The notes beneath the pieces are model-generated. The model worked only from the letters and a program-made list of their open reading frames with translations. It ran no database searches and was not told where the DNA came from. From contig JBBRSP010000002.1 in assembly GCA_038245295.1 (NCBI GenBank), forward strand, positions 224,001 through 288,000: a DNA stretch of 64,000 nt, written 5' to 3'. Below, piece by piece: positions 1 through 64,000 of this stretch (position 1 is its first letter; each line of letters starts with the position of its first letter). The position numbers and the translations under genes are program-made. This DNA comes from Candidatus Binatia bacterium. Lineage in GTDB: Bacteria > Desulfobacterota > Binatia > HRBIN30.

Positions 1-441
1 ACCGGCACGCAGGCGGCCAAGGAAGCCGGCAACATGGTCGACCTCGACTCCAACCCGACCAAGCTGCTCGAGGTCGTCGAAGTCGGCAAACAGCTCCTCA
101 TGACGCGTGGCTGCCTGACAACCTTCTCGATCGCCAACGACGTGGCGAAGTACTTCGCCATCTTGCCGGCGCTCTTCATGGCCGTGTTTCCGGAGATCGC
201 GCCGTTGAACATCATGGGCCTGACATCGCCGCTCAGCGCCATCCTGTCGGCGGTCATCTTCAACGCCATCATCATCATCCTCCTCATCCCCTTGTCGTTG
301 CGCGGTGTGCAGTATCGACCGCTAGGCGCCGCCGCCCTGCTGCGACGCTCGTTACTGATCTACGGGCTTGGCGGCGTGATCGCGCCGTTCATCGGCATCA
401 AGCTGATCGACGTTCTCTTGACCCTTGTGGGCTTAGTGTAG
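1..441 (+). CDS. kdpB: K+-transporting ATPase subunit B, 3' part (5' end outside window)
   Basis: [38 protein letters not shown] is the conserved KdpB C-terminus; frame open from base 1. Confidence 0.97.
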
Positions 442-449
442 GAGGCACC

Positions 450-1049
450 ATGTCGAACATGTTTTTCATTGCACTACGTACGACGGTTGTCACGTTGTTG
501 CTGACCGGGTTCATCTACCCGTTCGTCGTCACCGGCATCAGCCAGGTTGTCTTCCCTCATCAGGCCAACGGCAGCCTGGTCAGAGACGACCAGGGGCGAA
601 CGGTTGGATCGAAGTGGATCGGTCAGAGCTTCAGCAATGCTGGGTACTTCTGGTCGCGCCCGTCGGCGGCCGGCAACGACGGGTATGACGCCACCGCGTC
701 TTCCGGCTCGAACCTCGGCACCACCTCGCAAAAACTGCGCGATCGGATTGTCGCCGACGTAGACAGGTTGCAGGCGGCGAATCCGCAAGCTGGTCGGCCG
801 GTGCCGATCGACCTGGTGACTGCCTCGGCGAGCGGTTTGGATCCGCATGTTTCTCCTGATGCCGCGATGTGGCAGCTTTCGCGCGTGGCGAGTGCGCGCA
901 AGGTTGCCCCGGAACGAATTCGACAGGTCGTCGCGGCGCAGATGGAAGGCCGCGATATCGGCTTCTTCGGTGAAGCGCGAGTCAACGTTCTCTTGCTCAA
1001 CCTGGCCCTCGATCGCCAGTTTGGGAAACCGGCCGCGACCACAGAATGA
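450..1049 (+). CDS. kdpC: K+-transporting ATPase subunit C
   Basis: N-terminal TM; QANGSL, YFWSRPSA, SSGSNLG, LVTASASGLDPH, RVNVLLLNLALD motifs; GGAGG RBS. Confidence 0.97.
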   Translation: MSNMFFIALRTTVVTLLLTGFIYPFVVTGISQVVFPHQANGSLVRDDQGRTVGSKWIGQSFSNAGYFWSRPSAAGNDGYDATASSGSNLGTTSQKLRDRIVADVDRLQAANPQAGRPVPIDLVTASASGLDPHVSPDAAMWQLSRVASARKVAPERIRQVVAAQMEGRDIGFFGEARVNVLLLNLALDRQFGKPAATTE

Positions 1050-2203
1050 CATCGCCGACGCGCCCTCGACCGGAAGACTTCCTTGAGCTCGTCGAGCGTG
1101 CCAAGCGTGGTCGACTCAAGCTCTACATCGGCTTCGCCGCCGGTGTCGGTAAGACCTACCGCATGCTCGAGGAAGCACATGTCCTGAAGGCGCGCGGCGT
1201 CGAGGTTGTTCTTGGCTTCATCGAAACACATGGGCGGACGGAAACCGCTGCCCTGGTCACAGGGCTCGAGTATGTGCCCCTCAAGAAGATCGAATATCGC
1301 GGCCTGATCGTCGAGGAGATGGACCTCGACGCGGTTATCCAGCGGGCTCCTCAGGTTGCCGTCGTCGACGAGGTGGCCCATTCGAATTCGCCCGGGCTGC
1401 GCAACCGCAAGCGTTACCAGGATGTGCTCGAGATCCTCGACGCTGGCATCAACGTGATTTGCGCCTTCAACGTGCAACACCTCGAAAGCCTGAAGGATGT
1501 AGTCGAGCGCGTCACCGGCGTCGTCGTCCGCGAAACCGTTCCCGACAGTTTCCTCAAGCAGGCCGACCAGGTGGTGAATCTCGACCTGGCGACGGAAGAT
1601 CTCCTCGATCGTTTGCGGGCCGGTAAGATCTACGACCCCGCCAAAGTCGAATGGGCACTCGACCATTTCTTCAAAGAAGACAACCTGGCGACATTGCGCG
1701 AGCTGGCGTTGCGCGAAGTGGCGGAGAGCATCGATCGATCGAATCCGAATCAGATTGGTCCCGCGTCCGGAGCGCGCACGCATTCCGCCGCCGCCCGGCT
1801 GATGGTGTGTATCTCTTCGTTCAGCCCGCGCGCCGCGACGCTGCTGCGCCGCGGTTCACGAATGGCCGGGCGACTGAACACCGACTGGTTCGTGGTCTAT
1901 GTCGAGACGCCCGACGAAGCGCCGCACCGGATCGATTCCGAAGCGCAACGCCACCTCCTCGAAAACATCCAGAAGGCGCGCGAGCTCGGTGCGATTGTCG
2001 TGCGTTTGCAGAGTGACGACGCCGTCAAAGCTCTGCTCGACTACGGGCGCGTTCACGGTGTCGGACATATCATCATCGGTCGTTCGCACCGGCCGACCTG
2101 GCAAAACTGGTTCCGCAAGAGCTTTGTGGCGCGCATGGTCGAGGCGGCGATCGACTTCGACTTACAAATCGTCGCCCTCGACGACAGCGAGGTGCGAGCA
2201 TGA
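1046..2203 (+). CDS. kdpD: KdpD N-terminal sensor (KdpD + universal stress protein domain), no kinase domain
   Basis: GRLKLYIGFAAGVGKTYRML, KRYQDV, NVQHLESL; C-terminal USP-like domain; ATGA overlap with kdpC. Confidence 0.9.
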   Translation: MTSPTRPRPEDFLELVERAKRGRLKLYIGFAAGVGKTYRMLEEAHVLKARGVEVVLGFIETHGRTETAALVTGLEYVPLKKIEYRGLIVEEMDLDAVIQRAPQVAVVDEVAHSNSPGLRNRKRYQDVLEILDAGINVICAFNVQHLESLKDVVERVTGVVVRETVPDSFLKQADQVVNLDLATEDLLDRLRAGKIYDPAKVEWALDHFFKEDNLATLRELALREVAESIDRSNPNQIGPASGARTHSAAARLMVCISSFSPRAATLLRRGSRMAGRLNTDWFVVYVETPDEAPHRIDSEAQRHLLENIQKARELGAIVVRLQSDDAVKALLDYGRVHGVGHIIIGRSHRPTWQNWFRKSFVARMVEAAIDFDLQIVALDDSEVRA

Positions 2204-4053
2204 CGCTACGAATCAAATTGCTGTTGGCGTTGGCTCCCCTGGCCATTGCGCTCGTCGTGGTCAGCATCGTGGCCACCTCGAATGTCTCGTCCCTCGGCTG
2301 GCACTCGGAAGCGATCCTGAAAGACAATTATCGCAGCGTGCTGGCGGCGCAGCGAATGAAGGACTCGGTCGAGCATCTAGAGCACCTCGCGGCGAGTGTC
2401 GTTTCCGGAGCTTCGAATGAGGAACGACCCAGCAAAGCGGAGGATCATCGCCGACACTTTGAGGACGAGTTGCGGGTCCAGGAAGGCAACGTCACAGAGC
2501 CAGGGGAGCTCGATGCGACGCAGCGCCAGCGCAATCGTTGGACAACCTATCAGAAAGAATTCGACGCGTTTCGATCGCTGCGTGATCCGGATCAGGGGCG
2601 AGCCTTCTTTCGCGAACGCCTCGAGCCGGCTTTCGTGGCGATCACCGATGCGGCCGACGCAATTCTCACCGTCAACCTCGATGCCATCGTCCAGAAGAGT
2701 GAGCGTGCGCATCAGGTTGCGGAGCGTCTCAACGTCATAACCCTGGCGGTGTCGATCGCGGCGCTGCTGATCGGCGGTATTGCGTCGACTCTGCTCACCA
2801 GTCGTCTGCTTGCCCCACTGGGTCTTCTCACACGCACCGTGCACCGTATCGGCGAGGGCGACTTCGAGACCCGCGTTGATGTCTCGGGTGAAGACGAAAT
2901 CGCCCAGCTCGCCGGTACGATCAATGCGATGGCCGTGCGCCTGCGCCAGTATCGCAACAGCTCGCTCGGCGAACTGCTGTTGGCGCAACAGGCGTCGCAG
3001 GCCGCTATCGACAGTTTGCCGGACCCGGTTGTCGTGTACGACCTTCAAGGTGGGGTGATCAACGTCAACGAAGCCGCTGAGGCGGTCCTCGGGGTTGGCG
3101 TGAAGCCGCCCGATGAATTGGATCCCGCGGTGCGCGCCACACTCGAACGCGCCAGCACGCATGTGTTGAGTGGCAAGGGGCCGTATCAGGCCAAGAGCTT
3201 TGAGGATGCGATTGCGGTGCGAACGTCGGAGGGAACCCGATACTTCTCCCCACGCGCCACGCCGGTTCACACCGAGAGCGGCAGTATCAGCGGCGTGACG
3301 GTGTTGATGCAAGACGTTACCCGCGCCCGTCTAGTCGACGATCTACGCAACGACCTGGTGGCGACCGTCGCACACGAGTTCCGAACCCCCCTCACCTCGT
3401 TGCGCCTGGCGATCCACATGTGCCTCGAACAGGCCGCCGGACCGTTGAATGATCGTCAATCCGATCTCTTGTACACGGCGCGCGAGGATTGCGATCGACT
3501 CCAGTCGATGGTCGACGAGCTCCTCGATCTGGCGCGCATCCAGGGTGGCCACATGGAGTTGCACCGGCGCCCAACCAATCCGCTGATGTTGATCGACAGC
3601 GCTGCTTCCACGTATCGGCGCGACGCGGAGGATCATCACATCGTGCTGCAGACTTCGGTGGCGCCCGGACTGCAGGAGATTCAAGTTGATCGTGAGCGCA
3701 TCCAGCTCGTGCTTTCCAATCTCCTGAGCAACGCCATTCGACATACGCCGCCAGGTGGCTCGATCGAGATCGGAGTTAAGGCACAGGATGGCATCGTTCG
3801 GTTTGAAGTCGCCGACTCCGGTGCTGGAATTCCGGCCGAGTACCGCCAACAGGTGTTCGGGAAATTTGTGCGCCTTCCGAACAGTGTCGGAGGCGGCACC
3901 GGCCTTGGCTTGTCGATCGCAAAGCAGATCGTCGATGCGCACGGTGGCAAGATTGGCGTCGACGCATCGGTGTCGGGTGGTGCGATGTTCTGGTTCACTC
4001 TGCCGACAGCGGCGCTGGAAGCCGAGCCGCTGGTCCCGGTCGCGACGGCTTGA
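2200..4053 (+). CDS. Membrane sensor histidine kinase (TM-helical sensor-TM-HAMP-PAS-HisKA-HATPase), KinB-like
   Basis: H-box VAHEFRTPL, N-box NLLSNAIRHT, DSGAGI, GTGLGLSI; ATGA overlap with kdpD. Confidence 0.92.
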   Translation: MTLRIKLLLALAPLAIALVVVSIVATSNVSSLGWHSEAILKDNYRSVLAAQRMKDSVEHLEHLAASVVSGASNEERPSKAEDHRRHFEDELRVQEGNVTEPGELDATQRQRNRWTTYQKEFDAFRSLRDPDQGRAFFRERLEPAFVAITDAADAILTVNLDAIVQKSERAHQVAERLNVITLAVSIAALLIGGIASTLLTSRLLAPLGLLTRTVHRIGEGDFETRVDVSGEDEIAQLAGTINAMAVRLRQYRNSSLGELLLAQQASQAAIDSLPDPVVVYDLQGGVINVNEAAEAVLGVGVKPPDELDPAVRATLERASTHVLSGKGPYQAKSFEDAIAVRTSEGTRYFSPRATPVHTESGSISGVTVLMQDVTRARLVDDLRNDLVATVAHEFRTPLTSLRLAIHMCLEQAAGPLNDRQSDLLYTAREDCDRLQSMVDELLDLARIQGGHMELHRRPTNPLMLIDSAASTYRRDAEDHHIVLQTSVAPGLQEIQVDRERIQLVLSNLLSNAIRHTPPGGSIEIGVKAQDGIVRFEVADSGAGIPAEYRQQVFGKFVRLPNSVGGGTGLGLSIAKQIVDAHGGKIGVDASVSGGAMFWFTLPTAALEAEPLVPVATA

Positions 4054-4068
4054 GGGGGAAACGGTGGC

Positions 4069-5433
4069 CTACTCTTGCTCGTACTTCTTGCGTTTGCGCC
4101 ACAGCGTCGAGGAGTCGATGCCGAGGACCTTCACGGCATCTTCCAGGGTCGGCGAGCGGGAAATGACGCGTAGAATGTGTTCGCGTTCGATCGCCTCCAG
4201 CGAGCAATTGCCGCCGAGTTGCGGTGCCGATGTTGGCTGTGCCGCAATCCGTTCGGGGAATGCCGCTGGCTCGATGGTGCGCGCCGGCCACAGAATCACC
4301 GCGCGCTCGATAGCATTGTGCAACTCGCGCAGATTCCCCGGCCATGGATACGAACGCAGTGCTTCCACCGCCGCCGGCGACAACTCCGGGGTGATGCGCC
4401 GCGCGTTGCGCGCCGCGACAGCGAGAAAACCGTTGGCCAGCCGCAACAGATCCTCGGGGCGCTCGCGTAAGGGTGGCAGCGTCACCTCGATCACGTTGAG
4501 TCGGTAGAGCAGATCTTGACGAAAGCGACCGGTTTGAACATCGAGCTCAACATCGCGATTGGTTGCCGTCACAACGCGCACGTCGGCGGTGCGGGTCTTG
4601 GTTTCTCCGAGGCGCTCGAATTGTTTGTCTTGCAGGAAGCGCAGCAGCTTGGCTTGCAGGTTGGGAGAGATCTCGGCGATTTCATCGAGGAAGAGGGTGC
4701 CGCCTTGCGCCGCTTCGACACGTCCCGCCTGGTCCGCGACCGCGCCGGTAAACGCGCCTTTGGCGTGGCCAAACAGCTCGCTGGCGAGGAGATCATCGGA
4801 CAGGGTCGGGCAGTTGACGACGACAAACGGATAGTTGCCACGCGGGCTCTGAGCGTGCAGAGCCCGCGCCAGCACTCCTTTGCCCGTGCCGCTTTCGCCG
4901 CGCAGAAAGACTGGGGCGTCGGAAACCGCCGCACGCGCCACGGTGTCCAGCACGGCGCGCATCTTGGGCGAGTTTGTCGTCAGGTCAGCCTCGGGCAGTG
5001 TTGCACTGAGCTGTTGCTCGAGATCGGCAACGTGTTGCCTCATGGCTTTGCGCTCAGCGACTTGATTGGTCACGTGACGGATCTGCGCCGGAGTGAACGG
5101 CTTGGGAAGGTAGTCGTAGGCGCCCCGTTTGATGGCTTCGACAGCGGTTTCGAACGTCGCGTAGGCCGTAATGACGATGATGGCGAGTTGCGGGCTTTCG
5201 GCCAGCAGTTGCGGGATCAGATCTAATCCATTTGCCTCGGCCAATCGGAGATCGAGGAAGGCGAGGTCGTAGGTTTGAAACCGCAGAGCATCGAGGGCTG
5301 CGGGTGCCGAAGCGGCCGGTGTGACGACGTAGCCGGCGTCGCGCAGGCAGATCGACAGCGTACCGCGGATGTTTTTCTCGTCGTCGATGACCAAGACGCG
5401 AAACGGGGCACGGCTTGGCGGATCGTTGGACAC
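4069..5433 (-). CDS. Sigma-54-dependent response regulator (REC-AAA+-Fis HTH), AlgB/NtrC-like
   Basis: VIDDE receiver, GESGTGK, GAFTGA, LFLDEI, WPGNLREL, C-terminal LGIDSSTLWRK. Confidence 0.95.
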   Translation of the reverse strand: MSNDPPSRAPFRVLVIDDEKNIRGTLSICLRDAGYVVTPAASAPAALDALRFQTYDLAFLDLRLAEANGLDLIPQLLAESPQLAIIVITAYATFETAVEAIKRGAYDYLPKPFTPAQIRHVTNQVAERKAMRQHVADLEQQLSATLPEADLTTNSPKMRAVLDTVARAAVSDAPVFLRGESGTGKGVLARALHAQSPRGNYPFVVVNCPTLSDDLLASELFGHAKGAFTGAVADQAGRVEAAQGGTLFLDEIAEISPNLQAKLLRFLQDKQFERLGETKTRTADVRVVTATNRDVELDVQTGRFRQDLLYRLNVIEVTLPPLRERPEDLLRLANGFLAVAARNARRITPELSPAAVEALRSYPWPGNLRELHNAIERAVILWPARTIEPAAFPERIAAQPTSAPQLGGNCSLEAIEREHILRVISRSPTLEDAVKVLGIDSSTLWRKRKKYEQE

Positions 5434-5520
5434 CGAGGGGTCTTATTCTCCGACCGCCGACGCTGCAAGGCTGCAAGTACGCCGCTTCGCGGTTTCGGGG
5501 GTTTGGTCGTCCGAACTGTT

Positions 5521-5542
5521 CAAGCTGAAGCTTACGCCTACC
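5521..5542 (-). repeat. GTAG-type REP, degenerate single copy
   Basis: caagctgaagcttacgcctacc resembles copies at 7725, 48059 and 51994. Confidence 0.65.
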
Positions 5543-5605
5543 GACGGCTGCTTCGCCGAGCGCACGAAGAAGGCGCGGGCTTACACAGAACTAGGAGTAG
5601 ATGAA

Positions 5606-6451
5606 ATGAAACGTCGATGGATCACCCTGGCCGTGGTCGCCTTCACTGTCGGATGCAACTCAGAATCGGCGGGGCCGCGTCAGATGCACAAGCAACGTCT
5701 GCTCGACACGATTAGCCAGACGCTTCTCGGGTCGGTCGAGGCGGAGAAGAGCGCCGTGCTGGCGACGACGGATGAAGAGTCGCGTGCCCTGGCACTCGAG
5801 GCGAAGAAGTTCGCGGGCGAGATCAACAAGCAGCGCGCCGAGCTGCGTCAGCTCATCGCCGCCGACGGCCGACACGAGGAGATCGCCAAGCTCGACGCCT
5901 TCGACGTGGCGTGGGCTCAACTCGAACGTGTCGACGAGCGGCTCTTGGGGCTGGCGGTTGAGAACACCAATATAAAGGCCACACAGCTCCTGTCGCGCGA
6001 GGGGGCGACGGCCCTCGATCGTTTTGTCGACGGGCTGAACCAGATGCAGAAGGTGGTCACTGATCCGGAGATGATCCGCACACTGGCAGGCGCTTCCATC
6101 GCCGCGCTGCACAGTCAGTCGTTGCTCTTCATGCACATCCCGGCGGCCGACGACGCGGAGATGACCCGCTTGGAGAAGCAAATGCACGATCTGAGCGCCG
6201 CGGTGGAGGGTTCGCTGAGCAGCGTACGCGAACGTGCGCAGACCGAGCCGGAACAGCTCGCCGGTACCTCGGCCGCCTGGGCGGAATACCAGCGGCTGGC
6301 GGCCGAAGTCATCCGTTTCTCGCGGCGCAACAGCAACGTTATCTCGTTCGACGTGTCGGTACACGAGAAACGTCAGGCGACGAAGGAGTGCCTCGCGGCG
6401 CTGGCTGCGTTGTCGGCGGCTATCGACGTCGGCCCGCACTCGGCGCGATGA
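5606..6451 (+). CDS. Lipoprotein with tandem MCP-type four-helix-bundle-like domains
   Basis: AGGAG RBS before ATG 5606; MKRRWITLAVVAFTVGC lipobox; two related helical repeats (AWAQLERVDERLLGLAVENTN / AWAEYQRLAAEVIRFSRRNSN). Confidence 0.7.
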   Translation: MKRRWITLAVVAFTVGCNSESAGPRQMHKQRLLDTISQTLLGSVEAEKSAVLATTDEESRALALEAKKFAGEINKQRAELRQLIAADGRHEEIAKLDAFDVAWAQLERVDERLLGLAVENTNIKATQLLSREGATALDRFVDGLNQMQKVVTDPEMIRTLAGASIAALHSQSLLFMHIPAADDAEMTRLEKQMHDLSAAVEGSLSSVRERAQTEPEQLAGTSAAWAEYQRLAAEVIRFSRRNSNVISFDVSVHEKRQATKECLAALAALSAAIDVGPHSAR

Positions 6452-6562
6452 AGCCACGGCTTCAGCGAAAAGGCGCGGGCGTTTCGGCCGACCCCGATCC
6501 GTTGTTCTCGGGTTTTCCTCTCGCATCCGGCGAGCTTTCGTGGGAGAAGAAACGACGAAAAC

Positions 6563-7618
6563 GTGATGAGCAATTCCGACCTCAGCGGCCGCGGCACGAG
6601 CGCCAATCCAGCCAACCGTTACGAACGGGTCCATATCGAGTCGGACCTCACGGACGAGGCGGCGCCGTCACCGGGCACGACGTTCCTTAAGGACGCCAGC
6701 CGCAGCATTCTCTCGGCGAATGACAGTCCCGACGTGCCGTTCACCTATAGCATCAATCCCTACCGCGGCTGCGAACACGGCTGTGTCTATTGCTACGCGC
6801 GGCCGAGCCACGAGTATCTGAGCTTCAGCGCCGGGCTCGATTTCGAGACCAAGATTCTCGTCAAGCACGATGCCCCGGAGCTGCTGCGGGTCGCTCTGCG
6901 CAAACCGAGCTGGCAGCCCCAGGTGATTGCGTTGTCGGGCAACACCGACTGCTACCAACCGGCCGAGCGCCAGCTGCAGCTGACGCGGCGCTGCCTGCAG
7001 GTACTGGCCGAGTTTCGCAATCCGGTTGGTATCATCACCAAGAGCGCCCTGGTGGTGCGCGACATCGACATCCTGCGCGAGCTGGCGGCGGTTGGCGCGG
7101 CGCACGTCACGCTCTCCATCACGACTCTCGATCGCGATCTGGCGCGACGTCTCGAGCCCCGTGCGGCTCAGCCCGAACGCCGTCTCGAGGCGTTACGCGC
7201 GCTCAGCGAGGCAGGCATCCCGACGAGTGTGAACGTGGCGCCGTTGATCCCCGGGCTCAACGACGAGGAGATCCCGCGCATTCTTGCGGCCGCGGCCGAT
7301 GCTGGGGCAGGGCAGGCGGCGTACGTGCTGCTGCGGTTGCCGAAACCGGTCGACGTTTTGTTCGAGCAGTGGGTGAAGGAGAATTTCCCCGATCGCCAGG
7401 CGCGTATCCTCGGCCGTATTCGCGAGTGTCGGTCGGGGTTCATCAACGACCCACGTTTCAAGAGCCGCATGCGTGGTGAAGGTGTGTATGCCGAGCAACT
7501 GGGTTCTCTGTTTCGAGCGGCGGCGCGTCACGCCGGGCTGGATCGACCCTTCGCGCCTCTGAACGTCGAGGCTTTTCGGCGGCCGCCACAGCCGGGCGAC
7601 CAGCTTGGGCTGTGGTAG
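6563..7618 (+). CDS. Radical SAM protein, PA0069/Rv2578c family
   Basis: SINPYRGCEHGCVYCYARP (CxxxCxxC), NTDCYQP, ITKS. Confidence 0.92.
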   Translation: MMSNSDLSGRGTSANPANRYERVHIESDLTDEAAPSPGTTFLKDASRSILSANDSPDVPFTYSINPYRGCEHGCVYCYARPSHEYLSFSAGLDFETKILVKHDAPELLRVALRKPSWQPQVIALSGNTDCYQPAERQLQLTRRCLQVLAEFRNPVGIITKSALVVRDIDILRELAAVGAAHVTLSITTLDRDLARRLEPRAAQPERRLEALRALSEAGIPTSVNVAPLIPGLNDEEIPRILAAAADAGAGQAAYVLLRLPKPVDVLFEQWVKENFPDRQARILGRIRECRSGFINDPRFKSRMRGEGVYAEQLGSLFRAAARHAGLDRPFAPLNVEAFRRPPQPGDQLGLW

Positions 7619-7724
7619 CGCGTTCAAAGATGTCTTCGATCTTGCTGCGACGAATTGGTCCCCAGGGTTCATTACGCTGGGTCGACCGTCCTCGGCTTTG
7701 CGCCGAAATTCGCATTGGAGCACT

Positions 7725-7794
7725 CCGCAGGCTGAAGCCTGCGCCTACCGGTCCCCAACTCGCTAGCGTGGTAGGCGCAGGCTTCAGCCTGCGG
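7725..7794. repeat. Inverted pair of GTAG-type REPs (REPIN-like)
   Basis: ccgcaggctgaagcctgcgcctacc and its reverse complement ggtaggcgcaggcttcagcctgcgg, 20 bp apart. Confidence 0.9.
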
Positions 7795-7905
7795 TGAGCT
7801 GAGCGCCGGCTGTTCGTCGAATTCGCGTGCAAAGCCCGGCATTGGAGAGGTTGCCCCGGACGCCAGTTGGTGTTCTTCTCTCAAGCCTCAGGGAGGGACG
7901 TTCGC

Positions 7906-8853
7906 ATGGCCATCACGGTGAAGCCCGAAGACGACTACATGCACGCCAACACCGGCGAGTCGAATTTCAACGAGAGCATGTACTTCAACTTCTATGATCG
8001 CAAGCAAAAGCTCGGCGGCTTCGTGCGCGTCGGCAACCGGGCGAACGAGAAGTATGCCGAGGTGACGATCACGGTGTACCAGCCCGATGGTACATGCCTG
8101 TTCAACTACAAACGTCCGGAGATCGCCGACAACTCGGCGTTCGATGCCGGCGGCATGAAGTTCGAGGTGCTCGAGCCCTTCAAGCATCTGCGTGTCAGCT
8201 ACGACGGCCATGCCGTGTACTTGAAGCAGCCCCTCGATCTAGAGGATCCGCGCAAGGCTTTCACAAGCAATCCGCACATCCCGGTGCAGCTCAACCTCGA
8301 CTACTACGGCTTGAGCCCGATGTATGGCGGCGAGTCGGATGTGCAGAACACCGAGATGACGTTCGCCAAAGGGCATACCGAGCAACACGTCAAAGCCGTC
8401 GGCAAAATCGTCATCGACGGCAAAAAATACGCGCTCAATGCGCTGGGCCTGCGTGACCACTCCTGGGGGCCGCGTTCATGGCAGTCACCGAAGTACTACC
8501 GCTGGCTAACCTGCGAATTCGACGAGAACTTTGGCTTCATGGGCTCGCAGATCGTCATGCAGAGCGGTCTCGAGGTGCTGTCGGGCTTCGTATTCAAGGA
8601 CGGCCAAAACCATTTCGTGCACTCGCTCGAGCTGCACACCGATTGGAGCGAGGGGAACTACCACGACCACATCAAGACTCGCCTGAAGACCGCGGTCGGC
8701 GAGTTCGAAGTAACAGGACGCGTGATGACGATGCTGCCGCTACGCAATCGCAAAGAAGGCAAGGTCACACGCATCAGTGAGGGCATGACGGAGTGGCGTT
8801 GCGGCGAGCACGTCGGCTACGGTCTGTCCGAGTATCTCGATCAGATCGTCTGA
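7906..8853 (+). CDS. Conserved protein, tocopherol cyclase/AttH-like beta fold
   Basis: GGAGGG RBS; FNESMYFNFYD, GLRDHSWGPRSW, GYGLSEYLDQ motifs. Confidence 0.6.
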   Translation: MAITVKPEDDYMHANTGESNFNESMYFNFYDRKQKLGGFVRVGNRANEKYAEVTITVYQPDGTCLFNYKRPEIADNSAFDAGGMKFEVLEPFKHLRVSYDGHAVYLKQPLDLEDPRKAFTSNPHIPVQLNLDYYGLSPMYGGESDVQNTEMTFAKGHTEQHVKAVGKIVIDGKKYALNALGLRDHSWGPRSWQSPKYYRWLTCEFDENFGFMGSQIVMQSGLEVLSGFVFKDGQNHFVHSLELHTDWSEGNYHDHIKTRLKTAVGEFEVTGRVMTMLPLRNRKEGKVTRISEGMTEWRCGEHVGYGLSEYLDQIV

Positions 8854-8906
8854 CTAGTGTCCGCTCTCCCCGCTCGAGTTGATTCGTCGCATCGGGGAGA
8901 GAAACC

Positions 8907-8930
8907 GGTAGGCGCAGGCTTCAGCCTGCG
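8907..8930 (+). repeat. GTAG-type REP
   Basis: ggtaggcgcaggcttcagcctgcg, identical to the copy at 7770. Confidence 0.9.
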
Positions 8931-8940
8931 AGGTCTTTGC

Positions 8941-9861
8941 CTAGCCGGCGAGGCGTCGCAGGAAGGCGATCGTCGCCGTCGCGGCGTTGTGGGCGGCGAA
9001 GCGATAATACGTGGTGAACTGCTGGAGTGCTCCACCGGGGAGCATCAGCGGATCGCCGTTGCCGTCCGAAACGCCGCGGAAGGCAATGAAAGGCAAGTCG
9101 CGCGCCGCCGCCTCGCGGGCGATGGCGGCAGTTTCCATGTCGATCACCGAGGCGGTTGTGGCGTCCGGGCTGAAGCCTTGATCGCCGGCAGTCGGGTTTT
9201 CATCGGAAGGCGCGATGGAGCGGCGCGCTTCGCTTGCTGGTGCAGGGATGTCGCAGCCGTAGAGATCGTCACCGTGGGGGTCGCACGCGAACGGCGTGTT
9301 GCTGAACGGATCGCTGCTTCGGCCAATGCCGCCGACAACGATGCGGGGCGCCTGCTCGACGCATACCGGGGCAGGCGTAATTTGCGGCAGGTCGGTGCAG
9401 CGCTCGAGCGCCGCGCTGGTCGGTGCGGCGATGGCCGTGGCGATGTCGAGCCATTCTTGGTGCGCCGTGAAGGTGGTGCCGTTACGGAACGTCCACGTGT
9501 CCGGCACCGCCACGTCACCGATGCGCAGGGTGCTATTGGCGACGGCGGAGACGACGACACCATCGACATCGAATTGATCGAGCACCGCGCGAGTCGTGGC
9601 GGTCGCATTGGCCAGCCCGATCCCGGTGAGGCCGATGACCACGGGTACACCGGCCAGGTGGCCGACGCGAAACAGCCGGTCGTTGACCACGACGGTATGG
9701 TCGACCTGCGCTTGCGCCAGGATGGGCACCATCTCGGCGGGGAAGGCGCTCAGTATGGCGAGTCGTGGCGGCGTCGAAGGCGTTGCCGCTTCCTCACCGC
9801 AAGCGCCGAGGCCGAGGGTCGCCACGAGTAGGGTGCATGCACACCGCTTTCGGATGTTCAC
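8941..9861 (-). CDS. MTA/SAH nucleosidase-family (PNP_UDP) lipoprotein
   Basis: GGAGG + GTG start; LGLGAC lipobox; ILSAFPAE, TGIGLANA, IDMETAA, FRGVSD. Confidence 0.8.
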   Translation of the reverse strand: MNIRKRCACTLLVATLGLGACGEEAATPSTPPRLAILSAFPAEMVPILAQAQVDHTVVVNDRLFRVGHLAGVPVVIGLTGIGLANATATTRAVLDQFDVDGVVVSAVANSTLRIGDVAVPDTWTFRNGTTFTAHQEWLDIATAIAAPTSAALERCTDLPQITPAPVCVEQAPRIVVGGIGRSSDPFSNTPFACDPHGDDLYGCDIPAPASEARRSIAPSDENPTAGDQGFSPDATTASVIDMETAAIAREAAARDLPFIAFRGVSDGNGDPLMLPGGALQQFTTYYRFAAHNAATATIAFLRRLAG

Positions 9862-9941
9862 AGCAGACCTCCGACGATCAGATTGGAACGGGCAGTTCAT
9901 GCCACGTTCGCCGGCGGCTTGGAAAGTCGGATTGCGTTCTC

Positions 9942-10206
9942 GGTAGTGGTCCGTTTGATTCCCAAGGGGTAGGCAACGTCATCCCGGCGAACGAGACTGT
10001 CGATAAACTGAAATGAAGCAACGTCATCCCGGCGGAAGTCGGGATCGCCTCGATTGGAAAGCTAAAAATGCTGGGGAGATACCGGCTTTCGCCGGTATGA
10101 CGGAGGTGTTTGCGCAGTTTCAAACGATGAATCAGAGAAAATCGACAGTCTCGTTCGCCGGAATGACGAATCCTCGCCGCCTCGGTTTTCAAATGGACCC
10201 ACTACC
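9942..10206. mobile_element. Composite nested MITE (outer element with TIRs and 8-bp TSD)
   Basis: Ends ggtagtggtccgtttga / tcaaatggacccactacc; flanks gcgttctc (9934-9941) and gcattctc (10207-10214). Confidence 0.7.
9993..10152 (+). mobile_element. 160-bp MITE with GAGACTGTCGAT termini containing a CGTC-type REP pair
   Basis: Perfect 12-bp TIR gagactgtcgat/atcgacagtctc; homologous copy at 38030-38189. Confidence 0.8.
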
Positions 10207-10229
10207 GCATTCTCCGGGCGGAGGCCTGG

Positions 10230-10583
10230 TCACGGGGCTGGAATAATCTTGCGGCCAACAATGCGTCCCTGGTTGAATTCGATGTCGCAGCCGACTCGGT
10301 TCTCCGTCTGTTCATGATTGAGCACGACGACGGCGCCGCGCGCCGCGAAGGCCGACAATCCTGCCGCGTGTGCGCGATCGACAATCTTGTCGGCCGGGAG
10401 GTCATCGGGCAAGGAGTCGCAGAACACACGCAGATTGCGCGTGTCGTCGGTTGAGACTCGCCAAAAGACCAACACGCCGCCGATGACCAACGCGCCCATG
10501 ATCCAGGCGACTCGCCGGCGTCTCTTCGTCACCACGTTCTCAGCCACGCAGCGTGAGGTACGGCGTTGCGACAGCCTGGTCAA
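10230..10583 (-). CDS. Small membrane-anchored hypothetical protein (start uncertain)
   Basis: Basic RRRR followed by a TM segment; two Cys; fills the gap between features. Confidence 0.5.
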   Translation of the reverse strand: MTRLSQRRTSRCVAENVVTKRRRRVAWIMGALVIGGVLVFWRVSTDDTRNLRVFCDSLPDDLPADKIVDRAHAAGLSAFAARGAVVVLNHEQTENRVGCDIEFNQGRIVGRKIIPAP

Positions 10584-10650
10584 CCGTGCGGCCCAGAATC
10601 CTGAGGCATTCAGGCTTGCCCCGCGTGCGCCGATGTCTCATCTATGGGGC

Positions 10651-12135
10651 ATGCGACGATTCGTGTCGGGGACCGTGTTGCTGCTCGTGCTTGGTCTGGT
10701 GGCCGTCGGCATCGGTTGCACCGCGCTGCGTCTGCCGTTTGGGTGGACGGTAAATTTTGCCGGCAGCAGCGGCGAGGCCATTCCCGAGGATCAGCTGGCA
10801 CAGCGTGTCGACTTGGCACCGGGATTCTCTATGACCACGTACGTCACCGGCATTCCCAACGCGCGTGTCATGCGCTTCACCGAGGCCGGCGATATCCTGG
10901 TCAGCGCGCCGCGCCAGGGCAAGGTGTTTCTGGTCAAGCGTGGCAGCGACGTCGGCTACGCCGACGGTGTCGTCGAGTTGCTGCACGATCTGCACAACCC
11001 GCACGGCTTGGCGCTCTCCGGAAACTGGCTGTATGTCGCCGAGAGCGACGCCGTCCTGCGTGTGCGCTTCGACGCGAAACTGCGTCAGGTGCTGACGCCG
11101 CCCGTGAGGATTATTACGGACCTTCCCGATGCCGGCCGGCATTGGACGCGCACGCTGGGCATAGGACCCGACAACAAGCTCTATGTCTCCGTCGGTTCCA
11201 GCTGCAACGTTTGCGTTGAAGAGGATGCGCGCCGCGCCGCCATCAGTGTCTACAATCTGGACGGCACGGGGGGACGCTTGTACGCCACCGGACTGCGTAA
11301 CTCCGTTGGCTTCACGTGGCGGCCGCCGACCGGCGAGATGTTTGCCACCGACAACGGCCGCGACCTTCTTGGCGACGACTTCCCGCCGTGTGAGCTCAAT
11401 CACATTGTCGATGGCGGCTTCTACGGCTGGCCGTATGCCAACGGCGATCGTGTGGTTGATCCCGACGAAGGTAAGGGGAAGGAAGCCCTGGTTGCCGCTT
11501 CGCTGCTGCCGGCACATGCGTTTGCGGCCCACGTCGCGCCGCTCGGGATCACATTCTATGAAGCGAGCGTCTTCCCGGAGCGTTATCGCGGCGCCGCGTT
11601 TGTGGCGCAGCACGGCTCTTGGAACCGGTCAACCAAGAGCGGATACAAGGTGGTCGCCCTTTTCTTCGACGCCGACGGCTCCATTCGTGAAGAGCCGTTC
11701 GCCTCGTTTTTGAAGGGAGAAGAGGTGCATGGCCGGCCTGTCGACGTTGCCGTCGGACCAGACGGTGCCCTGTATGTCTCTGATGACTTTACCGGATCGA
11801 TCTACCGCATCGCCTACGGACCGCCGGCGCCTCGCCGCGCCGTAGCTCCGGGCGGTCCGTCGATTGGCGATCCGCTCGCCGCCCTTAGCGCGTCCGAGCG
11901 CGCCGCGGCCGTCGCTCGCGGCAAGGCGCTGTGGGATGCGAAGCCCTGCACCACGTGTCATGAGCCGGGCGAGGGTCGTCCGCTCTACAAGCCGCTCGAG
12001 CACCTGGGAAGTCGGTACGACATCGAGTCGCTCAGCGCATTCCTGCAAACACCGCAGCCGCCCATGCCATTGTTCCCGTTCACAGACGCCGAGCGTCGTG
12101 ACCTGGCGATCCACCTGCTGGCGACACGTCCGTAG
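10651..12135 (+). CDS. PQQ-dependent sugar/L-sorbosone dehydrogenase fused to a C-terminal cytochrome c
   Basis: Signal/lipobox IGC; HWTRT, VGSSCNVC, GLRNSVG, HGSWNR, GRPVDV; C-terminal CTTCH and PPMP. Confidence 0.88.
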   Translation: MRRFVSGTVLLLVLGLVAVGIGCTALRLPFGWTVNFAGSSGEAIPEDQLAQRVDLAPGFSMTTYVTGIPNARVMRFTEAGDILVSAPRQGKVFLVKRGSDVGYADGVVELLHDLHNPHGLALSGNWLYVAESDAVLRVRFDAKLRQVLTPPVRIITDLPDAGRHWTRTLGIGPDNKLYVSVGSSCNVCVEEDARRAAISVYNLDGTGGRLYATGLRNSVGFTWRPPTGEMFATDNGRDLLGDDFPPCELNHIVDGGFYGWPYANGDRVVDPDEGKGKEALVAASLLPAHAFAAHVAPLGITFYEASVFPERYRGAAFVAQHGSWNRSTKSGYKVVALFFDADGSIREEPFASFLKGEEVHGRPVDVAVGPDGALYVSDDFTGSIYRIAYGPPAPRRAVAPGGPSIGDPLAALSASERAAAVARGKALWDAKPCTTCHEPGEGRPLYKPLEHLGSRYDIESLSAFLQTPQPPMPLFPFTDAERRDLAIHLLATRP

Positions 12136-12209
12136 GAGTCGCGTAAGCGTTGGTGGGACCACAATTTCGTCATGGTCTGCGGTCGCCCATGTGCAATGAA
12201 ACGCCAGCA

Positions 12210-12356
12210 CCCCCTCTCCCACCTTGGACGGAAGCATCGATCGTGGGAGAGGGCCGAGGTGAAGGCCCGCAGCTGTTCTCCGTCCGGATCCGCAGACCTT
12301 CCCTCACCCTCACCCTCTCCCAGACGTGGCCCTTGCGTTGGAGCTGGGAGAGGGGA
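12210..12356. repeat. BoxC-like purine/pyrimidine inverted repeat element
   Basis: cccctctccc..gggagagggccgaggtgaagg and ccctcaccctcaccctctccc..gggagagggga. Confidence 0.7.
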
Positions 12357-12442
12357 TTCCGGGTGGCTGTCGTTGCTTTTCCAAGTTGGAGTGCGGTGAA
12401 ACTCAGTCGCGATGGTGGCATCTCATTGCCGTGGACACGTCG

Positions 12443-14422
12443 ATGCTGAACCCGGCGCGCCTGAATGCCGAGTGGCTCGAGGCCGACGGGCTTGGAGGCT
12501 TTGCATCGGGCACGGTGAGTGGGGTGCGGACGCGTCGCTACCACGCCCTGTTGCTGACGGCGACCAAACCGCCGGGCGGGCGTATGGTCCTGGTCAATGG
12601 ATTCGAGGCGTGGGTGGAAACGCCCAACGGTCGCTACGCGTTGAGCTCGCAGTTCTACGATCCGGGTGTGCGTCATCCGAACGGTGCCGATTGCATCGAA
12701 AGCTTCTCGGTTGATCCGTGGCCGACCTGGGAGTTCCGAGTGGAAGACGGAACGCGCGTCAGACAGGAAATCTGCGTCGCTCATGAGAGCAGCCGCGCTG
12801 CGGTTACGTGGACGCTGGTGGATCCGTCCGACGGCGTGCGGTTGCACGTGCGCCCGTTGCTCTCCGGGCGCGACTACCATGCCCTGCACCACGAGAATCC
12901 GGCGTTCCGCTTCGACGCGGCCGTGGTGGAAGATCGTGTCGTTTGGCAACCCTATGCCGGCCTGCCGTCGATCGTTGTACATCACACCGGCACCTACGAG
13001 CAGGCGCCCGAATGGTACCGCAATTTCCTCTACACCGCGGAGCGCGAGCGCGGCCTCGACTGCTGCGAGGATCTGGCGTCGCCCGGGATTTTCCGTTTCG
13101 ATCTCGGCGCCAAGAGCGCGACATGGATCCTGGAGGCAACAAGCCGGACGGGCATGGCGGCTAGATCGCGGACGGCGGCAACGACGGTGCTCAAGCGTCT
13201 CCGCGACGGCGAACGCAAACGTCGCCGTGCGCTGCCGACGCGCCTCGAGCGTGCCGCCGGCGCGTATGTCGTGAAGCGCGGCAACGGCAAAACCATCGTT
13301 GCCGGTTATCCATGGTTCACCGATTGGGGACGCGACACGTTCATCGCCTTGCGCGGGTTGTGTCTGGCGACCGGCCGACACGACGACGCGTATGACATCC
13401 TGGTGCAGTGGGCCGGCGCTGTTTCGCAAGGCATGCTGCCGAATCGCTTCGCTGACGCCGGGGACACGGTCGAGTTCAACGCCGTCGATGCATCGTTGTG
13501 GTACGTCGTTGCCGTCTATGAGTTCTTCGTGGCCAGGCGGCAGGCCAATCTCCCGGTGGCCGCGGGCGACGTGCGGGCTCTGCGTACCGCCATCACGGCA
13601 ATCTTGAGCGGCTACAGCGCCGGCACACGCTACGGCATCGCCATGGATTCCGACGGGTTGTTGCGCTGCGGTGAGCCGGGCGTCCAACTGACTTGGATGG
13701 ATGCCAAGGTTGGCGATTGGGTCGTGACGCCGCGCATCGGCAAGCCGGTCGAGGTGCAGGCCTTGTGGGTCAATGCGCTGCGGATCGGGGCTGGGCTGAA
13801 ACAATGGGACCTATGGGACCAAGGCGACGAAGGGGACGGGCGTGAGCGTCAGTGGGCAGATCTGGCGGAGCAGGCGACGCGGTCGTTTCGCGAGCGCTTT
13901 TGGAATCCGCAGCGCCGCATGCTGTTCGATGTGGTGGATGCCGATCACCAGCCTGGAAAGACCGACGCGGCATGTCGGCCGAATCAGATCTTTGCGGTCG
14001 GCGGATTGCCATTCAGTCTACTCGACGGTGAGGTTGCCGCGGCGGTGGTCGAGATCGTGGAGAAGAAGCTTCTGACGTCGATTGGCCTGCGTTCTCTGGC
14101 GAGCGATGAACCGGGATATTGTCCGCGTTATCGCGGCGGGGTGCGCGAACGCGATGCGGCGTATCACCAGGGCACGGTGTGGCCGTGGCTGCTTGGTGCC
14201 TTTGTCGAAGCGTGGGTCAGCGTGCGCGGCAATACATCCGCCGCGAAGGCCGAAGCGCGGTCGCGATTCTTGGAGCCGCTCCTGGGACACCTCGACACGG
14301 CCGGGTTGGGTCATCTTCCCGAAGTCGCCGACGGCGAGCCGCCGCACACGCCGGGTGGATGTCCGTTTCAAGCCTGGTCGGCGGGTGAGGCGTTGCGGTT
14401 GGATCGTCTCGTCCTCGCCTGA
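12443..14422 (+). CDS. Glycogen debranching enzyme (amylo-alpha-1,6-glucosidase, archaeal type)
   Basis: EWLEADGLGGFASGT, TRRYHALL, AGYPWFTDWGRDT, LTWMDAK, YHQGTVWPW, GCPFQAWS. Confidence 0.95.
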   Translation: MLNPARLNAEWLEADGLGGFASGTVSGVRTRRYHALLLTATKPPGGRMVLVNGFEAWVETPNGRYALSSQFYDPGVRHPNGADCIESFSVDPWPTWEFRVEDGTRVRQEICVAHESSRAAVTWTLVDPSDGVRLHVRPLLSGRDYHALHHENPAFRFDAAVVEDRVVWQPYAGLPSIVVHHTGTYEQAPEWYRNFLYTAERERGLDCCEDLASPGIFRFDLGAKSATWILEATSRTGMAARSRTAATTVLKRLRDGERKRRRALPTRLERAAGAYVVKRGNGKTIVAGYPWFTDWGRDTFIALRGLCLATGRHDDAYDILVQWAGAVSQGMLPNRFADAGDTVEFNAVDASLWYVVAVYEFFVARRQANLPVAAGDVRALRTAITAILSGYSAGTRYGIAMDSDGLLRCGEPGVQLTWMDAKVGDWVVTPRIGKPVEVQALWVNALRIGAGLKQWDLWDQGDEGDGRERQWADLAEQATRSFRERFWNPQRRMLFDVVDADHQPGKTDAACRPNQIFAVGGLPFSLLDGEVAAAVVEIVEKKLLTSIGLRSLASDEPGYCPRYRGGVRERDAAYHQGTVWPWLLGAFVEAWVSVRGNTSAAKAEARSRFLEPLLGHLDTAGLGHLPEVADGEPPHTPGGCPFQAWSAGEALRLDRLVLA

Positions 14423-14426
14423 CCGC
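14227..14426 (+). repeat. Left 200-bp direct repeat (3' end of the debranching gene)
   Basis: Aligns without gaps to 25723-25922; 20 mismatches by hand count. Confidence 0.92.
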
Positions 14427-14435
14427 TTTGCACGG

Positions 14436-14550
14436 CCTTCGAGACGCCGCCAAACTCCCTTCGAGACGGCACAAGAATAAGGTGCCTCCTCAGGAGGCGG
14501 CTCCGCAGGCCGAACGGCTGGAGTGCTGAACTCCGAGCCAAATCTCCGTT
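14436..14550. repeat. Nested CCTTCGAGACG..CTCCTCAGG palindromic repeats
   Basis: One copy sits inside the loop of another; same family as 54671-54781. Confidence 0.7.
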
Positions 14551-14720
14551 TGCCCTGAGGTCGTTACGCCCACCCCGCCCGCGCCGCCGCCAGAAGTGTC
14601 GGAACCGACGGCGGCGTGAGTAAAATATCGGCCGGCTTCGGCGCGGCCGTGGCGATCCAAGGATCGCCACAAATGCCGCAGCGCCACGGCGCTGCGCCAG
14701 ACACTCGATAGAGTGAATTC

Positions 14721-14755
14721 AAAAAGGCGCCGCTCGGGAGAACCCGAGCGGCGCC
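14721..14755 (-). terminator. Intrinsic terminator on the minus strand
   Basis: Minus strand reads ggcgccgctcggg-ttct-cccgagcggcgcc-ttttt. Confidence 0.8.
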
Positions 14756-15387
14756 GTCGTTTGGGTCCGCTCGGTCCCCAAGATGCATTGCCGCCTTTTT
14801 CTGCCCATGCCGGTGTCGTTGCGCGATACAAGCGCGCCGACTGTCCTCACTTGGACAACATTCGCTACCTCACAGTGAGAACGAGGGGTGACGAGCTGGC
14901 TGCCGGGAATGGATGCGTTCCTCGGCGTCGATCCCCGGGTCGACTGAACGACTGGCGCAGCCAGTCAGCGCGGACCTGTGCCCGCTATGACAGTGCGCCC
15001 GGCCGCTCCGCGTGCTTCCGGCCCGCGAATTCCTCCGAGCGTCGGCTGACGGACCCTTTGTCCACCCCGTATACGGTCGCCAGTGCATGATTCGACCCTT
15101 CGAACATCGTCCGATACTTACCCTTCATGTGGCTCACGGCCAAATCGGGCTTTAATCCGGGCTATCCGCTGAGGGCGAGATGCGGTGCCGAGCTGTTGGG
15201 GCCCCTTTCGCCGCTCAACAAGCCACCGCAGCGCATGCGTTGGGCTTCGAATGCAGCGGCGTATAGCCGTCGTTGAATTTCCGGGCCGCGCTGAGGCGGA
15301 CCTGATCCATTCCCATGTAGCGGGTCAAGGTGGTGTGGGGCAGACCGGTCTCGCACGCGCCGAGCCCTTGGTCGAGTCGATCGGCGC

Positions 15388-18300
15388 ATGACCTGCTCCG
15401 CTTGCGGACATCAGAATCGGGAGGCCGCGAAGTTCTGAGAGGAATGCGCCGAGCCCCTCAGGCACCAGTGCGCTCGTTGCGGCTCGGAGCTGCGTCTGTC
15501 GGCGAAGTTTTGCGATGAGTGCGGTGCCTCCACGGGAGCCTCGCCCCCCCAGAGAGCACCGGTGTCCTACACGCCCAAGCACCTCGCCGACAAAATCCTC
15601 CAATCCAAGTCCGCTCTCGAAGGCGAGCGCAAGCAGGTGACGGTGCTCTTCGCCGACGTGAAGGGCTCGATGGAGCTGGCGGAGCAGCTCGATCCGGAGG
15701 AGTGGCACGCGATCCTCGACCGCTTCTTCGCCATCCTCTCCGACGGCGTGCACCGCTTCGAGGGCACGGTGAACCAGTACACCGGCGACGGTATCATGGC
15801 GCTCTTCGGCGCGCCGATCGCGCACGAGGATCATGCCCAGCGCGCCTGTTACGCGGCGCTGCAGCTGCGCGACGAGATTGCTCGCTACGCCACCGAGGTG
15901 AAGCGCGAACACGGCATCGGCTTCTCGACGCGCATGGGCCTCAACTCCGGCGCCGTCGTCGTCGGCAGGATCGGCGACGATCTGCGCATGGACTACACGG
16001 CGCAGGGGCACACCGTGGGCCTGGCGCAGCGCATGGAGAGCCTCGCCGAACCCAACACGTGCTACCTGACGGCGACGACGGCAGCGCTGGTGCGCGGCTA
16101 CTTCGCCCTCGATGATCTCGGCGACTTCCGCGTCAAGGGCGTCGGCGAGCCGGTGCGCGTTCATCGCCTCGCCGGCATGGGCAGCGCGCGCACGCGCTTC
16201 GACGTTTCGCGCTCTCGCGGTCTCTCTCATTTCGTCGGCCGCTCGGCCGACCTGCGTACGCTCGAGGACGCGCTGGAGCAGACCGCGGCGGGCAACGGCC
16301 AGGCGGTGGGCGTGGTGGCCGAGGCGGGGACCGGCAAGAGCCGGCTGTGCTTCGAGTTCCTCGAGCGCTGCCGTGCCCGCGGTATGCACGTCTACGAGGG
16401 CCGCGCCGTCGCCCACGGGCGCAACATTCCGCTGCTGCCGATCCTGGAAGTGTTCCGCGCCTACTACGGCATCACGCTCGAGGACGACGATCGCGGCGCG
16501 AGAGAGAAGATCGCCGGGCGCATGGTGCTGCTCGACAACAGCTTCGCCGATGCACTGCCGCTGCTCTTCGACTTTCTCGGTGTTGCCGATCCGCAGCGCC
16601 CCGCACCACGGCTCGACCCGGAAGCGCGCCAGCGCCAGATCCTCGCCGTCATGCGCCAGGTGATCCAGAGCGTCAGCGAGGAGCAGCCGACGATCACGCT
16701 GATCGAGGATCTGCACTGGATCGACGAAGCGAGCGGCCAGTTCCTGGCCCACATGGTCGATGCGCGGGCCGGTAGCCGCAACCTGCTGCTCCTCAACTTC
16801 CGCCCGGAGTACCACGCCGAGTGGATGCAGAAGTCGTGGTACCGGCAGATCCCGCTGACGCCGCTCGGGAAGGACGCGATCGCCGAGCTGCTGGCGGACC
16901 TGCTCGGCACGGACCCGAGCATTGCCACACTGGCCGGCCCGATCCACGCGCGCACCGGCGGCAACCCGTTCTTCACCGAGGAATTGGCGCAGACGCTGAT
17001 CGAGTCGGGGCATCTCGAAGGCACGCGCGGCGCCTACCGCCTGGTGACGCCGATCGAGCGGCTCGCGGTGCCGGCCACCGTGCAGGCGGTGTTGGCGGCG
17101 CGCATCGATCGGCTGCCGGAGCGCGAGAAGCGGTTGCTGCAAGTGGCGTCGGTGATCGGCAAGGACTTCGCCGAGCCGCTGCTCGCGGCTGTGGCGGAGC
17201 TGCCACTCGACGAGATGAAGGCGGCCCTCGCCGCCCTGCGCCGCGCCGAGTTCATCCACGAGCAGGTGATCTACCCGGTGGTCGAGTACTCGTTCAAGCA
17301 TCCGCTGACGCAGGAGGTGGCGCTCGGCAGCCAGCTCAAGGAGCGCCGCCGCCAGGTACACGCCGCGGTGGCGCGGGCGATCGAGCGGCAGCATTCCGAC
17401 CATCTCGACGAGCGCGCGCCGCTGCTGGCGCACCACTGGGAGGAGGCCGGCGAGGCGCTCGGCGCGGCGCGCTGGCACCGGCGCGCCGCCGAGTGGGTGG
17501 GGTACACCGACTTTGCCGCCTCAACCCACCACTGGGGGCGAGTGCGCGCGCTCCGGCGCGAGCTGCCGGACGATCGCGAGGCTGCGGCGCTGGGCTTCGC
17601 TGCGTGCAGAATGCTTCTGAGCATGGGCTGGCGCGTCGGCATGGGACTCGAGGAGGCGCGTACGTTGCTGGACGAAGGACAAGGGCTCGCGAATGCGATC
17701 GGGGATCGACGCTCTTCGCTCTACCTGTCGATGGTCTATGGCCGCACGCTCTGCGGCGCCGGCGAGGTGGCTGCGTATCTCGAGCTGATGATCGAGATCC
17801 GGCGCGCGGCGCTCGAGCTCGACGACTTCGCGCTGCAAGCCGGAGCCTGGGTTTTGCTCACCGACGGCTTCTGCTTCGCAGCACGGTTTCCCGAAGCGCT
17901 ACAAAGCGCGGAGGAAGGGCTCGCGCGCGTCCCCCGTTTCATTTCTCGGGACGGTTGGGTCAACGGCCTCAATCCCTACACCGTGATGTCGTTCTGGCGC
18001 GGCTTCAGTTGCAGCTGGATGGGCCGGCTGCCCGAGGCGATCGAGGAGCTCGCGCGCTGTCGCCGTCTCTGCGAGGAGGACGGCACGCCGGAGATGATCG
18101 GCTATGCCTTCCTCTACGCTGCCGAAGCCCATTATTACGCCCACGACGCAGAGCGGGCACTCGCGTGCGCCCGCCAGGTCGAGGAGATCAGCCGCCAACT
18201 CGGCGAACCGCCTGCATTGGCCGCATACGCGCAGTTCGCCTTTGCCTTGGCACACCTCGCGGCTGGGAGGGTCGCGGATGCGATCGAGGCGGCGCGTAGC

Positions 18301-18747
18301 GTGCTCGACCTGATGGGACGGGTGGAGAAGTTCCAGGCAGGCATGGCCGTGGCCCTGCTGGCCGAGGCCATGCTGCAAGCCGGTGATCCTGCGGCTGCGC
18401 TGTCGGCGGCGGACGAGGCGATCGCGCTTTGCCGCCGTTCAGAGCGCGGCAACTACGAAGCCGCGGCCCATGGCGTCATCGCCCGTGCATTCCTCCGTCG
18501 CGATGGAGCGGCGGCTCGGGGCGCCGTCGAAGTGGCGCTCGCCAGCGCTGCCGCGCTGATCGAACGCACAGGAGCGAAGACGCTCGCACCGGCGCTCTGC
18601 GAGTGGCGCGCCGAGCTCGCCGCCGTGCTCGGCGATGAAGCGACGCGCGTGGAATGGCTGCGCGAAGCTCATCAACTCTACCAACAGATCGGCGCGCCAT
18701 TGCAGGCGGAACGCATTGCCCGGCTGCTAGCGGAAACCACCTTGTGA
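15388..18747 (+). CDS. Double zinc ribbon-class III cyclase-STAND ATPase-TPR protein, copy 1; in-frame TGA at 15436-15438 (uninterrupted ORF 15562-18747)
   Basis: MTCSACGHQNREAAKF*EECAEPLRHQCARCG..FCDECG is in frame with the downstream ORF; FADVKGS, TGDG, Walker A EAGTGKS, LIEDLHW, GGNPFF, FKHPL. Confidence 0.85.
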
Positions 18748-21700
18748 ACCTGCTCGAGATCATCCGCGACGCACGGGACCACCTGCGGGAGAACGGCCGC
18801 GTGTCGCTGCGCGTGCTGCGCCGGCAGTTCGAGCTCGACGACGAGGGGCTCGACGAGCTGATCGAGGAGCTCGTCGACGTGCAGCGCGTGGCGCGTCGAG
18901 AAGAGAACGTGCTCGTCTGGGCCGGGAACGAAGACCCGGCGCCGTCCGCCGCCCGCCGTCCACCCTCCGCCTCTTCTCCGGCCAGCCCCCAGTCCCCAGC
19001 CCCCAGCCCACTGAGCTACACGCCGAAGCATCTCGCCGACAAGATCCTGCAGTCCAAGTCCGCCCTCGAAGGCGAGCGCAAGCAGGTGACGGTGATGTTC
19101 GCCGACGTGAAGGGCTCGATGGAGCTGGCCGAGCAACTCGATCCGGAGGCATGGCACCAGATCCTCGACCGCTTCTTCGCCATCCTCACCGAAGGCGTGC
19201 ACCGCTTCGAGGGCACGGTGAACCAATACACCGGCGACGGCATCATGGCGCTGTTCGGCGCGCCGATCGCGCACGAGGATCACGCCCAGCGCGCCTGCTT
19301 TGCGGCGCTGCACCTGCTCGAAGAGGTGCGCGGCTACTCGCGCGAGGTGAAGCGCGCGCACGGGCTCGACTTCGCTGTGCGCATCGGGCTGCATTCCGGC
19401 GACGTCGTTGTCGGCAAGATCGGCGACGATCTGCGCATGGACTACACGGCGCAGGGCCACACCGTCGGCCTGGCGCAGCGCATGGAGAGTTTGGCGGAGG
19501 CCAACAGCTGCTTCGTCAGCGGTGCGACGGCGGCGCTGGCGGCCGGCTATTTCGCCTTCGACGATCTCGGCGCCTTTCGCGTCAAGGGCGTCACCGAACC
19601 GGTGAACGTGTTCGTGCTGCGCGGCCTCGGCGCCGTGCGCACGCGCTTCGATGCGTCGCGGGCCCGCGGTCTCACGCGCTTCGTGGGTCGCGACGATGAC
19701 ATGCACACGCTCGAAGCCGCTCTCGCCCAGGCGCAGGCGGGGCACGGCCAGGTGATCGGCGTCGTGGCGGAGGCAGGAACGGGAAAGAGCCGCCTCTGTT
19801 TCGAGTTCGCCGAGCGTTGTCGCGCCCGCGGCATGACGATCAACGAGAGCCAGGCCGTGGCGCACGGGAAGAACGTCCCGCTCCTGCCGATCCTGCAGGT
19901 GCTGCGCGCCTACTACGGGATCGGCGAACGCGACGACGATCGCATGGTGCGCGAAAAGATCGCCGGGCGCCTGTTGCTGCTCGACGAGAGCTTCCGCGAG
20001 GTCCTGCCGGTGATCTTCGACTTCTTCAGGGTGCCCGACCCGGAGCGGCCGGTGCCCCGCATGGATCCAGAGGCGCGCCAGCGCCTGTATTTCGCCGTGC
20101 TGCGCAAAGTAGTGCAGCGCGACGATCCCTCCGGCCGCCCGCCGGTCACGTTGATCGAGGATCTCCACTGGATGGACCCGGCCAGCGAGGCGTTCCTCAC
20201 CGAGTGGGTGGAAGCGATCGGCGCGTCCGGCCGCTTGCTGGTGGTGAACTTCCGCCCCGAGTACCGCGCCGCCTGGATGCAGAAGTCGTACTATCGACAG
20301 ATCGCCCTCACGCCGCTCGGGCCCGAAGCCATCCGCGAACTGCTCTCGGACCTGTTGGGCAACGACGAGAGCACGGCGGGCCTCGCCGATACGATCCACG
20401 CGCGCAGCGGCGGCAACCCCTTCTTCGCCGAGGAGATCGTGCAGACGCTGATCGAGTCCGGAAACCTGCAAGGGAGCCGCGGCAGCTATCGCCTGACGAC
20501 ACCAGTGGCGCGACTCGACGTGCCGCCTTCCGTGCGCGGACTGTTGGGCGCGCGCATCGACCGGCTCGACGAGTGCGACAAGCAGGTGCTGCAGACCGCC
20601 GCCGTCATCGGCAAGGAGTTCTCCGAGCCGATTCTCCGCCAGGTGCTGGCTGCGACCGCCGGAGACGCTCTGCCCGAAACCCAGCTCGCCGAGGCGCTCG
20701 CGACCTTACGGACGCGCGAGTTCCTGCACGAGACCGCCCTCTACCCGGTCGCCGAGTACACGTTCAAACATCCGCTGACGCAGGAGGTAGCACTCGGTTC
20801 GCAACTGCAGGAGCGGCGCCGGCAGATCCACGCGGCAGTGGCGGCGGCGATCGAAGCGACGCACGCCGACAAGCTCGACGAGCACGCGGCGCTACTGGCA
20901 CACCACTGCACGCAGGCGGGCGAGGCATTGGCGGCAGCGCAATGGCACGCGCGCGCCGCGACATTCCTCGCACGGAGCGACGTCACGGAATCAGCACGCC
21001 ACTGGCAGCAGGCGCGCGAGGTGTTGTGCAAGGTCGCCGACGACCCGCGCGCGCCGGCGCTCGGCGCCAACGCCTGTTTTCACGTGCTCGGCCTCGCGTT
21101 CCGGCTGGGTGTACCGGAGCCCGAGGCGCAAGCCGTGTTTCGCGAAGGGCTCGATTGGGCTGCGCGCACGGACGACCCGCTCTGGGCGGCCCGGTTGCAC
21201 CAAGCTATGGCGGTGTTCGAGAGCGGCAACAATCGGTTCGATGCCGGGCTCCGCCACGGCGTGGAATGGGAACGCATCGTGCGCTCGTTGCCCGACGCGG
21301 AGCGCCGTGCCTGCGCCCTCTGGCCGACTCTTGTGCCATTGCTCGGTAAGGGAGACTTGGCCGCCCTGCGGATCAACTGCCAGCAGCAGATCGCCTGGAC
21401 CGAGACGCATCCCGAATGGGGCATGCGAGATTGGGGCGTCAGTGCACTCGCGGACGTGCTCAACACCCTAGCGTGGGTTGAGTTCCGGGATGGGACTTTC
21501 GAGCAGGCTCGTGCGTTGACCGAGCGCTCGATCGACATCGCACGAGGGCTGAACAACGAGACCGAGGTGTGGGGCTTGGGGGTCCTCGGAGATCTGGGAT
21601 TCCTCGCCGGTGACCCGGAGCTGTCTCGAGCAGCGGTCGAACGTGGCGTCCGAATCAGCGAACCACTGGGGGTGTTGGCACGCCAAATTGCCCACAGTCG

Positions 21701-22199
21701 GCTCGGTCGACAGCTCTTGCTCGACGGGCGGGCGGCTGAGGCGGCGGAGGCGCTCGAGTACGCCCAGTCGTTCTGCAAAGACGGAAACCGCACCCAGGAG
21801 CTGTTCATCGCACAAGCGCTGGCACAGGCAAGGCTCGAAGCAGGCGAACCCGCGCGCGCGCGGGCGATGGCCGAAGCCGCGCTGGAGGACTCTCTCAAGC
21901 TCGGCGCCCGCCTCTGCGCGATCGATTCCGCGCTGGTGTTGTCGGCCGCCCTGCGCGCCGAGACGGGCCTGGGAGCCGCGCCGTGGATCGAAGAGGTGCT
22001 CGCGACCGCCGACCGCCTGATCGCCGAAACCGGCGCTCGAAACATGACCGCATTCGTGCTCGTGGAGCGCGCGGCGCTATCTGCCCTGCGTGGCGACAGG
22101 CGGCAGCAGGCGGAGCATCTCCGCCGCGCCCACGAGGCGTTCACACGGATGGGTGCCACAGGCCAAGCAGCCCGCCTCGCGCGGGAGCTCAGCTCATGA
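18744..22199 (+). CDS. wHTH-like-class III cyclase-STAND ATPase-TPR protein, copy 2
   Basis: GTGA overlap with copy 1; N-terminus LRENGRVSLRVLRRQFELDD; same cyclase and ATPase motifs; divergent helical C-terminus. Confidence 0.9.
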   Translation: MNLLEIIRDARDHLRENGRVSLRVLRRQFELDDEGLDELIEELVDVQRVARREENVLVWAGNEDPAPSAARRPPSASSPASPQSPAPSPLSYTPKHLADKILQSKSALEGERKQVTVMFADVKGSMELAEQLDPEAWHQILDRFFAILTEGVHRFEGTVNQYTGDGIMALFGAPIAHEDHAQRACFAALHLLEEVRGYSREVKRAHGLDFAVRIGLHSGDVVVGKIGDDLRMDYTAQGHTVGLAQRMESLAEANSCFVSGATAALAAGYFAFDDLGAFRVKGVTEPVNVFVLRGLGAVRTRFDASRARGLTRFVGRDDDMHTLEAALAQAQAGHGQVIGVVAEAGTGKSRLCFEFAERCRARGMTINESQAVAHGKNVPLLPILQVLRAYYGIGERDDDRMVREKIAGRLLLLDESFREVLPVIFDFFRVPDPERPVPRMDPEARQRLYFAVLRKVVQRDDPSGRPPVTLIEDLHWMDPASEAFLTEWVEAIGASGRLLVVNFRPEYRAAWMQKSYYRQIALTPLGPEAIRELLSDLLGNDESTAGLADTIHARSGGNPFFAEEIVQTLIESGNLQGSRGSYRLTTPVARLDVPPSVRGLLGARIDRLDECDKQVLQTAAVIGKEFSEPILRQVLAATAGDALPETQLAEALATLRTREFLHETALYPVAEYTFKHPLTQEVALGSQLQERRRQIHAAVAAAIEATHADKLDEHAALLAHHCTQAGEALAAAQWHARAATFLARSDVTESARHWQQAREVLCKVADDPRAPALGANACFHVLGLAFRLGVPEPEAQAVFREGLDWAARTDDPLWAARLHQAMAVFESGNNRFDAGLRHGVEWERIVRSLPDAERRACALWPTLVPLLGKGDLAALRINCQQQIAWTETHPEWGMRDWGVSALADVLNTLAWVEFRDGTFEQARALTERSIDIARGLNNETEVWGLGVLGDLGFLAGDPELSRAAVERGVRISEPLGVLARQIAHSRLGRQLLLDGRAAEAAEALEYAQSFCKDGNRTQELFIAQALAQARLEAGEPARARAMAEAALEDSLKLGARLCAIDSALVLSAALRAETGLGAAPWIEEVLATADRLIAETGARNMTAFVLVERAALSALRGDRRQQAEHLRRAHEAFTRMGATGQAARLARELSS

Positions 22200-23428
22200 A
22201 CTGCCCGGCGTGCCAGCACGAGAACCGGCCAGGTGCCAAATTCTGCGAGGAATGCGCCGCACCGATCAGGAACCTGTGCATCGGCTGTGGCGCGGAGCTG
22301 CGTTTAACCGCGAAGTTCTGCGATGAATGTGGCGCGCCGGTGGGCGCCTCAACTCCGGATGTTGCGGCGGGTTTCAAACCCGCCGCAACAAGGGAGTCGC
22401 GTTCCCCTCGCGCCTACACCCCCAAGCACCTCGCCGACAAAATCCTGCAGTCGAAGTCCGCCCTCGAAGGCGAGCGCAAGCAGGTCACCGTCCTCTTCGC
22501 CGACGTGAAGGGCTCGATGGAGCTGGCCGAGCAACTCGATCCGGAGGTATGGCACCAGATCCTCGACCGCTTCTTCGCCATCCTCACCGAGGGCGTGCAC
22601 CGCTTCGAGGGCACGGTGAACCAGTACACCGGCGACGGCATCATGGCGCTGTTCGGCGCGCCGATCGCGCACGAGGATCATGCGCAGCGCGCTTGCTTCG
22701 CAGCGCTGCACCTGCGCGACCGCGTGCGCCAGTACGCCGACGAGCTGCGCCTCGATCCCGGCGTCAACTTCTCCTTCCGCCTCGCCCTCAACTCGGGCGA
22801 GGTGATCGTCGGCAAGATCGGCGACGATCTGCGCATGGACTACACGGCGCAGGGGCACACCGTCGGCCTGGCCCAGCGCATGGAGCAGCTGGCGCCGGCG
22901 GACGGCATCGCGCTGTCGCAGCACACACAGAAATCGGTCGACGGCTACTTCGCCGTGCGCTCGCTCGGGCCGCTGCGGGTGAAGGGTTCGCGCCAGCCGG
23001 TCGGCGTTTTCGTGTTGGAGGGCGTCGGCAGTCATCGCACCCGCCTCGACACATCGAGGGCGCGCGGGCTTTCGCGCTTCGTCGGCCGCGGCAGTGAAAT
23101 GGAGGCGCTCGAGTCGGCGCTGGCGCGCTCGCTCGAGGGCACGGGCCGCGTTGCCGCGGTCGTCGGCGAGGCGGGGGTCGGCAAGAGCCGGCTCTGCGCC
23201 GAGTTCATCGAGCGCTGCCGCGCCCGCGAGCTCGTCGTCTACGAGGCCCACTGCCCGCACCGGTTTCGAGGGACGTGGTTGCGATTCTCGCGATTGTCCA
23301 GAGAATCGCGAGAATCGCAACCGCGTCCCCGAATCGACGGCTTGCGCCGGGGAGGCGGATGTCCAGCGTTCCCTCCAAGTCAAAGTTGGGCTCTGTCGGA
23401 GAGGTGGACGAGCTGCGGCGCGCGTTAG
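22196..23428 (+). pseudogene. Double zinc ribbon-cyclase-STAND protein, copy 3, truncated shortly after Walker A
   Basis: ATGA overlap; similarity to copies 1 and 2 stops at YEAHCP (~23256), just before a palindromic element. Confidence 0.88.
23265..23333. repeat. GGGAC-ended palindromic element (REPIN/MITE-like)
   Basis: gggacgtggttgcgattctcgcgatt-N8-aatcgcgagaatcgcaaccgcgtccc. Confidence 0.85.
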
Positions 23429-23703
23429 GCGGCGCGGCGCTTGGCCAACGACTCGGCGAGCAAGAGCTTTATCAACGCCTGGTACGGCACATCGCGGGCG
23501 GATGCCGTAGCTTTCAATTGATTGAGCAACTCGGACGGGAGGCGGATCGACACCACTTGCGTCGGAGGAGGTTTGGGAAGCTCGAGGCCGAGGTCTTCAA
23601 AGGTCAACGGGTTGGCCGCCTTGATCATCGCCGATGTGTCGCGAGTATCGTAGTCGCGGATCTCCATACGCCGCGTCCTCGTCGTTCTACGCTTCTGCGC
23701 CAT
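23425..23703 (-). CDS. CopG/RHH-type antitoxin (BrnA-like)
   Basis: VVSIRLPSELLNQLKATASARDVPYQALIKLLL; overlaps the toxin gene. Confidence 0.85.
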   Translation of the reverse strand: MAQKRRTTRTRRMEIRDYDTRDTSAMIKAANPLTFEDLGLELPKPPPTQVVSIRLPSELLNQLKATASARDVPYQALIKLLLAESLAKRRAA

Positions 23704-23974
23704 AGATACGCCTTTCCTGGCGCGAAGCCGGCCTTGCCGTGATAATTCGCACCTTGCGGCCGCGAAGGGTGAAGCCAACCATCAACACGCGAGCCTCCAA
23801 GCTGCGACCATACAACAAATAGCGAGCTTCGCTCCGACTCGAATGTCGCCGGTCCTCGAATAGGCGATAGTGGTCGTCGTAGAATGCACTCTCGGCCTCC
23901 AAGCGCGATACGCCGTGTTTGATTTCATTCTTCTGGACATTCCACTGGTCCCAATCGAAAACGATTTCCTTCAT
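23687..23974 (-). CDS. brnT: BrnT family ribonuclease toxin
   Basis: FDWDQWNVQKNEIKHGVS..EA..F..DRRHS..EARY..RIITARPASRQERRIY. Confidence 0.92.
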   Translation of the reverse strand: MKEIVFDWDQWNVQKNEIKHGVSRLEAESAFYDDHYRLFEDRRHSSRSEARYLLYGRSLEARVLMVGFTLRGRKVRIITARPASRQERRIYGAEA

Positions 23975-23986
23975 TCGTCGAGTTCG

Positions 23987-24025
23987 AGTCTAGCCCCGCG
24001 CGCGGTGTAGCGTCAAACACTACAC
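23987..24025 (-). promoter_or_regulatory. Putative sigma-70 promoter of brnTA with palindromic operator
   Basis: Minus strand TTGACG-N18-TAGACT; GTGTAG-N9-CTACAC (24005-24025) straddles the -35. Confidence 0.6.
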
Positions 24026-24287
24026 AATCAAATGGTCGCCCCAGACTCCCCTCGGGCCCCAGATACCGACGAAAACGCCAGCCCCACGCGCGACACCCAC
24101 ACCGACGTCAACGCACCCGGGGACGCCCGCTGTCGATCCAGGCGACACGGACGCTGCCGCGCGAACGAGCCCCGACAGCGGCTGCCAGATCCAGGCCGCT
24201 GATCTGAGCAGCAACGCTTGGTTGATGCTCCCGCTTGTTGTGGTTGCTTGGCGGCGGCGACGACACCGCGAAAACACGGCGCGGTGA
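24021..24287 (+). pseudogene. Start-less C-terminal fragment of a surface protein (Pro/Thr linker plus MYXO-CTERM-like tail)
   Basis: PTKTPAPRATPTPTST..DSGCQI..AWLMLPLVVVAWRRRR; in-frame TAG upstream and no start codon ahead of the linker. Confidence 0.6.
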
Positions 24288-24478
24288 CCCGGGTCGAGCT
24301 CGGCTACACTGATCGAATCGACGCGTTGTGCGCCTCGGAACGCGTGGACGGTCACGGACGATCCGATTTGCGCACGCACGCCGGCTGGACGAACGTTGAG
24401 CGTTACGCGCTGTCCGGCGTGATTTTTATCGCGTCCGGACGAACGCCGCGCTGGTGATGAGATCCCCGCGGGCAATTG

Positions 24479-25699
24479 GGGACGCGGGCACAATCCGCAC
24501 AATTCCCCGGTTACATGCGCTGACTACAGGCATTGCAGCGATGTATTGCGGCGATTTCGATTGCCGTGGCTATCTCGTACCTTCCTCGCATGCCGCGTGG
24601 CCCTCGTCTGGATGCGCCTCTGGCGCTGCATCACGTCTGGAATCGCGGCATCGAGCGCTGCGACATCTTCCGCGACGACACCGATCGCCTTGACTTCCTG
24701 GCCCGCATCCAGGCTGCCGTTCGTGCCAAGCATTTTGCTGTGTACGCTTGGGCGCTGATGTCGAACCATTTCCACTTGCTGACGCAAACCGGCAACCTCG
24801 GCCTCTCGGCCGCCATGCGCGTCATCGAGGGCGGTTACGCCACATCCTTCAATAAACGCCACCGCCGCTCCGGTCACCTGTTCCAGAACCGCTTCAAGAA
24901 TGTGCTGGTCGGCGAAGACCCCTATCTCCTCGAGTTGCTGCGCTACATTCACTTGAACCCCGTGCGCGCCGGCATTGTGGCCGGTCTCGACGAACTCGAT
25001 CGTTATGCGTGTACCGGTCACGCCGCGATGATGGGAAATCGCATTGTGCCCTGGCACGACCACAACTTCGGTCTCGTGATGTTCGGCGTCGACTTCACCG
25101 AGGCGCGCAACGCCTATCGCTCCTTTGTAGCCGACGGCCTCAACTACCCCGAGCCGAACCTCGACGGTGGTGGACTGCGGCGCAGCCTAGGATTGTGGCA
25201 GCGCCTCAACCCGATGCGGCGCGGCCGCGAAGCCTGGAGCTTCGACGAGCGCATCTACGGCAGCAGCGAGTTCGTCGATTCGGTGCTCGCCGACATCAAC
25301 GCCGACGACACGCTTGAGCCCCGACCACCAGACGCCGGACAACTGCTCCATCACCTTGTTGAGCAACTGGCTCGTTTGACGGGCTTGCAGCCTGCCGAGC
25401 TGCGCTCCAACAGCAAGCGACCCAGTATCGTTCAAGCGCGCCGGGCACTTTGTTACCTCGCCGTCCGCCACGCGGCGCTCCCGGCGCGCCAGGTCGCCTT
25501 GCACTTAGGTGTCCGACCGTACGCCGTCCTGCGCTGCGCCGCAGGCGGAGAACAAGCCCTCCGCAAGATCGGTTGCAGAGCTGCCGAACTGCTCGCCTCC
25601 ACGGCTCATCCGCGCTGATACCGGCCCCGGCTCGCTCACCTTTCGGGACGATGCTTTCATCACACTCGCCAAGAATTGTGCGGATTGTGCCCGCGTCCC
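24479..25699 (+). mobile_element. RAYT-like HUH transposase element bounded by perfect 26-bp inverted repeats
   Basis: gggacgcgggcacaatccgcacaatt at 24479-24504 and its exact reverse complement at 25674-25699. Confidence 0.8.
24590..25618 (+). CDS. REP-associated tyrosine (Y1/HUH) transposase-like protein with C-terminal DnaA_C-like HTH
   Basis: MPRGPR..HHVWNRG, LMSNHFHLL (HUH), GHLFQNRFK, RYIHLNPVRAG; C-terminal ARRALCYLA..QVALHLG. Confidence 0.9.
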   Translation: MPRGPRLDAPLALHHVWNRGIERCDIFRDDTDRLDFLARIQAAVRAKHFAVYAWALMSNHFHLLTQTGNLGLSAAMRVIEGGYATSFNKRHRRSGHLFQNRFKNVLVGEDPYLLELLRYIHLNPVRAGIVAGLDELDRYACTGHAAMMGNRIVPWHDHNFGLVMFGVDFTEARNAYRSFVADGLNYPEPNLDGGGLRRSLGLWQRLNPMRRGREAWSFDERIYGSSEFVDSVLADINADDTLEPRPPDAGQLLHHLVEQLARLTGLQPAELRSNSKRPSIVQARRALCYLAVRHAALPARQVALHLGVRPYAVLRCAAGGEQALRKIGCRAAELLASTAHPR

Positions 25700-25722
25700 G
25701 AAATCGCGAAATCGGCCCCCCC

Positions 25723-25922
25723 CGGCAACACGCCGGCCGCGAAGGATGAAGCGCGGTCGCGATTCCTGGAACCGCTCCTGGGACACCTCGACACGGCCGG
25801 GCTGGGCCATCTTCCCGAAGTCGCCGGCGGCGAGCCGCCGCACACGCCGGGCGGATGTCCATTTCAAGCCTGGTCGGTGGGTGAGGCATTGCGCCTCGAT
25901 CGCATCGTCCTCGCCTGACCGC
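25723..25922 (+). pseudogene. Right 200-bp direct repeat: displaced 3' fragment of the debranching gene
   Basis: GNTPAAKDEARSRFLEPLLGHLDTAGLGHLPEVA..GCPFQAWS..VLA*. Confidence 0.92.
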
Positions 25923-26023
25923 CACTGGCGCAAGGTCTGAGCAAGGTCAGCGGAGAATAGTGCGAAGAATGGAGCACCGAGACTCAAGGGACTGCTGCCA
26001 AGGGCCTTTGCGGCGCGCCCGAT

Positions 26024-26443
26024 TTACGGCTTCATGCTTGGCAATGCCACCATCTTCAGTCCGGGGATGTCTTCAAAGTCCTTGAGATTCGATGTCAGGA
26101 GCTTGAGGTCGTGTTGAATCGCCTGCGCGGCCAACCATAGGTCATTGATACGGACGTACGGATCTCGGCCGCTTTTCTTCAGCTGAGCCGCAAGTGATCC
26201 GAATATCTCGGCGGTGTCGATGGTGATTCGGAGTTGCGGCTTGCGCCGTAAGCGTCGGAGGGTGGCACCGGCTCGTTCCTTCAGGGGACCACCGCGTAGC
26301 ACGGCGAAGCCAAACTGTAGTTCGGCGACATTGATCGGCGACAAGTACACCGGCTCCTGGCCGGTGATCTTGTGAATGTCCGCGGCACCGAGCGCGCCGC
26401 GCTCGACGGCGATCCAGATGCTGGTGTCGATTAGCCAACCCAC
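26024..26443 (-). CDS. vapC: VapC PIN-domain toxin
   Basis: LIDTSIWI, NVAEL, NDLWLAAQA, LLTSNLKDF..IPGL. Confidence 0.92.
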   Translation of the reverse strand: MGWLIDTSIWIAVERGALGAADIHKITGQEPVYLSPINVAELQFGFAVLRGGPLKERAGATLRRLRRKPQLRITIDTAEIFGSLAAQLKKSGRDPYVRINDLWLAAQAIQHDLKLLTSNLKDFEDIPGLKMVALPSMKP

Positions 26444-26706
26444 GGGTTCTTCAGCTCGGACACTCGGCCACGCCGGCTCTTGCGCTGCGACGAGATGACG
26501 CGCGACAGAGCCTCGGCGGTCTTGTCGTCGAGCGTTCGATAGAGGTCACCGAAGACCTCCATGGCATCCTGCCGCTGCGCCTCGGGTACGAGTCGCGCTA
26601 CCCGGCGACGGTTACGCACCAGCACGATCTCTTCCTGGTCGCGTTCCAGTCGGTCGAGCACAGAGCTGAAGTTGCGCGCCACCTCGGTTGCCGAGAGGGT
26701 TTTCAT
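26431..26706 (-). CDS. Phd/YefM family antitoxin
   Basis: MKTLSATEVARNFSSVLDRL..EEIVLVRN..VARLVP; overlaps vapC. Confidence 0.9.
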   Translation of the reverse strand: MKTLSATEVARNFSSVLDRLERDQEEIVLVRNRRRVARLVPEAQRQDAMEVFGDLYRTLDDKTAEALSRVISSQRKSRRGRVSELKNPWVG

Positions 26707-26789
26707 TGTCGCGACGATATCTGATCGAATCTGATTCTACAAGAATTGGCGTACTGGTTCCGGGCTCGCGCTCTGGATGCGGCTTGGCA

Positions 26790-26879
26790 GAACCAGAGGG
26801 CTCAGCCGATCGAGGAAGGTGCGGCGGCCATCGTCACAACGCAGATATCGCGTTCGATGCCACGGGCGATGACGTACAT
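26790..26879 (-). pseudogene. Frameshifted 5' remnant of a second RAYT-like transposase
   Basis: YVIARGIERDI then, in another frame, DDGRRTFLDRLSPLV; compare HVWNRGIERCDIFRDDTDRLDFLARI at 24590. Confidence 0.55.
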
Positions 26880-26952
26880 CACCTTCGCCCGACGCTTAGA
26901 AGCGAACTGGTTCGCAGTTGCGGCGACCTCTGGAGGATGCAATCTTGTGCAC

Positions 26953-27168
26953 ATGGATACGCCTCTGACCGCTGAGGATCTCTTGCCGTGGCTCCTCAAG
27001 CTGCCACACGATGAGCAACTGCGTCTGGCCAGACTCGCGTTGCATGCAGCTTCAGGCGGCGGGCGCGACGACCAACATGCCTACCAGGTTGCCCCAACCA
27101 CGAAGGAAGAATTTTCGATCGCTGAGGATTCCCTGACATGGGACGGCGAAGGCTGGGACGAGTTTTGA
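26953..27168 (+). CDS. Small acidic-tailed protein, putative antitoxin
   Basis: MDTPLTAEDLLPWLLKLPHDEQLRLA..EDSLTWDGEGWDEF; ends 3 bp before the mazF-like ORF. Confidence 0.6.
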   Translation: MDTPLTAEDLLPWLLKLPHDEQLRLARLALHAASGGGRDDQHAYQVAPTTKEEFSIAEDSLTWDGEGWDEF

Positions 27169-27171
27169 CCC

Positions 27172-27393
27172 ATGCGCCGCGGAGAGATTCGCTGGTACAC
27201 GTTTGCGCCGCCGAATAAACTGCGTCCTGTGCTGCTTCTCACCCGAGATGCGGTGATCAATACCTTGAATAAGGTTATCGCCGTAGCGGCAACACGAACG
27301 ATCCGGGGACTTTCAGCGGAAGTGCTTCTTTCACCGGACGATGGCATCGGTACCCACGCGCAATACGACGGGATCGACGCGCCGACGATTTGA
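27172..27393 (+). pseudogene. mazF: Truncated PemK/MazF toxin fused in frame to a HigB toxin C-terminus
   Basis: MRRGEIRWYTFAPPNKLRPVLLLTRD..TRTIRGL..DG, then IGTHAQYDGIDAPTI*. Confidence 0.75.
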
Positions 27394-27406
27394 CGGAGGA
27401 GGAGTT

Positions 27407-27475
27407 GTGGCGATCACGCCGATTCGCAGTCGTGCCGACTATCGCAAGGCCCTCAAACGAATCGGGCTGAAGTAG
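27407..27475 (+). pseudogene. higA: 5' remnant of HigA antitoxin
   Basis: GGAGGAG RBS + GTG; MAITPIRSRADYRKALKRI followed by an early stop. Confidence 0.65.
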
Positions 27476-27567
27476 GGAGCCAAAGATGGGACGCGCGGAC
27501 CTTGATCCGGCGGCTTGGTCGGGGTCGGCGGCCCCGCAAATCAGAAACAGATTCAAGGAGAACGAAG

Positions 27568-28719
27568 ATGATCGATATCGAGCCCTATCGTATTGCCGTT
27601 CCGGAAGACGTGCTCACCGATTTGCGTCAGCGCCTAGCGCGCACGCGTTTCCCCGACGAGATGCCAGGATCGGCGTGGGGCTACGGTGCAAACCTCGCGG
27701 CGGTGCGCGAGTTGGTCGCCTACTGGCAAGACCATTACGATTGGCGTGCCGCCGAAGCACAGCTCAATCAGTGGAACCAGATCAGGGTGCGCGTCGGCGG
27801 TCTCGGCATCCACGCCATCCATCAGAAGGGCGTTGGCCCGAAGCCTCTGCCGCTGGTGATCACGCACGGTTGGCCGGGCTCGGTCAGCGAGTTCCAGAAG
27901 ATCATCGGCCCGCTCACCAACCCGGAGAAGTACGGCGGCGCCGCGGCCGACGCGTTCGACGTCGTCTGCCCGTCGATGCCCGGCTACGGCTTCTCCGATC
28001 ACCCCACCGAAGCGGGCATGGATCCTGAGCGCATCGCTGCCCTGTGGGTCGAGTTGATGCAAGCCCTCGGCTACCGGCGCTTCGGCGCCCAGGGCGGCGA
28101 CTGGGGTGCCATGGTGACGACGTATCTCGGCGCGCGCCATGCGCCGAACCTGATCGGCATACACCTCAACATGGTCGTTGCGTTTCCGCCCAACCCGGAC
28201 AACCCCATCGAAGGAGTCAGCGAGGAGGAACTGCCGGCGTTGATGGAGATGGCGCAGTTCCTCAAGGACGAGACCGGCTACCAACAGATCCAGGGCACCA
28301 AGCCGCAGACCCTCGCCTACGCGCTCAACGATTCGCCGGCGGGCCTGGCGGCGTGGATCCTCGAGAAGTTCCATGGCTGGAGCGACTGCCACGGCGACGT
28401 CTTCGCGCGCTTCAGCAAAGACGAATTGCTCACCAACATCATGCTCTACTGGGCCTCCGAAGCGGCCAGCTCATCGATCCGTCTCTACTGCGAGACCATG
28501 CGTGCTGGAAAATTTCCGCCCACCGGCTTCCGCGTCGACGTGCCCACTGGTTGCGCGATCTTTGCCAAGGAGATTGTGCGCGCACCGCGCGCCTGGGCGG
28601 AGAAGTTGTACAACATCACGCAATGGTCACGCTTCGCCTCCGGCGGCCACTTCGCCGCCATGGAGGAACCGCAGGCACTGGTCGAAGACATCCGTTCGTT
28701 CTTTCGCCCGCTGCGCTGA
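27568..28719 (+). CDS. Epoxide hydrolase (EHN + alpha/beta hydrolase)
   Basis: AAGGAG RBS; YDWR, HGWPGS, PGYGFS, QGGDWG, GGHFAAME. Confidence 0.95.
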   Translation: MIDIEPYRIAVPEDVLTDLRQRLARTRFPDEMPGSAWGYGANLAAVRELVAYWQDHYDWRAAEAQLNQWNQIRVRVGGLGIHAIHQKGVGPKPLPLVITHGWPGSVSEFQKIIGPLTNPEKYGGAAADAFDVVCPSMPGYGFSDHPTEAGMDPERIAALWVELMQALGYRRFGAQGGDWGAMVTTYLGARHAPNLIGIHLNMVVAFPPNPDNPIEGVSEEELPALMEMAQFLKDETGYQQIQGTKPQTLAYALNDSPAGLAAWILEKFHGWSDCHGDVFARFSKDELLTNIMLYWASEAASSSIRLYCETMRAGKFPPTGFRVDVPTGCAIFAKEIVRAPRAWAEKLYNITQWSRFASGGHFAAMEEPQALVEDIRSFFRPLR

Positions 28720-28739
28720 ACGGATCAGGCAGGCAAATA

Positions 28740-29007
28740 GGACGAGGGACACCCACCGGTTGAAATCCCCGAGATCGCGTTCGGTGCCGAGCATACGGCG
28801 CACGGACATCAGCACGGCCTCGTTGTCCGCCACGCTCCCATGGATCGCGACCGACAGCGTATCGGCGCGCCGTTGCGTGACACATACGATTGCCGCTTCT
28901 GCGAATCCTCCGAACGCACGCAAGTACTGGCCATTCACCGCGTAGATGTCCACCAGATTGCTCGACAGACGCCGGAGCGCGCTCACCGTGAGATCCAGCC
29001 GGCGCAA
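28740..29007 (-). pseudogene. N-terminal fragment of AlkA-like DNA-3-methyladenine glycosylase
   Basis: RLDLTVSALRR..N.VD..YLR..VRRMLGTERDLGDF; the frame then runs antisense into the epoxide hydrolase. Confidence 0.5.
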
Positions 29008-29063
29008 CGACTGTACGCCGGCAACGGATGAACCTATACCGGATCACAGGAAGCAGGAGATCT

Positions 29064-29282
29064 ATGCCGGCGAAACGATTCAAAAGCGGGGATCACGTCT
29101 CGTGGAATTCGGAAGCCGGTCGTGTCCGCGGCACTATCAGTCGCGTCATCAGATCGGAGATCGAGTTCAAGGGCTACACCGTCCATGCGAGCAAGGACGA
29201 GCCGCAGTACGAGATCAAGAGCGACACGACCGACCATATTGCGATGCACAAGGGATCAGCGCTCACGAAGATCGGGAAGTGA
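29064..29282 (+). CDS. DUF2945 / Hva1-Tudor-like small protein
   Basis: FKSGDHVSWNSEAG..ASKDEPQYEIKSDTTDHIAMHKGSAL; AGGAG RBS. Confidence 0.88.
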   Translation: MPAKRFKSGDHVSWNSEAGRVRGTISRVIRSEIEFKGYTVHASKDEPQYEIKSDTTDHIAMHKGSALTKIGK

Positions 29283-29839
29283 GTCGCACGATCTTCACTG
29301 TCGGCCATTCGACGCGGACAGTCGGCGAGTTGGTCGCGCTTCTGCGACAGGTCGACGTGGACCTGCTCGTGGACGTGCGCTCCATCCCGCGCTCGCGCGC
29401 GATGCCGCAGTTCAATATCGACCGGCTACCAGACTCTCTCGCCGTCGAGGGCATCGGCTACCAGCATCTGCTCTTACTGGGCGGGCGGCGTCACCATCCC
29501 AAGGGCGCGCCGCCGTCGACGAATACGCTCTGGCGACTGTTGGCGTTCCGCAACTATGCGGATTACGCGGAAACCGATGCATTCCGCGCCGGCCTCCATG
29601 GCTTGCTCGCGTTTGCGCAACAGCATCGTTGCGCGATCATGTGCGCCGAAGCCGTGTGGTGGCGGTGTCATCGCCGCATCATCGCCGATCACCTGTTGGC
29701 CCGCGGCATTCCGGTGCAGCACATCATGGGATTAGGACAGGTGACGCCAGCGACCCTCACACCGGGTGCGCGTGTGCTGGACGAGACGCCGCGCTATCCG
29801 GCGCCTAACGAAGATGGGTCGACCGCGAGCGGCAGTTGA
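29279..29839 (+). CDS. DUF488 family protein
   Basis: IFTVGHSTR, LVDVRSIPRSR, LGGRR, MCAEAVWWRCHRRII; GTGA overlap. Confidence 0.92.
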   Translation: MSRTIFTVGHSTRTVGELVALLRQVDVDLLVDVRSIPRSRAMPQFNIDRLPDSLAVEGIGYQHLLLLGGRRHHPKGAPPSTNTLWRLLAFRNYADYAETDAFRAGLHGLLAFAQQHRCAIMCAEAVWWRCHRRIIADHLLARGIPVQHIMGLGQVTPATLTPGARVLDETPRYPAPNEDGSTASGS

Positions 29840-29884
29840 GCCGCTACTCGCGCAGCGCGCCCCATGCGCTATCGAGCCACGGCC

Positions 29885-30367
29885 TTATCGGCCGCGCATC
29901 ACGCGTTTGACGATCATGGCAGTAATGCCCGCGAGGGCTGCTCTTGCCAAAGGCGACGCAAGTATATTTGTTAGCGACGATCCGGCTGCCTGCCCTGGTC
30001 CACCATCGCCGCCGCCGAGGATATTCGTCAGCCGGCCCGGTTCCTTGTGCAGATCGGTGACGACCTGGGCCAGGTCCTTGGGGTCCGATCCGACCTGTGG
30101 AGGTAGCGCCACTCCATGCGCCTGGGCGCGGTCCTGCAGCATCTTGACGAATTCAGCGCGCTCCTCCGGCGAAAGCTTCGCCAGGGCTTCCTGGGCCGCC
30201 TGCGCGTACTGGTCGGGGGGAACCGCGTGCGCCACATCCTTATAGCGGTCGACAACCTCCTGGTCCGAGTAGCCCTCGGACGGATGGCCTTGATCGAAGC
30301 GCTTCACGAAATCCTGGAACTGGCGCTGAATTTGTCCGCTACCGAGCAGGTCATCGAGAATGCCCAT
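29885..30367 (-). CDS. Conserved hypothetical helical protein
   Basis: AAGGAG RBS; MGILDDLLG start; coding-like composition. Confidence 0.7.
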   Translation of the reverse strand: MGILDDLLGSGQIQRQFQDFVKRFDQGHPSEGYSDQEVVDRYKDVAHAVPPDQYAQAAQEALAKLSPEERAEFVKMLQDRAQAHGVALPPQVGSDPKDLAQVVTDLHKEPGRLTNILGGGDGGPGQAAGSSLTNILASPLARAALAGITAMIVKRVMRGR

Positions 30368-30451
30368 GATGTTTACTCCTTCATTCCTATCGACGGCTGT
30401 CGCCCGTTACGCCGATCACGCTTGCGACTTTGAAGTACCGCTTACGTGGGC

Positions 30452-30706
30452 CTAGGCCTTCGCTGACCTCAGCCTCGCGTAGGCGAACAGCACGATGAGG
30501 GCCCCGACGATGGACGCGATGAACCCTGCTCCTTCCCCGGGCCCGTAGAGACCGAGCATACGGCCCAGCATAGTAGCGACGACTGCTCCGACCATGCCGA
30601 GGATCGCTGTTAAGAAGAAGCCCCCGGGATCTGGCCCGGGCATAATGAACTTTGCCAAGGTACCAACTACGGCGCCAATCAGGATGATCCAAATGAGCTC
30701 AAGCAT
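30452..30706 (-). CDS. GlsB/YeaQ/YmgE (transglycosylase-associated) membrane protein
   Basis: WIILIGAVVGTLAKFIMPGPDPGGF..GFIASIVGALIVL. Confidence 0.92.
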   Translation of the reverse strand: MLELIWIILIGAVVGTLAKFIMPGPDPGGFFLTAILGMVGAVVATMLGRMLGLYGPGEGAGFIASIVGALIVLFAYARLRSAKA

Positions 30707-30756
30707 CGCGTCCTCCCTCTTCTGCCCGCTTCCGTACCGAACGAGGTGCAGCCGGC

Positions 30757-31170
30757 TCAGTCCAAAAGATCCTTTGGCACATTGCCGCCGTTTGCAGCGA
30801 TGCGTGCGAGTACTGTCTTGTGCAGCCAGGTATTCATCTTCGCCGAATCCCCCATGAGATCCGCCGGGCAGGCCAGCTCGGTGGCCAACTCCTTGCGGGC
30901 CGTAAAGCTGCTGTCGATATCGAGCAGCTTCAGCAGATCGACAATGGAGGTACGCCAGTTGAGCTTCTGCGGGTTCGCTTTCGCGCGCTGTTCCAGTTGC
31001 GCAACGACATCGACGAGAGCGATCGGACTAGGAGGCGGCGCTGCCGTTGGAGCTACCGCTGCACTCGCGGGTGCGGCCGTTGGTGGGGCGCTGGAGCCTG
31101 GACTGGGGGCGGTAGCTGCAGCGGCGCTACCCATTCCGAGCTTGTCGAGAATCTTGCTGAAAAATCCCAT
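30757..31170 (-). CDS. DUF3597 family protein
   Basis: LNWRTSIVDLLKLLDIDSS..ARKELA..DSAKMNTWLHK..ANGGNVP. Confidence 0.9.
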   Translation of the reverse strand: MGFFSKILDKLGMGSAAAATAPSPGSSAPPTAAPASAAVAPTAAPPPSPIALVDVVAQLEQRAKANPQKLNWRTSIVDLLKLLDIDSSFTARKELATELACPADLMGDSAKMNTWLHKTVLARIAANGGNVPKDLLD

Positions 31171-31390
31171 CGTCTCTCCTCCGCGTGGCTAGCAGGACGA
31201 CGCATCCCGGCCGGATTGCAGGAATACGTCGCACCCGAAGACGCTGTTCGTGGCAGCGCTCGCAGCCTAACTGGCATCGGCCGGATAGCAATAATCTATC
31301 TGACGTGCCCCGACGATTCCGAAGGGGCGAAGCCACCGAGCTTGGCTTCCGTATCGTGTGGAATGGGCTTTGCTCTGCCCGGCAATCGCG

Positions 31391-32086
31391 TTAGCGCAGC
31401 TTGGCGAAGAACCGTTCGATGCGCGCGGCGTTGGCGCCGGCGTCGCCCTTGCCGTCGCGCGACTTGGAGCGCATTTGCACGATGCTCCCGGTTCCGAGTG
31501 GGCGTACCTCGATGACGAAGTCATCTTGGAATCGGAAGAGGGCGGTTGTGTCGACCCCCTCCATGGCACGTGCGGTTGGATCGACGCGGCTGATCTCCCA
31601 GGTGTCCATCTGTCGCGCGACAGTCTCGACGCGCTTGAACGCGTCGTCCGGCGGCACCGGCAACGCGAGCGGCTGGAGGTTGGGGTAACCGGCTTGTTGC
31701 TGCTCGGTGAACTCCGGGGGGTGCGCCATGTTGCGGTCGCGGTTGGCTGCGAGCGTTCCGGCGTGAACGAATTGTGGCGGGTTGGCTGTGTCCGTAGTGA
31801 TGTCGTTGATACGCGGCACTTTACCGCCCGGCATCGCGGCCATGATGAAGACCAGGGCGAGTGCTGCCGAAATCGCGAGGGGGGCGATGGTGCCGCCGCT
31901 GCCATGGCGGGCAAGGCGGACGAGACTGGCGACCAGCGCAATCAAGCCGAGCAATCCACCCAGCCCAAACATGGCGAAGCCGGCGAGGGCTGGAACGATT
32001 TGAAGATGAGCCAACAATGGACCCACCACGAACAATCCCAACGCAAGTGTTGCCAAACGTCCGGCCCAACCGCTGGCGCGTCCCAT
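31391..32086 (-). CDS. DUF1499 family membrane protein
   Basis: Three TM segments; PRINDITTD..PPQF, FRFQDD, MRSKSRDGKGDAGANAARI. Confidence 0.88.
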   Translation of the reverse strand: MGRASGWAGRLATLALGLFVVGPLLAHLQIVPALAGFAMFGLGGLLGLIALVASLVRLARHGSGGTIAPLAISAALALVFIMAAMPGGKVPRINDITTDTANPPQFVHAGTLAANRDRNMAHPPEFTEQQQAGYPNLQPLALPVPPDDAFKRVETVARQMDTWEISRVDPTARAMEGVDTTALFRFQDDFVIEVRPLGTGSIVQMRSKSRDGKGDAGANAARIERFFAKLR

Positions 32087-32316
32087 ATTTGTTTCCTCCC
32101 TTGGTATTCCCAGGCGTGGCTACTCGCTGCAGGCATGAGAGTCAAACCTTCCGACGTCGCATCGCCAAGAAAAGCGTCATTGATCGTTGCCAAGGCCCCT
32201 CGGGTGCGGCTATTTACAAGGGGACAGCCTCTGATCCCTGGTGCGGGGTGGATGGAAATCGAGGTCGGGAAGTGGGGTAGGTAGCACTACACTCATTCTT
32301 TCGGCGGCTGCGATGA

Positions 32317-32787
32317 ATGAATCGACAGCATAAGCACCAAGTAGAAAGAGCCAATGTGGCGCAAAAACTCCGAAGTCTCGGATTCGAGGTCGAGGAGGTG
32401 CCGCGCAATGGCAAGTTCGACCTGCTCGTCGACGGCCAGTTGCGCGTCGCGTTACGTGTTGCCTTTCCGGGGCGTTACGCCCACACGGTGACGGTCAACG
32501 GCCGTCGCTACGCCTACGATTACAAGAGCTGGAATTTCAATTTCCACCGCCATGGTCGGTGGGAGAAAGCCTACTGCGATGTCTTTGTTTGCATCGCCAA
32601 ACAACGGCGCGCCGATGATGAGGTCTTCCTCATCCCCGCCTCAGCGGTCTCCGGGCCGACCTTCAGTCTGCACGGTGCGGGCAAACCGTATCGTGGTCGC
32701 TACGCCGCGTTCCGCAATCGGTGGAGTGTCTTTGCCGCGCTCTTACGTGCCCGAGCCGAGCATCCTGACGTTGCACAGGTCGCCTGA
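32317..32787 (+). CDS. PD-(D/E)XK-fold protein, probably catalytically degenerate
   Basis: E.NVAQKLRSLGFEV..FDLLVDG..RVALRV..CDVFVCI..VFLIP pattern. Confidence 0.55.
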   Translation: MNRQHKHQVERANVAQKLRSLGFEVEEVPRNGKFDLLVDGQLRVALRVAFPGRYAHTVTVNGRRYAYDYKSWNFNFHRHGRWEKAYCDVFVCIAKQRRADDEVFLIPASAVSGPTFSLHGAGKPYRGRYAAFRNRWSVFAALLRARAEHPDVAQVA

Positions 32788-32827
32788 GAAGTCTCGATAC
32801 GTCGGCCGATGCCGGCTCCGCTTCAAA

Positions 32828-33313
32828 TCAATCGCGAAAGTTGATGAACTGCAGCGGCAGCTCGAATTCGATGCCGCGCAGGAATTGAATCGCTTCCTGT
32901 AAGTCGTCGCGTTTCTTGCCCGTGACACGCACCTGGTCGGCCTGAATCTGCGCCTGGACCTTGAGCTTGGTTTCCTTGAGCCGCTTCACCAGATCCTTGG
33001 CGCGATCGGTATCGATACCGTTCTGGATCGTGATGATCTGGCGCGCCAGACTGCCACCTGCCGGTAGGATGTCGCCATACTTGAGTGACTTAAGCGACAG
33101 ACCGCGGCGCACGAACTTCGACTGCAGGACGTCGACGACGGCGGTTACCTTGTAGTCGTCGTCCGACGTGATGGTGATGGTATCCTTGTCGTCGACGATC
33201 TCGGTCTTGGTGCCCTTGAAGTCGTAACGCTGTACGATCTCCTTGCGCGTCTGATTCAGGGCGTTGTCGACTTCCTGCGGGTCAACTTTGGAAACAATAT
33301 CGAAGGAAGGCAT
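32828..33313 (-). CDS. yajQ: YajQ family c-di-GMP-binding protein
   Basis: [37 protein letters not shown]. Confidence 0.96.
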
Positions 33314-33320
33314 ACGCTCC

Positions 33321-33989
33321 TCACTTGGTGGCGCTCGGAGCGTCGAGCACGTCGACTCCCGGCGGAACGTTGAACACGAAGTGATCATCCGGCAAGCCGA
33401 GGTTGCGGCGCAGATTGGTCAGGCGAAAGCTGCTGAGATTACCCAGCGGGTCCTCGACCTCGGCGGCGCGCAGATCAAACGTATCTGGGCTCACCGACAG
33501 CTTCAGTTGCTTCAAGTCGGCGCCCGGCTTCTTCGGGGTCAGCAGCAAACGGATTTCTTCGGGGCTTTCGCTGTCGAGCTTTGCGGTGAAGTCGTCGGCG
33601 ATTCGCCCGACCCCGACCAGGAAAGAGATCGGCGTCCGCGAATTGAAAGCGTTGTCGAACGGCATACGCACGACCTGCTGGTCCTCGGCTCGATAGAGCC
33701 ACAGCATCTTGCCGTCGGCGACGATGGTTTGGGCGTCACCTTCGGTAAGCTCCCAGCGCATGCGGCCGGGTTTCTTGAACTCGACGGTGCCCTTGGCGGT
33801 CACCGTCTTGTTGAGGCTTTTGATCGTGGCAGATTGTATCACGTCGGCCTGGAAATCAGTCGTCGCATCGTAGCGCGCCTGCACCTGGCGAACGATTTTG
33901 TCGACCTTCGACGCGGCGGCATGGGCCGGCGCACTCGCCGACACCACCATCAAGAACAGCGCAATGAGATTTGGTTTCACGGCGCTCAA
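33321..33989 (-). CDS. lolA: Outer-membrane lipoprotein carrier protein
   Basis: Signal peptide; [31 protein letters not shown]. Confidence 0.88.
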
Positions 33990-34032
33990 ACTAGCGCGAA
34001 CCTATCGCCGTCTCTATGCCTCGCCGTCGCAA

Positions 34033-35025
34033 CTAGAATTCGATGACCGCATCCGGGGAGCCATCGAGCCGCACGGTGTCGACGAAACGGATCGTGTGCT
34101 CGCGCAGATCCATGACCAGCGACGAACTGCGTGCGCCGTGACCGAAGAAGCGTACACCGCGCAAAAGTGCGCCGTCGGTGACTCCCGTCGCGGCAAAGAG
34201 GATCTCGGGGCCGGGGGCGAGATCGCGTTCCGAGTAGGTCCGATTCGGATCCTTGATACCCATCTCCTTGAGGCGTTCCTCGAACTTCTTGCGTTCTTCC
34301 TCGCCGGTCTTGAACGGAACCAGGCGCCCTTCCATGCCGCCGTTGAGACAACGCAGGGCGGCCGCGGCGAGAACACCTTCGGGGGCACCGCCGATTCCCA
34401 TGACGGCGTGCACGTTGGTGCGGCGCACGGCGGCGGAGATACCGGCGGAGAGATCACCATCGCTGATCAAGCGGATGCGCGCGCCGGCGCTACGGATATC
34501 TTCGATCAGCTTCTCGTGGCGTTCGCGTTCGAGAACGATGACGACGAGATCCTTGATGCCGCGGTTCAAGCGTTTGGCGATCGCGGTCAAGTTTTCCTTG
34601 ACGGTTGCGTCGAGGTGTACGGCGCCTTTGGCCGCCGGTCCGACACAGATCTTTTCCATGTAGCAATCGGGAGCGTGCAGCAGTCCGCCGCGGTTTGACG
34701 CGGCCAACACGGCGATCGCACCGGGCGACCCGGTGGCGCACAAGTTGGTTCCTTCCAGGGGATCGACGGCGATGTCGACCTCGATGTCGCTCTCGCCTTG
34801 GCGGCCGACCTTCTCGCCGATGAACAGCATCGGTGCTTCGTCACGTTCACCTTCGCCGATGACGACGGTGCCGCGCATCGGCAGGCTATCCATCGAGTGG
34901 CGCATCGCTTCAACGGCGACGCGGTCCGACCCTTTACGCTCGCCCTGACCCATGGTGCGCGCGGCGGCGATCCCGGCATCTTCCGCAACGCGTAGAAACT
35001 CCCGTGAAAGGCTCTCAAACGACAT
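34033..35025 (-). CDS. glpX: Fructose-1,6-bisphosphatase class II
   Basis: [41 protein letters not shown]. Confidence 0.96.
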
Positions 35026-35116
35026 CGACGACTCCCCGGTTACCAAGATTGAAACGATGTTGTTGACACATTCCGTACATACGAGCAACGCGGGGGAGGA
35101 GAGTGCGTCGCTACGA

Positions 35117-35205
35117 GGGCAAGGGCAACGGCAAGGGCCCGGGCAAGTGCCCGGCCAATCCGTCTCACATGTTTGGACCCAAACTTCTTGCCCTTGCCGC
35201 TGCCC
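35117..35205. repeat. Inverted hexamer (GGGCAA)n repeat
   Basis: gggcaa gggcaa cggcaa gggccc gggcaa ... ttgccc ttgccg ctgccc; same unit at 58743-58776. Confidence 0.7.
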
Positions 35206-35235
35206 AGCCGTTGCTCCTGCCCGGCCCAACGGATT

Positions 35236-36816
35236 CTAAGCCGCGGCGGCGACAGCGGTCGCCTTCAGGCCATCGAGGTTATCGCGCAAGACGGCGAGTT
35301 GTTGCTCGATGTCGCCCTGCAGTTTCTCGGCCCGGGTGCGAATTTTTTCGCCGTGCGAACGGATCGTTCCGGCCATGGTGACGATCTCGGCCAGCGATTC
35401 GGCGGCGCGGGCGATGCGCCGCGCCACGTCTTCGATGGCGGCAAACTCGGCTTGGGCCCGATCTTGTTGTGCCCGCTCGCGGATGACGAGGGCGCGCGCC
35501 AACGAAAGGGCAGCTTGGAGCAAGACGTCGCTGGCGGTATCGTCGCGATCCCACACGACCAGGATGTCAGGCCCGAAGCGAACCAGGGGTTCCATGTCTT
35601 CGCTGGCGGAGGTCTTGGAAAGAACCACGATGCCGACTTGTGCGTCGCGGTTCTCGCGCGCCTCGGCAACTTCGTCGAGGAGTTTGCGCAGGTTGAACGA
35701 GCGATCGTCCTTTGCCTCGATGACGATGCGTGTTTCGGGGGCCGCACTCTCGGCACCGAGTGTCAGAACGAAGTCGCCGACTTTACAGCGCGGTGTGCGG
35801 CCGACGATTGTCCCCACGGGTTCCAGCAGGTCGCCGCTGTGACGCAATTGTTCGGTGAGCACAATGCCGAGGGCGGCCTCGAATTCGATGCCATGCCGTG
35901 TCGAGCGGGCCGCTTCGGCGCGGCGGACCTGCACCGCTTCGAGTGTGCTCTTGACCTCCAGGTGGAACATCTCGTTGGCCTTGGTCAGGCTACCGATGAC
36001 GTCGAGCAGCTCACGGCGCAGCAAGGCAAGGGGCGATGTCTCGACGTCCAAGGTCAAATTGGCACGCACTTGGGATGTCGTCTCGTCGACGCGACGCACC
36101 AGGCGGGACAACGCCCCGTCCTCGTGATCGAGCGAAAATTCCTTGCGCACGACGTCCATGTCGCGCGCCAACTCGTCGCGCAGCAGGCCGTTGCTGCCGG
36201 TGATCTCGGCGACCAGACGCGACAACGCCGAGGCTTTGTCGTCGAGGCTGAACTGATGCAGCAGGTGCTCGCGTTGCGTCTGCAGCGCCGCTTCGATCAA
36301 CTGACGGACCGACGCCAGAAAGCCGTCACTTTGGCCAGGCGACAGTTGCTTGAACAGCGGGCTCGACTCGCCCACCAAGCTCGAGAGTGTGCGTGAGAGC
36401 GCCGATGTTTCACCGTCGAGGTAACGTCCGAGGACCTGCTCGAGATCGCCGTCCTTGCGTACCAGGCGGTCGAGGCGCTGTGGCAAGTCGCCGGTGTGCG
36501 GATCGAAGTATTGCCCGATTGCGCCGGCGAGCTTTCCCGTCAGGGTGCCCGAGTGGTCGGTCAGAAGTTGGCGCACCTCGGCGACGAGGCGCTCTCCTTC
36601 ATGACGGATACGTTCGGCGTCGACGCTGCCGGCGGCCTGGCGCAAGGCGAGCACGCCGAGCCGCAGGGCCGCCAGCGCAAACTGTTCGCGCGGCATGCCC
36701 TGGTCGTGTCGCTGCAACTCGAGCAGTACCTCCGGGTCGATGACGTGCAGGGCAAGCTCGAGCCCTTCTCCCTGCGCCCGTGGCTCAGCAACGATCGCCG
36801 TCGCAGCGTTTCCCAT
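35236..36816 (-). CDS. Long coiled-coil protein with C-terminal PD-(D/E)XK nuclease-like domain (RmuC/DUF2130-like)
   Basis: GAGGAG RBS; HGIEFEAAL..KVGDFVL..IVIEAKD..ARENRDAQVGIVV. Confidence 0.7.
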   Translation of the reverse strand: MGNAATAIVAEPRAQGEGLELALHVIDPEVLLELQRHDQGMPREQFALAALRLGVLALRQAAGSVDAERIRHEGERLVAEVRQLLTDHSGTLTGKLAGAIGQYFDPHTGDLPQRLDRLVRKDGDLEQVLGRYLDGETSALSRTLSSLVGESSPLFKQLSPGQSDGFLASVRQLIEAALQTQREHLLHQFSLDDKASALSRLVAEITGSNGLLRDELARDMDVVRKEFSLDHEDGALSRLVRRVDETTSQVRANLTLDVETSPLALLRRELLDVIGSLTKANEMFHLEVKSTLEAVQVRRAEAARSTRHGIEFEAALGIVLTEQLRHSGDLLEPVGTIVGRTPRCKVGDFVLTLGAESAAPETRIVIEAKDDRSFNLRKLLDEVAEARENRDAQVGIVVLSKTSASEDMEPLVRFGPDILVVWDRDDTASDVLLQAALSLARALVIRERAQQDRAQAEFAAIEDVARRIARAAESLAEIVTMAGTIRSHGEKIRTRAEKLQGDIEQQLAVLRDNLDGLKATAVAAAA

Positions 36817-36866
36817 CTCGTCCTCCTCCACCCCGGCGACCGCCCGCGCGGCCTCTCAAACAAACA

Positions 36867-37865
36867 TCAGTTGCGTGGTTTAGTGTTGCTATTGAACTGC
36901 GCTTGGATTTCGCTCGTCGATAAGGTGCGGTTCAGGATCTGGACCCCAGAGACCTCGCTATTCGCACCGGGAACCCCGTTGGCGTTCTGGGTGCCAATGT
37001 ACACTTTAGTCTCATCCTGAAAGTCCGGCGGCTTTGGGAACGACTCTTGGGAGATCAGCTTGCCGTCGCCGTAGAGATAGTATCGGCCATTGTTCCAGGT
37101 GCCCGTGACCTGGTGCCACTCGCCGTCCTTCCAGTCACCGATGTTGAATCCCAGACCGCGTTCTTTGCCGTCGGGATCGATGTATTGGAAGCGCATGAAG
37201 TTGACGTTCTTGACCATGTGCATGCCGCTGTCGCCGAGCTCGACGAAGCTCGCATCTTCCTGGTTGGCCTCACCCCACTGCGGTTTGACCCACAAGGAAA
37301 CGGTGCCGTTGGGTCCGCCAATCTTGCCTGTGTCGGGTACCTCGCTGCGGCTGACCGTACTGAATCGCTTGTCGACGCCACTGTCGTAGGCGACCTCCGG
37401 CAAGGGTTGTGCGGGCGCTGCCGGCGCGCTGCCGGCTTGGCCGTCGGTCGGTTCCTCCCCTACGGGTGGTTTGTTTTTCGGTGCAAGCCGTCCGCCGCCC
37501 TGATCGCCGGCCGCGAGCACATCGGATGGTGCGGCCTGTTCTTCGACGATTGGCTGTCCGCCAGCGACGGTACTGCCTGCCGCGCCGGGCCCGGGAGGAT
37601 GAACGGGCTGCAAGCGGCCGCTCTTGTCGCCGGCGGCGCTTGCCGTTGAGCTACCGCTGGCCCCTGCCTTCGCATGTCCGCCTGAGTCGGTGTCGCCGCC
37701 CATACTGTTGCCGGTGTCACGGGCGTGGAATCCAGAATCACCCTGGCCGCGGCCGCTGGCACCAGGTGCCGTGTTGGCACCGTGCTCGTTCGAACCTCCG
37801 AAAAGTACCCAGGCACCGCCGAGAGCGATGGCGCCCGCAACCCCAAAAATGACCGCACGATTCAT
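36867..37865 (-). CDS. Membrane-anchored LamG/concanavalin A-like domain protein
   Basis: N-terminal TM, low-complexity linker, GTVSLWVKP, WHQVTGTW..YLYGDG, NRTLS..EI. Confidence 0.8.
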   Translation of the reverse strand: MNRAVIFGVAGAIALGGAWVLFGGSNEHGANTAPGASGRGQGDSGFHARDTGNSMGGDTDSGGHAKAGASGSSTASAAGDKSGRLQPVHPPGPGAAGSTVAGGQPIVEEQAAPSDVLAAGDQGGGRLAPKNKPPVGEEPTDGQAGSAPAAPAQPLPEVAYDSGVDKRFSTVSRSEVPDTGKIGGPNGTVSLWVKPQWGEANQEDASFVELGDSGMHMVKNVNFMRFQYIDPDGKERGLGFNIGDWKDGEWHQVTGTWNNGRYYLYGDGKLISQESFPKPPDFQDETKVYIGTQNANGVPGANSEVSGVQILNRTLSTSEIQAQFNSNTKPRN

Positions 37866-38029
37866 AATGGCGTAATCTGCGGGGGTCGCTTGCCGAAGTC
37901 AACTGATTCAACGTTGCCGATGGGGCGACGTCGGTGTGCTTATGTAACAAACGTTCCAGAATCTTTGTCGGCGCGCGAAGATTTTCTCGGTGCCGTATTT
38001 TGCCACCCTGACCTGTCATACCGGCGAAA

Positions 38030-38189
38030 GAGTGTGTCGATTTACTCGGAAACCAAATTTGAAACCGAGCAGACCTTTCCATCATACAGGCGAAAGCCGG
38101 TCTCTCGCCAGCTTTCGAGGCTTCCAGCAGGGGGAGATCCCGGTTTTCACCGGGATGACGTTGCTCCACTTTGGTTTTACGACAGTCTC
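38030..38189 (-). mobile_element. Second 160-bp MITE, inserted in a REP loop with GAAA target duplication
   Basis: Reverse complement is colinear with 9993-10152; gaaa at 38026-38029 and 38190-38193. Confidence 0.8.
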
Positions 38190-38474
38190 GAAAGCCGGGA
38201 TCTCCTCGATTGGAAACTGCGCCACCTGCTGATTTCCTATCGACCAACTAGTCGTTGAGGCATGTGTCCTGCTGATTGGCCCCGTACCGCCTCTGACGAA
38301 GGTGGAGGCAAGGACCAAGCGTTGGAATTTCGTCGCTCTGTCGATTCTCTACATCGGAGTTCCAAGCGCCGTGAAACACCAGGCTAAATAAATCCGTCGT
38401 AACCATGGTGGCGTTGATCTTGCCTCCCTAGGAGTTCACCCAAGGAGCGTAAGGGAAAACCCTTGTAACAAAAC

Positions 38475-40217
38475 ATGGACTATGCGGTTCTTGATAGTAC
38501 GCAGCGCTCGTTGCGCGACGAAGTCTTCGGACTGACCGCGCAGCTGCGTTGCAGACTTGCCGCATGGGATGAGGCGCCGCAGGCTGCTGCCACCCGCGAG
38601 CAACTTTTAAGCGCATCGGCGGCGTTGGCGGCCAGTAGCCGCCAGGCGCGCATCGCTCATCTGGATTCGTGGGCCGATCTTCTCAATCGATACGCTCAAC
38701 TCACCGGGCACGGCGCTATTTCTGGCGCAAACGCTGGGATTCGCACCGCACTCGGCTTGTTCGAATCGGTCCTTGAGCCCTGCCTGGAAGGCCTTACCCG
38801 CAGTCGGGTCGAGCGGGTGGATGCCGCCCTTCGGAGCTGCGTACCCGAAGAAGCGCATCGTTGGATCGACATCGAAGCCAGCACATTTCACAACTATATC
38901 GAAGAGTTGAGATCTCCTCCGGCGCCACCTGTCGTAGCGCCGCCAGTCCCGACGGTGCCTGCCGAAGCCGGTGCCACCGAAGAAGCCGACGAAGATGACG
39001 ACTTCTCGCGTGAGCTCCTGGCGGCTTTCCGCGAGGAGGTCACGGAGTGTCTGGAACGTTGCGACTCGTTGCTTGTCCGGCTCGAAAAAGCCGATGATCC
39101 GAGCGCCGAATTAACCTCGTTATTCCGTGAGTTTCACACCATGAAGGGGGCGGCGGCGGCCGTCGACCTGGCTGCTGCGGCTGCGCAGTTGCACGAGGGC
39201 GAATCATTATTGGAGTCGTTGCGTGACGGTGAGCTCAATGTTGAGCGCTCCGCCTTGGTCGACTTCCTCTTCCGTCTGCTCGATTCGGTAAAGGCGTTGA
39301 TCAATCAGAGTCTTGGCGAAGAAGTACCCGCCGGGGCGGTGATTGCTGATCTGCACGCCGAGCTCGCTCATCTACTGACGGATGATTCAGGTCGCCGCCC
39401 TGTCGCTGAGCCAGCCACTCTCCAACCTCAACCTGAGGCGATGCCCGACGCGCCCTCAATGGTCGTCGAGTCAGGCACGAGCCCTGCGGCCGACCAGGGG
39501 GCGCTCCTCGCCGACCTGCGTCGCAAGGCTACCGCCGGACAACTCGACCCGCAGCTTCTTGCCCTGATTGATGCTCTGGATGAGCGTGCCCGTCACTATT
39601 CCGAGGTAGCCGCTTCCCTGCAGGAGGAAGTCGAACACCTGCGCGCCGTCCCAGCTGAGGTTCTGCTGCGTCGCCTCGAACGCCCGGTGCGCGATGCCGC
39701 CCGGCAGGAAGGCAAGCTGGTAGAGCTCCACCTCTCGGGGGAGGATGTTCGTCTTCCCCGCTCGATCGCCGATCGCTTGGCCGGTCCGCTATTGCACCTC
39801 GTTCGCAATGCTGTTGCTCACGGTATCGAAGCTCCGGCGCTGCGCCAGGCAGCAGGCAAGCCGCGCGCCGGCAACATCGAGGTGTCGGTGCGGCTTGAGG
39901 GCACCGAGATCATCGTTTCTGTTGCTGACGACGGCGGAGGCCTCGATCTCAAGGCGATTCGCGCCAAGGCCGCGGCGCGCGGCTGGGTAGAGCCTGATCG
40001 CACCTTGGATGAGCACGTGTTTATCCCGTTCTTGTTTCGTCCCGGTTTTTCGACGCGCAACAGCGCCTCGGAGCTCGCGGGCCGCGGCGTCGGGCTCGAC
40101 GTTGTCGCCGCCGAGGTGGAAGCCCTGGAGGGCTGGATCGAGGTCAAGTCAGAGCCTGCCAAGGGCACACGTTTCACCATTTATCTGGCGCGTGACGGCG
40201 CAGGAGTGAAGCGATGA
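38475..40217 (+). CDS. CheA-like histidine kinase (Hpt + HATPase) lacking the CheW domain
   Basis: LFREFHTMKGAA, HLVRNAVAHGIE, DDGGGLD, FRPGFST, GRGVGLDVV; ends soon after GTRFTI. Confidence 0.85.
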   Translation: MDYAVLDSTQRSLRDEVFGLTAQLRCRLAAWDEAPQAAATREQLLSASAALAASSRQARIAHLDSWADLLNRYAQLTGHGAISGANAGIRTALGLFESVLEPCLEGLTRSRVERVDAALRSCVPEEAHRWIDIEASTFHNYIEELRSPPAPPVVAPPVPTVPAEAGATEEADEDDDFSRELLAAFREEVTECLERCDSLLVRLEKADDPSAELTSLFREFHTMKGAAAAVDLAAAAAQLHEGESLLESLRDGELNVERSALVDFLFRLLDSVKALINQSLGEEVPAGAVIADLHAELAHLLTDDSGRRPVAEPATLQPQPEAMPDAPSMVVESGTSPAADQGALLADLRRKATAGQLDPQLLALIDALDERARHYSEVAASLQEEVEHLRAVPAEVLLRRLERPVRDAARQEGKLVELHLSGEDVRLPRSIADRLAGPLLHLVRNAVAHGIEAPALRQAAGKPRAGNIEVSVRLEGTEIIVSVADDGGGLDLKAIRAKAAARGWVEPDRTLDEHVFIPFLFRPGFSTRNSASELAGRGVGLDVVAAEVEALEGWIEVKSEPAKGTRFTIYLARDGAGVKR

Positions 40218-43200
40218 GCTGGCGTGACGCATTACGCCTACCGGTGGGAGAAGCCGCCAAACAGGGCGCCGCGAAGTTGCGCGAGCAGCTGCAGCGCGAA
40301 ATCACGTTGGGCGCTTTGTTCAAACAAGCCGAAGTAACACAGTCGCGCAGCCGACCAGGCGAAACGCCGCCGGCAACAGCCAACAAGGCGGGTGTCGAGG
40401 CTACACCACGAACCGCCGTAACGGCAGAACCGACCGTCCCGGCTCCATCGACACAACTGTCGGCACCGTCAAATTCGGCACCGACGGCTTCGATGACCAG
40501 CGAATTCGGCAGCGGCAATGCCGCGGTTGCGGTTGCCCACCGAATTGACCCCGATACGTCCACCGACGACGGACGGCACAGCTTCAGAGCCGGTGACTGT
40601 ATCGCAGAGCTCTATGAAATCACCCGTATCGCCGGCCGTACGCCGCACTTCACGACCTACCTCGCCCAGCATCGGGAGTGGAACCGTCCGGTCGCCATCA
40701 AGATCCCGACCTTGGAATTCCTGAGTCAGCCCAACGAGCGGGACCGCTTCATCGCCGCAGCGGCGCGCTGGACCGCGTGTGGCCAGCATCCAAACCTCGT
40801 CTATTGTTATGATGTTCACTTTGTCGACGACCTGCCGCTCTTGGTCGTTGAAGGAGCCGAAGGTGGCTCGCTGCGTCAGACGTTGGCCAGCCGCTCGCCT
40901 GGTCTGCGCACGGGCCTCGCCGTTGCGTTGCAGGTCTGTCACGCCCTGGAACACCTCCACAGCCGCAACTGCTGGTACGGCACGCTGACGCCGGAGAACA
41001 TCTTGTTTGCCGGCGACGGAATCGTGCGTGTCACCGACGTTGGTGTTTCACACTGGCTCGATCATGCCGGTGAGCCATACGTCGCTCCGGAACAATGGGT
41101 CGATAGCTCGGCCGCCGGGCCGGAAACCGACATCTTCTCGCTCGGCGTCTGTCTCTATGAGATCTTCTGCGGTGGCCGACCCTATGAGATGGCACGCGGG
41201 CCGCGGCGCAATCCTCCGGAACCACGCGCCGCCAACGGCGATGCTCTGCCGCCCCTGCTGACCCAATTGCTACGCCGTTGTGTCGATTGGGACCAAACGC
41301 GTCGGCCAACCACCGTCATGGAGATTCGTATTGCTCTGGCGCGCGTCCACGAGGAAGCGCTCGGAACCAGCAGCGTCCTGGCACGCCTCGACATCTCCGA
41401 TTGCGACTCCGACGGTTGGAACAATCAGGGCATGGTGGCGTTGCTGCACGGGCGCCACGATGAAGCAGAAGTGGCTTGGGAGAACGCGCTTGCCGCGGAT
41501 GCGCAGCATCTGGAATCACTGTTCAATCTTGGCGTGACGCGATGGCGCCGCGGCGCGCTCACCGACGAAGCCCTGGTCGGGCAATTGACGCGTATCCGCA
41601 ACGCCAATCCGACGGCCTCGCAACCCGCTCATTTGCTCGGCCTCGTTCATCTGGAACGTGGCGACGCGTCTTCGGCGTTACCCCTTCTCGAGCATGCCGC
41701 CGCGCTCGCTCCTGCCCCGGCAACGGACGAAGCCCTGGCGCTGGCGCGGCGGTTGACGAGTAGCGGCTCTGGTCGGATCTCGCGCGAGTGTAACGGACAC
41801 CTGCAATTCGTCTCGGCAGTTGCGGTGAGCCCAGACGGTAGCTGGATCCTGTCGGCGGGCGACGACAACGCCATTTGCTTGTGGGAAGCGAACACGGGAC
41901 GTCTGCTGCGTCGCATCGATGGGCACACGCGGCGGATCTCTAGCATCGCCATGACGCACGATTCGCGCCTCGCCTTGTCGGGAAGCGACGACTTTACGTT
42001 GCGCTTGTGGGATGTCCGCCAGGGTCGTTGCACACGAACCATCGAGTTGGCCGGTAAGGTCTTCGGCGTCAGCCTAAGTGCGGACGGTCGTTGGGCGGCG
42101 TCTACCAGCTCCGGCACTGACAACTTCCTCGGTGTCGACGGCACGCTGGTCGAGCTCTGGGATCTCGAAAAGGGCAGACTGTTGCGCCGCTTCGAAGGCC
42201 ACACAAACGCCGTGAAGTCCGTCGCCCTCACCCCGGATGGCAAACGTGTTGCCACGGCAGGCGACGATCGATCCGTGCGCGTATGGGATGGCGTTACAGG
42301 GAAATCGCTGCGCGTGTTCCGGGGCCACGAGCACTACGTGACCTCGGTGGCCATCAGTGGCGACGGCTCCCGCGTTCTGTCCGGGAGCTGGGATCGCACG
42401 ATTCGACTTTGGGATGTGCACAGCGGTGAGTGTGTCCGCGAGTTCCCTGGGCATACAGGGATCGTGACGTCTGTCGCCATGAATGGCGATGCCAGCCTCT
42501 TGGCCTCCGGCAGTTGGGACGGAGCAGTGCGCATTTGGGATGCCGAGAGTGGACGCTGCGTCCGCACCTTCGAAGGGCATACCAGCATGGTCACGGGTGT
42601 TGCCTTGAGCTCGGATGGCCGAGTCGCAGGGTCGGGCAGCTGGGATTGTATGGTGCGTGTCTGGGACGTTCCCGGTTCGCGCCCCGCCGTGTGTACGTTG
42701 CAACTGTCGCGTCGTGCCAACGGGTCCTCTGTCGCCGGCAACGAGCCCGATGCGGAGGAGCTACTTGCGGATGCTGAACAGGCGTTGCGTGGGCAGCATA
42801 TCCACGAAGCCTTGCGCTACTACCGTCGGGCTCGCGAGCTGCTCGGAAACAGTCGTCCCGAGAAGGCGCGGGCTCTCGGGAAAGCGCTGGCTCAGCGGAC
42901 CACCAGAGTTGCTGTGGGTAGCACTTGGCCGCTGGCCGAGTGGACGGCGCCCGATCGCGTCGCGGCGCTGGCGGCGGCGTTTGATGCCCGTCATCTACTT
43001 AGTGTTGGACGCGATGCGCGGTTGCGCCTCTGGGATACGGAGCAGGGCCGCTGCGTCCGCGCCATGGAAGGACACGCGGACCGAATTCTGGATCTGAAGG
43101 TCGCACGCCGCGCCGCTCTCGCCGCGTCGTCCAGTGCGGATGGTAGCGTGCGTGTTTGGGATCTCGCCTCGGGCGCCTGCGCGCGCTTGCTCAGCGGCCA

Positions 43201-43822
43201 CACCTCAGCGGTAACCGTCCTGGCAATCGGCGACGACGACCGGCGCCTGGTTTCCGGAAGTTACGATCATACGTTGATGATCTGGGACCTCATGTCAGGC
43301 GCCCATAAGAAGACCCTCGAGGGGCACCGTCGTCAGGTTACGGCTTTGGCGATGGATGAGGCTGGCGGACTTATCGCTTCCGGCGCGTTCGATGGCGAGA
43401 TTCGCATCTGGGATGGCGAAACGGGGGCGACGCTAGCGACCTGGGAAGCCCATCAGTCGGCGGTAACAGCATTGGCATTGAGCTCTGATGGACGCACGCT
43501 CTTGTCAGGCGGAGCCGATGGTACCGTGCGGCTGTGGAAGGTTGGCAGCGGCGAACCCTTGCGCGAATACAACGGCGTCGGCGAGTGCGTCACGGTTCTT
43601 CAATTCATCGCTGGTGGCCGCTGGATCGTCGTCGGCGCCGCCGACGGATGCGTGCGCCTCTGGGATGTGCGCGGCGAACAGGATGAGGTGGTCTTGCACC
43701 GTAGCGATGCGGCGATCACCGCGGTCTCGTTCACACGTGACGAGATCGGCATGTTCGTCGCCGACGGCAACAACCGCATCAGTTCCGTGGAGCTCGAATG
43801 GGAGCTCGAACCGACGAAGTAG
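40214..43822 (+). CDS. Ser/Thr kinase-like (pseudokinase)-TPR-WD40 repeat protein
   Basis: VAIK, PENIL, APE, DIFSLGV; TPR-like WNNQG..FNLG; two blocks of GH..WD repeats; ATGA overlap. Confidence 0.9.
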   Translation: MSWRDALRLPVGEAAKQGAAKLREQLQREITLGALFKQAEVTQSRSRPGETPPATANKAGVEATPRTAVTAEPTVPAPSTQLSAPSNSAPTASMTSEFGSGNAAVAVAHRIDPDTSTDDGRHSFRAGDCIAELYEITRIAGRTPHFTTYLAQHREWNRPVAIKIPTLEFLSQPNERDRFIAAAARWTACGQHPNLVYCYDVHFVDDLPLLVVEGAEGGSLRQTLASRSPGLRTGLAVALQVCHALEHLHSRNCWYGTLTPENILFAGDGIVRVTDVGVSHWLDHAGEPYVAPEQWVDSSAAGPETDIFSLGVCLYEIFCGGRPYEMARGPRRNPPEPRAANGDALPPLLTQLLRRCVDWDQTRRPTTVMEIRIALARVHEEALGTSSVLARLDISDCDSDGWNNQGMVALLHGRHDEAEVAWENALAADAQHLESLFNLGVTRWRRGALTDEALVGQLTRIRNANPTASQPAHLLGLVHLERGDASSALPLLEHAAALAPAPATDEALALARRLTSSGSGRISRECNGHLQFVSAVAVSPDGSWILSAGDDNAICLWEANTGRLLRRIDGHTRRISSIAMTHDSRLALSGSDDFTLRLWDVRQGRCTRTIELAGKVFGVSLSADGRWAASTSSGTDNFLGVDGTLVELWDLEKGRLLRRFEGHTNAVKSVALTPDGKRVATAGDDRSVRVWDGVTGKSLRVFRGHEHYVTSVAISGDGSRVLSGSWDRTIRLWDVHSGECVREFPGHTGIVTSVAMNGDASLLASGSWDGAVRIWDAESGRCVRTFEGHTSMVTGVALSSDGRVAGSGSWDCMVRVWDVPGSRPAVCTLQLSRRANGSSVAGNEPDAEELLADAEQALRGQHIHEALRYYRRARELLGNSRPEKARALGKALAQRTTRVAVGSTWPLAEWTAPDRVAALAAAFDARHLLSVGRDARLRLWDTEQGRCVRAMEGHADRILDLKVARRAALAASSSADGSVRVWDLASGACARLLSGHTSAVTVLAIGDDDRRLVSGSYDHTLMIWDLMSGAHKKTLEGHRRQVTALAMDEAGGLIASGAFDGEIRIWDGETGATLATWEAHQSAVTALALSSDGRTLLSGGADGTVRLWKVGSGEPLREYNGVGECVTVLQFIAGGRWIVVGAADGCVRLWDVRGEQDEVVLHRSDAAITAVSFTRDEIGMFVADGNNRISSVELEWELEPTK

Positions 43823-43900
43823 GTTGGTTGCCGCCCTCGATATGCCAGTGACATCCGTCACCCCCTTGGCGAACTACCCCGAGACAAGTAAGAGACTTCT

Positions 43901-44239
43901 ATGACTACGCATCGGTACAAGGTCCGTTGGATCATTGCCGCCGGCACGCTTGCGCTCGCCCTAACGAGCGCTAGCCACGCGACGCCGGCCAAACCCGCGG
44001 CGCCCGACGCCGTTCAGCTCGCACAAGCGAACCAGCGCGACCCACGCCCCCTCGAGCCGCGCTACGAGCCGGTACCGCCACAGCCGAGGAGCTCGTACAA
44101 TGACGAGTACATCTTCGCCGCCACCAAGGGTGTTGCGCACTCGACGATGATTCCGGCGGCGAAGGTTTCCCTCTATCCCCTTACCGTCATCCTCGACATC
44201 GTCATTCTGCCGTTTGCCGTGATCGGAGGGTTCTTCTGA
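43901..44239 (+). CDS. Small secreted/membrane hypothetical protein
   Basis: Signal peptide; C-terminal PLTVILDIVILPF (YceK-like motif). Confidence 0.6.
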   Translation: MTTHRYKVRWIIAAGTLALALTSASHATPAKPAAPDAVQLAQANQRDPRPLEPRYEPVPPQPRSSYNDEYIFAATKGVAHSTMIPAAKVSLYPLTVILDIVILPFAVIGGFF

Positions 44240-44901
44240 TGATGCGGACGATTCGGACGATGCGACGATACTCCCCCACTTCCGGGACGCGCCGCTTGCG
44301 GGCGATGGTTGCCGTGGGCTTGGCCGCGGTGCTGACACTCGAAGCCGGTTGTGCGGCACGCGCGTCGCGTGGCGGCGAGGGCACGGATAATCCCGATCTC
44401 GACCGGCCGGCGCTCAGTGTCACTCTCGATCGTGATGACATCACCTATCTGGTCGCCGACTATTTGAAGCGCCTGGAGCCCTCACCATTTTGGCAAGAGG
44501 CCGTGATCGGGGCGCCGAAGCCACCGATCGTCGCCATCTGGCCGATTCAGAACTCGACAACCCAGCACCTCGACGACCAGATGCTGACGTTGCTGTCTTC
44601 GATCGAAACCTCGCTGGTCAACACCGGCCGCGTACGCGTCGTCGACCGCGCCAGCCAGGAAGCCCTGGCGCGCGAGGTCGGCGTCCAGCAAGGCTCGGCG
44701 TATGACCCGAGTGCGGCGCAGCGCATGGGCAAACGCCTGGGGGCGCAATACTTCTTTACCGGCAAGATCACGTCGGTTGACGAGCGCCTCAACAACACGC
44801 GCCGGGTTCAATACTCGCTCTTCCTGCAGGTCATCGAGATCGAGACCGGCTTGATTCGCTTCCAGAACGAAGTGACTCGATCGAAGTCGCTGGAAGGTTA
44901 G
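44239..44901 (+). CDS. LpoB/CsgG-like lipoprotein (start uncertain)
   Basis: EAGC lipobox; IQNSTTQHLD..LVNTGRVRVVDR..GKRLGAQY..IETGLI. Confidence 0.8.
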   Translation: MMRTIRTMRRYSPTSGTRRLRAMVAVGLAAVLTLEAGCAARASRGGEGTDNPDLDRPALSVTLDRDDITYLVADYLKRLEPSPFWQEAVIGAPKPPIVAIWPIQNSTTQHLDDQMLTLLSSIETSLVNTGRVRVVDRASQEALAREVGVQQGSAYDPSAAQRMGKRLGAQYFFTGKITSVDERLNNTRRVQYSLFLQVIEIETGLIRFQNEVTRSKSLEG

Positions 44902-44965
44902 TTCGCGAGTTCTTCCGAGAAGCCTCGTCGCGCCGGCGGCGCGACGAGGCGGAGCACTGATCAAG

Positions 44966-46336
44966 ATGTGTTCGTCGAACGCCCCTGTGCGTTGCCGCTT
45001 GCGTGCCGCAGCTCGCCGTGGGGCAGTGGCGTTGCTCGTCGCCATCGCTTTCACGGCCTCGGGATGCGCCACATATGTCGACCATCTGCAGCGCGCCAGC
45101 AATGCCGCGTCTGGGGGCGATTACAATCAGGCTCTATCTGAGGTGAACACCGTCCTCGGCGTCAAGAGCAGCGACGAGCTACCGACCCGGTGGAGTGGTG
45201 ATCAACCGCTGACCGTGCTGGAGCGCGCTTCGCTGCAACAAGCGGTTGCCCGTTTCGGCCCTGCCTCACGCGACATGTCGGGCGCCGAGGCCCGACTCGA
45301 GTTGCTCGACCTCAAAACCGATCCGGTCGGCACCCTCGGCAGCTATCTCTTCAGCGATAGCGTCAAAACCTACAAGACGCCGCCGACGGAACGCCTGGCC
45401 CTGAACGCTATCAACATGCTCAACTTCCTGGCCCAGGGAGATCTTGATGGTGCCGCCGTCGAAGCCCGACGCTTTCAGGTGATGCGTGATTACCTGGCGT
45501 CGGTCGATGTGAAAGCTGACGGACCGGCAACCCTCGGGACCTACCTCGCCGGATTCATTTTCGAGCGTCGCGGCGAGGGAGATCGCGCGTTGCGGTACTA
45601 CGAGGAGGCGCTGAGTGGCGGAGCGCTGGAGTCCCTCGATGCCCCTATCTCGCGGTTGGCCCGCAAGAATCCCTATCGCGGGCCAAAACTGTCTGAGGTT
45701 CTGAAGCGCAGCCCCGCCGCCAAAGCGACCGAATCACCGCGCGAGCTGTTGGTGGTTGTGAGTGCCGGCCGTGTGCCGCACCGCGAGCCGCGGCGCGTTC
45801 CAGTCGGCCTTGCAGTGGGCATCGCGGGAACTTTTCTCAGCGGCAATGAAGACTTCCTGAAGTACGGTGCCTCGAAGGTCGTGGTGTATCCCGATCTCGA
45901 ATCGACGCCGAGCGTACTTGGCCCGCCAGCCGTCCAGATCGACGGGCAATCAATCCGCGTCGAGGATCTGACCAACCTGGGAAACGCGATCCGCAGGGAG
46001 TTCGACGACATGCGCCCAAAGATCGTAGCGGCGGCGCTGACACGCATGGCGGCACGTGCCGCCATGGCCGAGGGCGTGCGCGCCGGCGCTAGCAAGCAGG
46101 GAGATGCTGCCAGCGCGATTCTCAGCATCCTGTTCGAGACCACGCTAGTGGCCCTGGATCGACCTGACACCCGTTCGTGGATCATGCTGCCCGATCGTGT
46201 GCTCGTCGCCCGTGTGCCGGTGGCGCCGGGCACACACAGCGTCGACGTGGACTTCGGTGGTCGCGCCCAGCGCCAGGTATCGGTCGATGTCGGCGACAGC
46301 GGCTATGCGGCTGTCGTTATTACCGAGCCGCGCTGA
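44966..46336 (+). CDS. COG3014-like TPR lipoprotein
   Basis: ASGCA lipobox; AAVEARR, PDTRSW..LP; typically adjacent to LpoB-like genes. Confidence 0.75.
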   Translation: MCSSNAPVRCRLRAAARRGAVALLVAIAFTASGCATYVDHLQRASNAASGGDYNQALSEVNTVLGVKSSDELPTRWSGDQPLTVLERASLQQAVARFGPASRDMSGAEARLELLDLKTDPVGTLGSYLFSDSVKTYKTPPTERLALNAINMLNFLAQGDLDGAAVEARRFQVMRDYLASVDVKADGPATLGTYLAGFIFERRGEGDRALRYYEEALSGGALESLDAPISRLARKNPYRGPKLSEVLKRSPAAKATESPRELLVVVSAGRVPHREPRRVPVGLAVGIAGTFLSGNEDFLKYGASKVVVYPDLESTPSVLGPPAVQIDGQSIRVEDLTNLGNAIRREFDDMRPKIVAAALTRMAARAAMAEGVRAGASKQGDAASAILSILFETTLVALDRPDTRSWIMLPDRVLVARVPVAPGTHSVDVDFGGRAQRQVSVDVGDSGYAAVVITEPR

Positions 46337-46388
46337 ACACGCATCCAGGTTCGGTTGGCCGGAACCAAATCGGAGCAGGGCCGATCTG

Positions 46389-46413
46389 GTACGGGCGGTT
46401 CGGGAACCGCCAC
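46389..46413. repeat. Degenerate GTAGGGGCGGTT-type REP
   Basis: gtacgggcggttcgggaaccgccac resembles the reverse complement of 51343-51376. Confidence 0.55.
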
Positions 46414-46446
46414 GTCGAACCGCAGGGTCACATTAAGACATCAAAG

Positions 46447-47898
46447 TCAGATCGAGCCCAGGAAGGCGAGGAGATCGGCTTGCTGAGCGCTCGTGAGCCC
46501 TCCGAAGCCGCGTGCTGCGTGGCCACCTTGGCCGTCGTGCAGCGTGATCGCCTCGGTGACCGTGGCGGCGCGACCATCATGTAGGAAACGCGAGCGGCCG
46601 CGCAGGCCCCACAGTGGTGCCGTGCGCATCTGCTTCGGTCCAGCTTCGTCGGATGTGATGCCATCTCCCAGAGAGCCCATGTCGTGCAGCAGGAAGTCGG
46701 AGAACGGATGGAACGTCTGTTTGGCGAGCACGCTGTTCATCGTTGCGCTCAACGCAATGCCTCCGGTGGTTGGTGGAATGAACGCCGCGGGATTTACCGC
46801 GGTGGTCAGCGTTTCGGTGTGGCAGCCGCCGCAGCCGAGCGAGCCGAAGAGTTGATGTCCGGCTTGGGCGCTGGCACTCAGCGCGATCGGCGGCGGCGCC
46901 TCGGTGGCGCGCATGAAGTCGGCGAACCTATCGATGTCGGCCCGTCCGTCGTCTTCGGTTTCATCCTCAGGCTCATCCGCCAGGTCGAGGATTACACCGA
47001 AGCGTGTCTTGTTGAGCGCGCACGTGCTGCGCTCCTCGGGCTGATCGGGACTGGTGACTCCCATCTCGTTCAAGTAGGCGTCGGCCGCAAAGGCGCGCAG
47101 CGTCGCGTGATCATTCTTCCAGCCGAAGCGACCAGCGCGCCGCGCTCCGAGCTCGTCGACGATCTTGACCTCGCCGCGGATCGGCGGCGGCTGACTGGCG
47201 GCGAGGTCGCGCAGTGTCTGATCGGCAACCGCTTCGACGAGACCGAGGCCGAAGAGCGGCGTTGACTGGCGTTCAGCGACGCAGTTTTCACCGGCCTGGA
47301 AAGCCGGGCTGGTTGGATCACAGATCGGCAAACGCGGCTTGAATGTCGTCCGGCGCATTTCCTCGCGCTGGCAAGCCGACTTGGCGCAACGCTCCGAGGT
47401 GATCTGGCAACCGATCGGGGTTGCCTCGACGCCGTTCGGAAAGATGGTGAAGCGCCCCTGTGACTGCGGCCCGAGCCGCAGCAGGTTATCGCTGGCGAAC
47501 AAGTGCAACGGACCGCCCGCGGTGTTGTTGCGGACACGCATCTCGTTGATGAACGCGCCTGAACCGCCGAGCGCCGGTTGAAAATGGCACGAACCACACG
47601 ATCGACTGTTGAAGATCGGTCCGATCTTCGGCAACTCCTCGACCTGCAGAAATTCCGCCTGCCCATCGGCTAAGCGCTGCAGGTCATCGACGTTTGCTGG
47701 CTGGAGCAAAGCGGCGAAGGGTTGTCCGAACCCAGAAATGATCGGCACCATAGGCATCGGTGGCATCCCTTGCGCGGAGACGCCCGAGGTCATTCCGGCG
47801 GCGATCAGCAAGAACGCCAGGGCCATCATTGCAGCAAAGAGCGCAACTGCAGACTTGTTGTTGCGACAATGTTTCTCGGCGCGTGTGAACAGTGCCAT
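46447..47898 (-). CDS. Di-heme oxidoreductase (DHOR) family protein
   Basis: GPIFNSRSCGSCH, LFGLGLVEA, GRFGWK, CGGCH, TAPLWG, FLHDGRA. Confidence 0.88.
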   Translation of the reverse strand: MALFTRAEKHCRNNKSAVALFAAMMALAFLLIAAGMTSGVSAQGMPPMPMVPIISGFGQPFAALLQPANVDDLQRLADGQAEFLQVEELPKIGPIFNSRSCGSCHFQPALGGSGAFINEMRVRNNTAGGPLHLFASDNLLRLGPQSQGRFTIFPNGVEATPIGCQITSERCAKSACQREEMRRTTFKPRLPICDPTSPAFQAGENCVAERQSTPLFGLGLVEAVADQTLRDLAASQPPPIRGEVKIVDELGARRAGRFGWKNDHATLRAFAADAYLNEMGVTSPDQPEERSTCALNKTRFGVILDLADEPEDETEDDGRADIDRFADFMRATEAPPPIALSASAQAGHQLFGSLGCGGCHTETLTTAVNPAAFIPPTTGGIALSATMNSVLAKQTFHPFSDFLLHDMGSLGDGITSDEAGPKQMRTAPLWGLRGRSRFLHDGRAATVTEAITLHDGQGGHAARGFGGLTSAQQADLLAFLGSI

Positions 47899-48058
47899 GG
47901 CTGGTCCCCTCTCGGTTTTTCTTGTTCGTATCGCGATGGCTGTTGAGCAAGGACGATACCAGCGCCGGGCCGCGGCGCGGCGAAGCGCGACGCGCGGGGG
48001 GGCAGGGTGCGGGGTGCGGGGTTCAGCAGTTGGGTTGCGGATTCCCGCGTTGTCCCTC

Positions 48059-48118
48059 CGCAAGCTGAAGCTTGCGCCTACCAGGCTGGGCAGCAGTAGG
48101 CGAAGGCTTCAGTCTGCG
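48059..48118. repeat. Inverted pair of GTAG-type REPs overlapping the oxyR stop codon
   Basis: cgcaagctgaagcttgcgcctacc and gtaggcgaaggcttcagtctgcg. Confidence 0.8.
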
Positions 48119-49051
48119 CGGACGGACTCGTCCGCCGTGAGGGACAGAACGCCGGCCGGGAGGTGTGTGCGTATGAAGGCCGAGAGCGCCTCGACCGATG
48201 CTTGATCCGGCAGGCTGCGCCGCCAGACAAGACCGATGCGGCGGTTCGGCGCGGGCTTGCTGAACGGGCGCGCCACGACATCCTTGCCATGCGCCAGGCT
48301 TGGCACCGCCAAGGCCGGTAGAAGCGTGCAACCCATCCCGGCCGCAACCAGGTAGCGAATCGTCTCGAGGCTCGTGGCGCGCAGGTCGTCATCGTCCGAC
48401 CCGCGGCCCTGGCCGCAAATCTCGAGTGCCTGGCCACGCAAGCAGTGGCCTTCGGAGAGCAGTAGGACGCGTTGGTCGTCCAGGTCTCTGGTGCGGATCT
48501 GGCGGTGCGTCGCGAGACGACTGCTTGCCGGCGCTAGAACGAAGAACGGTTCGTCGAAAAGTGGCTTCGAGACCAGTGCTGGTGCAGCCACCGGTAAGGC
48601 CAGCAGCGCCGCGTCGAGGCGGTGTGAGCTCAACTCGTCGAGCAACGTTGCCGTGAAACCTTCCCGTGGCAGCAAACGCAGCTTGGTAAACTTCTTCGGC
48701 AAGGCGCGCAGTAGCCACGGCAGAATGTACGGGCCCAAGGTGGGAATCGTGCCCAGTCGGAAGGTTCCCTGCAGCGGCGCGCGATCGCCATTCGCCAACT
48801 CGCCGATCCCCCGCATTTCTTCGAGGATGACGCGGGCGCGTTCGACGACGCGGTTGCCGAGAAGCGTCAGCTCGGTCCGCTTGCTGCCGCGCTCGAACAG
48901 CGGCGCACCCAACTGCTCCTCGAGCTTCTTGATCTGCGTGCTCAACGTCGGCTGGCTGACGTGGCAGGCCGCGGCGGCGCGCCCGAAGTGACCGTTGTCG
49001 GCGACGGCGACGACGTAACGCAACTCGGTGAAGGTGATGGCGGAGATGTCC

Positions 49052-49053
<2 letters not shown>
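48109..49053 (-). CDS. oxyR: Hydrogen peroxide-inducible LysR regulator
   Basis: LysR HTH; IPTLGPY; EGHCLRGQALEIC with both redox Cys; ATSLET; divergent from katG. Confidence 0.92.
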
Positions 49054-51339
<2,286 letters not shown>

Positions 51340-51342
51340 GGC

Positions 51343-51376
51343 AACGTAGGGGCGGTTCCCGAACCGCCCCTACGTT
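51343..51376. repeat. Hairpin REP (GTAGGGGCGGTT type) directly after katG
   Basis: aacgtaggggcggtt-cccg-aaccgcccctacgtt. Confidence 0.85.
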
Positions 51377-51443
51377 CGTATGATTCGCATCGTTCCCCTC
51401 GGGCGCGTTCCCAGATAAACCGCCGGTCGAGGAGCAGAAGCCC

Positions 51444-51986
51444 ATGAGCGGTGTAGTGACGGCGGTCAGTTGCAGTGCGACGCACTCGATGCGCAAGCCG
51501 AACCAGGACAAGATCACGCTGATCCCTGGACTCGGCGTCGAGGGCGACGCCCATGCGGGCAAGACAGTGAAGCATCGCTCGCGGGTGGCGCAAAACCCAA
51601 ATCAGCTGAACCTGCGCCAGGTCCACCTGATCCATGCCGAGCTACACGACGAGCTACGTGCCGCCGGCTTTGTGCTCGATGCCGGACAGATCGGCGAGAA
51701 CATCACCACCCGTGGGGTTGACCTGCTTGGCGTGCCGACTGGGGCGCGGTTGCATGTCGGCGACTCGGCGGTCGTCGAGGTGACCGGCCTACGCAATCCA
51801 TGCGTTCAGCTCGACGCGATCCAACCCGGCCTGATGGCCGCGACCCTGGGGCGCGACGAGCAGGGCAACCTCATCCGCAAGGCCGGGGTTGTCGGTATTG
51901 TCATCGCTGGCGGTGACGTGCGTCCGGGGGATTCGATTCGCGTCGAGCTGCCGCCGTTGCCGCATCGGGCTCTGCTTCCTGTCTGA
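51444..51986 (+). CDS. MOSC domain protein
   Basis: GVEGDAHAG, RQVHLI, GENITTRG, RNPC. Confidence 0.93.
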   Translation: MSGVVTAVSCSATHSMRKPNQDKITLIPGLGVEGDAHAGKTVKHRSRVAQNPNQLNLRQVHLIHAELHDELRAAGFVLDAGQIGENITTRGVDLLGVPTGARLHVGDSAVVEVTGLRNPCVQLDAIQPGLMAATLGRDEQGNLIRKAGVVGIVIAGGDVRPGDSIRVELPPLPHRALLPV

Positions 51987-51993
51987 CGTCCAG

Positions 51994-52062
51994 CGCAGGC
52001 TAAAGCCTGGCTAAAGCCTGCGGCTACCAGCGGGACTGGTAGGCGCAGGTCTTTAGCCTGCG
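51994..52062. repeat. Inverted GTAG-type REP pair with internal 11-bp duplication
   Basis: cgcag-gctaaagcctg-gctaaagcctg-cggctacc and ggtaggcgcaggtctttagcctgcg. Confidence 0.8.
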
Positions 52063-52122
52063 GCGTCCATCTGGCTCCATCCGCGGATCCGTGGTTTGAA
52101 GAAGCGCTGAGCGGAGGGTCCA

Positions 52123-52977
52123 ATGCAGAAATGGCGTGTTGGCGACGTGACGATCACCAAGGTCGTCGAGATCGAGATGACCGGCGGGACGCGCTTCATC
52201 CTCCCCGATGCGACGCGCGAAGCCTGCGCCCCCATTGAGTGGTTGAAGCCGCACTTCATGGACGATGAGGGCCGCTTGAGGATGAGCGTGCACGCTCTCG
52301 TCATCGAAACGCCGAGCCGCCGCATTGTGGTCGACACGTGTCTAGGAAACGACAAGCAGGGCCGCAGCGTGCCGAATTGGAATCAGCTGCAGGGCTCCTT
52401 TCTACGAGATCTCGAAGCCGCCGGGTTTGCGCCCGAATCGATCGACACGGTGCTGTGTACGCATTTGCATGTCGACCATGTCGGCTGGAACACGCGGCTG
52501 GTCGGCGACGCCTGGGTGCCGACCTTCACCAAAGCTCGCTATCTCATCGGCCGTGCGGAGTTCGAATACTGGCGCGACCAGGACGCTTCGGCGGAGCAGG
52601 TCGCTGTCTTCGCTGACTCGGTGCGCCCGGTGTTCGATGCCGGTCTGGTCGACCTGGTCGCCACCGACCACCGCGTGTGCGACGACGTGAGCTTCGTCCC
52701 GTCGCTCGGGCACACTCCCGGACACGTCTGCATCCGCATCGCCTCCAAGGGTGAGGAAGCGCTGATCAGCGGCGACTTCGTGCATCACCCCTGCCAGATG
52801 GCGCATCCGGAATGGGCTGCCGCCGTTGATTACGATCAGCAGCATTCGACCCGAACACGTAATGAGATCTTCGCCGCTCTCGCCGGCACCCCGACTCTGC
52901 TGATCGGCACCCACTTCGCGGGTGTCACGGCCGGCCGCGTCGTGCGCGACGGCGATTCCTATCGCTTGTCGATCTGA
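52123..52977 (+). CDS. MBL-fold metallo-hydrolase
   Basis: THLHVDHVGWN, GHTPGH, GDFVHHP, GTHF. Confidence 0.93.
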   Translation: MQKWRVGDVTITKVVEIEMTGGTRFILPDATREACAPIEWLKPHFMDDEGRLRMSVHALVIETPSRRIVVDTCLGNDKQGRSVPNWNQLQGSFLRDLEAAGFAPESIDTVLCTHLHVDHVGWNTRLVGDAWVPTFTKARYLIGRAEFEYWRDQDASAEQVAVFADSVRPVFDAGLVDLVATDHRVCDDVSFVPSLGHTPGHVCIRIASKGEEALISGDFVHHPCQMAHPEWAAAVDYDQQHSTRTRNEIFAALAGTPTLLIGTHFAGVTAGRVVRDGDSYRLSI

Positions 52978-53069
52978 TGTCGTAGGACTTGCCGAGGAGG
53001 AACGTGATGACCGCCGCGATCACCCCACGCCGCGTGGCACGACGCCCGCAACCCAACCCAGGTCTTATG

Positions 53070-53172
53070 GCCACAGATGAATGGGATGAACACAGATGGC
53101 TTGCCAACGGCCATCGCCAGCATCGCAGGCCCAACGGGCCTGCATCCGTGTTTATCTGTGTTCATCCGTGGC
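53070..53172. repeat. Inverted 9-mer repeat element (CACAGATGA type)
   Basis: gccacagatgaatgggatgaacacagatg ... catccgtgtttatctgtgttcatccgtggc. Confidence 0.75.
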
Positions 53173-53237
53173 AAAAATCAGGGATGGTTTGAAGCCCGCT
53201 GGATCATCGCGCGCCGCGACGATTTCGAAGGTCAGTA

Positions 53238-53396
53238 CTACGAGGGCCGCGAACAGCCCAGCCCGGCGGAGCTGGAACCAAACCAACGCAAACCACGGAC
53301 AGCAATGTTTCGAACGTCGGCACGATCAAGGTCGTGCGCGTTCCAAGCCGCCAGCCATTCGCGCGCCAGGTGCTCTGCCGCTTGTCTCGGTACCAT
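53238..53396 (-). pseudogene. 5' remnant of SnoaL/NTF2-like protein
   Basis: GGAGGAGG RBS; MVPRQAAEHLAREWLAAWNAHDLDR, after which similarity is lost. Confidence 0.55.
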
Positions 53397-53428
53397 CCCG
53401 CCCTCCTCCCGCGCGAATGACGGTGAAT

Positions 53429-54640
53429 CTAGATCACCGCGGCTTCCTTCAGTTCGGCGATCTTCTCCCAACTCAGCCCGAGCAGTTCTGTCAGGATCTC
53501 TTCCGTGTGTTGCCCCAGCTCCGGCGCCGGCAAACGCACCGAGCCCGGTGTCTCGCTGAGGCGTAGCGGCATGCCGACGACCTGCGTCGGGCCGAACTGT
53601 GGATGGTCGAAGTTGGTGACGTACTGGTTGGCTTGCACTTGCGGATCGTTGGGTAGCTCGTCGACGCTGTTGACGATGGTGAAGATGAAGTCGCCACCGG
53701 CGCGTAGGACCTTCAGCCATTCGTCGCGCGAGTTGGTGGCGAAGATCTCGTCGAGGATGGCGATGGCGGCGCCGGCATTGCCGGAGCGCACCCTGAGGTT
53801 CACGAAGCGTTCGTCGGTGGCCAGCTCGGGGCGCCCGAGCACACGCACGAAGTCGGCCCAGTATCGATCGGGCTGCAGCATGCCGAGGCTGAGCCAGCGG
53901 CTGTCGGCGCAGCAGTAATGATTCCACAACGGATTCGACGTGTACTGGCGCGCCTGGCGCGGTATGGCGACACCCATCATGGCGCGCGCCGCGACGCTGA
54001 GTCCTTGCAACCAAATCATGCTGCCGAGATGCGACGCGTCGACCATCTGCCCGATGCCGAAACGATCGCGCGCGATCAGCGCCGTGAGAATACCGTAGGC
54101 CAGCATGATGGCACCCATCTGATCGGCGATGCCGCCGGCGATCTGCTGCGGCGGCATGCCCGGCTCGCCGGCCGCCATCATGATTCCGGAGCGCGCCAGG
54201 CCGAGGTAGTCGAAGGAGGGCTCGGCGCGGTCGGGACCTTCCGGTCCGTAACCGGTGGCGCTGGCGTAGATCAGACGCGGGTTGTGCTTCTTCAGAGCCT
54301 CGTAGCCAAGGCCCAGCCGCTCGGCGACGCCGAAGCGGTAGTTCTGCACGAAGACATCCGATTTCTCGATGAGGCGGTAGACAATGTCGATCGCTTCCGG
54401 CTGCTTCAGGTCGAGCGTCAGGCTGCGCTTATTGCGGTTGTTGGCCTCGAAGTAGAAATTCGGCATGCCGGTCAGATCGATGCCGCTCATGCGCAGCATG
54501 CCGCGCCCCGGATCGCCCTTGTCCCGCTCCTCGATCTTGATGACCTCGGCACCAAGGTCGCCGAGCATCGACGAGCAGACAGGGCCCTGCTGCCAGATGG
54601 TCCAATCAAGAACCCGAATTCCCTCGAGCGGCATTGGCAT
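53429..54640 (-). CDS. CaiB/BaiF family III CoA-transferase
   Basis: PLEGIRVLD, DLGAEVIKIE, NRNKRS, GYGPEGP, PELGQHT. Confidence 0.95.
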   Translation of the reverse strand: MPMPLEGIRVLDWTIWQQGPVCSSMLGDLGAEVIKIEERDKGDPGRGMLRMSGIDLTGMPNFYFEANNRNKRSLTLDLKQPEAIDIVYRLIEKSDVFVQNYRFGVAERLGLGYEALKKHNPRLIYASATGYGPEGPDRAEPSFDYLGLARSGIMMAAGEPGMPPQQIAGGIADQMGAIMLAYGILTALIARDRFGIGQMVDASHLGSMIWLQGLSVAARAMMGVAIPRQARQYTSNPLWNHYCCADSRWLSLGMLQPDRYWADFVRVLGRPELATDERFVNLRVRSGNAGAAIAILDEIFATNSRDEWLKVLRAGGDFIFTIVNSVDELPNDPQVQANQYVTNFDHPQFGPTQVVGMPLRLSETPGSVRLPAPELGQHTEEILTELLGLSWEKIAELKEAAVI

Positions 54641-54670
54641 GAGCAACCTCCGATACACGCTTGGGTGGGG

Positions 54671-54781
54671 CTTCGAGACGGCGCCTGAACGGACGGCGCC
54701 TCCTCAGCCAGAACGGAAATCAACCGCTCGCCCTGAGGAGTCGCCGTCTTTTCGGCGGCGTCTCGAAGGGCCTTCAAGGGC
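54671..54781. repeat. CTTCGAGACG..CTCCTCAG inverted repeat element
   Basis: cttcgagacggcgcc..ggcgcctcctcag ... ctgaggagtcgccg..cggcggcgtctcgaagg. Confidence 0.8.
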
Positions 54782-54782
54782 C

Positions 54783-55763
54783 CTATGCCACCCGCAAAAC
54801 CACTTTCCCGAAGTGCGTGCTCGCCTGCACGATGCGGTGCGCCTCAGCGGCCTCGGCGAGCGGTAACACCTTGTCGACGACAGGCTTGATACGTCCGGCC
54901 CGCAACGCGTCGCCGAACTGCGCCTGGAACTGGCTGACGATCCCCGCCTTCTCGTCGACCGAACGTGTGCGTAGCGTCGAGCCGATGACTTGCAGGCGGC
55001 GAATCAGGAGAAGCGCCAGGTTGATGTCCGCCTTGGCGCCGCCGATAAGTCCGATGATCACCAAGCGGCCGTCGTTGGCGAGGCAGTCGATGTTCCAGCC
55101 GAGATACTTGCCGCCGACGTGGTCGAGGACGACGTTGACGCCAAGCCCGTCCGTGGCGGCGCGCACAGCGCCGGAGAAATCTCCATCGTTGTAATTGATC
55201 GCCACGTCGGCGCCGTGCTCGAGGCAACGTTTACACTTCTGTGCGCTGCCGGCGGTGACGATCGAACGAACTCCCGCCTCACGCAGCAGCGTGATCGCGG
55301 CAGTACCGACACCGCTGCCACCACCCTGCACCAGCGCGCTGCCGCCCTTCTTGGCGCGGCCCAACAGGAAGAGATTGAGATATGCCGTGAAGAACACCTC
55401 CGGAAACGCCCCGGCTTCCTCGTCGGTCATACTGTCCGGCACCGGCAGCGCTGACCCGCCATGCACAACCGCTTCCTCGGCGTACCCGCCGCCAGACAGC
55501 AGCGCCATGGCGCGGGTCCCCTTCTTCCAATTCTTCACATTGGCGCCGACCTCAACGACCTCACCGGCGCACTCGAGACCAATGATCGGCGACGCCCCCG
55601 GCGGTGGCGGATACATCCCCTGGCGCTGCAACAAATCGGCGCGGTTCACCGCCGTGGCGCGAACCCGGATGCGGATGTCGTCGGGACCCAGCGTCGGCGC
55701 CGGTGCTTCCCCGATGTGGAGAACGTCCTCGGCTCCGGGGGTGTCGTAGATGATGGCTTTCAC
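54783..55763 (-). CDS. NAD(P)H-quinone oxidoreductase, PIG3 family
   Basis: AAGGAG + GTG; VNRADLLQRQGMYPPPPG, GGGSGVG, GSTLRTR, HFGKVVL. Confidence 0.95.
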   Translation of the reverse strand: MKAIIYDTPGAEDVLHIGEAPAPTLGPDDIRIRVRATAVNRADLLQRQGMYPPPPGASPIIGLECAGEVVEVGANVKNWKKGTRAMALLSGGGYAEEAVVHGGSALPVPDSMTDEEAGAFPEVFFTAYLNLFLLGRAKKGGSALVQGGGSGVGTAAITLLREAGVRSIVTAGSAQKCKRCLEHGADVAINYNDGDFSGAVRAATDGLGVNVVLDHVGGKYLGWNIDCLANDGRLVIIGLIGGAKADINLALLLIRRLQVIGSTLRTRSVDEKAGIVSQFQAQFGDALRAGRIKPVVDKVLPLAEAAEAHRIVQASTHFGKVVLRVA

Positions 55764-55789
55764 TGTGCTCTCCTTCTGGCGGTAGGTCG

Positions 55790-56677
55790 CTACTTGCTGG
55801 TGAGCTCTTCGTAAACCCACTTGATGTTGTTGGCGCGTGTCGTGAAGAACGGCACGGCGTGGAAATCATCATAGGCGGACAGCTTTTCGCTACGCTGGAT
55901 GTCTTTCAGCGACGCGCCGCTTTGGACGCCGGCTGTGACGTGTGCCAGCACATCTCGCCAGTACTGCTGGAAGTGACGCACATCCTCGGCTGCCGCGATG
56001 GCGCCGTGGCCGGGGATGTACTGGCGGATCCCTTGGATGGCGAGAACACGATCGAGTGTCTCCACCCAGGCACGCGCCGAGCCACCGCCTTTGCGATCGA
56101 GGTAGGGATACTGGTGGTTCACGAACAGATCGCCGGTGTGCAGCACTCCACGTTTGACGAACTGCACGACGACGTCGCCGTCGGTATGGCCGCGGCCGAG
56201 ATGCATCACACGCACCGTCTCATCGCCGAACGGGAACTCGCGGCTGTCGTCAACGAGATCGCTGGGCATGAGATCCCAAGACGTCGGATCACTGAGCCAG
56301 AACCCTTTGTCGAGATCGATCAAATGCTGACGCGTGCGCCGCTGCGCCATGACGGTGGTACCGACGGCGTACTGCGGATTCCCGTGGGTGTGATCCTGGT
56401 GGTAATGCGTGTTGATGATCAAGCGTACCGGCTTGTCGGTCAACTCACGAATCGTCTTCGCCAGCGTCGTAGCCGGTCGAAACTGTTTGGTATCGACGAC
56501 CAGCACACCATCGTCGCCGATCAGAATGGCGCTGTTTCCACCGCCACCCGATAGAACGTAGAAGTGATCGTCGATGCGTGTCAGCTCGGTGGTCAGAAAA
56601 CGCTGCCAGAACCAGATGCCGACGGCCCCGAAAAGCACCGTCAGCGCGGCCAGAGTGATGAGCAAGCGGCGAAGCAT
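55790..56677 (-). CDS. Membrane-anchored MBL-fold metallo-hydrolase
   Basis: N-terminal TM; NTHYHQDHTHGN, GHTDGD, TGD, IPGHG. Confidence 0.9.
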   Translation of the reverse strand: MLRRLLITLAALTVLFGAVGIWFWQRFLTTELTRIDDHFYVLSGGGGNSAILIGDDGVLVVDTKQFRPATTLAKTIRELTDKPVRLIINTHYHQDHTHGNPQYAVGTTVMAQRRTRQHLIDLDKGFWLSDPTSWDLMPSDLVDDSREFPFGDETVRVMHLGRGHTDGDVVVQFVKRGVLHTGDLFVNHQYPYLDRKGGGSARAWVETLDRVLAIQGIRQYIPGHGAIAAAEDVRHFQQYWRDVLAHVTAGVQSGASLKDIQRSEKLSAYDDFHAVPFFTTRANNIKWVYEELTSK

Positions 56678-56710
56678 TGGAACGATTTAGCCCCGATTCA
56701 ACAAAAGAAC

Positions 56711-56852
56711 ATCACCGCAGAGTCGCCGAGGCGCAGAGATCGCGCCCGGATCGAGGCTGAACCCGCATCGCATCTAGAGTGAGTATCGTTTCGACGGAAT
56801 GGAGTTCTCATGGCGACAGACCTCTCGCAAATCTCTGCGACTCGGCGGTGAT
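56711..56852. repeat. Inverted CGCAGAG-type repeat element
   Basis: atcaccgcagagtcgccgaggcgcagagat ... atctctgcgactcggcggtgat. Confidence 0.7.
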
Positions 56853-57412
56853 CATTGTTCGGCTGGCGGCGCAGCGTCCAAGGATTGGCCCTGGCGTTCC
56901 AGCAAGCGGCCCTTGCGCTGCCGAAGCGCATCGAGCTTCGATTCGACGTTACGCGTCTGAGTCCGCAGTTGATCGAGCTTGTTCACCAGACCGACTTCAC
57001 GCTCCTTGAGCTGCTCCAGAGGGCTGGCGTTTGATGCCGTCGCCCAGCGGCGCGCCGCGGCGTGCAACTCGACGGTTACTAGCGGCACAATGCCGCACAG
57101 CAGGGCGAGGATGAGGATGACGGCAGGGCGGCGCGACCCGCTCTGCGAGGCTTGGTTGAACTCCCACCAATGCAACGCCGTTGCGTTGGCGATCTCGTAC
57201 GTGAGCCCGATGAAGAACGCGATGAGAAAGATTGGACCGTTGCCGAGGCTCTTCCACGCGGCCGCCAGCCCACCCATGACGAATCCATAGCCCACGACGA
57301 TGTTGAGCAGCGCGATCCAGCGCACACGATAGGTCCGCAACCCCAGGACATACGCCGCCAGTTCGGCGACCAAACCGATGCCGAGGGCAATCGCGAGAAA
57401 GTAGAACTGCAT
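56852..57412 (-). CDS. Hypothetical 4-TM membrane protein with coiled-coil tail
   Basis: Four hydrophobic segments followed by a heptad-rich C-terminus. Confidence 0.65.
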   Translation of the reverse strand: MQFYFLAIALGIGLVAELAAYVLGLRTYRVRWIALLNIVVGYGFVMGGLAAAWKSLGNGPIFLIAFFIGLTYEIANATALHWWEFNQASQSGSRRPAVILILALLCGIVPLVTVELHAAARRWATASNASPLEQLKEREVGLVNKLDQLRTQTRNVESKLDALRQRKGRLLERQGQSLDAAPPAEQ

Positions 57413-57497
57413 CGCTTGTGTGTTTGCCGCATCGGGCGCACGCGCACAAGGCAATGATGCCCGGGTCGCTTGACCGGATGCTGGCTTTTCGGATCAG

Positions 57498-58739
57498 ATG
57501 CGCTCCGTGCCTCAACCCCGACGACTTGCGCTCGTGCTCTCCGGAGGCGGTGCCCGTGGTGCCTATGAAGCCGGCGTCCTATCGGCGCTGTTCGAACACC
57601 TTCCCAAGCGCCTTGGTGCGCCGCTGCATTTCGACATCATCACCGGCACCAGCGTCGGCGCCGTGCACGCCTGTTACATTGCCGCGGCGCAAGGAGAGGC
57701 GGACATCGGCCCACGCCTGATCGAAGTGTGGAAGTCGCTGTCTCTCGACTCCGTGTTCGGGCCGAGTGTCGGTGACCTCATTCGCGTTCCCTTACAGCTG
57801 CTCGGCTTCCAGAATCGGATTCGACACCTTCCCCCGACGCAACACGGCGTCCCCGAGCGCATCGCCGGATTGTTCGATACCGGCTGGCTCGAACGCATCG
57901 TCCTGGAGAGCATCGATTGGAAGAGGTTGCGTCAGCAGCTGGACAGCGGTGCCTTGCACGCGCTGGCGGTAAGCGCGACCGAGATCGCAACGGGCCGCTC
58001 GGCGGTGTTCGTCGATGCGCCGCATAGCAAGACACCGTCGTGGTCGGACGACCCGTTCATCGTCTCGCGCCCAACTGAGATCGGTCCAGCCCATGCCCTT
58101 GCCTCGGCAGCGATCCCGCTCGTCTTCCCGGCGCTGCGGATCGACCGCACCTACTACTGCGACGGAGGGCTGCGCCTCAATACGCCGCTATCGCCGGCCC
58201 TGCGCCTGGGGGCGGACCGGGTTCTCGTCATTGGTTTGCGTTTCCCGCGCTCCGATGCCGAACAGGATCGTGCGGCGCAACGCCGCGAGGCGAATTACTC
58301 GAACCCAACGTTCCTGGCCGGCAAAGCCCTCAATGCGTTGATCCTCGATCGCATCGAGCACGACCTCGATCGCTTGCGCATGCTCAACACGGTGCTGCGA
58401 GCCGGCACCAAGGTCTACGGTGACGATTTCCTCGGTCGCATCCAGAAGGCCATGCCGGCGCGGGAAGAGGCGCTGCGCATCGTCGACAACTTTCTCATCA
58501 GCCCCTCCAAGGACATCGGCATCATCGCTTCGGATTGCCTGGAGCACCAACCGCGCAGCCGCGGCATTCGCGACTGGCTCAGCCGCAACGTCGTACGTTT
58601 CGCCGGCAACGGCGCGCTCGGCGAAGCGGATCTCCTGTCCTACCTCTTCTTCGATTCCTGCTTCGCCGGCCACCTCGTCGAGCTCGGCCGGCGCGATGCA
58701 AAGAACCTCGCCGACAAGCTAGCCGACTTCCTCGCTTGA
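57498..58739 (+). CDS. Patatin-like phospholipase
   Basis: LSGGGARG, GTSVG, ASAAIP, DGG. Confidence 0.93.
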   Translation: MRSVPQPRRLALVLSGGGARGAYEAGVLSALFEHLPKRLGAPLHFDIITGTSVGAVHACYIAAAQGEADIGPRLIEVWKSLSLDSVFGPSVGDLIRVPLQLLGFQNRIRHLPPTQHGVPERIAGLFDTGWLERIVLESIDWKRLRQQLDSGALHALAVSATEIATGRSAVFVDAPHSKTPSWSDDPFIVSRPTEIGPAHALASAAIPLVFPALRIDRTYYCDGGLRLNTPLSPALRLGADRVLVIGLRFPRSDAEQDRAAQRREANYSNPTFLAGKALNALILDRIEHDLDRLRMLNTVLRAGTKVYGDDFLGRIQKAMPAREEALRIVDNFLISPSKDIGIIASDCLEHQPRSRGIRDWLSRNVVRFAGNGALGEADLLSYLFFDSCFAGHLVELGRRDAKNLADKLADFLA

Positions 58740-58816
58740 GATGGGCAAACTTGCCCGTGCCCTTGCCCTTGCCCGGTATTCTTCTGGAACGACCACGGTC
58801 GTTTGTTGAGTCGGCT

Positions 58817-60163
58817 TCAGCGCCCGGAGCGCAACCCCAAGGCGGCACTCATCGTGCGAAACAGATCCGTCTGATCCGTGATGCCGCTAACCCGTTCGGC
58901 AAACGGCCCGCGCGCCCCGACATGTACCTGCGTGCCTGTGTGGTTCTGATACCCCCCGGCCATGTTCGTGGCGTAGCCCAGGGTCATCTCCGCGCCTTCC
59001 TTCGTGATCAATGTGCTGAGGAGTCCGGGTGAGCTGCCGTAGTCACGCGGCGCGGGGACGATCTGACTGGTATGAGCATGATCACCGGTGACGATGACCA
59101 GCGTGTCGGGATGGGCATCGGCATAGGCCAGCACAACGGCAACCGCCGCGTCGAGAGCCACCGTCTCGCCGATCTGGCCGCACGGATCCGCCATGTGACC
59201 GCGTTTGTCGATCGAAGCTCCTTCGACTTGCAGAAAGAATCCGCTGTGACGCTTTTCCGCTTCGGCATCGAGCCAGCCCAGAGCTGCGGTTGTCATCGCC
59301 GCCAGGCTCGGCTCGTTCTCCGGCCGCAGCCCTTCTCGGCAGCGCTGTGGACCACTACCGGGGAAACGCGTTGCCAGTGCACCGTTCCATTCTGGGCTCA
59401 TATCGCCCTCGGCAAACAAGCCAAGGATGGGCTGTCCTGAGCGAACCTCCGCGAGTTCCGTTGCCTTGCCGACGACCGCGTATCCTTGCGCCGCGGCGGA
59501 TTCGAGCACGGTCTTTCCCTTGTCGGCGCCGCTCTGAATCGTTTGTGCGAAGCGTTTACGCCCGCCACCAAGCAGGATGCCGATATGATGATCGATGCTT
59601 TGCTCGGCAACCGAACCAGGGCCGTCGTTGATCTTGCTGAAGGCCGGACAGAGTTTCATGTCGGCTGGACCCTGGCAGCTTCGGAAATTGACGTGTGAGG
59701 CAAGTGCGGCCGGCGTCGCGTCGGTGAGCTCCGCCGTGGTGACGGAGCCGACCGGCAACCCGTCCTGCTGCGCTAACTCCAGGATCGTCGGCAAGATCGC
59801 ATCTGTCAAAGGCGCTGTAGAAAGGCGCCCATTGCTGGTCTTGTGACCGGTGCTCCACGCCGTCGCGCTGGCTGCCGAGTCGACGACATACTCTGGAAGG
59901 GGTGGGTCGGTCTCCTGGATTGCGTAGGTGGTATAGGCCCCGGTGAATGGCAATTGGTCCATCGCCAACCGACCCGCGGCGCCAACTTGGTAGTTGCGCG
60001 CGCTGGTGCGCTCCGAGTCGCTCATGCCGTCGCCGATCATCAGGATCACTTTGTTGTGCGTCGGTCGCATCGAGCCCGGCAAAAGGGTGCATCCCGGAAC
60101 GCTGCTGATGAGGACGAGAAGCGCCAGACGCGCTGCGACGACATTCGATGCGGCGTGCGACAT
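58817..60163 (-). CDS. phoA: Alkaline phosphatase (lipoprotein)
   Basis: IGDGM, DSAASATA, DATPA, FFLQVEGASIDK..H, VTGDHAH, HTGTQV. Confidence 0.92.
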   Translation of the reverse strand: MSHAASNVVAARLALLVLISSVPGCTLLPGSMRPTHNKVILMIGDGMSDSERTSARNYQVGAAGRLAMDQLPFTGAYTTYAIQETDPPLPEYVVDSAASATAWSTGHKTSNGRLSTAPLTDAILPTILELAQQDGLPVGSVTTAELTDATPAALASHVNFRSCQGPADMKLCPAFSKINDGPGSVAEQSIDHHIGILLGGGRKRFAQTIQSGADKGKTVLESAAAQGYAVVGKATELAEVRSGQPILGLFAEGDMSPEWNGALATRFPGSGPQRCREGLRPENEPSLAAMTTAALGWLDAEAEKRHSGFFLQVEGASIDKRGHMADPCGQIGETVALDAAVAVVLAYADAHPDTLVIVTGDHAHTSQIVPAPRDYGSSPGLLSTLITKEGAEMTLGYATNMAGGYQNHTGTQVHVGARGPFAERVSGITDQTDLFRTMSAALGLRSGR

Positions 60164-60238
60164 AAGGGCAGAAAATGACCGATCTCGCGTTGTCGGGCAA
60201 CGCCAGGCGAAGCCTAGCGACATGAGAAGCGACCGGGC

Positions 60239-60291
60239 GGTGCAGGGTGCCGGGTGCAGGGTTACCCTGAACCCCCAACCCCGCACCCTGA
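60239..60291. repeat. Inverted heptamer (GGTGCAG)n repeat
   Basis: ggtgcag ggtgccg ggtgcag .. ccctgaa cccccaa ccccgca ccctga; related run at 48002-48025. Confidence 0.65.
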
Positions 60292-60300
60292 TTCCGTCAT

Positions 60301-60603
60301 TCAGAACGTAAGCTTGTCGTTTGTCCTGCCGTTGCGGGCGTCGATGGCCGATTTCACCTGTAGGTAGCCCGGCCATCCATAGATGGGAATGAAACCGATC
60401 CAGAACTTCTTCTGCGGACAATCCTCGAACGGACCCCAATCCTTCAGGTACCACTCGCCGAGGCCCGGGTGCAGGATGGAGAGCCACATTGCCTTATAGG
60501 TACTGCGTCCATTGTGAGTCTTCTCCGCCGCCCAGCTGGCACTCGGCATGACCAGCAGGACGAAGAGCAACAGTGCCATCAGGCGAGGCGAGATCAACTT
60601 CAT
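60301..60603 (-). CDS. Small secreted/membrane hypothetical protein
   Basis: Signal peptide; LSILHPGLGEWY motif. Confidence 0.65.
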   Translation of the reverse strand: MKLISPRLMALLLFVLLVMPSASWAAEKTHNGRSTYKAMWLSILHPGLGEWYLKDWGPFEDCPQKKFWIGFIPIYGWPGYLQVKSAIDARNGRTNDKLTF

Positions 60604-60810
60604 GCGGGTTCCTTCTTTCATCCGTGTGCGATTGTAGGGGAGTTCCTACCGACCTCAAGAGTGAAACTTCGCGCCATAAATCGGCGCTCGGCGTTGATTC
60701 TATTGTGCAACGCCACGTGGGGCCGCCACCTTCGGGATGTGGTGAAAGAATGGAGTGAGGGTTCGTTGGCCGCTCCGTGGAACTCGATGAGTCCCATGAT
60801 CGTCGATAAT

Positions 60811-60903
60811 CGGAGCGCGCCACTCCATGGCGCCTGGAGACGGAACCTGACCCGCTACGGGGGGTGGATTCCCGCGATGGGCGCCACGGAGTGGCGCGCT
60901 CCG
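60811..60903. repeat. Inverted pair of GGAG-headed REP-like hairpins
   Basis: cggagcgcgccactccatggcgcc and ggcgccacggagtggcgcgctccg (1 mismatch). Confidence 0.8.
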
Positions 60904-60951
60904 CGATGGGATCCATCACTCGCCACCACAGGCTGGCGCCGTAAACTCGGG

Positions 60952-61506
60952 TTACCACAAAAAGGGGATCAGCCGTGCCACCTCGCGGCAGTAGGTCGCA
61001 TAGACGCTGCCGAGCTGGGCGTGCAGCCGTGCTTCCTCTTGCCGTGCGCGCATGACGATGGCCAGGAAGCAGAGTGCGTAGGTGGCGAAGAGGAGTGGGT
61101 AGGGGACCGCTACCAAGGGTGCCGCGCTAGCGACCAGGTACGAGAAGAAGAGTGGGTGTCGCACGACGCCGAAGGCGCCGTCGCGGTGAAACTCGAGCGG
61201 CGGATTGTCCGGATGGACACGCACCTTCAGTGGACTGATCAACGGACGCCCCCAGAACCAGAAGGCGACGGCGAAGGCGAAGACTCCTGCTGAGGCGCCA
61301 AGGCGCCACCAACTCAGTTCGACGAAACTCAATGCCAGGCAACACACGGTGCAGTGGATACCGAGGAGCGCCGGTGCGGCGGTTGTCCAACGGCGCTCTG
61401 ATGCTTGATACGACCGGCGCACCTCGAGGTAGCTCTCGGTGCGGAACCAGAACAATGGAATCCAACCGATCGCGAAGGCGATTGCCAACCAAAAGCCGTT
61501 GGTCAT
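60952..61506 (-). CDS. Isoprenylcysteine carboxyl/phospholipid methyltransferase family membrane protein
   Basis: GAFGVVRHPLF, EEARL..LGSVYATYCREVARLIP. Confidence 0.85.
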   Translation of the reverse strand: MTNGFWLAIAFAIGWIPLFWFRTESYLEVRRSYQASERRWTTAAPALLGIHCTVCCLALSFVELSWWRLGASAGVFAFAVAFWFWGRPLISPLKVRVHPDNPPLEFHRDGAFGVVRHPLFFSYLVASAAPLVAVPYPLLFATYALCFLAIVMRARQEEARLHAQLGSVYATYCREVARLIPFLW

Positions 61507-62501
61507 GGTACGGACACTTTCGCCGCCGGTGCCGCCTGCGGCCAGCGCAAGCCCGAAGTCAGGGCCAACAGCGCGGCGACGGTGAGCCAGAACGTTTCGT
61601 GCAGTCGCAATACGCCGCCGACGACAAAACCAACCTGCGGCGCCACCCCGATGGCACCCAACAATGCAACCTGGCTCGCCTCCAAGGCGCCCAGTGCGGC
61701 TGGGGACGGCGCGGCTCGGGCCAGTCCGCTACCGAGAATGACCATGCCCAGCTGCGGCAGCGACACGTCGATGCCGAACGCATGCAACAGCAACGCGTAT
61801 TGGCAGGCAATTGCCATCTCGATCAGTAGGCTCAGCCCAACCCCCTGCAGAAAAATCGCCGGCCGGTCGCGCAGCGTATCATGCAGGTGCTGCTCGACTC
61901 GTATCAACGCCTGCAGCAGTGGGCGTAAACGCGGAATCAGCCGCGTGAGCATCGCCACAGGCCGCGACATCGGTGCAATACCGAGATACAGCAACACGAC
62001 AATGGCCAGCAGAAATACCAGCAGCAGGGACATCGTTAGGGCCGTTGCTTCGAGTCTGGCCGCGGAGCCCGTCGAGTTCAGAGCGATGATCCCCATGTAC
62101 GTTACCGCGACGACCATGTTCCCCATTGCTTCGCAAAAGCGATCGAGGACGACACTCGCCCCCGCCATGGCTCCTGGAGATCCATCCGCGTGAAGCATGC
62201 CGATGCGCAATGAGTCTCCGGCAACACGTCCCGGCGGAATCAGAGACGAGACACCGTCGGCAATCACGCGCACTGTCAGGAAGCGGCGGATGGATGGAAC
62301 CGGGCCGAACGTCGCGGCGATGCGCTGCCAGCGGAAACTGTAGAGCAGGAGGACCGTGACGGACACACCGACGTAGAGCAGCAGCATCGCGACGTTGGCG
62401 CGTGCCACCGTCGCGGCCAGATCTGTCAGCCCGAAGTGTGCAATCAGGCCGGCGATGATTGCCAGGCCGGCGACAGCCGACAGGATTTGTCCAAGCCGCA
62501 T
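61503..62501 (-). CDS. Lysylphosphatidylglycerol synthase TM / UPF0104 flippase-like protein
   Basis: RW, PPGRVAGD, LDR, PAALGALE; multiple TM segments. Confidence 0.85.
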   Translation of the reverse strand: MRLGQILSAVAGLAIIAGLIAHFGLTDLAATVARANVAMLLLYVGVSVTVLLLYSFRWQRIAATFGPVPSIRRFLTVRVIADGVSSLIPPGRVAGDSLRIGMLHADGSPGAMAGASVVLDRFCEAMGNMVVAVTYMGIIALNSTGSAARLEATALTMSLLLVFLLAIVVLLYLGIAPMSRPVAMLTRLIPRLRPLLQALIRVEQHLHDTLRDRPAIFLQGVGLSLLIEMAIACQYALLLHAFGIDVSLPQLGMVILGSGLARAAPSPAALGALEASQVALLGAIGVAPQVGFVVGGVLRLHETFWLTVAALLALTSGLRWPQAAPAAKVSVP

Positions 62502-62505
62502 GGCG

Positions 62506-63378
62506 TCACCCTACCGCCGTCGGCGCGCTGATGACGTGCGGGAAGGCGGTGGCGATGGTGCTGAAGCGGCGGCGCGATAACAAACGCTCCAGGCGTTGCG
62601 GCAGCCGCGCGCGGCCGGCACGGATGAACCAGCGGCTGAATCCGGGCGCCGTCGGGGCATGTTCATCGAGCTCCCACGGATGCAGGTAGAAGACCCCAGG
62701 GCCAACCTCGTTCTCAAAGCGACGCACGAAGCGGTCGAACAACACGGAGGGTAAGAAACGCAAGCCGACCCCACTTGCCAAGGGCAGGTTCCAGAAGAAG
62801 CCGAAGTTCAGCAAGGCGACCGGAACTTCCCACAAGCCGTTGCGCAGCGGATAGGGCGCCCGCGGGGTGATGACATCGAGCCCCGGTGGCCGGTCGATGC
62901 CGAGAATGCTGGCGTCGTAACGCAGCCCAAGCTCGGCAAGAATCTCCACCGGCCAAAGGACATCGGCTTTGATGGAGAAGTACGGCGCGCGATATCCGTC
63001 GACCGCTTGCCCGGTGACCTGTTCGATCGCTTGCAGTGATCGCTGCGTATCTTCGTAGAACTCGCGACGCGTCAGCTCCATTACTTTGCGGTGCGCATAA
63101 CTGTGGCTGCCGATCTCGTGACCGGCCTTGGCGATCAAGTGCAGCAGGCGCGGATAGCGCTCGGCGACATCCCCGAGCACGAAGAACGTCGCGCGGGCAT
63201 CGGCCCGTGCCAGCAGCTCGAGCAAGTGTTCCGTGTTGGCCTCGATATGCTCGGCGATGCCCGGTGTCCACTGATTTCCATCGTGGTACCAGTCTTCGAG
63301 ATCAACACTGAGTGCATGTTGCGGCGCTGCCAGGCGCTGATCCGCCGCGTCTGCGGCGCCGCTCACCAAATCGTCCAC
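62506..63378 (-). CDS. Polysaccharide deacetylase with DUF3473-like C-terminus (start uncertain)
   Basis: SVDLEDWY, ATFFVLG, HEIGSHSYAH, GYRAPYFS, YLHPWELD. Confidence 0.9.
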   Translation of the reverse strand: MDDLVSGAADAADQRLAAPQHALSVDLEDWYHDGNQWTPGIAEHIEANTEHLLELLARADARATFFVLGDVAERYPRLLHLIAKAGHEIGSHSYAHRKVMELTRREFYEDTQRSLQAIEQVTGQAVDGYRAPYFSIKADVLWPVEILAELGLRYDASILGIDRPPGLDVITPRAPYPLRNGLWEVPVALLNFGFFWNLPLASGVGLRFLPSVLFDRFVRRFENEVGPGVFYLHPWELDEHAPTAPGFSRWFIRAGRARLPQRLERLLSRRRFSTIATAFPHVISAPTAVG

Positions 63379-63388
63379 CGGATGCGTC

Positions 63389-63712
63389 TTAGTGCGTGAT
63401 GCGGGGAATATCTGTCGCTTCCTGGATTGGCCCGAAGGTGGCCTCGTAACGCGCCAGATTTTCCTCGATGGCCTTGATGATGCGCCGCATGTGCTCGGGC
63501 GAAGTGATGACGCGCGAGCGCAGGTTGGCAACTCCCTCACCCTGGGGCGTGCGCTGTGGCTGCAAGAACAGGAAGTCGAGGATGAACTCTTCCTTGCGGT
63601 GGCTGATCATCATGAAGTTCGAATAGACGCCGCTGGCGTGCTGCGGATCGATCTGAATCTGAAAGTGATGTTGATGCGGTGCCGGTTGCCCGGGCTTATC
63701 GTCATCGGCCAT
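63389..63712 (-). CDS. DUF3467 family protein
   Basis: GVYSN..ISH..EEFILDF..RVITSPEHMRR..ENLARYEATFG. Confidence 0.9.
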   Translation of the reverse strand: MADDDKPGQPAPHQHHFQIQIDPQHASGVYSNFMMISHRKEEFILDFLFLQPQRTPQGEGVANLRSRVITSPEHMRRIIKAIEENLARYEATFGPIQEATDIPRITH

Positions 63713-63743
63713 GTTGTCCTCCTGACGTGTCTCTCTTCGCGGT

Positions 63744-64000
63744 TCATGTCTCGGCGCGCAAGGATCTTGCCCACTTCGCCGCCACCGCGGCGATCTCGTC
63801 CCACACCTCGGGACGCGAACGCTTCAGCGATTTGAGAACATCAAACGAGTGATCGCCGCCCTCAATGATGTGCAACTGCGCCAGACCGGGTCGCCGTTTG
63901 TCGATGACCCGTAATGTTTCCTGCAGCAGATCGAGCTGACACAACGAATCGCGGGTGCCGGCGACGAACAGCATTGGTACGTTGATCGTTTCGAGATGTT
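63744..64000 (-). CDS. Alpha/beta hydrolase, 3' part (5' end outside window)
   Basis: HLETINVPMLFVAGTRDSLC..IEGGDHSF. Confidence 0.85.
   Translation of the reverse strand, partial: HLETINVPMLFVAGTRDSLCQLDLLQETLRVIDKRRPGLAQLHIIEGGDHSFDVLKSLKRSRPEVWDEIAAVAAKWARSLRAET

Follow-up and report, generated by a model that had tools for sequence, protein, structure and literature searches.

The SWACOS clade, as Leipe and co-workers are said to have defined it in 2004, joins a STAND module with an adenylyl cyclase or a Ser/Thr kinase. In Rv0386, a glutamine occupies the lysine site of the cyclase. Pycsar consists of the cyclase PycC and a cNMP-binding effector. Integron cassette arrays are made of reordered, horizontally shared units with interspersed toxin-antitoxin (TA) pairs and a recurring leader gene. 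PMC8195603 and PMC13581612 name SWACOS as a classical STAND clade. The word 'cyclase' is absent from the text and seven supplements of PMC13581612; three larger supplements may classify the clade. The literature search, for which subscription papers were mostly beyond reach, found no experimental study of the YTPKHLADKIL subfamily described here and no paper on its arrays or on the P450-cNMP fusion.

The window, the whole stretch of 64,000 nucleotides that was analysed, contains two complete genes and one broken gene in a row. The proteins are of a large known kind, class III cyclase-STAND-TPR. The three genes are co-oriented (15388-18747, 18744-22199 and 22196-23428) and joined by GTGA and ATGA overlaps, as the first-pass annotation had described. 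Copy 1 (15388-18747, plus strand, 1119 codons) encodes a double zinc ribbon, a linker, a class III cyclase, a STAND NTPase and a TPR region. Copy 2 (18744-22199, plus strand, 1151 aa) starts with a GTG overlapping the stop codon of copy 1. Its wHTH-like head of about 60 aa is followed by linker, cyclase, STAND and a MalT-like TPR. Copy 3 (22196-23257, plus strand) is a remnant with a zinc ribbon, the cyclase and the first 85 or so amino acids of the NTPase. Its homology stops at 23257, about 25 codons past Walker A, where a genome-wide palindrome starts (23263-23336), and the frame continues through unrelated sequence to 23428. Three cyclase-STAND-TPR genes had been counted; this is right for copies 1 and 2, but copy 3 is cut short. 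An assembly error was rejected for the truncation; a contig of sequencing run X1 crosses the break without a difference. The body type of copy 3 is that of a SAM-headed paralogue on contig C6 (94% amino acid identity in the second half of the cyclase). The GC content is 0.69 in the array versus 0.64 in the window. Copy 1 has an in-frame TGA (15436-15438) in a zinc-ribbon Cys codon. Runs X1 and X2, which are from the same study and of which X1 may be the source sample, have a C at 15438 in one contig each. The TGA is probably a consensus error for TGC, and a selenocysteine or pseudogene reading was rejected as a likely explanation because both runs read TGC.

The copies are most alike in cycA, the conserved crossover segment, which comprises YTPKHLADKIL, a candidate cyclase-transducer element, and the first half of the cyclase. 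It is located at 15567-15866, 19016-19315 and 22414-22713 (all plus strand) in copies 1, 2 and 3. Near-identical DNA had been reported for the whole segment from YTPKHLADKIL through the cyclase. This applies to the 300 nt from YTPKHLADKIL on, with 92-94% identity between copies, but the second half of the cyclase shares only 57-69% of amino acids. The ends differ, as previously noted. Copies 1 and 3 have double zinc ribbons (Pfam DZR match on copy 3; copy 1 head 71% nt identical to that of copy 3), versus the head of about 60 aa in copy 2 with a weak FeoC-like match alone (E 5e-4). A search of the ESM Atlas with the copy 2 head returned small unnamed clusters only (score 0.92-0.94). The TPR regions of copies 1 and 2 are 23% identical in amino acids. 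Divergence along the genes is non-uniform, as had been expected: besides these identities, the window copies have a pairwise dS of 0.27-0.30 in cycA but 0.71-1.38 in the NTPase. Stretches of 24-52 nt that the copies share without a mismatch cluster in the cyclase. The head-to-cyclase linker of copy 3 includes an in-frame palindromic hairpin (22360-22390, plus strand), and the linkers of relatives often bear such hairpins.

The unit exchanged between arrays is an offset block, the body of gene n with the head of gene n+1, and this is a new result. Exchange unit B (19016-22336, plus strand) consists of the copy 2 body and the copy 3 zinc-ribbon head. It is present as a single block in G036, G025 and G007, three genomes of other genera or families, with different heads before it and different bodies after it. 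Nucleotide identities are 87.7%, 85.5% and 93.6%, the last for a G007 contig that begins inside the cyclase. Exchange unit A (15548-18843, plus strand), the copy 1 body and the start of the copy 2 head, has matches in G036 and G029. The fourth gene in the array of G036 shares 86.6% of its nucleotides with the copy 1 body, and the start of the copy 2 head is 94% identical over 94 nt behind a copy-1-type body in G029. Both head junctions of the window were found again in other genomes. The copy 1 head (best 73%) and the copy 2 head had no close match in the G036 array loci.

Linkage of a head to the body in front of it was analysed at the protein level for 62 heads and 1339 cross-genome pairs, leaving out heads with bodies below 200 aa. 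Ten pairs had matching tails of the upstream genes (at least 60%). Their heads were 98, 93, 89, 84, 82, 80, 77, 77, 66 and 48% identical, and their own bodies were at background (47-70%). Heads were at least 75% identical in 1 of 134 pairs with a family gene upstream and unmatched tails, and at most 50% identical in 15 of the 19 same-body pairs with scorable heads. The linked pairs collapse to about six independent junction types; G016_L007_4671r, G044_L061_3325f and the fourth gene of G036 are clear exceptions. The DNA-level test was weaker. Downstream DNA (at least 120 nt, at least 75%) was shared by 6 of 22 same-type pairs, three of which had a misplaced window (frameshift in G025), versus 8 of 284 background pairs. 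The own head was shared in 3/18 versus 14/228; bodies below 950 aa were left out of this test.

Because blocks of body n and head n+1 recur, crossovers fall mainly in the conserved first 100 or so codons and less often further down. Relatives carry mosaics with breaks near body residues 240, 480 and 600, and genuine swaps of the sensor are seen in relatives at additional breakpoints. Sensor swapping by recombination in the shared core had been proposed from the window alone. Recombination in the core stands, but the dominant exchange moves a whole body together with the head of the next gene. Judged from the sequences, the differences in block order likely reflect swapping by recombination.

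The shared blocks are far more alike than gyrB (70-74% nt), the only core control, since rpoB was not found in G000 with the query used. Identities of the copy 2 body (amino acid, nucleotide, four-fold sites) are 90, 88 and 71% to G036, 90, 86 and 66% to G025 and 94, 94 and 86% to G007. The corresponding values for gyrB are 73, 70 and 46%, 71, 70 and 46%, and 80, 74 and 39%. The glycogen-debranching gene (GDE) upstream of the array has 64-65% amino acid identity to G007 and G025. Array matches in relatives are not located at this gene, consistent with the lack of conserved synteny anticipated earlier. The units probably move horizontally. One relative has at least 40 cycA matches.

The NTPase matches AAA_16 above cut-off. 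Copies 1 and 2 have Walker A and B, GxP, helical and winged-helix domains and C-terminal repeats, and copy 3 is truncated. G254-R259, D382/W385/D387 and G466/P468 are invariant in 38 sequences. The top Foldseek match is the STAND-TPR protein 6mfv, followed by Avs3, and fold matches include the nucleotide-binding domains of ORC, CED-4 and plant NLRs. The NLR-like STAND-TPR architecture assigned at first sight was thus confirmed. The TPR sensor superimposes on MalT domain III (Z 28.5, rmsd 3.8 over 356 residues), with Rap-type peptide sensors next. An invariant His of FxHxL, located where the predicted winged helix ends, may be equivalent to the F/Y-HD latch. The receptors had been described as diversifying. 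TPRs of the same type have a dN/dS of 0.18-0.31, a sign of purifying selection; the diversity thus resides in differences between old sensor types. Positive selection on the TPR was not apparent in domain-level dN/dS.

Candidate targets of a signal are enzymes fused to cNMP-binding domains. In relatives, the array neighbours are TA pairs and metabolic genes, among them a P450 and a FeeM-like enzyme with such fusions; these two are the linked cNMP fusions. P450-cNMP is present in 14 of the 22 genomes that have a cycA match versus 2 of the 30 that lack one (a hand tally over genomes that are kin). It is frequently the first gene of such an array and directly precedes the same leader head in seven of twelve loci. 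Close homologues of FeeM-like-cNMP were in cycA-positive genomes in 10 of 10 cases. The present genome encodes both enzymes on other contigs, not at the array locus: P450-cNMP at C35:58811-60619 and FeeM-like-cNMP at C4:206738-207850. Behind the P450, C35 continues for 200 nt before it ends, and no head is present there. The genome has 16 cNMP-domain matches, none of them on the array contig C2.

The best explanation, which we hold to be slightly more probable than not, has two parts: array blocks are permuted by recombination in the shared first 100 or so codons, and each intact protein is a ligand-gated cyclic-nucleotide synthase signalling to cNMP-binding metabolic enzymes. Crossover or conversion in cycA would permute, add and delete units while the frame is kept, and would leave remnants of head and cycA at array ends. 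Interspersed TA pairs may slow the loss of units. By analogy with STAND biology, the MalT-like TPR is predicted to bind a small molecule or peptide, upon which the NTPase would swap ADP for ATP and oligomerise, and the cyclase domains would dimerise and make cAMP or cGMP. The cyclic nucleotide would gate the P450-cNMP and FeeM-like-cNMP enzymes. Heads of the zinc-ribbon, wHTH and SAM types would serve as accessories that can replace one another. Such a nucleotide output is plausible, and the signal likely controls metabolism rather than killing infected cells.

An antiphage or anti-competitor array is possible but unlikely. The TPR would sense a conserved invader protein, and the cyclase would make a Pycsar-like alarm for a cNMP-gated effector. 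The architecture is Avs/NLR-like, with Avs3 second in Foldseek, and the genes are patchy, horizontally moved and variable in copy number. Sensors of conserved phage proteins could likewise be under purifying selection, and the cyclase matches PycC models at the domain level. PIN toxins are frequent neighbours (7/150); three of the 27 PINs of G025 are within 1.5 kb of a cycA match, but none of the eight of G036 is near one. Against defence, no Avs model matched, and PADLOC 2.0 (2023), whose library precedes families described after 2023, gave PycC domain matches only. The scan covered 150 of 191 neighbour ORFs, the other 41 being mostly family fragments or opposite-frame ORFs, with some omitted solely to stay within 150. 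TA genes were frequent and no complete validated defence system was found, in a scan run without a matched random-gene control. PADLOC matches at E≤1e-12 in eight of the 150 neighbours were six generic domains and two PDC-S01 candidates, and Pfam added one BglII-like nuclease and one AbiEii. No PycC is paired with a cNMP-binding TIR or membrane effector, with 0/16 cNMP-domain matches on C2; the cNMP-binding partners are P450 and acyltransferase. A set of 50,697 phage records had no full-length homologue. The defensive role suggested by the first-pass annotation found little or no backing here, and the TA neighbours are generic.

The surroundings of the array had also been called a TA-rich island, which is overstated: all three TA-type loci are downstream, no tRNA is in the window and no integrase is among the flanking or neighbour ORFs scanned. 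The palindrome at the copy 3 break (23263-23336, no strand assigned) is REP-like and 97% identical to a copy on C5. It is followed by a BrnT toxin with a CopG-type antitoxin (23425-23974, minus strand) and a RAYT-like Y1 transposase (24476-25702, plus strand; gene 24533-25618; NF047646 below cut-off) with 30-nt inverted repeats on both sides. The glycogen-debranching gene has a 200-nt duplicate of its 3' end at 25723-25922 (plus strand), 90% identical to the original at 14227-14426. These two copies bracket array, BrnTA and RAYT. Outside the bracket, at 26024-27393, are a Phd/PIN pair on the minus strand and, on the plus strand, a short MazF-like ORF whose match is below cut-off. Nothing credible was found for structured RNA: the one Rfam match at E≤0.1 in 9000-33000 is a below-threshold chance hit outside the array. 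The promoter and terminator scan was near chance.

A birth-and-death expansion of an old signalling family appears somewhat less likely still. Here the sensors would be ordinary. Shuffling would be neutral and would occur at cycA simply as the only long repeat of high identity, with REP/RAYT activity as an aid; there would be no selected cassette system and no specific P450 tie. This alternative has the same recombination mechanism as the best explanation and differs only on whether shuffling is adaptive. Four-fold-site identity in cycA, in 20-codon windows without bodies below 640 aa, is 59-78% across the family versus 54-76% expected from composition. The excess within genomes is alike (3.7 points in cycA, 2.7 in the NTPase). 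Since the excess is modest, most cycA identity is due to protein constraint and codon bias, as a birth-and-death process would have it. The 20-codon windows gave no support for strong gene conversion across the family or for an att-like site of invariant sequence in cycA, and clearly low dS in cycA is confined to the window's own copies. Remnants and frameshifts are common in the family, no dedicated recombinase was seen, copy 3 is cut at a genome-wide REP, solo orthologues retain their own heads (59-70%) and the family is widespread (170 plasmid records at E≤1e-50). On the other side, intact units that are under purifying selection have recently been transferred across families, and a fixed leader head stands behind P450-cNMP in 7/12 loci.

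The cyclase could be a pseudo-enzyme, a nucleotide-binding dimerisation module with output via heads or partner proteins; this is very improbable. The fold is that of class III (CyaB 3r5g, E 1e-26, Z 18.6). The metal-Asp motifs are kept (FxD..GS in 95 sequences, GDG in 91/92), and both metal Asp as well as Thr and Arg of the canonical catalytic set are retained. Two of six canonical catalytic residues are altered, Lys to Gln and Asn to Gly. The Lys site has Q in 73/80 and K in 7/80; the Asn site has G in 77/80, H in 2/80 and N in 1/80. The cyclase thus lacks the complete Lys/Thr specificity pair and Asn/Arg transition-state pair. These changes lower the case for a canonical adenylyl cyclase without excluding activity, which may be low or absent. 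The extreme conservation of the N-terminal half would also fit an interface shared by hetero-oligomers. However, both Asp positions and Arg are conserved, cNMP-binding fusion genes are linked and heads are freely exchanged. According to a preprint (10.1101/2024.03.06.583649), a mycobacterial cyclase-ATPase that has a Gln-Asn pair shows both AC and GC activity. Because the AlphaFold model is poor at residues 1-24, 68-84 and 130-148, we make no statement on active-site geometry.

It is scarcely credible that the shuffling was created by wrong joins at the repeated cycA when the metagenomes were assembled. Every genome compared is an assembled bin, and the Logan contigs of X1 are interrupted in each of the three cycA copies, so X1 does not confirm phasing across cycA. 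However, the copies in the window share no identical run above 52 nt, both head junctions are within single X1 contigs at flat depth, and in the fetched loci the genomes have different sets of heads and bodies under any phasing. X1, whose contigs drop rare variants, had no joints at 99% likeness that would point to rearrangement still under way in the source population. Joints at 85% in X3 and X5 were set aside; they derive from paralogues of other organisms.

Soil and sediment bacteria very commonly encode cyclase-STAND-TPR proteins, and at this locus the repertoire is seen to be rebuilt through body-plus-next-head units that cross family boundaries. The cNMP-gated P450 and FeeM-like enzymes are a candidate output, which makes the role of non-Avs bacterial NLR-like cyclases directly testable. 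A defensive role, if confirmed, would make the arrays a link between Avs-type sensing and Pycsar-type signalling. More speculatively, and improbable as a whole, this would be a recombinase-free cassette receptor system. Dozens of sensor units would be traded between families of this bacterial order via the coding 'socket' cycA, possibly with RAYT-nicked hairpins just upstream as a start. One messenger, fed by all units, would turn on a cNMP-gated P450 and a cNMP-gated N-acyl-amino-acid synthase, an NLR-like array with a lipid-metabolite output instead of cell death.

Among known systems, integron arrays offer an analogy, with reordered shared units, interspersed TA pairs and a recurring leader gene in the array family. 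Unlike in integrons, the ORFs scanned yielded no integrase and no attC-like site came to light; the unit also does not coincide with a gene, and its crossover segment codes for protein. Avs and bacterial NLR antiviral STANDs (PMC13581612) share the effector-STAND-TPR layout and horizontal mobility. The effector here is a cyclase, not a nuclease or protease, and no Avs HMM matched. Pycsar shares the class III cyclase, and cNMP-binding-domain fusion genes are linked in relatives. The matches to PycC are at the domain level only, gating is by STAND-TPR, the partners are P450 and FeeM-like enzymes and no effector gene is at the locus. Compared with MalT/AfsR regulators and Rap-type TPR sensors, the array sensor resembles MalT domain III in fold and size, but the output is an enzyme instead of a DNA-binding domain, and the genes are multi-copy and shuffled. 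Mycobacterial Rv0386, Rv1358 and Rv2488c, as described in the preprint (10.1101/2024.03.06.583649), have the same cyclase-ATPase-TPR order and non-canonical catalytic residues. The array proteins differ from this cyclase-ATPase-TPR-LuxR type by missing the C-terminal LuxR HTH and by extra N-terminal heads and the array organisation. The relation to SWACOS is assigned by domain fusion: Guanylate_cyc and AAA_16 are combined, and the kinase/cyclase fusion model TIGR03903 matches in part (residues 19-1008, E 9e-87, below the model cut-off). As in SWACOS, a class III cyclase is fused to an AAA_16-type STAND NTPase and TPR, here with GxGKSR, EDLHWxD and GGNPFF motifs. The array proteins stand apart as a YTPKHLADKIL subfamily, in which Gln replaces Lys and Gly replaces Asn, and by their tandem coupled, permuting arrays with interchangeable DZR, wHTH and SAM heads.

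The array is a real feature. As the first-pass annotation had described, it consists of three co-oriented genes joined by GTGA and ATGA overlaps, copy 1 at 15388-18747, copy 2 at 18744-22199 and copy 3 at 22196-23428. Pfam assigned Guanylate_cyc, AAA_16 and weak TPR_12 to copies 1 and 2, and DZR, Guanylate_cyc and AAA_16 to copy 3. The cyclase-STAND-TPR description holds for copies 1 and 2; copy 3 leaves the family at 23257, next to the start of a palindrome found genome-wide, and a single contig of sequencing run X1 covers this break. The claim of near-identical DNA from YTPKHLADKIL (YTP) through the cyclase narrows to the first 300 nt, here termed cycA (92-94% identity among copies). Past cycA, copies 1 and 2 share 69% of amino acids in the rest of the cyclase, 65-66% in the NTPase and 23% in the TPR. 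Copy 1 has a TGA inside a zinc-ribbon Cys codon, which reads TGC in X1 and in X2, a second run of the same study (one contig each). Single-base differences from the X1 contigs at 15438, 19010, 23470 and 26263 (two A>C, one T>G, one T>C) are probably consensus errors. Three further YTP-type genes lie on contigs C6 and C9 of the source genome, one with a SAM head and a copy 3-type body.

The locus, initially called a TA-rich island, is a variable patch rich in repeats and not a defined island. The window has no tRNA, and no integrase was found among scanned ORFs. Genome-wide repeats form a patchwork over the 960 nt upstream of the array; at 14434-15170 they include a 104-nt element (15067-15170), which also lies next to the SAM-headed paralogue of C6 and on the RAYT-bearing contigs C58 and C90. 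A glycogen-debranching gene (GDE) precedes the array; BrnT/CopG genes, a RAYT-like transposase flanked by 30-nt inverted repeats and a 200-nt repeat of the GDE 3' end follow it. The duplicate (14227-14426 and 25723-25922, 90% identity), directly beside the right inverted repeat, may have been left by an insertion linked to the RAYT. Beyond the repeat come Phd/PIN genes and a short MazF-like ORF. Conserved core-gene synteny was checked; the arrays of relatives are located elsewhere than at the GDE gene. A DUF488 protein at 28946-29839, 5.5 kb downstream of the array, matched the PADLOC candidate models PDC-M45B and PDC-M19A. A CheA-like kinase gene lies at 38475-43822 together with the gene after it, whose product is a Ser/Thr kinase of 1202 aa that gave TPR, beta-propeller and HEAT-like matches.

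A function of the array in defence is improbable. Within 2.5 kb of family genes, 191 ORFs were found and 150 scanned. Pfam identified 7 PIN, 2 MazF, 3 Phd, 1 MazE, 1 AbiEii, 1 HI1420-type antitoxin and 1 BglII-like nuclease, together with many lipid or redox enzymes. PADLOC gave eight matches in these neighbours, each a generic domain or a PDC-S01 candidate, and in the array proteins only PycC cyclase domains. Genomes have 8-44 PINs each; a cycA match is no more than 1.5 kb away for 3 of the 27 PINs of G025 and for none of the 8 of G036.

Of the neighbouring genes, the most specific encodes a P450 with a fused cNMP-binding domain. Among 52 genomes of the order, 22 have a cycA match (E<=1e-70; 14 candidates scored in each) and 16 the P450 fusion, 14 of these being cycA-positive. 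An identical-type leader head follows the fusion in 7 of 12 loci; the others have a degenerate head (one), no head (three) or no downstream sequence (one). The C-terminal domain carries a G-E...R-S-A motif (C35:58811-60619 in the source genome; L031:13526-15394 in a relative), and the proteins are 73-86% identical across four families. A literature search on this fusion found no paper. A FeeM-like/GNAT acyltransferase with a cNMP-binding domain (C4:206738-207850; L031:12064-13176) is divergent from the P450 fusion in two loci; its FeeM match (E 9e-5) is below the cut-off. Close homologues occur in 10 genomes, all cycA-positive. The source genome carries both fusions on contigs other than the array's. 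Since kin are not independent, the association with cycA is only a lead.

Homologues (E<=1e-60) were found in 33 of 41 related genomes. G006 has at least 40 cycA matches, and tandem arrays occur in G036, G025, G044, G006, G016, G007 and others, often terminated by head-plus-cycA remnants. In G036, a wHTH-cyclase-STAND protein of 2597 aa that contains at least six SnoaL-like domains is encoded at L033:826-8619, past the array and a second P450.

Units of one body (cyclase-NTPase-TPR) plus the next gene's head are very probably shuffled by recombination and transferred. The block from the copy 2 YTP to the copy 3 zinc ribbon (19016-22336) recurs as a single block in G036 (87.7%), G025 (85.5%) and G007 (93.6%; blastn). 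The copy 1 body matches the fourth G036 gene (86.6%; blastn), so the order of the two body types is reversed there. The copy 2 body has a wHTH head in the window; in G036 and G025 its head is a zinc ribbon, a different one in each. In G029, a copy 1-type body is followed by the copy 2 head (94% over 94 nt). Linkage was tested with 62 heads in 1339 cross-genome pairs. With matching upstream tails (10 pairs), heads are 48-98% identical (8 of 10 at least 77%) and their own bodies unrelated; with an unmatched family gene upstream, 1 of 134 pairs reaches 75%. Same-body pairs have heads at or below 50% in 15 of 19 cases. The weaker DNA test found common downstream DNA in 6 of 22 same-type pairs versus 8 of 284 background pairs, and a common own head in 3 of 18 versus 14 of 228, with individual exceptions. 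These pairs come down to about six independent junction types. Additional breakpoints near residues 240, 480 and 600 yield mosaics in relatives, one type fusing a copy 1-like cyclase-NTPase to a different sensor. The proposed sensor swapping is therefore real in relatives, yet secondary to exchange of body plus next head. Misassembly as the source of the apparent shuffling is unlikely, given that identical runs between window copies reach at most 52 nt, that single X1 contigs of flat depth hold each head junction, though not the cycA phasing, and that head sets differ between genomes among fetched loci. Head-cyclase linkers directly upstream of cycA (22360-22390 and many relatives) frequently contain in-frame hairpins, formed by palindromes or heptamer repeats from several unrelated families, that turn over faster than either neighbouring segment.

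The copy 2 body is much more similar to its counterparts (90-94% of amino acids, 66-86% of four-fold sites) than gyrB, the single core-gene control (71-80% and 39-46%), and this sequence comparison indicates recent horizontal transfer. Purifying selection acts on all segments of same-type pairs (dN/dS 0.18-0.31 in the TPR, 0.04-0.18 in the core). Divergence along the window copies is non-uniform, with a dS of 0.27-0.30 in cycA versus 0.71-1.38 in the NTPase. Across the family, synonymous identity of cycA exceeds the level expected from composition by only a modest margin, and the excess of identity within genomes is not confined to cycA. Thus, cycA is mainly protein-constrained, with local homogenisation in the window array.

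The proposed STAND-TPR architecture was borne out by an AlphaFold2 model of the copy 2 body (38 sequences, mean pLDDT 85, cyclase N-half poor) with cyclase, NTPase, helical domain, winged-helix domain and TPR superhelix. The top Foldseek match was the STAND-TPR protein 6mfv, with Avs3 next. The sensor aligned with MalT domain III (Z 28.5, rmsd 3.8, 356 residues), a score equalled by generic APC/C TPRs; Rap peptide sensors ranked below. Compared with CyaB, the cyclase retains the two Asp, the Thr and the Arg; of 80 sequences, 73 have Gln at the Lys site and 77 have Gly at the Asn site. According to 10.1101/2024.03.06.583649, the Asp residues bind metal, Asn and Arg stabilise the transition state, and a relative in mycobacteria whose pair is Gln-Asn has AC plus GC activity. 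From these residues, the predicted cyclase activity is plausible. The canonical-Lys motif FVDKFTGDG occurs in 10 of 92 family members (e.g., L152:17), even inside a body type otherwise with Gln, which suggests that cycA exchange could switch the predicted substrate preference.

By prediction, the array proteins act as MalT/NLR-type STAND switches with cyclase output. Our best guess, slightly favoured as a joint reading, is that the shuffled genes signal to cNMP-gated metabolic enzymes. In architecture, the proteins match the SWACOS clade. They gave no match to the Avs models, and the array was negative in the Pycsar-effector test. SWACOS are named in PMC8195603, PMC13236601 and PMC13581612. 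According to the last of these, STAND clades that serve in defence are interspersed with clades that do not; the word 'cyclase' occurs neither in its text nor in seven of its supplements. A non-immune STAND precedent is AfsR, according to 10.64898/2026.09.02.748808.
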